Part shown: positions 1 through 52,573 of the stretch, piece by piece
How positions within the stretch are numbered: the first letter of the stretch is position 1
How the letters are laid out: every line of letters begins with the position of its first letter
Source of the DNA: Collodictyon triciliatum
Taxonomy: Eukaryota
Assembly: GCA_043381765.1 (NCBI GenBank)
Contig: JBHJMP010000839.1
Location: forward strand, 1 to 52,573
Length of the DNA: 52,573 bases
Direction of reading: 5' to 3'
Notes under the pieces: generated by a model
Database searches by the model: none
Told to the model about the DNA's origin: nothing
The model's input: the letters and a program-made list of their open reading frames with translations, nothing else
Position numbers and translations under genes: made by a program

Positions 1-120
1 TCCATAATAATCCATAATAATCCATAATAATCCATAATAATCCATAATAATCCATAATAATCCATAATAATCCATAATAATCCATAATAATCCATAATAA
101 TCCATAATAATCCATAATAA
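1..120 (+). repeat. (TCCATAATAA)12 tandem repeat, intronic, truncated by the window start
   Basis: Twelve perfect 10-mers, followed directly by tcag and the first visible exon at 125. Confidence 0.97.
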
Positions 121-124
121 TCAG

Positions 125-1463
125 GAAATCTTCACAAAGTATCGCACGCGGCTGGAAAAAATATTTCTGTACTATGCGCGACAAGATGTTCAGACCGAAG
201 GATCGAAGCAGCATACAGACACCATCAATGTAAACGAGTTCCACCAAATGTGCAAGGTGACAATTTTTTTTTGGATTATATACGTAAATATGTATATATT
301 TGTAATTGCATAAGTGGCAACAATCACTGGGTGTCCACAAATACGCAACAGTATCCGCGCTGCATACTACCACTGTGAAAGCTTGATGATTTGAATCAGA
401 TAACAACCAGTTGTCATCTGAGTCTCGAGCTAACAATTTGTTTTTTCAGGAGTGCAGCTTGATTGATGCGAGCTTTTCGATGAAGCAAATCAACACGATA
501 TTCTGCAACATCCAGATTGACGGGGATGTTAAAAATATGTCGAATGAGGAGAAGCACAAGGAGGTAATCAGTCGTTGCTCAAACCATTTGCCCTCTCACC
601 ACACCGCCATCATTTTGAAAAGAATCGATGCTAATGTGTCCACCCTCACCGACTAGCTCATCTTCCCGGAGTTTCTCGAAGTAGGTTCCCTTTCTATATG
701 AAAGTAAACTGGTCTCCTTCAGCACCCACCCAAAACATCCGGGACACTCTAGCCACGCTAGAAACATTGACTCCTTCCGTTACTTTTTTTTCTTTCTCAT
801 TCTTTAATTATTATTATTTTGTTATGTGGGTTTTCAACTTTGCTGTATTGTTAAACATAATCACGCCCGGCAGGGAATGGCAGCTCTTTGTACATACAAG
901 TCCCCAGACCCTGTGAGTGGCCGCAGATTCAACGCACTGCTACCTCCACCAACACATTCAATACATCTTACTTCCCTTCCCCTAAAAGCGACACATGGCA
1001 CATGACACATAACGAGACACAAGGCGAGATACAAAAAAGCACTACTCACCCAAGCCGGCCATTCATGCATAGTACACGCCGCTCTACATCAAACTGGACC
1101 AGTTTCTCTCCGAGGTCATCATCCCAAAGCTGCAGCCCACCATCAAGGGATTAGGTGAGTCCCACCCACCCCCATCTGCATGAACATGTCTGTGTGTCTG
1201 TGTGTAAACTATGCCCGCCTCTCCAACTGCTTTGCTTCGACTTACACGGACTGAGCGCCCTCCCGTCCCGCAGCGAAAGCGACAACGAGCCGGCCAGCCA
1301 CCCAGACCAGCGGAGGACGCGTGAGTTCCACTTCTGAAAAGCCGACTATTGTCCTTCTGCAACGCCCACACGCCGCCGCCTTTCGGCACGTCTGACTCTG
1401 AAACCCTTCCTGCAAATTGGGCAGAGCGAACGCCGATCCAGCAGACAGAGCAACGCCGATTAG
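125..1463 (+). CDS. 3' part of an EF-hand-like helical protein of unknown family (5' end outside window)
   Basis: GT-AG exons join in frame: EIFTKYRTRLEKIFLYYARQD...TINVNEFHQMCK | ECSLIDASFSMKQINTIFCNIQ...KE | LIFPEFLE (657-680) | GMAALCTYKSPDP | YTPLYIKLDQFLSEVIIPKLQ...; probable stop TAG 1461-1463. The 'IFxYY...INxNEF..MCK...FPEFLE' pattern resembles degenerate EF-hand proteins. The last two exons are less certain. Confidence 0.7.
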
Positions 1464-1756
1464 ACCGGCCACGGCACCATTGGCAGACGCGCATAGGCCG
1501 AGACAGGGGCGGCCCTTATAAATACGACGCTGTGCTGGAGCGAAAGAGTCCAAGAAGCTGGTATTGATAGCGACAGCAATCGCGATTCACAGTATGCACG
1601 CACTCGCCTCTTGCAGTCGCACACACCCATCGGAAAGAATGGGCGTTCCCAACACGGACTTTATGGATTGTCAGTCTTGTCTGCTTGCGTGCGATTGCTG
1701 TCTGGGCAGGCTTGCGAGAAAAAGAGGAAGAGAGTTTTGGTGCTGGCAAATGCGGT

Positions 1757-4700
1757 TTACAGCTGTGAGTGGTCGGCAAGAATGGAGGCGATGCAGCAGT
1801 TCAGACGGGTCGCGTAGGGCAGGTGGATGAACTCGTTCGGCCCGTGCGCGTTGGAATGCGGCCCCAAGACACCTGTTTGGCAGCCACACAAAGGATGCAT
1901 ACTTAGTGTACTGATACATACATACATATATATATGCGCATACGCATGCAAGAAAATGCTAGAAAGTTTTGCACATTTCTAAAGTTCCTGATTCATGAGA
2001 TGTTATTGCTATGGATAGAAAACAAGGAAAGAAGATTCTCATTATTGATGGTTCGTTTCGCCCGCATATTGTTGCGTGTAAATGATGCCAACGCACCTGT
2101 AATCACAAACTGGGCCGAAGGAAACATCTTGCCAAGCATGCCCATGAACGGGATACTTCCACCCTCGCCGAGCCCGATGGGCGGTTTCTCGTAGAAGGTG
2201 GTGGATGCCTTCTCGAGCGAAGCTTGCAGCCACGGAGCGGTAGCCGGAGCATTCCATCCTATATATGTATATATGAGTATGTGTGTGACAAGATTAGTGA
2301 TGAATNNNNNNNNNNNNNNNNNNNNNNNNNNNNNNNNNNNNNNNNNNNNNNNNNNNNNNNNNNNNNNNNNNNNNNNNNNNNNNNNNNNNNNNNNNNNNNN
2401 NNNNNNNNNNNNNNNNNNNNNNNNNNNNNNNNNNNNNNNNNNNNNNNNNNNNNNNNNNNNNNNNNNNNNNNNNNNNNNNNNNNNNNNNNNNNNNNNNNNN
2501 NNNNNNNNNNNNNNNNNNNNNNNNNNNNNNNNNNNNNNNNNNNNNNNNNNNNNNNNNNNNNNNNNNNNNNNNNNNNNNNNNNNNNNNNNNNNNNNNNNNN
2601 NNNNNNNNNNNNNNNNNNNNNNNNNNNNNNNNNNNNNNNNNNNNNNNNNNNNNNNNNNNNNNNNNNNNNNNNNNNNNNNNNNNNNNNNNNNNNNNNNNNN
2701 NNNNNNNNNNNNNNNNNNNNNNNNNNNNNNNNNNNNNNNNNNNNNNNNNNNNNNNNNNNNNNNNNNNNNNNNNNNNNNNNNNNNNNNNNNNAGGAATTTG
2801 CAAGCGATTCCACGCTTTCTTGTAGGATAGACCATAGTTGTAATAATAATAATAATAATAATAACAAAAAAAAGCATATTATTATACGCACAACAGACCT
2901 GCTCGGTTGGTCGGGGGAATTCCGTCTACGCCAGTGAAGCTCAGCGAAGGTTTCCACGTGCTAGTGGCCAGTATGAGATATAATCATTTGATTATTAGCG
3001 GTAATTTTCGGGAACACTTGACGTGTCAATAATTCATCATTATTTCAAGAAAAAAGAAGCAATCGTGATTTAAATTGGCTAACCGGCTGAGAATTCTCTC
3101 AACATTGTCGTTCCCCAGCGGTTTCACACCCTCGACGAACGCAAACTACAATCATTTACATGAACAGAGCAGTTAGATCGAAAAGCCAACTTGCGCTAGA
3201 TTAAGAACAATAGCTTGTTTCTACCCAACCGATGTAGGATAAGATAAAAGAAAATGAAAAAGAATGTGTATATACGGTAAGAATATTCCTGACAAAACAT
3301 GCAGGCCAAAATATCAGTTGAAAGAAAAGAAAAGGAAGCTAGGAACCTCTTTCCAAACTTCGTCACCAACAACAGATGCAAGAGCCTTTGCCTGCTCCAC
3401 ACGTTCCTCAGGTATATCGCAGTACAACTCAGGGATAAGAATCTTCCCACTCTCTGGGTCTTGGAAACGGTTGATGATGGAGTGGATGGCCCGGAAGGAT
3501 GAACCAACAATCCCACTGCATAGACGATAAGATTAATGGCTTCATATTGTGGCACTTGTAATACAATTCATTGAATACCTTGCATGTCCACTGTGGACGC
3601 CGTCTTTGAGGACAGAGACTTTGACAGTAAATGCAGTCATCCCACGGAGAGATGTAGTGACAAAGAGCTGTTTCAAAGTTCGGTAAAGCGATTCAATTCA
3701 GATTTATCAAGTGCTGCAATAAATATGTAAATATAGGATGGAGGCTCCAACAAATGAATGGGTGCTGCAAAAGAGAGAGGAACCTGCTCATAATTGCTGC
3801 AACCACTGTCGAGACAAACAATCAAGTTTGGGGTTCCGATGCGAGTTTGGAGTTTCTCGATGTAATGGGGAAGGTCGAAGCTTCCGCTCTCTTCGCAAGC
3901 CTCGATGATGATAACATATCGGTCGTGTTGGATATCTAGAATGAAAATGGTTGCAAACGTTGTGATTTGATTGCCTATGGTTCAAAGGAAGGAAGATGCA
4001 GATAGAAGGCAGAGAAACGGATCTCCAAGGAGGTTACTTTGGTCCTTCAATGCCAGGATTGCTGTCAGCGATGCGAAGATAGCATAACCATCGTCGGCTC
4101 CTCCGCGGCCGTACAACTTTTCAACCAAATATGCGCGTTGTTTACTTTTTTTTGAAAAAAAAATTCATACCAACAATAGCTACATTTATTCAGGGAAGAA
4201 TGATGTAATACCTTGCCATCTCGAATTATGGGCGTGTAAGGATGAAGCCCGTCGGACCAGGCATCAGTCATGGGAGGTTGCTTGTCCATGTGTCCGTAGA
4301 GAAGGACGGTTCTATGCCACGTGAGTATCCAGAAGAAGTAAAAAAAGGGCAAATCATCTCAAGATTCGTATAATATAACCATCCCAAACAGACTGGATAG
4401 ACTCGAACGCCAACTATTTATATGACGATGATAGTTAAAGTAGGTTGCAGACTTGAGCTTGTCAGCCGGCAAAGTTCCCTCGATGGTGATAAAGATGACA
4501 GGTGTGCGGGGAGACCCATCTTCCTTGTTGTCTCGAATAAGCTACTCGAGTCGGGGATTATGATAAGCTTATGAGTGGTGACAATAACGGATTGAGAGAA
4601 TACACCAGTGAATATGTTGGGCGAAATGTCTATGAGGACAAAAACCTCCAACACCAGGCCGGGGCAGTTCTTGGACTTGACCCAATCGATCATGAGCTGC

Positions 4701-4896
4701 AGAGCCCTGTCCATGTGTCCATTCGTGGCCCAGTCAGGATCAAATGCAGGACTCTATGCAGGTTGCGGCAGATAATCAACAATTGAAGTGAAGAAGCAGG
4801 GACGTCAGTATAGGGAGTTCGGTCGAAGCATAGCGTCATTTCTGAGCCGAGAAGCAACACAGCACAGCGAGTAAAGACATTTGCGCTTTTGAAACA

Positions 4897-4992
<96 letters not shown>

Positions 4993-5176
4993 GAAGGCAC
5001 TCATACAAATAGAATATAAAGACAGCAGATAAGAGTGCGGTGACAGAGACGTAAAGGAATGTTGATCAAGTGAGAAGCAAAACCTGGTTCGGAATGGAGA
5101 TGTAGTCAGAGAGCGCCGGGACGATTTCAGAGTCCCACGCACTTTGGACAAAAGAGAGAGTCTTTTGCTTGTCCAT
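1757..5176 (-). CDS. M20/M25/M40 family metallopeptidase (DapE/dipeptidase-like); one part hidden in the 2306-2790 gap
   Basis: Spliced protein: MDKQKTLSFVQSAWDSEIVPALSDYISIPNQ|SPAFDPDW...TVLLYGHMDKQPP...LYGRGGADDGYA...IEACEESGS...CLDSG...TSLRG...GVHSGHASG...GEGGSIPFMGML...GVLGPHSNAHGPNEF...*. Metal ligands H, D, EE, D and H are present. ATG 5176, TAA 1757. Confidence 0.93.
2306..2790. other. Assembly gap
   Basis: Run of N. Confidence 1.
4897..4990 (+). repeat. (AAT)n microsatellite in intron 1 of the M20 peptidase
   Basis: About 31 AAT units. Confidence 0.97.
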
Positions 5177-5679
5177 GATTCCTGTAGATTTGCAGCCGGC
5201 TTTAGTATTTGCGCACTGATCTCCTCCTCCAACATTTAGAGTTGATCAAAGTTCTCATCGCCCTTGTCCTGGCGGATAATCATTCTTCGCACGCTGAGCA
5301 GGCGATGGAAGAGTGTTGCTTAGTGATTCGTGGATTCTTCTGAGGAATAAGACCAGTCGTGTTTGAAGCTGTACTGCGTCCGGAAAAGCCAAAGTGGAAG
5401 TTTGGACACACGCCCCAGAGCCAAAAAGGAAAACCCCACAATTAGATAGGAATTAGAGCTTAGGATTTAACCAAATCTGGATTGTCGATCAACAATCAGG
5501 CGCCAGGCGATCAAAAGTCAATCAAACCTGCCAATCAGCAATTGCAGAAGCCCAAGGGTCGCTGCGGATCGTTGGGCACACAACGTAGAAAATAAGTAAA
5601 AGGAAGAGAATAAGTAAAAGGGAGGGAAAAGAAATGTTCATTGGACTGGATTTTTTCTTTTTGTCACTAATCGCAGCAG

Positions 5680-8475
5680 ATGCAAGGATCGTCAGAGTTT
5701 GGAGGTGGTTTGCAGGCCATCGCCTTGATCGAAAAGGACACGAATCAGGACATCCTCGTCTCATGGCAAGTTCATGATTTCTTTTGACACCGTCTCTTTT
5801 TTTATTCACCTCGTTTTTTTTTTTTGGTTATGTGTGTGTTTTTCCTTTATTTTGACTTTGTCTATGTGTGTGTGTTTTTTTTTTAAAGTTTGTGATTTAT
5901 TCCCTTCGCGCAGGAGTTTCCCTTCGACAGGCGCTGACTTGGACGCTGTTTTGAAGGATCGATCGTTCCTGCAGCGCGAAGTCGTAGAAATGCAGTCCTT
6001 TTTTTCTCGGTTTGGGCCTTATTGGCAGCACTTCCATGTCGAAGCTGTCGAAGGCAATGAGAAGCTTCCCCGAGTCCAAGTCTTTGCAATCGTTCTACTG
6101 AGTAAGGTATGTGAGGAACTTTTATTTATTCACTTCTACGTCTCTTGATTTTTTTTAATATTGATTCAATTTTTGCTTTCAGCGATTATTGTTCGTGATG
6201 TCCTTAAATATATTATATTCTAATTCTATTCTAATTCTATTCTAATTCTATTCTAATTCTATTCTAATTCTATTCTAATTCTATTCTAATTCTATTCTAA
6301 TTCTATTCTAATTCTATTCTAATTCTATTCTAATTCTATTCTAATTCTATTCTAATTCTATTCTATTCTATTCTATTCTATTCTATTCTATTCTATTCTA
6401 TTCTATTCTATTCTATTCTATTCTATTCTATTCTATTCTATTCTATTCTATTCTATTCTATTCTATTTTTTCGTCTCATTACAGAGCTACGACCCTGAAA
6501 AGTACTTTTCCTTGGCCAAACTATTGGCAAAAGTATATATGTCGACTGGGGACGTCAAAAAGCTTCTTGAGCTGTATGGATTTATCTTATATATTGCAGT
6601 TATAATAACATTCAATCGCCTCTTTGGTAATCTTTGTGTGGCACAGTTCACCGTAAAAGTAGAAATAGTTTGATTTGCACATCATGGTTTTTTTTTATGA
6701 TTGGTTAATTGGATGATTATTCAAACATGCTACAGTACAGCTGACTTTGTTACAACCATCTTTTTAGATATTTGAAAGCCTATACAACTGGAGCAGTTGA
6801 CGCAGGACCAATTGGAAGGTTTTCGTTTTCTGACTTCGATGCTAGAAAAGCGTTGTTGGGTGGATCAGTTAAGAGTATGTATATATCCTAGTAATGCCCT
6901 ATGTCCATATCTTTTCATATGAATGTTGATGCTGTTCAACTCTGAATATTTTTTTCCTTAATTCGATTCAAAGTTGTTCATTTCTGAATCTATTCAATTT
7001 AACAATAGCCTTCTTTTGTCAATGAATTTTGATTGATCAAATGAGGAAAAATAATATTCATCACTCATCAATCATATGGCAGGTGTTATCAACATTTTTG
7101 GCGTGGAAAGTATTCTCATTTGGGTCGCCATGATGCTCAAAAAGAGAGTTGTTATATTCACTGACCGTTTGGAAACCTTGTTGCCTGTCGCTAGGTTTTC
7201 TTGTCATCTAAAAGATATACTCAATCTTCCATCTGAGTTCCTTGAAAATATGTCGATTGATCAAAGAAAGAAACCAAGAAAAAGTGAAAAATAATTAAGA
7301 GGTTGTCGCTTTTACCCACAAACCATTTAAAATACAGAGCTTTTCCACTGTTTGTCTGGCACCGTCAAAACTGGGACTTGTTGAGACCTTTTGTTTCAAT
7401 CAACGAAACACAACTTCAAGATTTGCAAACAATCGGGTCCTTTGTCGCTGGATTTACAGATTCACGCATCCGAAACTATTCCGATCTTTATGATATTTAT
7501 GTGGACAGTGAGCACAATCAGCCCATCAATGAATCTACGTTTGGCCCCGCATTAGGGGTTTTGTTTTTACATAGTTTATTGATAAAAGCGATTAAAACAG
7601 AGCCTTCCTTTTTCTTTTTCTTAATTATTTACAGTTCCGGCACAATCGGTAACAGTGGCCGAACACGCGAAATGTATCACTTTTGTGTCAATAAAAACCA
7701 ATTTTGTTTGCTTCATGTCCAGAAATAACCACCGCATATTATCAGTTTCATACAACGACTTTTGATGTTGTACTGCTTGAATTTATATGCTCCCCATGCT
7801 ACAGCGCTTATTAAATCTGCATTACTTTGCAGCTGATTTTGTTTTGGGCTCATTCCACAAAGACCTTGCATCCATCATGGTGTCTGCTGCAGAGGAACAA
7901 ACAGACCAGGTATCTTTGATTGTGTCTATTATCGTTTATACACACCCGTGCTAATCAGAATCTGCTCTCAGTGAAAGTATGATTTAAAATAATGCAGAGA
8001 ATCAATTTGCAATAACTGTGATGGAACCACATGTTTATTCACATATTTATTCATTCTTATTTTATTTTTTTTAATACAGGGCATCGTGAAGATAATAGCC
8101 CAGAAAACCCGTGAGCTCATCACAAACCTCCAAGCCCTTTCTGGAGGTGAGTAACCCAACTCCATGCTGTCATTTTTTTTTTATCTTTCCACGGAGATAG
8201 TAAAAAAAATTTCACTGAAGTAGAAAAAACAACAACCATATATTCTATTTCTTTTATGACAGTGTCTTTGTATCCATCTATTATTGCAATAATTCGACTT
8301 GCGGCTTCATAAGCGGCGGTTCTCATCATTCCCACAAACAGACTCATCTAAAGCTCATCCAAAACTCATCCAATCAGGAGAAACCATCACGCAAGAGGCA
8401 CTGCAGCAGCGCAAACTGGGTCAGGCTATGGAGCGCTTCCTCTACAACGTCGCTGTCCACGAGAATCTCGCCTAG
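5680..8475 (+). CDS. DENND10: DENND10/FAM45-like DENN-domain protein (putative Rab GEF)
   Basis: Spliced protein: MQGSSEFGGGLQAIALIEKDTNQDILVSW|SFPST...FAIVLLSK|SYDPEKY...DFDARKALLGGSVK...FGVESILIWVAMMLKKRVVIF...FPLFVWHRQNWDLL...FVAGFTD...DLYDIYVD...LGSFHKDL...IAQKTRELITNL...ERFLYNVAVHENLA*. This is colinear with recalled FAM45A motifs (LIEKDTNG, DFNPEKY, LKKRIVV, WHRQDW, ENFLYHLA). Confidence 0.92.
6217..6466 (+). repeat. Compound microsatellite (ATTCTAATTCT)n then (ATTCT)n in a DENND10 intron
   Basis: An 11-mer array changes into a 5-mer array and ends about 18 nt before the acceptor. Confidence 0.96.
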
Positions 8476-9035
8476 TTATCTTTAAAGGAAAAAAAGAAAG
8501 AAAGGCTTCGGCGTCAATGCTTTCTCTCTCCCTCTCCCAACTATACAAACTCTTCGCTTCAAGATTCCCAAGCAAAAATACAATGGCAAACATACCTTCT
8601 TTGTGTAGAGGTTATTTTTTTGAAAAAAATAATCTGATTTTCATTTGATAACTTTTATTTTATTTTCTGGAATGGCGATAACATCAAGAGCTCATCCAAC
8701 TCCCAAGATATGGAGAAATAGATGGTGCAACTTGTGCGGGCGAATGATGCATGGTGGTAAGCTTGTCACTCATAGAATACATTAACCCAGCTATAACAGG
8801 AGGCACGTACTAGATTTCTTTTCTATGAGATGAATGGATGTTGTAAGTAACCCCATATAGAGCTAAAATTAAAGTCTCTAGTATTTTGGAATGATTTATA
8901 AAAGTGAGAGCAAATACGTTGATTTTGTTCGTTGGACGAGAGAATCTTTTTTCCACCTATATTTGAATAGTTACATAAGTTCTTGCAAGACACAAGAATA
9001 GATTATGTCAAAGGCGAGGATTTCCAAGTTTTTAT

Positions 9036-12000
9036 CTATTGCCTCATCGACTTACTCTTTGAAGTCTCCTCTCTGGTTTCTTTCTTTACCAGTGCGTATC
9101 CGCGCATTCTGAGATATTCGGGCGCCTCGATTTTAGCTAGATAAAAAATCCGCTTTCGAATGAGAACTCGATGTTGTACTTCGATAAATAAACAAAACAC
9201 GCTCATGGTAAGGAATTCTTATATCCAGTCTGTGCACTACTCACCATCAAGCTTTTCATATGTCCATCCGTCATTCTTCACCTCCAGGTCTCTAGACAAA
9301 TTACACAGGGGTCATATGATGTTCACATTGAAGTTTTTTTCCCCTTTATTCGATTCAAAGTGTGTTCACATTGAAGTTGAAAAATGCAAAACAAAGATGT
9401 TCATTCTCATCTTACTTTATAAGCATAGACGCGCCGAGCTCGGCTTTCACAACAAGCGCCCCATCCAGAACTAGATTTTGAATGTCTATGTCCCCGTCAA
9501 GGACAAGAGTGGACCTAGAGGATATACTTCCACCGTGAATTCTGTCAATCAACTCCGAAACAGTAACAGCAAACCCAGGCGCCAAGTGAATCTGTCCCGA
9601 GGGTAGGATGGTCGATTAAAATGAATGAGCAGTAGAACGTAGAGTGCTTTCACTTTTGTTTTTATCTTATATACTTTATGGCACAAGCTTCAAGAGATCT
9701 GAAAGAAACGCGTGGATTAAAAAAATATTGTATGATGAGAAAGTTGAAGTATCAAGAGCTTTTTCATGTCTGTTATAGATGTCATATGAGTGCAAGTACT
9801 TTTGGGCTTAGTCGGCTGGGAATGCCTAGGAAAAATGTTGGGGGGACCTCTCCAATCAGCATTCTAATGGCAATATTGGGTCAAAACATGGTGAGTGTGC
9901 CCTTGTTTGTATGATGCGTGAATGAAAATGTGACTATCTCTTCACACACAAAAAAAAGTATGATTATTCAGTCACCCTGCCATTCTCAGAAGCCTGATAT
10001 TTGTTGTGAACAAGTCTGACTCACAACTTGCTGCGCATTCCGGAGGTAGTCCGGACTAGTCATTCACAAGGTGGTTTTTGTTTTGTTGTGTTTTGTTTCA
10101 TATTGTATTGTATTGTGTGTGGTTTTTTTTGTCAGGATTATTGTTAAAATTGCCAATGTACATACGCTATAAGCAGCGACGAAAGGATAATACCTGAATC
10201 TTCTTAGCAGCATCTGCGGGGTTGTTTTTCACTGGCGAGAAACACAGCCATCTTTCAAACATAGTGAAGCCTACTTTACGCTCAGTCCCAAATAAACGAG
10301 TAAAATCCTACTCAAATGGTTGCGTATGACACAAAAAAAAAAAGTGAACAAATGGAATATACACAAAGTCTAACATTTGAATTAAAAAAAATTATTTTGA
10401 ACCTGCATCATACATTCCAGTCGTGTTGGTTTTGTAAAGATTGTTTTTTCCGGGTTACTATAGGTTGTCATCAATAGGGAATGTAGGCATATGTTTAGAT
10501 AATTACCCTGGTGTCTGCCAGAGTAAATTATTGTTCCTTTATTTTTCGACAGGTTTTCTTTATATTTTGGAAATGATTCGATTTATTTGCGTGCTGGTGA
10601 TAGATTTGGTTATTACCTGTATTTTGGGTTCACAAACTCTGGAACCTGGCCGTTCGTTTTTTCAAGAGTGTCGTTGTATGTGTCGATATTGAAAATAAGG
10701 ACGTTTATGTTTCCTGGATAGGGTGAAAATCCTGTGGTGTCAGCTGCATCTCCCTAGATTTTTGTCATTAAATAATGGATTTTTCTTTTATTACTATCCT
10801 TCCTTCTAATTTTGTGCAAGATGATGGAGTGTCATAAAATAATTGTAATATATTCAGTTGGAGTATACGGGGAACAAAATTAATCAGAACAAAAAAATTG
10901 ATACATTACTAATTTGGCAAACTTCATATGTGTTTTCGGTGCTGGATTTTATATGTTCCTTACCTGGGGAAATCCAGAACTTTTCAGCATAGGTTCGAGT
11001 TGGTTATACTCCTGTATTTAAGAAAGTCTTTTTTAGGGCACAATCACATTTATCTGATTCGGTGTGACCTGGCGCCAGCCAAGATATAGCATCCCTATTC
11101 TCCTTTTTTTTTTTCTTCTTTTTTTAGAATATTACCACGTTGCATGTCATGTGACTTCCGTCTCCTTTGGTGAGCTTGACTATTCCACCAACAGCCTCCT
11201 TTGGCGTCCGAGGAACTAGAATGTGGTGGATTTTCACCAAAAATCGACAGTACAGGGTTTTACAACATGAAGAGCATAGACTTTATTCGCTCATTTAACT
11301 GTAATACCTGTAATGGAGTTGGAGTCGAACTTGCGAATGGAACTGGCCCCCAGGGCTGCAGGAACAATCTTGAAAACAAGGGCATTTGTATCTTGGAAGA
11401 ATAAGACCCATTTTCTGCCTTCTTTCTTCCAACGGGGTATGATACCCTCCAAAAATAACAAACTGTGAATATCTCCATGTCCGTGGGGTTTTGTCTCGAG
11501 ACAATAAGGGTCATGCTCGTTAGTAACAAAATGGCATTCGTTGTCAGAAATGCTTGGAACTTGCTCTTGCTTAACAATCGTGATTTGTCTCTCTTCCATA
11601 CCAAAGTTGGCATTTTCTTTCAGCAATGCAACAGTCGCATCGTGAGTATCCCCTGATGTCATTATCACAAGGGGAAGAAACCCTCCTACAGCTAATCACA
11701 GGGGGCGACAGACAGTGAGCAGTTGGGGGAAGAAAAAAAAGAAGCAAAATGCGCTCGAGAAATTGTGAATACTTAAAACTATGGTATAATTTTTTTATGT
11801 AATTGAGTATGTATGAAAACCAGACCATCGCAGCGGTCTTGAAAGGCCAAAATATATTCGATATAGTACTGTATAAAGGGCTTTCCGGTAATCAGGTCGA
11901 CTGGAAGGGAAACTTTAATACCGTTATATCCAAGCCGCTCCCCAAGACCTCCAGCGACAAGTACGAACCCTGTTGACTTCATTGCTTCGTCTATGCCAAC

Positions 12001-12931
12001 TTGCTCAGCGTCGTAGAATTCTGTTGTCCCAACAGATAGTTTTTCACCAAGTGGTATCTGAAATAGCATAAGTCTGTTGGTTTATTTCTTTTCTAATTCT
12101 CTCGTTCAAGGACTTCTCGTATATTCTGAAGTGTTTACCCCTTGTTTTTTTATTGTGTAACTTTGATGTTTGAATGTTAAAAATTAATGATTTGCGAATA
12201 ATTACATCAGGTGTGTATCCATCAAGAGGGTTAACTCCATCCCTGGATTCTTTGAGGAGTTTTAAGGCATTCTTTCTGTATGCAACCAAACCACCGGGAT
12301 ATTTTTTGTTCAATAAAAGAACCTAACAGATGTTGTTTGATTTATAAGGATTGACTGAATGTATTTCAAGGCTGCAAGTGATGATTGAAGAGGATATATG
12401 AAGGTGTGTTAACGTTGCGTAGATCTTTTACATCAGCAAATGAATTTTTCAGCAAAGGTCCATCATATTCATATAAGTCCTCAAACACTTTACAAGTGCA
12501 ACTTGGTGGAGATAATGGAGGAGCTGTAAATAAGCAAAACCTGCTCACAAAAACTTTGCACTTTTTCAACCTGACCTTCTTCCCAGCGTGAAAATATATG
12601 CTTTAAAAAAAAAGTGGATTAATCATAGAAACAATACGCAATTCAAATACAAAAGAATGTTGATTTGTAAGCAACTATCATGCTCTTGACGGGTAGAAGG
12701 AGACATTGACATATTCCCAGAACAAATGTATAGTAATACATGGACCAATCACGTATAAAAGAAGACCACCCGAAAGATAAACAAGGATAACAACATGGTG
12801 CGTGCAGCAACATCACGCGTATGCCTTTGCATATGTCTAACCTCTTGGTTTAGATCAATCATCAGCTGAAGAGCCCGCTTGTGGTCGGGCGATAAGTGGC
12901 TGGCATAGGAGGCAAGTGGAGAGAGATCCAT
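9036..12931 (-). CDS. USP: UDP-sugar pyrophosphorylase (broad-specificity UTP:sugar-1-phosphate uridylyltransferase)
   Basis: Spliced motifs: YPGGLVAY, FVLVAGGLGERLGYNGIKVSLP, IMTSGDTH, KQEQVP, TKPHGHGDIH, FFQDTNAL, CNV|EYNQLEPML, FSPYPGNIN, VPEFVNPKY, PTRLECMMQ|DF, FSPVKN, LDGAL, PEYLRMRGY. The 3' end is uncertain: stop at 9036, or one more short exon near 8690-8810. Confidence 0.93.
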
Positions 12932-14079
12932 ACCGATACGGTATGGCCGAACAAAAGAAAGGGTGGATTCGTCGGCGGGTAAAGTTTGTTCTGCAGAGTG
13001 TGCTGTTGGTCGAATGGATACGTCTATTCCGTCGGGAGTCTCACCAAGCGTGTTGTACTCTGTTTCAAAAAAAAAAAAAAAGAACAGAAAAGAAGAAGGA
13101 AAAGAGGAAAGAAAGAAAAAAAAAAAGGGCAAGGAGCGATCAGAAACCTTTCTGGGTTCACTCGTCTAGTTTCACAAAGTGAGGCGATCGATGTTGCTGC
13201 GAACAAACCTTTTTGCATAAACAGCCACGCCTTGCACCAAACTGCTGATATAAGAGGACAGACCGTCGAGAAATCCTGTGCAATAATCAGGCCGTGGCGC
13301 TTTCAGTTATAAAAAAAAAAAAAGCCCGAATAATACCAAAGGAAGCGAAACTTGAAAGAGAGTTTTGTGGAAAAGAATCTCCGCGCACAAACTTGCGGAC
13401 TTGTTCGCTACTTCCGCTTTGTCTTGCTGAACAATAGTTTGCGCACAGACAACTTTTCTTAATGCGGGACAAGTCTCACTGATAGGAAACTGGCTTTGCG
13501 GAGCTGTGTGCCGCAAAACAGAAGCAGGCAAGCGCATCAATGGCCAACTTCATATGTCTTTTCTGGCGCGCTTGTCTTCCTTTTCGCTTTGTGATGACCG
13601 CGGTTGATTGAAAGCTCACCGAATTTCCATAGAGGAAGTCAGGATACGGAAACCGTTGAAGCAAAAAGATATATCAATTAATACATACCTGTATCATTTT
13701 TCCTTTATTCTATTCTAATAATACATACCTGTATCATAATATATATTTTAAAAGATAAAATGCTAGCATTTAGCATAATAGAGTATTATGATTATATTTT
13801 CCATATATGTAAATATCAACGCAATCGATAACAACTGTTGGAAATATATTTTGATTGCTGCTGTTTTTTTTTTGGTGAAGGCGAGGGATGAGAAGAAGAA
13901 AAAAGGGCAGAGGATTTTTATTTTACCACGGTGCGGATGGTCCTTGTTTCAGCAGAAGCATCTTCACATAATTTCCAACGATTATATGAATCAAAGGGAT
14001 ACCAAACGACTTGGGCAAGCGAAAGGAGGTTGGGCTGTTGTGCCGGCCGGGGCGTAATAATTGATAGTGCGTGCTTGTT

Positions 14080-15770
<1,691 letters not shown>

Positions 15771-17642
15771 GGACAAAAGAATCTGTTTCAAACAACATTA
15801 GGTAGGAGGCTTGAGTGAGGGACACGGCCTAATAGGCCATTTTAAATCGGAAAAAAAAATACATTTCATGTTCAGAGGGCTTCTAGTGAGCCTCTGGATG
15901 GATGTTGTAGCAGATGAATCATACAAATATTGAAAAAGGTGAAAGGCTATGTTTTTCCATGTCCGGCGTAGTGTTATATAGAAAGGATAAGTGCGACTGC
16001 TTGAATATGTAATAATATAGAGGGATTGCTTAAATAAAAAAAAAAAATTGGTCTCGTGGACGATAGGAGGGATAGCTATTAGTGCTGTTTTGGTGGGGCG
16101 TTGCTGACAGTATTCATAAAGTCCCTTGATTCAATCAGATTCAACAGGAAAAGGCCATTTCGCTGCACGAGCTCAGTGCTAAATGATCGGTCACAAGCAC
16201 GAGCAAGAATCGATTACGAATGGCAAGAAGGTGTGTTTTGTGAGGGGTTGTGCGCCCATTGTCATATGTGTTTTGTTTTCTCTTTCCCCAGTGTTATTTT
16301 TAGTTCCCTAAAATAACCCACTCCATCCGCCTTATCTAATAAGAGAACTTTTGACTAGCATGGATATTTTCCACGAAGTGGTGTGCAGCCTATTCGTGTG
16401 TATTTTCATTGAAAATTCAATTCTGGTTTGTTCTGGGCGCCAACGAATCCAAGCAAAATTTGTTGGGGTTGTTGGGCTTTGACTTTGTCACACTGCGTAA
16501 CTGACGACAGAACTATTTCAGTTCATTTGCGAGAGAGGGATGGATCGACTGGCTCGTGCCGGGCAAAGTTAAAAAAAAAAACATCAGAAGGTGAGAAAGC
16601 AGCCAAGGTGATTAGAGGAAGGAAGGTGTGTACGTGTGGTGTTCTGGTGGAAGGAATTGGGCGTACACCTCCTTTCACTCACAACAGGAGGAATGAGAGG
16701 AAGATAGCCAGAGTTGGGGTGCATAACTACCCAGCGACCATGTTGCAAAAGCAGAGCTTTGAATCAAATAGAAGGGGGAAAATATTGCAAGCGCAGGAAA
16801 AGGCGGCCGACTGGGGACTCGGCGAGGTTTTGTTCGACTTGAAGAGTTGGTTTTCACGTATTTGTAAGTTTCTTCAGTGGGGTGGAATGATCGCCCATCA
16901 ACTCGAGAAAAAGGCAGACTTATGATTGGGCGAGCTGGTTAGCCTGGTTGGAAGGAAGGTTGGATGGCGGATATGGCTGGCTTGTTGCGAAAAAATCATT
17001 CTGTCTTACAGGCAAGCCTTTGGCAGAAAGAATGCGTCAGTCACAAAGGATTCTTTATTGCCCTTTCTTTTTCCACGTTAGTATTGTCATCGTGTACTTC
17101 AATGAACTTGGATAAATATATCTAGACCAAAAATATTTCAATTTACAAATCCGGAATTTAATTATATTATCGTTATAAAATACTTGCATTTCAATATCGA
17201 ACCAAGTAGCTGATAATATGTCATAGAAAATATGCGTACCTTATATGGGATACACTAAGCCACAGCCAACCTCAGAACTTGGGACGCCAAAGCTCAGCAC
17301 GACAACTACTACTTTTTTTAATTCTAAAAATCTTAGCTGTTCAGCCCGTCTCAACAATCTTTCATTCAACCACCAGGCAAGTAGTTCCAAAGTAGGTGGG
17401 GATGTCTGGGAGATAGAAAAAAGAAAAGAAAAAACAGGGATAGAAATAAAGAAGGGAAAAGAGATGTGCTTGAGGCTTGATAAGAGACGCATGGATTTCT
17501 TTTGGAGACGCGTGATAGTGTCCCGCGAGTATGAGAAAAAAGAGGGACGGGTGATATTGATTGGATGGAGGAGGGGGAATACTGCTTTGATGGCGCAAGC
17601 TGTCGAAAAGGATGGTGAAAAGAGAAGTGAGGTTCGTTTGAT

Positions 17643-18221
17643 NNNNNNNNNNNNNNNNNNNNNNNNNNNNNNNNNNNNNNNNNNNNNNNNNNNNNNNNNN
17701 NNNNNNNNNNNNNNNNNNNNNNNNNNNNNNNNNNNNNNNNNNNNNNNNNNNNNNNNNNNNNNNNNNNNNNNNNNNNNNNNNNNNNNNNNNNNNNNNNNNN
17801 NNNNNNNNNNNNNNNNNNNNNNNNNNNNNNNNNNNNNNNNNNNNNNNNNNNNNNNNNNNNNNNNNNNNNNNNNNNNNNNNNNNNNNNNNNNNNNNNNNNN
17901 NNNNNNNNNNNNNNNNNNNNNNNNNNNNNNNNNNNNNNNNNNNNNNNNNNNNNNNNNNNNNNNNNNNNNNNNNNNNNNNNNNNNNNNNNNNNNNNNNNNN
18001 NNNNNNNNNNNNNNNNNNNNNNNNNNNNNNNNNNNNNNNNNNNNNNNNNNNNNNNNNNNNNNNNNNNNNNNNNNNNNNNNNNNNNNNNNNNNNNNNNNNN
18101 NNNNNNNNNNNNNNNNNNNNNNNNNNNNNNNNNNNNNNNNNNNNNNNNNNNNNNNNNNNNNNNNNNNNNNNNNNNNNNNNNNNNNNNNNNNNNNNNNNNN
18201 NNNNNNNNNNNNNNNNNNNNN
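17643..18221. other. Assembly gap
   Basis: Run of N. Confidence 1.
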
Positions 18222-19003
18222 TAGGACTCACGTGTCATGGGTGTTAGCTGCCTGCAGTCTCCCGGCTCAGGGAGTCTGTTAATGGGTTCGTTTGGGGTAG
18301 GGTATGGGTATGATGGTCGGTTTACCCTACTACAACAAACACTTTATCTACACCCACCACTTACTTTGGAGACAGAGACGTATTTGAGTTAGCACAGATG
18401 GCTCTCCCCTCGTTCAAGTCGGATGAAACAAGACAGAATCTACACATCAACGGGAGTAAAATATATATATAGGTTACTGAACACAACCACACTCAAGTTT
18501 TCTTTTTGAAGAGGCCAACCGAGAGCAGCCGGGTGTTTTCCGCCCCGCACCCAACCAGGCAATCCCTCTGAAATAATTAATATCCACAAGAGGGCATTGA
18601 TTGAGAATATCTGTGCATCTGCACAAAAAAGGAATGTGCTGTGCAAGTTTTCCAATGGGCGAAACACAAAGCCCACGCCGAATGGCCACCTTGCGAGTCC
18701 GCGCCTCCCAGTCACTCTCTCCTACAACATTGACATGTCCTACCACAGCCCGAAAGAGAGTCAGTCACGATGCCTGTGATAACAAAGACCGGCACATACC
18801 AAACGCCGCACAGATATGCGCGTCCACATACATGCATGGATGCCGCCCTCAAGACACCGGCGGATTCATACGCCAGATATACACCCAGCAGCGCCAATGC
18901 CGGGGCGAAACACAGGCAGCCATTCTGACAGAGACCCAAACGCAGGGCCATAGGCAGCAGGCAAGCAACCGACCAGCCGGCCGGCGAGAGACTTGGGCCC
19001 CGA

Positions 19004-22000
19004 ATGGAGGAAAGGACGGCAGCAGACGAGAGCGACCAGGCGAAGCAGACGGCTTCCATCGACATTCCGCGCACGCAGCCGTCCGCCTCGCAGCCCTCGT
19101 CCGATCCTTCCACACCGCCCAGTCAGATCAGACACTCGTTTTCAGCCCGCCGCTCTTTCGGCCCACGCGGTGTGCTCGACCGCTTGCCTCTCCCTTCGGC
19201 GCCTTTCGTTGCCTCGGCCTTCTCTCCGCATTCCTTGCACACAGCCCTGCCCGCTCTGCGAGAGCCGCCCCCTGTTTCTCACGGGATGGTCGAGTCTGTC
19301 TTTCGCCCGCCACATGCGACCATATTTCCAGATAATCACACGGTCTATGACTACTGGCATGCGGGTGTGTGCACCGAATAGACGATTGATGATTGATTGA
19401 TGATTGATTGATGATTGATTGATGATTGACTGATGATTGATTGATGATTGATTGATGATTGATTGATGATTGATTGATGATTGACTGATGATTGATTGAT
19501 GGTTGATGATTGATGACTGATGATTGATGACTGATGATTGATGACTGATGATTGATTGTTAATTGATTGTTAATTGATTGTTAATTGATTGTTAATTGAT
19601 TGTTAATTGGTGATTGGTGATTGATAATTGATAATTGATAATTGTTAATTGATTGTTAATTGATTGTTAATTGATTGTTAATTGATTGTTAATTGATTGT
19701 TAATTGATTGTTAATTGATTGTTAATTGATTGTTAATTGATGATTGATGATTGATGATTGATTGATTATGTTTCGACTTCCACAATGTGAAAAGTGAACT
19801 TAAAGAAAAAACTGCCCAGTTTAATGATTGACTGGTTGATTGAATAGTCATGCCAACGCCAACCGAGCTCCAGAGTCAAAGTGAATCCAGCACGCCTCGT
19901 CCGGCTGCCCTATCGCCGATGTCGACTGTCACGGCTTCTGTCATGAGGACCGCGTCTCCTTTAGCAAGCACAGAGTTGGATTTGGATGCGCATCTTCGGC
20001 CGCTTATGAACACTATTTCTCGATCCTCATCGCATCTTAGCCTGACTCTACAAGTCTCCACACCCCCAGTATACTCACCCTTTTCAGACGTGCTGTCTGT
20101 GGGTTCGCCCCTCACTCCTCCTAGTCGCTTTCAACGCATGAATATTGGTGACTCGGACGAAGAAGCCTCCGATAATTCAGGCGCAGATGAGGGCAGTGAT
20201 GAAAGTGTCCTAGGAGATCAAAATAGTACTGCTCACTACTCTGATACACTATTTTTATCACAGCCAGTGATGCACACGCCAGAAAGGTCATGTATGCATC
20301 TTTGTAACACGATGCATTCTCATGTGGACATGAAACGCATCCCTTACTATCATCTCACAACAACTTTCCGTGAATGTGGCCATCTACAAAAATATCGATG
20401 CTACACATTGCCTCAGATTCATCGGGCTTATTTGAAGAAGAAAATGCACTTGGTCAATATGCCTCGACCTGAGGAGCATGGAATCAATAAAGTGTTTGCG
20501 TCTGCATGGATTTCGCCCCGTTGCGTACTGTTTGGTTCTAAAAATAATCAGGTGACATACTTCATATAACACACATATTTTTTTTTATAAAAATAAAAAC
20601 AAAACAAAATAAACACTTTACTGGGAACATAAGTATTAAAATCAAGTGTCTTATTATGCTCTGATGTTTAACAACAGTATGTCTTTGCTTCGACCTGTAG
20701 TTGTATCTTTGGGATACGGTCAAGAGCGATATGATACCAATTCCATTTCCTGAAGGGACTCCAAATCCAAAAGTTCCGTGCTGTGCTGAAAACTTTGGAG
20801 TGCACACAATAAAAAAGAATATTTCTGGGTCGTTCCTTGTAACGGGTGGAAATCGACCAAATGATGTTGTTCTATACAGTCTCCCAGAGCTGAATCCCAT
20901 TCGCATATTTGAGGTAAAGTCTTAAAGATGTCTCAAATATTGCTTCAGTATACTTTTTGTCCATATAAAGAAAAGAGCCGTAATTTCATATGAATAAAAT
21001 AAAATTCGTATAGCAAATACCACTCTAACGGTATTGTTCGTCTCAATTATTTTCCCTTCGAAATAACAGGGTCACACCGATTGGCTCTTTGATTCTGGTT
21101 GGATAAATGATGAAGTTTTCATCACAGGTTCTTTATATTAATCGTTTTGTAAAGTTGTCAATCTGATTTGGTATTTCCGTTTGTGATGTATTCTAAAACC
21201 AAATTTACACAATAGGGTCACGAGACCATTGTGTGAAACTCTGGAATATAAACAACCCCTTCGCAATCGAAACAGATTGCCTCCAATCGCGAGTGCGCGC
21301 TGTGATGTATAGCCAGACTAGTCAGGTATCACTCTCCATTCCAGAATAGTCACCATGACTTGGAAACAAATCTTATCACTAATTTCCTTCCTCCTTTTCA
21401 TCCAAAGCGGGGTGTCTTTGTGACAATATCAGGAAAAGTACATACATACGATTGCACTGCATGGAAAAAGGTGTCTAACAGACGACTGCAACCATTTAAT
21501 AATATTTTTGAATTTTTTTATGAACTCATGGAAAATTATCCCTTTGCTCTTTCATACAGTGCGTAAATGTTGTCTCAATAAAAATAGTAAACGCCAAGCT
21601 AATTGATTTATCATCTTTTATTTATTTTATTGCCGAAGATTTCTGTGGTGAACATTAATGAACCAGAGATGACATGCATCAGCGACTCAGACTCTCATGG
21701 TCTCGTTTTGATTGGATCAAAAGAGCGCCTCATAGCATTCGACCCTCGCAGTGGTCATGTATCACAGACGAAGACTGTCACCTCACAGACGTCCTGTTAG
21801 TTTTCGCTTTTGTTTCATTTGATTAAGCTTACCATTTTAAAATTTATCATACAAGAACATACACAAAATAGTGCAGCATACCTTTCATTCATATCCCGCA
21901 TATTCCATATCTAATCACTGTCACATGGAGATCACGTAACGAGCGTCAAACCACCTTGTCCATCCAGGTATTCGCTCTGTCTCTGTTCACGATGATATAG

Positions 22001-22514
22001 TTACAATGGGGGCAATAGGCGGGATGATGTTTTATGACATGCGAGCTGATGCGTTTCTACCTATGCTTTCTTCATTATCTTCCCAAAAGAGTACATTCTT
22101 ACCTGTGGACGCAGAGCAGGTTGACCAATCACTCTACCATTCTCTCACTATCACTCTATCACTCTATCACTATCATCCTATCATTCTGTCATTCTATAAC
22201 TGAACCTGGTCGCGGATGCATCATAACATAACCCCTTAAATCCCATCATCTCTTCCAAATGCATCACAACCCAGGCAAATCTCCCCGTCCGCCACCGAGT
22301 CTATAATTCTTATCTCTACGAAGCGGTCTGCACACACGCTTACGACCCAAGCGGGACGACGCTTTTCGTTGGAGGGGGACCCATTCAGGTGATTCCACGG
22401 ACGTTGGAATGGCCGCGTCCGATGCAAATCCAAAAAATCAAGACATTCTGCTCACCCCAAACTCCTGTCTTTTAGGTGGAATCAACTGGCGCGTTCGGCC
22501 TGATTTTGCGATGA
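19004..22514 (+). CDS. DCAF12: DCAF12/WDR40-like WD40 protein (CUL4-DDB1 substrate receptor family) with long N-terminal extension
   Basis: INKVFASAW...FGSKNNQ|LYLWD...FGVHTI...LVTGGNRPND...YSLPELNP...|GHTDWLFDSGWI...TG|SRD...FDPR...IRSVS...MFYDMRA...AVCTHAYDPSGTTLFVGGGPIQ|VESTGAFGLILR* parallels recalled DCAF12 motifs (LNKVFASQW, TGGDNPN, GHKDWIF, YTHCYDSSGTKLFVAGGP). Exon 1 (ATG 19004 to 19364) splices in frame across intron 19365-19847 to the ORF at 19850; 19850 is the alternative start. Confidence 0.88.
19383..19765 (+). repeat. Compound GATT/GAT/GTTAATT-based microsatellite in the first intron of the DCAF12-like gene
   Basis: Blocks of (GATGATTGATT)n, (GATGACTGATGATT)n and (GATTGTTAATT)n. 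Confidence 0.95.
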
Positions 22515-22930
22515 ATCAGGGTCATCATCGTTCATCATGCGTTGGACGAGCGATCAGAAAACAAGCACATATGAACAAAAGGAAGCACTTTGCCTGATAT
22601 ATTTGCATGTCCCTAGATAGGCAAATAAATCCAATATCGAAACTCTGGTGGGACTTTGAAGGTGAATGAAAGTTGCGTTTTGATTTGATTTATTGGAAGC
22701 AGAGTCCAACTGCGTCAGTTTGGAATGCGGGTGAGAGAGAGAGAGAAAAAAAAAGGAGCTAAATGCTCTTTCGGAGGCGTTCGTCCGGTTCCATAGAGTT
22801 TTTTTTTTTTTTTGGAATAGAGAAAAAAGGAAAAGAGCTAGATGAAGATCGATTAAAACGGTGATTCTATCCTTCTTTTTTTTGAAAAAAATAAAATAAA
22901 AGTAGAATCCTTGTCAACGAAGCGATTTGG

Positions 22931-25900
22931 TTATTTGGGTGATTGTTCTGGGTCGATGATAAAGTATGTGTTCATCTTGTGTCCGGCAATCTCCATTTCT
23001 CCACGCGCCTCAAACTTATATGATGACTCTAACCGCACTTTCAGTTGCTCAGAAATGTGGATTCTCTCTGCGAACCGAATCATTACAGAAAGTAAAGTTT
23101 TTTTTTTCAAAGAGAAGATTAATATAAAAAAAATATTATTTTACCGAGATTGTGAAGAGGTATCATGATTAGGAAAAGATATTGTGCATCTCGTTTAGAC
23201 ATAATAGCCGGGGACTGGCATATCCATATATATGTATGAGTTTATATGATTCAAACTCACCAGGCATCCCCTTTGACTCCATCGAATTGGCAATAATCAC
23301 GTCACCACCCCAGATGTCATAACGATAGACCTTCTTTCCGATAACCCCTGGACAAACAAACGTTATTATTCGTATTTCAGAAAACAAATCGACATCCAAA
23401 CCGACAAATACAGTGTAATGAAAAGAACACTAAGCATTTGAGGCCAGTATGGAACAAGTCGATTCAACTGCCCCAAACCTGCAAGAATCTTGCCGTAGTG
23501 AATCCCAACACGAATTCGAACAGATTGACCATCAGAGCCAGGGACGTCTCTCAACTGTGGTTTGTGGAGTGAGCAAACCTCTTATATGATTATAAGTGTA
23601 TGATATTCGCAGTCTATGGGCTTTGTGGCTTACAGCCTTGGACATGTCCAGAGCAAACGCTGCTATCCGCTCTGCCGATGTTTTCCCTCCGACCTCCATT
23701 GTAGTGTTGCTCGTGGTGGGCACTCCAGCAACGACGACATATGCGTCTCCGATTCTGCAAAGTAGCAAGAGTATGAATATAAATACAAGAATAAGAAGAA
23801 AAAAATTGCTGATTTAATTCAAGAGCTCCTTTTTTTTTTCTTCCATCTATAGGATTTGTTAGATTTGTAAAATTATGATACATCGCCCACAGAGGGAATT
23901 CATATGCCAGTATCATTACGTTTGAACTTTGTAGACGCCATGCTTTTCTGTAAGTGCGTCAAACTTTTTAAACATAATCGACAGCATTTCAACCACCTGG
24001 TCATCATCAAATGAGTTGGTTCGTTTGAGTAGTTTACAAAAAATTCCTTTCAGAGTTATGCAAAAAAAAAAAGAATTATTGATATATGTTCAATGAAAAG
24101 GTAAAAGTGAATCAAGTTGTAATAGTTAGTAATGGGCCCAACCTTATCAGGAGAAGTTTTGGATGCCTTGTCTGTGAATCCAACAATATCGGAAAAAAGA
24201 ATAGCAACATCTTCGTGGAAGCTCGCAATTGTGTGTCGACCAGCCTTGGTTGAGTGCGTTTGGTACAGTGTATCGTGAGAAATAATGCCACTTATGTTAG
24301 AGTGGGATAACTTTATGCGGAGGATAGCATTTACGTTTAGATAGACAGGTCAGGTATGACCTAGAGTTCGTCGTAAATAAATTTCGGACAAAGAAAATAC
24401 CTTTAACTGGACTATGACGCTTTGGGGGAGCATATTGGAGATGAGATTATCAGACTTTTTTGTTTCTATCTTGAGTGTGCTTGTCAGAACAAAGTTGCGC
24501 CGCATGTAATACTCCTAGAGATCATAGTTGATCGATGTCAATTGTAGAAATATCAGTGAATGTCAAACCATATCGTATTGAAATAAGCCGGTCATTGTAT
24601 GACGAACCATGGGGTATGAGAGTTAGGCTCAATAAATAAATAATAATATTAATTATAATAAACCTTCAGACGTGTAGTTAAAGCATCGATAATTAGTGCG
24701 AGAAGGACGTATATCACCAGAATTTGGTATGTAATTTCGAATGAATCGGACGAATCAACTGACGAGCGCATAATTGCGCCGAGGATGACAAAGGATAGTG
24801 CAATGCCGGAGCAAACGCTCATGGCTGAAAGAAAAGGCATTCCACCAGCGTTGAATATAAGATAGATGGACATAATCACGCTAAGCGATGTGTACAACCC
24901 GAGGTTTTCGCCCTAATCACAATTTCGTCAATAAGGAGTAAGTTGCTGATACATAATACCAAAGATGGAAACCAACAGATAGTTGAAATTGAATTCCAGT
25001 TTGCCTCTTGTTCATTAACTATGTATTATTATTATTTTTTTTAAAAAAAATACTGACCTTCGCGACGCTAATAATACAGAGCAAAAATCCCTCAAAGAAA
25101 TAAAATGCCCCTCCGAATCGTTGGGGATTGTTCTGGAAGCGTTCAGACCTCGTAAAGCGAATGAAGACAGAGCCAAGAACTATTACATTATTGGGGAATG
25201 AAAAGTGAAGGGTTGAGTACTTTTCTTCGGAAATAAATACCAAGAAGTAACCCTGTTAATCAATATAGACAACAAATGCAGAAATATGTTCTCACCAACG
25301 AACATGAATCGAAGGCCAACACCAACAGCAAGTGATTTGGATGATGAACCCCCAATTACCTCAAAGAAACATGAACCAGCATATCTAAGTTACAAACCAA
25401 TGGGCTTAATTTTTCCAAAAAAAAAAAAATTCACGTATTTGCAAATGCGTGTGAGAGCCCTTAAATCATACCCGATGACGAATATGAATGCACACGCACG
25501 GATTTGTTTCGCCACGATTGGCCTAATTTCATCACTAAAAGCATTTTCAAGCTCAGATGAACCCAGAAACTTCATTGACACGGGATGCATGGGAATATCC
25601 TCACGAACTTGCTCATTCTTGCAATATGTATTAGGTTATTTAAAGAGACCGGATGATATACTCACAAAGGGGTTTAAAATTTCATTTATTCAAAAAAATT
25701 CTTTAAAAGAGCCCTAAATATTTATTATCCTTATAATACCTTCGTTTTCTTTGTTGATATGAGCTTAGAGTCCGAATAGACCGATGTGCGCTAGTATGTA
25801 AGTTTATTAAAATAGATAATCAAGCGATGCCATTAGATTCCCAAATTGATTTTGAAAAAATCTTTCAAACTAGCAGGGAAATAATGCAATACACGCTTAC

Positions 25901-28900
25901 CACTGAAGACTTTGAGTTTGTGCGGGAGATGGAATTTGGACCTGCAGCCAAAACAGATTTTCTTTTTCGAAGAATGTATGTGGTTAGTTCGCCTTTTCCC
26001 TTCGCCTTAACAATGCGTGATTCGGCATCGTAGTGGGCTTGTATGTGCTGCCAAGTAGATGATGACACTTGTATTTGAGACACAATGCCTGTGGACTGCA
26101 TACGAGACGCAGTATTCACCTAGCATCGTATTGTAATTCCATGAAACAGATAAGCCAAAAACGCCTCCGGTAATGAACGGACAGCCAAAGTAGTAACATA
26201 TCTTTATTTTCATCTATAATTACCGTGTCTCCAAAAAGGCAGTACTGTGGCTTTTTCTCCCCAACAACACCAGTGAAAACTGGGCCAGTGTTTATACCAA
26301 TTCTGACTCTAGATTATTATGTTGTTGTTTTTTTTTTGTTAGTTCTCTTTAAGTTGAGAATAACAATCCCGATAAATCTGATGTAATGGAAATCGGAAAA
26401 GAAAAAATGTGATAGATAAATGACTTGATAGGCTCTCCTTCATTAGTTTTGAATCTCGATATTTCTTCGATCATATCTTCGGCAAGAAAGGCTGCGGCGA
26501 GTGCGTGTCGCTTATTTGTCCCTTGCAAGCCAGCACATGCCTTAATCATAATTTTGAACAAAAGGTTGTAATATGGGAACATTAGAATGAAAGAAAATAA
26601 CATATATATAATAGCCAACAGCAAATCAGCTTGTATATATGTTCAAATGGTTTCAGGCAATTAAAGCTTAAGAAAGAGGAGAAAATAGAAGAGGCAGCCA
26701 AAAAAAAAAAATAGATGCAAACCATGTATGTCGCACCAACTGTCTCCATTTTTTGCACAGAGTGTTTTGCGCTTAGTTTTTCAAATCTGGAGTAAATTCC
26801 GTCTAGAAGCGTCACAAATTCTTCTGGTTTATGCCTGATAACTAAGTTGGAGAAATCTTGGATATCACAAAACAGCACCGTCACTTCCTCCTACATAGAA
26901 ATCATATGTATTAGTTGTGTATTGAATCTTAATGAGAACACACAAGTGTCATAAATTTTTCCAATAAGAATAATTGCGGGCTTCTCATCGAATTACTCAC
27001 CTCTGCTTCTGCAATTATTCTGATGCCTTCCTTCATCTTCTTTGTAACGTGAGGAGGGAGCATATTTTCGAGAATGGTCTATATGGATTCATTGAGATAT
27101 ATGATTGATGATGTTACTATTTCTTTCTTCTTTTTAAAAATCATAATCATAATGAAAAAAAATTAAATTGCTTATCAAAAATGACCGACCTGAGATTGAT
27201 GACGCTCTTTATTTAGGTCCCTCTGTAGCAAAAAGTCATTGCGAACAGCAATCTCATTGTTATAGGCACCAACAGCGCCGAGACAAAATACAGCCATGAC
27301 GAGGATGGCATTGGGTGCAAAGACGGAGAACCCGAATTTTCTATTAGATTGGTATGAATTATGATGTACTTCGAATACAGTAATTCTTTATTTTCTTAAA
27401 AGCGAGAAACTAGAATCAAACCATATTCATATATGAGGTTCGAATATATCAGATGGGGAAAGAAAATATGTAGACGATACATACGTTACAACGTATGTGA
27501 GGTAGAAGCACATGTCAAATGCAGACACTGGAAAAGCATATTTGAACCGCAGTCTTAAAACAGTGAAAGCAAGGATAGGGAAAAATACAGCCGAAAGAAT
27601 TCCGTTCTCTTGGATGGACATGGTCTGTCAATTCAGAAAAATATTAGTCGGAGAGCTTATCGGTGTTGTAAGGTGCTATAAAACGGCGACTTTAATTTGA
27701 AATGGTTATTCACCTTCGCTATGCTCCCAGCGAAAAGAGGAATCAGAATGGACATTTGATAGGATCTCTCAAAATAAGGAGAAAATGTAAAGGCAACATA
27801 AATCCCTAAAATAAAAAACGGGAAGTGAGGAACAATAAAACGAACAAATAAAGTCCCATTTATCCAACAGGGCGACTGAGATATAAAAATTTTTTAGGAT
27901 AGCTATTCTCACCTCCAAGAATGATGATTGTCGTAGAGAACACCCAAGAAAGTATCTTTAAATTAATGAGAAAGTATATGATATAAAGGAACAACATTGT
28001 GACGAAGCTAAGGCGCGTTTGCTTGGCGGATATGTAGAAGAAATATGCCTATACAAGGATATATAAATCTATGAGAAGTCTGACAAACATTTAGCAAGCG
28101 GCAACCGTCATTACGAATAGTCTTGATTCGCTACGAGTGATAAAATCGAACAATCAAATTTTATGCTTACTGCAAATAGTTTTTCCAAGCGCCTGTCGTT
28201 GGCAAACTCCAAAGTGTATTTGTCCAGGTCGGTGAGAGAACTTATTATGGGATTCTTTTGTGCAGTGCCCTGTAAAATACAAAGAATGAATAATTCATTT
28301 CAAAAAGTATAAAGAGAAAATAAGAAAATATTGAACCCAATCTGAGCCATACAAACCTGATTTCCCACCATGACAGTTCTAGGTTTATTGCTATTATTTT
28401 TGAAAAAAATTATTAAAAGAAGAAAACTCTCAAAGAGTTGAATGCAGCATCGCAATCATTCAAGAAATTCTGCAAAATCACATGGATTTTACAATTTAGA
28501 TTCAACACAAACTTGGCCGTATATTTTTGTTTGTTTCCTTGATTCATAAACGCCAGTTTCGGGAAGGCGGACTGTGGTCGCGAATTTTCGACATCAGCCT
28601 CTTGAACGTCGGAGACAACAACTTTTGATATTGGACTATAGTTTATCAGATTTTTATTATGTTAGTACATTCTTCAATGTCGTGTGTAGCCGATCATGTG
28701 TGTTCAAAGATAAGAATCGATGATAATTAGTGTTGATAGAACGATATAGTATAGCATACCCGCACCCACGTTCCATTTCTTGTACAACATCAATTGGTGA
28801 GGGTCTAAAGAAGCGCTGGAACCTATGAATGCGTATAATGACACAGCGTAAATACACCGAGGGGAGGTATGAATCATGAGAATGTTTATTCAATCATATA

Positions 28901-31900
28901 ACCATGCATTTGTTACGTACGATTTCAGAGTCAGGTCAAAGAGTAAGCAAGCACTCGGGATGAATGGGATGGATGCCCAGAATATTCCTCTGAATGGTAT
29001 TATAACATGTTATAGGTAACACAAGTCATGTGCCATAATATCATATTTGAAATTATTGAATAGCAAACCGTTTGTAAACTTCGATTCCAACGTGGAAATA
29101 ATCAGGACTGATTGTGTACATCAGAGAGTATACGATAATGTAAAAGAACCATAAAAGCACACTGAACAGGAGGATGCCAACATAAGGCTTCGTCCAATAA
29201 TATGTTTCCAAAGCAATCTGTATTTGCAAAAGCATGCATAATTTTGAGGGGGAAATTATGAGTGTCTTAGATAACTGCGCCATTTTTTGATACTTAAACT
29301 GCGCATGTCGATTTGATTAACATACATATGACTGAGATGGTGATATATCATTTCAGAGGAAAATAAATAATTATAATTATTAACATTTGATGGAATCTTC
29401 ACGAAAGGAAACCTTGAAATTAACAGTCAACATGAGACAGCCATTAATCATAGTCCCCATCAAAAACAGGTCATCACTCAACCCTTTACTGGATATGATG
29501 CCCTTCATATTTTTAAAAAAAAATAATCATTTAGCGCCCATGCAATCGTATATAGAAAAAATCACAGTTAATAGAAAGACCTTCGCAATTAAAGTTCATC
29601 AATTGCATAGTTTTTATAGTATAAGAAGGAACTTTTAGCCTTTTACTATGTAGGCATTTATGGAAAAGGAATCATAAATTCAGTTCATACACCATAAATG
29701 TTAATTCCGCAGAAGTAAATGATGAGCGAATGGGCCAAAGCCAAGAAGCACCATTTCACCATGACCCAGAGGTTGAATCCCATCTGTATTGGCAGGTAAG
29801 TTCTTTCAGGGATTCTTGAAGAAAAGTACAGTCACTTCTCTCCAATATTCAAAGAACCCATGATATATAGGAATGTACCTTCGCCTGTCCCCAATAATAA
29901 ATGGAGGGGAACTGCTTGCTACTCTTTGCACTGCAATCATTTGTATAAGTAGGGTGTAGTTAGGTGAGACACTCAGAAGTGATTGTTGGTGAATAAGGAC
30001 AACCTGGAGAAGCGAGATATAGTTATTTGCTAACCTGATATCCTGGTCGAGAACACTCATAAACATAACTGGGAGAAGAGTCCACCCGACATTCCATCCG
30101 GCACCGAGCCAACTTTCGTAAAGCGTTGTGCCCGAGGAGGCATTGAGAAAGGTGAAGTAAAACAGAGTCAAGACAAACGCCATGTTTTTGTAGAACGAGT
30201 AAAGGATCAATTTGCATAGTCGCATGTAATTCCAGTGTCCATGAACCTAAATGAGCGTGCAGAAGAGTTAAATCAAAATACTGACATATATATATATATA
30301 TAAACAGCAGAAATAAAAAAAAAACGGAGACATAGACTCACGAGAAGAAGTCTTTCCAGGAACCGAAATTGGGCTATGGCATAATCACTACTCTGGACTG
30401 CTTGCATTCCTTCATGCCCACTGATGCCTATGTGAGAGAGTTACAATAACGAGGGTTCAATCAGTTGATATTTACAAAATTGCGGACTGTAAAATAGCTG
30501 AGTAGTATATGTAATCGGAAACTGCATCGTAGAAAAATCGTACCAATCCCGACATGGGCCTCTTGAATCATGCTGACATCGTTTGCCCCATCACCTATCG
30601 CAAGAGTAATTGGCTATATGTGAAGGAAAATCAGAACAAAGCTGGGAAGGTTACCTGCTGATGAACATCCACTAAATGCACATAAATATTGAGATATTCG
30701 TCATCGCTTTATGAAGACTGTTGGGTGTAAGATTTTCTTAGACACCTGAGGCTTGATATTATCTTTCACAAGGGTGACCATTTCAGCCTTTTGCTTGGGA
30801 CTATAAATGTTGTTATGCGATTGGAAAAAAGGAATATATATGTCGTGTTTAGGGATAAGGTGAGCGAAGGAGGACAAGGCTGGCCATTTGTGTGCTTATT
30901 TGCATCATACCTGACACGACATGCAACAACAGACGAGCAGAGCCTAGCAACGAGAAGGAAACTAATCTTGTTTTCTTCATCAGACATGATTCTGCTGATT
31001 GAGTTACCATCGACTACCAAGCCCAGATTCTTGTCCTCATTCTGCACATGTATATGATGAAATAATAGGCTCGATGGTATCGTACACACAAATCGTCATT
31101 CTAATTTTATGGTGTCTAATATACCCACGTTGAGAATGTATTCGACTTCCAATTGCCTTTGTTTCAAGATTGTACTTATGTCATCCTCTTCTGTGCAATT
31201 GATGTAAATGAGATGCATCCCAGACTCGAAAAGTCGTGTGGAATACGCGATGTTCACAGCTGTTTCTTGTTTGTCTCCAGTTAGGACCCATATCTTGAGT
31301 CCTAGTAAAGGAGCAGATGGATTGCTCAAACTAGGTGTTGATAATATTTGCTTTATCTTTTCGTAAGGTTACAAACCAGCGGATGAAAGGGTGTGGATTG
31401 TTTCTGGGACTCCATCTTGTAGTTTATCTTCAATAGCTGTGGAGCCAAGTAGTTCCAATTCATGCTCAATTTCATTAGCCACCTGCGTGTTGACCCGATT
31501 GGTATACATAAATATCAGATTGCAGGTTTTTACAATTTAGAAAGACGAAGAGACAATACCTTGTCCATCTGCTCTGAGCGATCTCTTAGTGCAAGACTGG
31601 CCTTGGTATAGCGCTCGTTCCATTCCGAGTATATCTCAGGTGACAAATCTCTCTGGATGAAAAGGATAAAATGAAATCAAAAAGAAACCCCATTTAAATG
31701 AAGGTATGAATTTTTCCATTGAGACATAACATGACGAATACTATATTAAGATGCCAAGCGAACCTTAGTAATAACAAGCGTTCTGAGTCCGTCGACAGCG
31801 AAAAGGTTGATATGGTCTAATGTTGGGTCCCGGTGCTGCTGCTCAGATGCAAGTCTCTCGACAATAACAGAATCAGCTCCCTTGAAATGGAAAAAAAAAA

Positions 31901-34330
31901 GGGTCGACAAAATTTACAGATGATTCTGCTTCAAAAAGAGAGACATGTCAAAAAATGAACATAAAGAAGACGACATGCATAGAAAAAAATATGTGGGTAA
32001 GATAAATACAACCAGATACAGTTCCTAGATGCAAACGATAAAGAAAGAGTAGATTTGTGAGAGTAACCAACCTTGCAGAATAACTGAACTCGGCCGTCTT
32101 CTCTCTTTACAACAACAGACATTCTTTTTCTGTCGCTGTTAAATTCGTTCACATTAAGGATTTTGAAAACCTCCAGCTTTCCTCGAATACTAACAGTGAC
32201 TTCAAAAAAAAAAAAAAGATTTGTGAGCAAAATATAAAATTAAAAAAAAATCACATATAATAATTGGAAGAAAAAAGCACATGCAAGATCGCTTCGGTAT
32301 TTACATTTTTTAAACAAAAAGATTCGATCTATCCAAGTAATACCTGAGGTTTGAGTTCTTTCGGTAAGGACGAACCCTAATTCCTTCGCAGCTCTACAAA
32401 GAAGAAATAATTATTGGATGTCATAGAAGTGATCAAAGGGTTTAGTAAATCTGAAATATGCTTAAGGTTGTGTCAATTTCTATCGGACATATTTTTTCAT
32501 CCCTTATCGTGATAGTTTTTCATCTTGGAGGGGAAGAGGGATGGGAATCTGTATCTTACTGGACTAAAGCAATTTCGTCCGGACTTTGTGATTGATAAAT
32601 TATATCGCCATCATCTTCAGACATACGCAATGCCTTCCTATCTTCCTCGGAAATTCTTTCTGGGATGGCTGTGTGACAGACAGCTAGAACCTAATAGGGA
32701 ATAGTTCGGCGATTCAGAAGAATAATCACTATGGGATTCATATTGGCTCATTTGCATAATACAATTTTGTGACCAATAAATGCTAACACACAGTCATAAA
32801 ATCGTCTAGATGCTTCTCTGGAATGCTACAGGCTTCAGATATGTTAATATCTGATGCTGCTGTCTTGATATTTGCTGTACTTGTTTCGATGTCTTCAATT
32901 TCGATTGAGTTTCGATTCTCAGACGATGCAATCGATATACTGCTGCGATTTAGTGGTTTGTCTTGATTTGTCTGGTAATTAATATAAACACTTTGAATCA
33001 GTCTGGTTTTATATTTATATTATGTTTATCAGTATAAATATTATTATCCAAAAAAAAAAAAAGAGAAATAAGTAATATGAACTATTTAAGTATCTTTGAA
33101 AAAATGCCTTTGGTGCCTCTTTGTAAAAGAATAGTCTCCCATAGATTGACGCCCTTCGAAATTCCATTTCATTACAAGTGAGTGTTCCGGTCTTATCCGA
33201 AAAAATGTACTGAATCTGACCCAGTTCCTCATTGAGATTGGATGTGCGTGCAAGTGCTGTAGTATTTGTCTTTTCATAGTACATCTCCTTGTCAAATTCG
33301 ATGAGCTTGGCCTGATATAGCCTAAATGGTTACATCAATATTGGCTTTAACAACTGATGAATTTGAGATGCGTAGATGTAATAGCTTTTAATAATCTAGA
33401 GTAAATTACTGGATATTTTCGAAAATTATGATACCAGTATTTACCTGACAACTTCCATGGATATGTAAAGCGAGATTGGGGTAAGGTTGTTAAACAGAAT
33501 TAGAAATGTAATGAATGATAGATTCGCTGCAAATCCTTCTTCATCGGTCAGGAAGTCCAAGTACCAAACGCCATCACTATGTGATGAATACGTAATTAGC
33601 TTTACTTCATGAAAGTATGCAAATGTAAGCAAACTNNNNNNNNNNNNNNNNNNNNNNNNNNNNNNNNNNNNNNNNNNNNNNNNNNNNNNNNNNNNNNNNN
33701 NNNNNNNNNNNNNNNNNNNNNNNNNNNNNNNNNNNNNNNNNNNNNNNNNNNNNNNNNNNNNNNNNNNNNNNNNNNNNNNNNNNNNNNNNNNNNNNNNNNN
33801 NNNNNNNNNNNNNNNNNNNNNNNNNNNNNNNNNNNNNNNNNNNNNNNNNNNNNNNNNNNNNNNNNNNNNNNNNNNNNNNNNNNNNNNNNNNNNNNNNNNN
33901 NNNNNNNNNNNNNNNNNNNNNNNNNNNNNNNNNNNNNNNNNNNNNNNNNNNNNNNNNNNNNNNNNNNNNNNNNNNNNNNNNNNNNNNNNNNNNNNNNNNN
34001 NNNNNNNNNNNNNNNNNNNNNNNNNNNNNNNNNNNNNNNNNNNNNNNNNNNNNNNNNNNNNNNNNNNNNNNNNNNNNNNNNNNNNNNNNNNNNNNNNNNN
34101 NNNNNNNNNNNNNNNNNNNNNNNNNNNNNNNNNNNNNNNNNNNNNNNNNNNNNNNNNNNNNNNNNNNNNNNNNNNNNNNNNNNNNNNNNNNNNNNNNNNN
34201 NNGGAGCAGCTCGAGAGTTCATGGAAAGCTTTGTGTCATGTCCGGTGAAAAGCACGAGTCCAAAAATTTGAGACGTATTTCTAAGTATCATTCCTCTCAA
34301 CAGGATGTTCTTAATGTCAACAGAAGCTAC

Positions 34331-34426
<96 letters not shown>

Positions 34427-36067
34427 TTAGTTTTTACAAGAACATCAAGTTTTGGAAAATATCTCAACAATTATCCAGGATAGGAAAAAATAAGTAGAGG
34501 ATATATCAATAGATAGTGTATGTGAAATAAAATATATGTATCCATGAGACTTGCCCTCATCATTGCCTTCTACAGTTATTGATCCGTTGAAGCGATAGAT
34601 GAGATTGTTGGGTAGCTCATAGTTCATGGTTCCTTTCATCTCCATCAAAACTCCCGGGTTGTTGAAATGCTGTGTATTCGCTAGTGACTGAAGGGCTTTC
34701 AGATTCGTTTCACTATAAAAATTGGAGGAATAAATTTAAATAGGGCCCATAGAAGTATCCATATGGGTGTATTGAAATCTTCGCACTCATACCGCTAATT
34801 TTGACAGGAATAAATACTGCCGTGTTCATGGATTCTTATTATAATTATTTTGCTATTTTGCCTGTCTTACCCATCAAGGTTGGATGTTTCCACAAAGCAG
34901 ATTCCCCCATCTTCAGAGGTGCTAAGAATCATCAAATCTGCTGGGGATTCTTCCCTGTTCTTAACACAACATATATCCCCAACTATCACATCCCTCCATA
35001 GAGCTTGTTCTAGCTTTCCGTCACGAACAATGGAACATGTTCTGTTGTTCATTTCAAAATCAGATTGATGGCGTTTCTAAGAAATACTCACGTTAGTCAC
35101 TAAGTAGACATACAATAGATTCATAATTCTTTTTTCCCTTCATTCGATTCAAGTGAAAGGGGGGGGGGGGGTTTTACTCATAATTCTTAATTAGAAATAT
35201 GCATAATTTCAATGTTGTCAAAAAAAATCAAAAATAGGTTAGAGAAAGAAAAATCGAGCCCACTAACCCAGTCTTCATAAGCTTCTTTCACCATATTAGC
35301 AAAGAGAACTACTGCAAGGGGTCCAGCCGTAGCAAATTTATTGGTGGGCGATAAGTCAGTGCTCAACTAGATAATGAAAGTACACAATTAAATAAATTGG
35401 CACGCTCCACAAACGAGTCAATGAACTGATATATTGAAGAGAATAGTAGTATGGGATATTGTGATATGTATGTGGCTCGCACATGTTCATTTATGTATAA
35501 TTATCCATCTAGCACTTAATACCTGGAGAAGTGAAATAATGAGGAAGTATATATTTGATACTCTTCGAAACTGTTCAAATAGATTTTTCGGAAGGAATGA
35601 CGCGAAGTTGTATTTTGCCGTGGTGATTACGTTGTTCTTGTACCTGTACATATACGGTCAGAAAGAGTGATAAGTTGCTCACGCAATCCAGCCAAAAAAA
35701 TGATATTTTACACGCAATCAATCAATTTTATATGTCTTCCAATTATATGATATCATTCTGTAAGATTTCACTACCCATATTGCAAGTTCCCAACCGGGTC
35801 GTTCATCTTCACGATACGATGATCCATCACCTATGAACATGTGAAAAGATCGACCCCAAAACACACGAGTGTTAGCGGATATGAGGAACTCCAACGTCAA
35901 AAAAAGAAAAACGAAGCTGTCGCATACGAGGCGCTTCGTTTTACTGAATTTTTTTGTATATAGTTTAAGATGTGTGAATAAGTGGGCAACAAGACTGATG
36001 TGAGACGTCTAAGTACTGGTGGACTCACCGGTTTTCGAGAACCAACCACTGATCGAAGAGCTTCCAT
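22931..36067 (-). CDS. P4-ATPase (phospholipid flippase) - membrane guanylyl cyclase fusion protein, at least 52 exons
   Basis: Continuous in-frame splicing apart from one gap. Flippase half: [153 protein letters not shown]. Then a hydrophobic block, C1 ([33 protein letters not shown]), a second hydrophobic block and C2 ([24 protein letters not shown]). Probable ATG 36067, TAA 22931. Confidence 0.93.
33636..34202. other. Assembly gap inside the P4-ATPase region (hides about M3 and part of the exoplasmic loop)
   Basis: Run of N between 'MNSRAAP' and 'DGVWYLDF'. Confidence 0.95.
34333..34423 (+). repeat. About 90-nt poly(A), read as poly(U) just upstream of a 3' splice site on the coding strand
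   Basis: Homopolymer with one T at 34381; the acceptor AG is at 34327-34328 on the minus strand. Confidence 0.95.
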
Positions 36068-38095
36068 TTGCCTCCCTACTTTTTCCAGGATATTTGGAAC
36101 AGGCAATTTCAATCTAAACGAGCCGGTTCGTCGCGAGATATGAGCGGCGCGAACAGGAGAAGAGAAGCAGAGGTTGGCTTGGTGGGGTCTACAGAGCCCA
36201 AAAAGATTATTTGTGATGAACACCTTGATATTCTCTTTCTTCTCGTGTCTTTGGAGAGTAGAGGGTTGCTACAAAGAACGGAAATTCACCTCGAGAAGCG
36301 CTTTCCTTGCTTGCCTTTCTTTTTCTGTGTCTTCTCTCTTCGGTGCTTGCAGTAAAGTGCTTGACTTCTTCCGACTTTGAGATCCTTGTCCTGCAGAGAC
36401 TTCATCAGTTGCTTGCACTTACCCAAGAACCCGTTCTATATCGCTGGCCTCTGGGCAAACAGGAAAGGCAGGCTCCGATGATCGATCAACCCCTGTTTCT
36501 TCTGCTCCCTTTTTTCCCTTCCTCACTGGTCTTCTGTTTGTCTCTTCTTACTTCACTATGCGCTGCTTCGCCCTTTCACTGCCGCTTTGGCTGTTGGCCG
36601 CGCTTTGTGATCCCGAGGCAAACATTGCGCTTCAGATTCGTCTCTTTGGTTGGCTTCAGATTCGCTCCTTTCCAGCTTGTTTGATTTGTTTGGGTTTTCT
36701 TGCTGCTTTTCTTCTTTTTCTTTTTTTTGCGTTTGGCCTAAACAGGAATAACGACTCTTCACACGAACACACAGAATCTTGTTTATCCATATATGTGATG
36801 TACTAAACTGGAATATAGGCGTTTATGGTGTTCCCTTTGTAAATGTGCATTTTGATGGAACACTGAAGATGTCGTGGCATGTCGTCAGCATCAATGGTGT
36901 TCTGTATATAATTTAATTATAAATAATTAATATAAAAAAGCCATATAAAAGCTTTATCACCTCTACCTACACATTTTCATGGGTTTAGACTATATTTTCC
37001 ACAAATAAATTTACCATCAGGCTGTGTCTCTCTTTGGAATTGGTGCCTTTTCTTGGTAAGTGTTCCATATTAGGATACCATTTTTTTTCGCCCGGAGCAT
37101 AAGAAAATTAGTTGAGAAAAGGCCACAACTCTACACACAACAGAGCAAAGCATCCGGAACCCCGACAAAAAAAAGGGAAAAGAAAAGACCAATAAACCAA
37201 AGAAAACGACTACGTGTCCCTCCAAAATACACAAACAAGTTTCTCCATGGCGAGAAAAGGCCCTGGCGCGTTGTTTCCTTTCTCCCCGAGGTGTTTGCCT
37301 GATGGACTCAGAAGGCGCCTTTGGATGATTGTCACAATCACCTGCGGTTGAATGCCATCATCTTTGCCTCTTCGATAACGCCCAGTCAGCTCTGCCCTCA
37401 AACGCTCTTAACATAGACCACATTCGAACCTTCCAGGATACTTGCTTGCTTTCCTGTGATTGCCCATGCATTTGCTGCTTCTTTTCCACAGACAAAGATA
37501 CGAAGAGGGACACACAGCCTTTCCCAAGACACAGAAATGATACGCAAGTCCGACTCACCCAAGAGACTCGTGAATAGCCCTTCCCCTTGGGCGCATTCTG
37601 CGCCAGCTAGTCTCGTTTAGTTGGAATCCTACCAGATTTTGATATGATTGCTGACGAGGCATGAGGTCTACCTATTGTGCCGTGTGCGTGGTTGTGATGA
37701 TTTTGGACGAAACCCTTACAAGGCTGTCCAATCTGTCATGTCCACTATTCCTTGCATAAACATGGCAATCAAGAGGATGGGCCGAGCAAAAGCCCTTTGT
37801 CATGTCTTGGTTTTTTGTACTTGCTGGCCACACAGGCCCACGTATTGGAAATTAGGAGAGGGTTGATAAAATATATGGATATCAGGCCAGCGAGATAACA
37901 TTTTTGTGAAAAATAATTCCCATGAACTATCAGAATACTTTTTTTTCTCGTGCTCGCTATGAGCGTGCTTGCGATATTGGCGATGTCTGCCACTGTATAA
38001 TCAAACTGATCATCTATGTCCTTTTTCTTCATTTCTTTTTATCAGAAGTAGAACTGGTAAGCTCGCCCTCATCTCCCAAGGGTAATATTCCTTTG

Positions 38096-39362
38096 ATGGC
38101 AGTGGACACAAATGGGTACATCGTCCCTCGTAAGTCCCATACTTTTTTTTTTTTAAAAAAAAAAAACAAAACACGCAGAAGCTTCTATATGATGATTTTT
38201 TTTGTTGGGAATAATAAGCCTTACTGACACTGAATTTGTGTACTCACTGCGCACACCAACAGCACAAAAGAGCAGACCTGATGCGTTCGCAAGCAATGGG
38301 CGCAGCCATTTCTCAAACAGACGCAGCTACATAAGTCGTCTCAAATCGACTATGCACATATTCTCGCGTATCCTATCAGGTTCGACACTAGACAAACTCT
38401 CGGAACTTCGTCTAATGAGCAAATTGCTTGAGAGACTTGGAGCCAAAGTTTCCATCGTCCAGTCGCAACCAAGATCTGTATCCACCGTGCCTCATACTTT
38501 TTTGCAGGTATGTGAGGTCACCGATTGGCAAATTTGCATCCGTGCAAATGACATTTTTTCTTGATACCTCAATATGATGAAGCGGTTTCACCAAAATAAT
38601 GCCTTTACTTTCTTGCTCATCACATATGTTGTATCCGAAGAAAACTCTCGATGAAATATGGTTTCTATTTAACTAACAAAACAAAAGAGATAAAATGAAA
38701 ATATGACCTCTGATTTTTTTTTCCGTTTACCTAGCTGTCTGCCCCAAGTTGGTGTGGAGGAGCCCCTATCATTATCGACCCTGAGTTCCGCGCAATGCTC
38801 CGTATACCCCGTCCATCACAATTGTACCATCAGCTACTTGAGATAGTTCCTGCCATATTTGTCGGTGATTGGAAAGAATGTGCATCCATATTGCGCGACA
38901 TCATCCCAGAGATTGATGATTCCTTCACAGTAACATTTTCATATTCTCTCGAGAACAAAAGGCAACCGCGATAGAGTCCGCGGCTAGCTTAAACGCATAT
39001 GAATTGTTTTCCTGATACAAAATACTTGAAATGAAATCTATGTTTAATTATGAATATAGCAAGCTGGAATGCCTACACCACCATGGAGAACTCTCTCTGG
39101 ACTGTCTGCATACTGGGAATCACCAATCCCTTTGATCGGGTACGCATACTTATTTATTATTTTATTTTAAAAAAATTGTAAAACACACGCACGAACAAGA
39201 GATAACGTTGAATTACGGGTGGTGCCACAGGCAATCAAGTTTTAACGCCAAATCAAATGAAGTACATGAGAGACTTACGCATAATCATATTGTGATATCC
39301 TCACGATTCTTTTTCATCTAAACGGTAGTACAAGGCCTCCAGAACACCACATAAGCCCATAA
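38096..39362 (+). CDS. DUF506 / PDDEXK_6-like protein
   Basis: Spliced ...LMSKLLERLGAKVSI...HTFLQ|LSAP...IIIDPEFRAMLRIPRPSQLYHQLLEIVPAIFVG...DSFT|QAGMPTPPWRTLSGLSAYW matches the recalled DUF506 pattern (H.YIDV, IVDxDFRxxFxIARP..Y..LPxxFVG, GMxxPPWR, terminal W). Start may be upstream at ATG 37537; the last exon (39329-39362) is tentative. Confidence 0.8.
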
Positions 39363-39832
39363 AACCCATGAGATAATTACAAACCATCGTAAACCCTCAT
39401 TAGGGATTCCACAGAGAATGATCCATGGTTTGACCGCGCAGTCCATCTGATTGCAGCAGATATTGTCCCGGAGCTCTCCCAACTCTGTCGCCTTGATGAG
39501 CCCATCGAATAGAAACCAGCATCCGGCGCCAGCTGCGGCGTTTCGCACTGGGAGGATCCCCAAGGAGCGAGCGCCTTTAACTTGTCCTGAACAAATCGCA
39601 ATATTTGTCCCTCTACATACCATCCGCTCTGTTGCGTCTGCGCATTCGTCGCTGGCGACCAAAGCCCCATAGACATGAATAAAAAAAGAAAATAAAGAAA
39701 AAAAGAATGCTAAAAATATAGTAATCTGGCTCTTGAGGTTGACATGGTTCTGGGCGTGTAGTTTCTTTTAGCAAAGACAATTCAAGGTCTCTTCTTACCA
39801 ATAGCCACCGATCGTTGATCAACACAACATAG

Positions 39833-42591
39833 ATGGAAGGTCGCTGGGAAGGAAGAGAAGGAAGAGACAATAGAGACAGCAGAGACAGCAGAGATAGCAG
39901 AGATAGCAGAGGCAACAGAGAAGGAAGAGAAAGCAGAGAAAGCAGAGAAAGCAGAGAAAGCAGAGAAAGCAGAGAAAGCAGAGAAAGCAGAGAAAGCAGA
40001 GAAAGCAGAGAAAGCAGAGAAAGCAGAGACAACAGAGACAACAGAGACAACAGAGACAACAGAGACAACAGAGACAACAGAGACAACAGCCGCGTGAGGC
40101 CATCGAATGGTCACGGAGGTTTCGGAATGATGTTCTCAAGCCAGCGGCTGAATAGCAGCGTCCCAAAGTTAACGACGATTGAAAGGAGCGATGTTGGAGA
40201 AGGAATAGGCGCAGGCACGTACAGGTTTTTGGATTTATTTCATTCTTTTCTTGTTGTTTATTTTCTCTAACTTAACCATGATGAGGGAGTTGGTAAGAGG
40301 ATCAAAGAATGTATTCACATGAAAGAGATTTCACTATCGGTGTATTTAAGGGAAAGTCACAGCGGACACTGATTCTAAGCCTTTGTATTGAATGAATTGA
40401 ATCGTAATGAAAGAGAAGAATTACTTTAGGCTGATGTAATATAACGTCTCTCTTCTTTTTTTTTTTGGGAAACATTTGCTTCATTTTTAAGACTAAATCA
40501 TCATTTTTCGATTACATAGCCATGTGTTCAGGTGCAAGACAGAGCGTTTTCATGGAGATGTCGTAATGAAAAAGATAGAAATAGCGACAGATAAGAACGG
40601 GGTATAAATAATTTGATGATTTCATTAATTGCATTCACTACGCGAAAGTGAGTTACAAGAGTTCTGATATTAATGGGCCAATTGAATCGAATGAATGAAA
40701 AATACTCAATTTTCAGCCAAATATTTATTGATAAACAGAAAAGTCACTTGACTACACAACAATTTGAAAATAAAACAAAGAAAAAGTGAAACAGTTCATT
40801 TAAGTATATATCATGAACATTATATACTCAATTAAATATTATGAAAGGTGTTTCCATGGGCTCTCAGAGAAGTATCCGTTTTGTCTCGGCTAAAACATCC
40901 AAATATTATCCGCCTTGTAGATGTAGCCAATGCTGGTGACGAAAAAGGTAATTTATCTGTAGATGAGTCGTCTAAAATTTATGTCTGATGGGAAACATAT
41001 TATAAGCTTATTAGTGTTAATGAGAGATGTATTGTCCAAATGATAATTTTGTATACATGCTTACTGCAGCTATGTCATTCCATCGAAAGATAGAATAGTT
41101 AATCGATATTTCAATTCATGATTCCCTGAACTTAAAGACCCAAAGAAGATATGGCTGGTATTTGAATCGATGGACTACAATCTTGGTGATCTCATTACTG
41201 AGTCGTCCTTTACAAAATTCGACCATATAAAATGCATAACGAAGCAAATATTGGAGGGCATAGAGTATTGCCATTCACAAGGATTCATGCACAGGGATAT
41301 TAAACGTAATTTCTCAATGTGTTCGATTACTCATTGTTTGTGCTTAAATGTCATACCTCTGTAGCTTGCACCTAATTTGAGCTAATCAAGCACATTTATT
41401 TGCTTTTCTCCACATGCTCAAACTCATCGACCAAAGCTGCAAATATTTTAATGAACACTTATGGGAATGTGAAGATTTCTGATTTTGGACTGGCCTGCTC
41501 TGTAAACGAATTCAAGCAGGAGCACACAACCATGGTTGTCACCCGATGGTACAGAGCACCCGAATTAGTCTTAGGAATAAGGAAATATAGTGTCGGAATC
41601 GATATATGGTCCATAGGGTGATTTTAATTCATCATTTTATTATTTTCTGTCAATTTTTGTGGCATGCAAAATTTTCTGAATGATTTTCACAAACATGAAT
41701 ATTATCCAGTTATTTGAATCGCCTGGTCAGTATACCAAGTTGAGTTTTAATTTTACACGGACGCAGATGTGTCATGGCTGAGATGATTATGAAAGCACCT
41801 CTCTTCAAAGGGGTTAGCGACGCTGATCAATTGGGTGTTATTCTGAAGGTCTGTGGCCTACCCGAAGACACCTTTAAAATTTCTGCGGCTGGGCCGTCAA
41901 GTATTTTTACTCAAGATAGAAAATCAAGAGTTCAGGAATCCATCCAAAGAGAGTAAAGTTCAATTTAAATACCGACAACAACAAAAAAAAATTATTTTTT
42001 TTATTGAAGATATCAGACATTCTGAATTTTGACTTTCTCATATACTTACACCTTTTTAATACAGTCCATTAAAGGATTCATATACATGCAAAGAAGTTTA
42101 TTAACTGCACAGTATTTCATCTTGTAGATCAAAGATCGATGACGGTCAATCTCCTGATTATGAATTATTGGACGGACTTCTTCAGATTGATCCGTCAGCT
42201 CGTATAACAGCGAGGCAAGCACTACAGCACCCAGCACTCGCTGCAATATCTCAAGAGACTATGGAATACATCAAGAGATGGTATTTATTCATCAATCCTT
42301 TTACATGGTCTGTGAAAGTGGTGAAGTATCCAGGGCAGCATACTTTTTATGCCCATAATGATAACAACGACGCGCACGTTTAGTCTTCCTACATGCTCCA
42401 TGTCACCAGAGTATGTCTCCCGAAGATTCGAAAGACAGAGCGAGTTGGCCCTTAAAGGTCAGGAAGGTCGTCAGGCAGTTGCTCATGGACCAAGTGGAAC
42501 ACAGGTGAGCCAGAGAAATGCAGGAATCCCAGCATCCCAGCGGCAAAGCCTACCAAAAGAAGAATCCAAACCGAAACGATTTTGTTCATAA
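39833..42591 (+). CDS. Divergent CDK-family Ser/Thr kinase (paralog A) with N-terminal R-E/D-S/N repeats
   Basis: 8 exons: IGAGTYS|HVF...VVMKK...NG|VFPWALRE...LKHPNII...|...LVFESMD...MHRDIK|PANIL...SDFGLAC...[18 protein letters not shown]...DIWSIG|CVMAE...LLQIDPSARITARQALQHP; TAA ends at 42591. Confidence 0.9.
39926..40087 (+). repeat. Coding 9-nt tandem repeats (AGAGAAAGC)11(AGAGACAAC)7 encoding (RES)11(RDN)7
   Basis: Perfect arrays in frame between ATG 39833 and the kinase Gly-loop, preceded by degenerate REG/RDN/RDS units. Confidence 0.95.
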
Positions 42592-42936
42592 AACAAAGCA
42601 AAGCAAAGCAAAGCCAAGCCCAGCGACATCCCTCGCCTCATACAATTCACATAGCGTCACAGAAGCTGACTAAAACACAACCACAAGACAACAGCCCCAG
42701 CTGCGGCGGAGCTAGCATTAAAACTCACGGGCTACGTATTGATAGCAACTAAATCCTGCCGCATGGAGCTTCACCATACCTCGTAATCATAGTCTATGAT
42801 TGCTTCGTATAATTTCCACAAACAGAATGCCTGCAGCACAACAGGTTCGCATCAGAAGGATTCTTGAAAATCACGGCCACCACACACAGTCATCTCCCTC
42901 TTCAGAGACATTGCGGTGGACAACGTGCATGGCCTC

Positions 42937-43081
42937 CTTTTCTTTTCTTTTCTTTTCTTTTCTTTTTTCCTTTTCTTTTTTTCTTTTTTTCTTTTTTTCT
43001 TTTCTTCTTTTCTTTTCTTTTTTTCTTTTTTTCTTTTCTTCTTTTCTTTTCTTTTTTTTCTTTTTTTCTTTTTTTCTTTTT
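42937..43081 (+). repeat. T/C low-complexity tract, probably the pyrimidine tract of a 5' UTR intron of CDK paralog B
   Basis: About 145 nt of T and C only, followed by ttgttattag; possible donor GTGCAT near 42925. Confidence 0.8.
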
Positions 43082-43256
43082 TGTTATTAGGCTGCTTGTT
43101 CACAGCGTCAGGAAGAAACGCAGGGTTTCAATAATCCATCCATCTCTTTGAACGTGTGAATAAACTGCCGCTGCCACTCTAATTGTTATTTTGCTTGCCC
43201 CTGTGTCCTCTACTCAATCGGCTTTGGTTCGTGCGGCCAGTTTTGCTCAGTATACC

Positions 43257-46247
43257 ATGGACCAGATCCAGCGAACCGGCGAAGCTTCTTCTCGCACAAC
43301 ACTCAACACGTTTCCGGAGCCCGGCCTTTTTTCAGACTATGAGATCACTGAGAATCTGGGCATCGGGGCGTATGGGTACGCTTTCTTTCCAAGGCTCACT
43401 CGAGCGAAATACACTCCCTTGTTTTTTTCTTCTTTCTTCTGTCCGTGCACAATCGTTGAAAATCTTCAGTGGCCCGATCATTCAGGCAAAAAANNNNNNN
43501 NNNNNNNNNNNNNNNNNNNNNNNNNNNNNNNNNNNNNNNNNNNNNNNNNNNNNNNNNNNNNNNNNNNNNNNNNNNNNNNNNNNNNNNNNNNNNNNNNNNN
43601 NNNNNNNNNNNNNNNNNNNNNNNNNNNNNNNNNNNNNNNNNNNNNNNNNNNNNNNNNNNNNNNNNNNNNNNNNNNNNNNNNNNNNNNNNNNNNTTTTTTT
43701 TTTTACTTCATATGCTTTCCGAACCAGTTCATTTTTTAAGTGGCATATCTTGCATCAATAATGTTCATAGTCATGTCTATCGATCAATCCATAAAGCGAC
43801 GAGAGAAGTTGTGGCCTTGAAGAAGTTCAAAATGCAGAACGAAACTGAAGGGGTATTTACTACATAATATTTTTTTTTAATGAATTCATTTAAATACAAA
43901 AAATGAAACACACTAGAGGGAAATTAACTAAACAAAACTAAACTAAGGTAGTTACCATATGTATTCCCAATTTTTTCTGTAAGCTTAATATTTAGCTGAG
44001 TGTATGACATTCCTTAACATATTCATACGTTCTTGTGAACATACTTTTGATGGGTTAATTAAACATCGGATTCTTGTATTGCTTTAAAGTGCCACTCCAC
44101 TCCATCTAAAAAACCGACAAATACAAAAGAATATATGATTATTGGAATCATGAGAATATATATGTATTCATATTAATTTTTCTCACATAGCTTTCAACTT
44201 ACTCTCGAACTCGAAAGGTTAAATTGACATAACTATTAAATAGTTCCCTATATGTGCAATTCGGGAAATTATGCTTTTATCGAAGCTGGACCACCCAAAC
44301 ATAGTGAAGCTTAGAGAAGTGGTCACATCCCCTCGTAATTATTATTATTCTTTATGATTATGCATTGTGTGCATTGTAGTCAAATGATAATTATCTGTGG
44401 CAAGTCCTCGCAGTTCCAAATTATTGCGTGCGTTGTACAGCCATATACTAATCGAATGTCTAACAACATAGCGAACGACTACAACCGCCAATTGGGCGAT
44501 GTTTTCTTGGTATTTGAATACATGGAACACAACCTAGGAAGTCTAATAGAGGAAAAGAAAGTTCGAAACTTTACTTATGGGCAAGTAAAAGGATACATGA
44601 AACAGATTTTTACTGGTCTTTTCTTTTGTCACACGAACAAAGTGCTTCATAGAGACATCAAACGTAATTCATACACTTTATAAACTTGCGAGCTATTTCA
44701 GTATATTATGATAAATGTATACTTTTTTTTTAGCAAGCGAATTTAAATTCACCAAAGTTTATGTGCTCTACGTAGATGCCCATGGCTTATTTATATTCAT
44801 CGATTTCCATAGCCACAAATATCCTCCTAAACCGAAAAGGAATGGTAAAAATAGCTGATTTTGGCCTTTCCAGAGCATACGCTGATGCAAACAGAGAGTA
44901 TACAACTTGCGTTGTGACTAGATGGTACAGAGCTCCTGAGCTCCTGTTTCAGATCAAGAAATATTCAACTGCTATTGACATATGGTCAGTCGGGTAAGTT
45001 TATCAGATATCTTATATTCATCTTATAAAACTATCACTACCATAGAAAGCCTATTTTTTTTCTCCTTCTTTACTTGCGTTCTGATGGAGGAGTTGTCTCC
45101 GCTTTCCTTCATTATTGTGGGGTCTAGATGCCTGTTAGCAGAGCTTATCACGGGCGTACCAATCTTTCCGGGACCCTCGGATAAAGATCAGTTGGAAACA
45201 ATCTTCCGTACATGCGGTTCACCAAACTCAAAGAATTGGTCAAGTCTGATGACCATGCCAGAGTATGAGAAGCACCAAGCCTCGTTCTCCAAGACACATC
45301 GAAACAATCTTCAGAAAAACGTTACTGCAAAGTGGGTCATTTTGATAGGGCTTCAACACTCTTCCCTCTTATTCCTTTTCATGTGCTTGTTTGTATGTTT
45401 CATTTACTTAACGTCAACCCAACAGGGCTGAGCTTCCAAATGTCGATCAGCACGCGTATGACCTACTAGAGAAGTTGCTTGCTCTTGACCCAGCACAAAG
45501 ATTATCTGCGACCACTGCGCTAGATGCAGAGTTCTTTTGGACAGACCCGATGCCCTTGGACCCAGCAGAGTAAGAACTCCTCTCACAGGCATCCTCGGGC
45601 TTATTTGTTTCTGTCCGTTCATGGATATCACACAAGCCCATACATTATTTACACAACCACATCTTTAACAACCATCTTATGTACTTTCTTTCACACACCT
45701 CATTCATGCGCATAGGCTTCCGATATACGCTTGCGATAGTACCCTGATTCAAAAGCGCTTCTCATCGCAAAAGGAGAGAACTGAGCACAAAGCTCCACCA
45801 AAACAAGCTAACCAACCCGGCCCCACAGCCACACACGGACATGGACATGGACATGGACATGGGCACGGAAATGCACCTCCACCTCCACAGGCTTGTGCAC
45901 AAAAGCCTCAACACAGCTCACGAGGATATCCACCTCATTTGCCTCCAAACGCACCGCACGAGGTCAATCACCATCCCCACATGCAGCCCAGCCATGGGCA
46001 TCACCAAGGGCAACCTAGACCCCCTCCAATTCCTTCACAGCCTGTTTTGCACACAAATCCTCAGTTCCAATCCCAGTCGCAATCGCAGTCCCAACACCAG
46101 CGACACAGTGGAGGCAGACCTCATACCTCCTCGATTCATCCATCGCAAAGTCATCACGGAGGTCACCATCACAGCCAACAAGGCCAGTCATCCCGTCCCG
46201 ATTCTGATCAAAAGAGGTTCAGACATTCTGAGCAGAGACCGTCATGA
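43257..46247 (+). CDS. CDKC: CDK9/CDKC-type (PITAIRE-like) cyclin-dependent kinase (paralog B) with His/Gln/Pro-rich tail
   Basis: 8 exons: LGIGAYG|HVY...[24 protein letters not shown]...[14 protein letters not shown]|...[11 protein letters not shown]...QVKGYMKQ...LHRDIK|PTNILLN...ADFGLSR...[16 protein letters not shown]...DIWSVG|CLLAEL...LLALDPAQR...[23 protein letters not shown] ends at 46247. Confidence 0.9.
43494..43693. other. Assembly gap (intron 1 of CDK paralog B)
   Basis: Run of N. Confidence 1.
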
Positions 46248-48420
46248 GTTTGCATTCATACTCCCTCGAGTTGTTGAGACTTTACATCGTCGTCCCTCTT
46301 GTTCTTGTTTTACAAATAAACCATATCCATTCGTGGGTTTCATTGCAAATGAGGCGAATTTATCTGTGTCCTGGGTTTTGCTATCTTTCTAAATTATGGA
46401 GAGTGTCCATGTAGATTTCATGGTGCATAATCCGTAAATATCTCGCCATTCGATTCCGAAGCAAATCCACAAACATCCACCTAACCCCGTACATCACCAA
46501 GACTCTGACTAAGGGTTTCAATCAGGTGTGAATGTCTCTAGGTGCGTTGTTGGTGGCGAAGCATGGCTCTAGAGAAACCGTAAATTAGTGCTTACATTTA
46601 AAGGATGAATACATGCCGAACGGAAAGCAGTTGTGCGAACGTGTCATGTGAGTTGCCTATTTATTCGGCGTTTTCTCTTGCATTTGTGTAAGATGTGTGT
46701 GTTATTAAATTAACGAGGCGGGCTTGCACACACGAGACAAATTGTGTCGTATCCATTCATTCTGTGCGTAAGGATAAGAAACACCTCAAAACTGTCACAT
46801 TCTAAGTTCTCAGGGATGCGAATATAATTTTGTTAATTTAAGAATACTCATCAAGGGAATCTCATTTTCTCTTTGGTTCCATGGCGCACTCACAACGCCA
46901 CCCGTTCCCAAGTTGCAATGGTGTACTTGCGCGCTATCACACATATACAACCTCCAGTCATGGGCCCATTGGGCTTGGTTCTGCACTTTTAAATAGATTT
47001 TATTCCATACAGGTTATGTTGGTTGGGCCAGTCTCTTCATAGTAATTTACAGGACAGAAGGAATAAACCGACATCGCTTTCTGAATTATGTTCTGTTGAA
47101 TGCGTGGCTAGCCGTGTCTATACGAAGTGAGGGAGCGGACTAAGAGCTCTTTTTTTCTTTTTTTTTCTATCCTTTTTCAACAAAAATATGAACCTCATCT
47201 ATTTCACGGGCGATGGAACGAACAAGCCATGAAATATATCAAGTTGAAGTCGTAGAGTTTTCAAATTGCTTCCAGTAATTAACTTGCCTTGAGATAGCAC
47301 CATTTTTTTTCTTGACAGATTCGAATGTGGCATATTTGGGGAAATAGCGGCACGACCGCAGCCTGTGCATTACAAAGGATGTTGAAAGTAAAACATAGCC
47401 AAATCCAACCGACAAGAACTTGAGCACAGAAGAAAAACAAAGGGTCACCAAGGCTATCAAAATGTATGATAAATCGAAGGCTATGGACACATGGTCATAA
47501 TTTAATAACTTCAGAACCAAATAAAATATGTGAATTATTACAACAGGAATTCTTCACGGAGAACAAACGCGTGCAAATATTGCCAACTTACGACGCAATT
47601 GGTAAAGAAAAGAGAGAGGGTTCAAGTAATACCGAAATGGGGGTTTTCTGACAACGAAGAAAGATAAATAACTTCAAAGCCGAACGCCTGGAAGTTCTGA
47701 AAATGATGTGATACTCTTTATTTTTTTCGAGCCTTTTACTGGATAAGCTAAATCACATCCTTAATTGAGCCTATATGCGGTGTAACAGTCCTGGGAAAAA
47801 GGCCTCACCGAGAACATGTCCAAGAAAAAAGTATTGTTCTACAAATATTGGAGTTTCTCTTGTAGAAGAACTTGACGAACACACGCAGCGCAATCTTAGT
47901 ATTGCCATATTTAGGCAAGCGAAATGATTGATGAATCTACAACGAAGGTAGGATGCTACACGATTTGAATCAAATGAGAAAACAAAGTAGGACAGATGGC
48001 AGAATGCCACACAGCCGATTTCCTTCTGTAATACAATCAAAGAGGAATGCAAAGGATTGTGTGATTTTTGCAAATAGGTACCAGAATATATTTTACTTTT
48101 CATTAAATGTATTACCAACAATAAATTCCTCAACAACAGACACAAATTTAGCTTTTTTCAATTGTCCTTGAAGCACCATTCTTTATGTCCTCGTTTCATT
48201 TATTTTATCCAAGTCGAATAGTAAAGGAATGCAAAATCCTGTTTTAGATAAAAAAAAATACTCGCTGTCTTTCATTTTATGTAGTCCTCAATCCACCCAT
48301 ATTGAACACTACGAGAAAACCATGAGATATTTGCTTTCATAAAAAAATAAACCCACGATTTTTTTTCTTCCTTTATTCACAGCGCCCCGTCAAGGAATCG
48401 TCTAGAGAAAGAAAATAGAT

Positions 48421-51400
48421 TCACTCTTGAGATAACCACACAATAAATGCGTGGCCTGTCTCAGACTTGTCATTCTTGCCCCAGACACGCAGCCATTCGC
48501 CACAAAAATACCGGAGCTGCTTCATCATAACCACCTTCTCGGCCATTTCAATGTGTCCCATTTGTGTATCCGCTAACTGAGCTGCGTTAAAAGCATCTAC
48601 TAGAGTAATAACTGCTCGTTTCAGCAAAATCCGGGCAGAGACCATTTGAACAGTTACAGCCTTTTCAGCCCATGCAATAATGACAGAATGTTTTTCCAGA
48701 AAAATTTTTGGCTCAAGTTCAATAAGTTGTGCCAGAAATATGCTCAGATAGCTCTCTCGAGAGTCACTCCCACTGATAATATTTGTCTTTCCTGCCTGAA
48801 AAAAATTGTCTGCCATCAGCACTTGGAGGATTTGATGAACATGTTGCTGGAAGAAGGCTTTCTCGGATGTTGCAAGGTTGCACAGGCACTCCACTTGTGT
48901 GAGGGACTGAACAGACAGGAGAGCTGTAACGAGCTGAGGCAAATAAATGCCGATGTTGACACCACAGCCCATGCGACTTATGGTACCCACTATATTGGCT
49001 GCAGAGTCGCGTATCCTGCTTGATTCGCATCTCTGAGATACATTTATTTGAATTTATGTTAATGTATGACGAGGTCTCTTGCATACTCACAGTCTGTCAA
49101 TCTCTATGCAGTTTGTTATGATGCAATTTTTTTGGGTTATGAATATAAATCCTATTCCCAGTCAATATGCATGTACTGACCTGAAGTAGTGGCATACACA
49201 CGTCCAACATATGAGTTGTTAGCGTATCATCAAGTGGGATTCCCCGCAGTTCTCTGAGAATGGAATCAGCGAGTTGCAGACTTGCAGGCAAGATAAAGCT
49301 GTCAACAGAATCCTCCTGCTCTTCTGGTGCCAGCGCCTGTTTCAGCATGTTTGGTTGTAAAATCGAGCTGAATTGAAAGAAAAATAACATATGACAGAAA
49401 TTCGATTATGTGGCATGTATGTTAAATGAATTCTAGTTGCTTTTGTGCTTATTCCAACATTCAATAAAGGGTTGGTTCCTTATAATTTCATATATGTAGT
49501 ATGATTGCAATAGTTAGTTGCTAAAGTATGACAAACTAGAATTCTTGCTGCCGACGTTTGCATGATTTTGATATTTATTCCATACAGATACACATGCGTG
49601 GATTGGTCAAAGTTACTCACCAGTCCGTATATTTGGGAGAGTGTATTTACAACAGCTGCGATACACTGGAAAAAAAAAATAGAAATGTAAAACAGTTGCT
49701 TGATGAATTAAGCAGAAAGGGGCATACTTCTGAATTTTTTTCTTCATCGAATTTGCTCCTGTATTAAACAAACTATACCTGAGTGCTGGAGATGCCTGAC
49801 AATATTTTTGCTAGGACTAAAATCAAGGGATGCAGCAGTTGAACACATTCAAGAGAGCATGAAGCGCGCCAAAACGTCTTAACAATCACATCTTGAAGAT
49901 ATATGAAACTTACCCCCTGACAAAGGCTCAAATTTAGTGCAACAAGGATGTATGAATAATCATTTGTTTGCTTAGCTAGGCATATCGAAATATGCGGTTT
50001 TCTGATGAGTGATGTTGAAAACAATCCTATCTTTCAAGATTCTCAGGATAGCCTATGTTGAAAAACAAAATAAAAATGGGTACAAACAGAATATAATTGC
50101 AAGGCTGTTGACATTGCGGATGATATTGCCAGAAGGACTGGTTTTAGCTGTTCTGGTGAAAGGAAGCAAATCATTTTCTGAATTGTACAACAAGCTGCTC
50201 TTTGCACTTGAGCATGTTCAGAATAGAACAAATATAAAACTCCCTATTTAAGATGCATATTAATCACACACAGCGTTTCAGTATTGAGTACTTTGGAATT
50301 GAAATGATTTATGGTGTATATGGATGCAAATTATTTGGTTAAATTGAGAACCTGCAAGGAGGGATAAAAGTAAATGGATGGTTCGTTTGAATAGTACATC
50401 CATTCGGAGTAATTACCCAAAGACCAACATGCTGTCACCTGGAGAACTGCCTGTCATTAATTAAAAAAATAAAATTAATTATCATTTTTTGGCCTTTCTG
50501 ATTCAAAAAACATTGAAATAGGGCTTTTTGTATTGAAAATGATACATTTTGATGTCTGATTCTGGAGTATAGATACGACGTTATGATTGGCACTTTATCG
50601 GGTATTATAGTTGTAAAGGGTTCCGATATCATCCCTAAGAAAAGTAAGAAGCTTTCTTCTTCTCCTTCTTGCATCACACAATTTAATCCTCTCTGAAAAA
50701 AAATTGATGATTCAGACAATTATTTCAATTATGCAGGTGACTACTTTCTGCTTGATACTATCATTTGTGAAATCATTTATAGGGATTATGATTGCATCTA
50801 TGATTCTTTGAATCGAATAAAGAGAAAAAAATGATTACATCTATGATTGGCTCTGCTCCTTCAATAACCTCTTTTTGGTAATGCACAGATAAAATGTTAA
50901 AAATTTCGATTGCAGAGCATCGCAAAGGCCATTCTCCGTTTTCATTCATGAAAATATCTGTTTCTGTGTCCGAAGCCGTAAAATAATGCACTTCCAACCC
51001 ACCTCTAAAACATGGGGATAAGCATATGAGAGGATGCCTTATTCCTTCATATGTCAAGCAAGTAAATAAAATGGAAGGAAATCGCTACCTTTCCTCTGCA
51101 TGAAAGTATTTCGGGTGCACAGAGTGAGAAAATTGGGCCGATGTTGTATGAAGGTCATTTGAATGAAAGGATTGATGATACGATGCATCCAATATCAATG
51201 TAAGGAAAATATCACCCACTAATCTGAAATAAGTACATCAGCATATTAAAAGGGATGCATCAATTAAAATAGTCATTCATGCTTCGCGTTGGCTGTGCTA
51301 AACTAAATCTAGTTGTAAAAATAAATTACTCTGGAGTAATGCTCTGTAACTCTGAATAAAGCATATCATCTCGAAATAAACTGAGAAAGAGCTCGAGTAG

Positions 51401-52379
51401 CGCAAGGCATATGTCCGAGGAACCTGCCTGTTAGATTGTTAGACGTGGGATCGAAAAGCGTGAAAAACAGAAAATATTGAGATATTTGAATTATTTCGAA
51501 AAGTAAGACAAAGGTACAACCTTGAATAATCGTTTTATGTACTCCATATTTTCTACGATATATACTACCACTCGTGATGAGCAGTCGTTAGCTAGAAAAC
51601 TCAGCAAAGAAACACAGAGGTTTTGCACCGCCAGGGATTCTACCGATTGGAAGAAATCAAGACACTGCATTTTGTCAGAGTTGAAGTTATCGATCTATCC
51701 ATGGAATAACTTCATAACCTGATTTCATTATCTTACATTAAACTGATGAATTATTATGCAGCGAAAATGCAACATAAGCATTATTGAACCTCAAGAATAT
51801 TGTCCACATCGATGTTAACATGGGGTCCAGGGATTGATAATCTACAATTTATCAGCCGAAGAGCGCCTAATCTCACTGCGTGTGGAAATGAAGAACGACA
51901 CAGATGTGTAGATAAACTGTCCATATCACGATAAAATTCATTTCCGTATCTATTTAGTGTTTCGTTACAGGAGAATATTTCTTCGGTGATAATCAATATC
52001 CCTTCAAGCGAGCACACTATTACATCAACTCTGTCTGAAGCCAGTAATTCTTTGGTCATTCTTGAAAACGTCTCCCAAACAATAATGGAATCCACCTTGC
52101 ATAATGCAGCAGACAGCACCATGTACAAGGCTCGTTGAGTGGTGGTCGACTGCAGGGAAACCGAACCTAACCAGACACAGAAACATCTCTGCAGTAGGGA
52201 CATGGTATATCCAACCAACAAGCTAGTATTATCCTGGGTCGTCTCCAGCCTCCCCATGAGGCGTCTCATCTGCAAGCTTATGCAAAGGCAGAAATCGCTT
52301 GTCGTTGCAGGACTGTCAAATAATATCTCTGTCAAGATGGGGATGCTAGAAGGGTTCTGTGGTGCCTGGTGAAGGAGCT
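48421..52379 (-). CDS. Divergent transportin-1/karyopherin-beta2-like HEAT-repeat protein (5' end outside window)
   Basis: Spliced EWPLRCSAIEIFNILSVHY...EESFLLFLGMISE...VTACWSLGNYSEWM...HAQVQRAACCTI...IRDSAANIVG parallels recalled transportin motifs (DWNLRKCSAAALDVL, ESGILVLGAIAE, ITCWTLSRYAHW, RVQEAACSAF, VRQSSFALLG). TGA at 48421. Confidence 0.72.
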
Positions 52380-52475
52380 GCAATAAACAAGTCGAGTAGG
52401 TTTATATTACACTTATGTTTATAATATCCCGTAGGGTTCGTTTGAAAGCAGTAAATATGAAATGAACGTCCAACG

Positions 52476-52573
52476 CAAACAAACAAACAAACAAACAAAC
52501 AAACAAACAAACAAACAAACAAACAAACAAACAAACAAACAAACAAACAAACAAACAAACAAACAAACAAACA
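52476..52573 (+). repeat. (CAAA)n microsatellite, intronic, truncated by the window end
   Basis: About 24 perfect 4-mers upstream of the acceptor near 52380 (minus strand). Confidence 0.97.

Follow-up and report, generated by a model that had tools for sequence, protein, structure and literature searches.

The window, the whole stretch of DNA that was analysed (52,573 nt), carries on its minus strand one open frame in which a complete P4A-ATPase is followed, after two short linker exons, by a TM-cyclase-TM-cyclase module. P4-ATPase/guanylyl cyclases (P4GCs) have been described in malaria parasites, ciliates and water moulds (Plasmodium GCalpha/GCbeta, Toxoplasma GC, Paramecium/Tetrahymena GC). 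The features are given below, in window coordinates.

22931..36067, minus strand: whole P4GC gene; 51 exon pieces, about 2035-2060 aa; splice model guided by Diphylleia rotans protein P0010
28760..36067, minus strand: flippase module of the P4A-ATPase type, exons 1-27; exon matches to Pfam PhoLip_ATPase_N and PhoLip_ATPase_C, motif scan
34875-34706, minus strand: DGET, intron-split; motif scan, aa 173
33636..34202, no strand: run of N in the flippase part (TM3/4 region), hiding about 20-40 aa and at least one intron
33479-33468, minus strand: PISL, the TM4 motif; motif scan, aa 345
33197-33183, minus strand: DKTGT; motif scan, aa 398
32074-31872, minus strand: KGAD, intron-split; motif scan
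31281-31270, minus strand: TGDK; motif scan, aa 703
30595-30578, minus strand: GDGAND; motif scan, aa 822
28357..28635, minus strand: two linker exons (28635-28513 and 28378-28357) linking the flippase C-terminus to the cyclase; read from the sequence, frame checked
27190..28269, minus strand: first membrane block of the cyclase module, collinear with P0010; peaks at aa 1206-1338 in a hydropathy scan at a strict threshold, a crude scan whose peaks are not a helix count
25871..27078, minus strand: first cyclase catalytic domain, tmAC-C2 type; Pfam Guanylate_cyc, domain typing, residue table
24401..25617, minus strand: second membrane block; the hydropathy scan shows six peaks in aa 1637-1793
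22931..24244, minus strand: second cyclase catalytic domain, tmAC-C1 type, including the stop TAA; Pfam, AC5 alignment of the ortholog, domain typing, residue table
38735-38971, plus strand: exon matching PDDEXK_6 (PF04720); Pfam, E 8.2e-07

A sequence-only reading of this DNA had placed the gene at 22931-36067, and our model has exactly these ends, starting with an ATG at 36067 and ending with a TAA at 22933-22931 (minus strand). Ungapped tblastn gave 48 collinear anchors between P0010 and the window, and a junction solver was run over the 47 anchor pairs to obtain the introns. The results showed clear GT/GC-AG introns for 42 of the 47 pairs and no intron for one; two pairs gave lower-confidence junctions in variable loops (near 33107/32971 and 25870/25617), one spans the run of N, and one, at the linker, required two extra small exons, which were placed by eye. 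The final splice model has 49 resolved introns (47 with GT-AG and two with GC-AG borders) between its 51 exon pieces. Introns measure 75-253 nt (median 124), and GC content is 0.432 in the exons versus 0.314 in the introns. The earlier figure of at least 52 exons was close, but our count is 51 pieces, and the run of N, which lies within the flippase and away from the flippase-cyclase junction, may conceal more. The open frame consists of 267 aa, the run of N and 1743 aa, with zero in-frame stops under the standard stops (267 + 1743 codons), in agreement with the claim that a P4-ATPase is spliced in frame, without a stop, into a class III cyclase. The use of TAA and TAG as stops was borne out as well, and TGA also behaves as a stop.

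At the exon level, Pfam assigned a family at E ≤ 0.01 to 9 of the 11 single-exon ORFs of the gene. PhoLip_ATPase_N (1.8e-20) and PhoLip_ATPase_C (8.1e-28) were recovered, E1-E2_ATPase (1.2e-05) fell below Pfam's cut-off, and Guanylate_cyc matched six exons, four above the cut-off and two below it. Of the words sampled from 26000-31000, two sequencing runs presumed to be RNA contained shares of 0.30 and 0.27, which is a hint only; the share expected from the splice model for fully spliced mRNA over this interval is 0.337. Freshwater metagenomes contained small shares and were set aside.

The closest relative of the encoded protein is the D. rotans transcript TRINITY_DN698 (EukProt EP00002_P033012; P0010), of 2057 aa. 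The two proteins are collinear along their whole length, with 1535 of 2005 residues identical (76.6%), and share the flippase motifs, the linker and the domain order; PhoLip_ATPase_N and _C and two Guanylate_cyc stretches all lie in that one transcript. P0010 belongs to another species or genus, with about 24% protein divergence that is also seen in a second gene, and it is a transcriptome ORF only, whereas the window supplies the genomic structure. The splice model, taken with this ortholog, suggests that both halves would be carried by a single mRNA in Collodictyon. D. rotans expresses at least six P4GC paralogues with many isoforms. All six paralogue transcripts match P0010 across both halves in one ORF each; five are full-length, at about 2030-2070 aa, and DN8025 is partial.

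The second gene, encoding UDP-sugar pyrophosphorylase, lies 10 kb from the P4GC gene. Over the whole gene it is collinear with, and 76.3% identical to, its D. rotans counterpart (611 aa), versus 58% for Rigifila. One of its exons matches D. rotans at 82% identity and a D. rotans paralogue at 70%; none of the remaining 118 among the 120 matches listed is above 63%. D. rotans, a freshwater predator, is classified in the Collodictyonidae, within CRuMs. Because both genes stand at about 76% to D. rotans, the host is most likely a collodictyonid, outside SAR, as judged from two genes against one transcriptome. This fits the earlier observation that the host is unlike known P4GC hosts: both genes find their best match, at about equal amino acid identity, in D. 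rotans. For rRNA as a marker, no Rfam match was found anywhere in the window at the gathering threshold.

In the flippase half, DKTGT, DGET, TGDK, GDGAND and PISL were each found once, and all six motifs, KGAD included, are canonical. Compared with ordinary flippases, which measure about 1200 aa, the module shows 45-51% identity. The best PDB relatives of P0010 were ATP8A1 (6k7g, 2e-264) and Drs2p; these P4A flippases align end to end with the flippase half, but they are separate, unfused proteins. P0010 scored 884 bits with ATP8A1 and 876 with Drs2p, versus 421 with Neo1 and 405 with ATP9A. By these alignments, the flippase half is nearer to the CDC50-dependent ATP8A/Drs2 class than to the Neo1/ATP9 class (P4B).

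In the cyclase half, two Guanylate_cyc envelopes were detected (aa 1386-1580 and aa 1842-2034) with a membrane block ahead of each, confirming the TM-cyclase-TM-cyclase class III layout proposed before. The adenylyl cyclases AC5 (5.8e-55), AC8 and AC9 align with this half; in P0010, AC5 residues 1058-1254 (C2) align with domain 1 and residues 422-621 (C1) with domain 2. HMM domain typing gave an A-B order in P4GCs and a B-A order in four tmACs. Domain 1 carries the purine-choice residues E (26746-26744) and C (26241-26239) and the transition-state pair N (26116-26114) and R (26104-26102), all on the minus strand, and has Ala (26734-26732) in place of the second metal Asp, while domain 2 carries both metal-binding Asp residues (24190-24188 and 23747-23745). 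The purine-selecting pair is thus E/C in the window protein versus K/D in the four tmAC outgroups. The tmACs therefore differ in their opposite domain-type order and their K/D (ATP) residues, and they are separate proteins. An ESM Atlas search with the homologue P0002 returned generic cyclase clusters only, at 0.79, under the lead level.

We then compared the window protein with the alveolate P4GCs of Stentor, Blepharisma, Tetrahymena, Vitrella, Babesia, Symbiodinium and Polarella. They share the succession of P4 module, membrane block, cyclase, membrane block and cyclase, the inverted catalytic domain types and the Glu at the Lys938-equivalent position, and their cyclase half falls in one clade with that of the window (aLRT 99.5). 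The second purine position is Cys in the window protein but Ser or Ala in the alveolate ones, and the Stentor, Tetrahymena and Babesia sequences show no flippase motifs, whereas the window protein has all of them in canonical form. It also differs in its lack of long inserts, its approximately 50 introns and its branching outside the alveolate clade. The absence of long low-complexity inserts of the apicomplexan kind had been noted before. The description as a compact version holds for size, at about 2035-2060 aa, but compactness is not special, since the Stentor and Blepharisma P4GCs measure 1953-2141 aa. Another non-SAR P4GC was found in the haptophyte Diacronema lutheri (KFE25_001123; P0150; 3120 aa), which shares PhoLip_ATPase_N and _C, two cyclase domains, DKTGT and the E/C pair, but is about 1000 aa longer and has DGES rather than DGET. 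Overall, dozens of homologues from ciliates to the haptophyte show the same module order in single predicted proteins. The stramenopile P4GCs, compared by description only, are reported in PMC13466520 (Table 2 and text) to share this architecture and to have a flippase module that is well conserved.

The cyclase and P4 halves were treed separately with FastTree and with IQ-TREE -fast with SH-aLRT, as the sequence-only reading had advised. P0002, DN8025 and P0167 were left out of the P4 tree because of low coverage, and P0192, with its three domain pieces, was left out of the cyclase tree; the P4GCs sampled included no named oomycete or bicosoecid sequence. In the cyclase tree, all 48 P4GC tips formed a single clade (SH 0.96, aLRT 99.5). 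In the P4 tree, the P4GC modules lay within a 55-tip clade (aLRT 95.4), apart from 51 ordinary flippases (aLRT 98), and nine proteins of unfused length fell among them. Within the family of D. rotans paralogues, the window protein was sister to DN698 (SH 0.989 for the cyclase half and 1.0 for the P4 half), and this Diphylleia family was monophyletic (1.0, 98.2, 99.7). The alveolate-containing clade left the family out (0.997, 98.5; 100 in the P4 tree), and the metagenome P4GCs P0145, P0146 and P0002 were placed near it. The branching order among the Diphylleia family, the haptophyte plus metagenome sequences and the alveolates had a support of only 0.59 and 51.3. Both halves thus lie inside P4GC clades and outside the alveolate clade.

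A passage of PMC6592433 terms P4GC alveolate-specific, and in the text of the newest survey (PMC13466520) the fusion is confined to alveolates and part of the stramenopiles (oomycetes, bicosoecids) and is dated to after the divergence of Rhizaria. Supplementary tables aside, that text contains no Diphylleia, CRuMs, Collodictyon, Diacronema or haptophyt*. Among the papers listed by literature searches for Diphylleia, CRuMs and haptophytes, none places P4GC outside alveolates and stramenopiles. On sequence grounds, the protein is thus of a known kind, in a supergroup (CRuMs) where P4GC was not reported before. The earlier idea of an extension to another lineage stands in that the probable collodictyonid host would lie outside SAR, but the D. 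rotans and haptophyte P4GCs were already public, although unannotated.

Taken together, these results make it probable that the window carries a single nuclear P4GC gene in the genome of a collodictyonid, a CRuMs relative of D. rotans. Its two catalytic domains would form one pseudo-heterodimeric active site that converts GTP to cGMP, and the flippase would pass through an aspartyl-phosphate state with a CDC50-type subunit. By analogy with apicomplexan GCs, the lipid-dependent conformational cycle of the flippase, or the resulting lipid asymmetry, may gate the cyclase, and in a biflagellate predator the likely outputs would be flagellar or feeding responses. The family of at least six paralogues appears to be older than the split of the window organism from D. 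rotans, and the fusion would share a common origin with the SAR proteins, yet not be nested within alveolates.

The join itself could be an artefact of two adjacent genes, with a flippase mRNA ending near 28760, a cyclase mRNA starting near 28270 and the D. rotans contig being a Trinity read-through chimera. The join is known from a homology-guided model, and no part of the protein is less conserved than the linker, which is 49.3% identical to that of the D. rotans transcript. However, the fusion is in frame across 28822-28171, both linker exons are bordered by GT-AG and preserve the frame, and one of them holds a stretch conserved with D. rotans (PKLAF...KY). The introns around them measure 87-134 nt, similar to the other introns, and leave no space for a promoter. 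As the six one-ORF D. rotans paralogues and the single predicted proteins of the same order from ciliates to the haptophyte also speak against two genes, we consider that arrangement very improbable. It is unlikely, too, that the window and the matching transcripts come from some other eukaryote, a prey organism or contaminant that may belong to SAR, which would void the lineage extension. Predatory protists are cultured with food organisms, the name D. rotans stands on EukProt labels of Trinity contigs, the window is without rRNA, and the transcriptome could include a co-cultured eukaryote. Against this, the pyrophosphorylase exon, at no more than 63% to all but D. rotans among the 120 matches listed, points to a poorly sampled lineage, unlike the usual algal prey; two genes show one distance to the D. 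rotans transcriptome, which also expresses the six paralogues in many isoforms; and both halves are placed outside the alveolate-containing clade. In addition, some 50 introns of 75-253 nt are unlike ciliates or oomycetes.

The single-gene reading in a collodictyonid leaves two histories, because P4GCs in both CRuMs and a haptophyte imply that the fusion either arose much earlier or moved between supergroups. That the gene was acquired long ago by horizontal transfer, from a donor in SAR or the haptophytes such as prey, and then duplicated has a chance just short of even, and this history contests the evolutionary reading only and not the identity of the gene. Collodictyonids feed on other eukaryotes, and in the P4 tree the Diphylleia modules group with P0145 and P0146 (aLRT 100), two metagenome P4GCs that seem to lack introns. 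The patchy spread over alveolates, oomycetes, bicosoecids (as given in the text of PMC13466520), a haptophyte and Diphylleia also favours transfer. However, the Diphylleia family is nested in no named donor group and the deep branching order is weakly supported; as the family has gained some 50 introns that resemble those of the host, and as its six or more paralogues predate the D. rotans split, any transfer must be old. A more doubtful history is that the fusion is far older than SAR, already present in an ancestor shared by CRuMs (on the Amorphea side) and Diaphoretickes (SAR plus Haptista), near the last eukaryotic common ancestor, and lost repeatedly, with collodictyonids keeping a near-ancestral form (fully active flippase, canonical E/C guanylyl cyclase). 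As to function, the flippase half might be a pseudo-enzyme or lipid sensor without transport, a role that has been suggested for degenerate versions in ciliates and in some apicomplexans, or the cyclase might make cAMP. DKTGT or DGET is lost in many P4GCs, down to the motif-free sequences of Stentor, Tetrahymena and Babesia, and substitutions are listed in PMC13466520 (Table 2). The six canonical motifs and the identity to ordinary flippases count against a pseudo-enzyme, and the E/C pair, as in guanylyl cyclases, against cAMP, which leaves these alternatives a rather small chance.

Malaria and Toxoplasma parasites use P4GC as the master switch of the cGMP signals that drive egress, invasion and motility, and to our knowledge no mechanism has been established by which its flippase half controls the cyclase. 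The alveolate/stramenopile distribution is broken by a CRuMs flagellate with several P4GC genes, together with one P4GC in a haptophyte. Because the collodictyonid P4GCs are short, free of low-complexity inserts and keep all catalytic residues, they are attractive for expression, structure and coupling tests; such tests have so far been hard with parasite P4GCs.

Elsewhere in the window there is no sign of a neighbouring PKG. A Pfam search of the 137 ORFs that lie outside the gene on either strand and reach 75 aa or more found no cNMP-binding domain beside two kinase genes, nor did one of 50 plus-strand ORFs of 38-122 aa at 37-47.5 kb. The DUF506 neighbour named by the sequence-only reading was recovered as the single plus-strand exon at 38735-38971 that matches PDDEXK_6 (PF04720), which we take to be the former DUF506.

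The gene at 22931-36067, on the minus strand and very rich in introns, is by its sequence a P4-ATPase/guanylyl cyclase chimera (P4GC) whose flippase is fully canonical and whose cyclase is of the guanylyl type. It lies most likely in a collodictyonid genome, which would add a new supergroup to those with P4GC. Minus-strand stop-to-stop ORFs gave flippase pieces from about 35650 to about 29000 and cyclase pieces from about 27400 to 22940, and 9 of 11 single-exon ORFs had a Pfam match. We searched with one cyclase exon and obtained a 1851-aa protein, 90% identical, with flippase and cyclase Pfam domains; its cluster included a 2057-aa isoform, P0010, a Diphylleia rotans transcript ORF (TRINITY_DN698). 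P0010 was then placed on the window by ungapped tblastn, giving 48 collinear anchors that span 35648-22949. For the 47 neighbouring anchor pairs, all frame-keeping GT/GC...AG combinations were tried and the joined peptide was scored against P0010. The results showed a single clear intron in 42 pairs and no need of an intron in one; two pairs, in variable loops, were uncertain (donor 33107; 25870/25617), one crossed the N-run at 33636-34202, and the linker pair needed extra exons. The start, second and linker exons were read directly from the sequence.

Features of the P4GC gene (all minus strand)
Single-exon ORF: PhoLip_ATPase_N, Pfam 1.8e-20
Single-exon ORF: E1-E2_ATPase, Pfam 1.2e-05, under the Pfam cut-off
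Single-exon ORF: PhoLip_ATPase_C, Pfam 8.1e-28
Six exons in two sets: Guanylate_cyc, Pfam
ATG at 36067: start exon, donor GTGAGT
35830-35775: second exon
28635-28513 and 28378-28357: linker exons

The assembled model comprised 51 exon pieces and 49 resolved introns (47 GT-AG, 2 GC-AG) of 75-253 nt (median 124), with a GC content of 0.432 in exons versus 0.314 in introns. Its translation gave 267 aa, the N-run and 1743 aa, stop-free up to a TAA at 22933-22931, so that the model ends match exactly the interval drawn by the sequence-only reading. One GC-AG intron (34554-34327) contains a 91-nt homopolymer at 34333-34423, A on the plus strand and T in the gene's sense.

That reading had also claimed that flippase and cyclase are fused in one gene, and the claim held. 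Through the linker exons the frame ran unbroken between the exon of the flippase C-terminus (28822-28760) and the cyclase exon from 28269, the linker introns (124, 134 and 87 nt) were like the other introns of the gene, and the linker included a stretch kept in the D. rotans relative. In D. rotans, a single Trinity ORF covered both halves by Pfam, and the two halves of P0010 were also matched, with 38-53% identity, by five more paralogous transcripts, of which DN8025 is partial and the other four are full-length. Two RNA-like runs contained 0.30 and 0.27 of sampled words of 26000-31000, near the spliced-mRNA expectation of 0.337 from the gene model, both figures being a hint only. Judged by the splice model and the relative's transcripts, the P4GC is a real, intact, single gene.

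The limits of the gene are fixed by its flanking genes, a DCAF12-like exon convergent with its 3' end and a PDDEXK_6 gene divergent from its start. The PDDEXK_6 gene and the P4GC may share the upstream region at 36.1-37.9 kb.

Other features of the window
2306-2791, 17643-18221, 33636-34202 and 43494-43693: four N-runs, the third interrupting the flippase coding region
9066-12970, minus strand: UDP-sugar pyrophosphorylase gene (PF01704), at least 15 exons, collinear with P0133, the D. rotans pyrophosphorylase
14083-16130 (minus), 18601-19332, 19844-20566 and 45669-46389 (plus): long open frames of up to 244 aa
21940-22200, plus strand: exon with DCAF12-type beta-propeller, weak Pfam match (E 2.4e-04), below cut-off
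38735-38971, plus strand: PDDEXK_6 (PF04720) exon, Pfam E 8.2e-07
40845-41618 and 44339-45570, plus strand: two tandem protein kinase genes, with an 11-residue motif

The DUF506 neighbour named from sequence alone was recovered as the PF04720 exon, PF04720 being the former DUF506. The tandem kinase genes were 61% identical over one exon, and their motif marks them as CMGC/CDK-like; they were ruled out as PKG because Pfam searches of the ORFs around them found no cNMP-binding domain. At a threshold of E<=0.001, Pfam recognised nothing in the long open frames, which probably belong, as exons, to lineage-specific genes.

In the flippase half, the motifs DGET, PISL, DKTGT, KGAD, TGDK and GDGAND each occurred once and in the correct order. 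P0010 aligned end to end with ATP8A1 (2e-264) and Drs2p but far more poorly with Neo1 and ATP9A, indicating that the pump is P4A-type. P4A-type pumps use a CDC50 subunit, and by sequence the flippase half is of this kind. Whereas the window protein has all six motifs, the P4GCs of Stentor, Tetrahymena and Babesia in our set had none, a loss that agrees with Table 2 of PMC13466520.

In the cyclase half, catalytic domain 1 of P0010 resembled C2 of AC5 (1058-1254) and domain 2 resembled C1 (422-621). HMM typing gave the order A-B (A, C2-like; B, C1-like) in all P4GCs versus B-A in four mammalian membrane adenylyl cyclases (tmACs); this inverted order was reportedly first described in ciliate and Plasmodium enzymes. 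At the purine positions, mammalian Lys938 and Asp1018, the window protein has Glu and Cys, whereas the four tmAC outgroups have Lys and Asp. Domain 1 retains the transition-state Asn and Arg but its second metal Asp is Ala, while both metal Asp residues are present in domain 2. With numbering and meaning as in the adenylyl cyclase literature, this pattern is what marks a guanylyl cyclase as single-site and pseudo-heterodimeric.

The pump half would run its aspartyl-phosphate cycle while phospholipid is bound, and its conformational cycle, or local lipid asymmetry, could govern the cyclase dimer by way of the linker and first membrane block; cGMP would then be produced at the cytosolic face. 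For Plasmodium GCalpha, the title of PMC7858053 states that P4-ATPase domain activity is essential for cGMP synthesis.

Proteins matching the gene were labelled EP00002 Diphylleia rotans, a collodictyonid of the CRuMs. Over 2005 aligned positions the window protein showed 76.6% identity with P0010 (76.2% in the flippase, 49.3% in the linker and 79.4% in the cyclase), and in both half-trees it was sister to this ortholog within the D. rotans paralogue family, so both organisms share that family's duplication history. The UDP-sugar pyrophosphorylase gene served as an independent host marker. A search with one of its exons returned D. rotans first (82%) and a D. rotans paralogue next (70%), the remaining 118 among the matches listed being at or below 63%. 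The gene was 76.3% identical to P0133 over 611 aa, with 15 exons collinear, versus 58% to Rigifila. No rRNA was found within the window. The closest matches of the two genes against one labelled transcriptome, together with the tree placement, suggest that the host is most likely a collodictyonid other than D. rotans.

The architecture itself is known. PMC6592433 termed the protein alveolate-specific, and PMC13466520 (2026), a survey of NCBI nr and selected genomes, reported P4GC from all alveolates, from oomycetes and from three bicosoecids, stated that it had found no sign of it in other phyla and dated the fusion after Rhizaria diverged; its supplementary tables aside, it names neither Diphylleia nor haptophytes. 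Our literature searches found no report of P4GC in CRuMs or haptophytes. The six-member family in CRuMs and the presence in a haptophyte thus appear to be unreported, and the D. rotans and haptophyte sequences are already public, without annotation. P4GC in a new supergroup bears on the origin of the signalling module and offers a tractable model protein. Its compactness, first thought distinctive, is not so, since the P4GCs of heterotrich ciliates are just as short.

We searched with the P0010 cyclase half among proteins of 1131-3600 aa (E<=1e-10), which gave 219 proteins. Below the D. rotans paralogues, nearly all of the top matches among the best 120 were fused proteins, from metagenomes, Stentor, Blepharisma, Tetrahymena, Vitrella, Babesia, dinoflagellates and the haptophyte Diacronema lutheri, whose P4GC architecture was confirmed. 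In a cyclase tree of 55 sequences built on concatenated catalytic domains (FastTree SH-like; IQ-TREE SH-aLRT), one clade took in all P4GCs (0.96; 99.5), with an alveolate-containing clade of 35 tips (0.997; 98.5) and a Diphylleia family of 8 tips, one of them the window protein (1.0; 98.2). Support for the branching order among this family, haptophyte plus metagenome, and alveolates was only 0.59; 51.3. A flippase search over 1.84 billion representatives added 60 ordinary-length flippases, for a tree of 107 sequences. Here 51 ordinary flippases were separate (aLRT 98), a 55-tip clade (aLRT 95.4) took in 54 of 55 P4GC modules, and a 56-tip clade with Diacronema took in all 55 (aLRT 45.5). Nine proteins of unfused length also fell inside the P4GC flippase clade and may be truncated predictions. 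Alveolate modules formed a long-branched clade (aLRT 100), and Diphylleia modules (99.7) grouped with two metagenome P4GCs (aLRT 100). In neither half-tree were the collodictyonid genes nested inside alveolates. Both trees, built without named oomycete or bicosoecid P4GC sequences, point to a fusion that arose once, with an origin shared with the SAR proteins; the collodictyonid genes may go back to ancient inheritance or to ancient transfer, and may have a stramenopile affinity.

Three metagenome proteins of 1369-1481 aa (P0163, P0177 and P0194) were two-domain cyclases with the inverted A-B order and no flippase Pfam domain, sister to all P4GCs (SH 0.966, aLRT 94); possibly they are related to the cyclase half but unfused, or else their predictions are truncated. 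An NCBI protein of 1758 aa (P0186), labelled Hylaeus volcanicus (bee) 'guanylate cyclase alpha-like', had A-B P4GC-type cyclase domains, and in the cyclase tree it grouped with Vitrella and Babesia; its source may be an apicomplexan present in the sample, not the bee itself.
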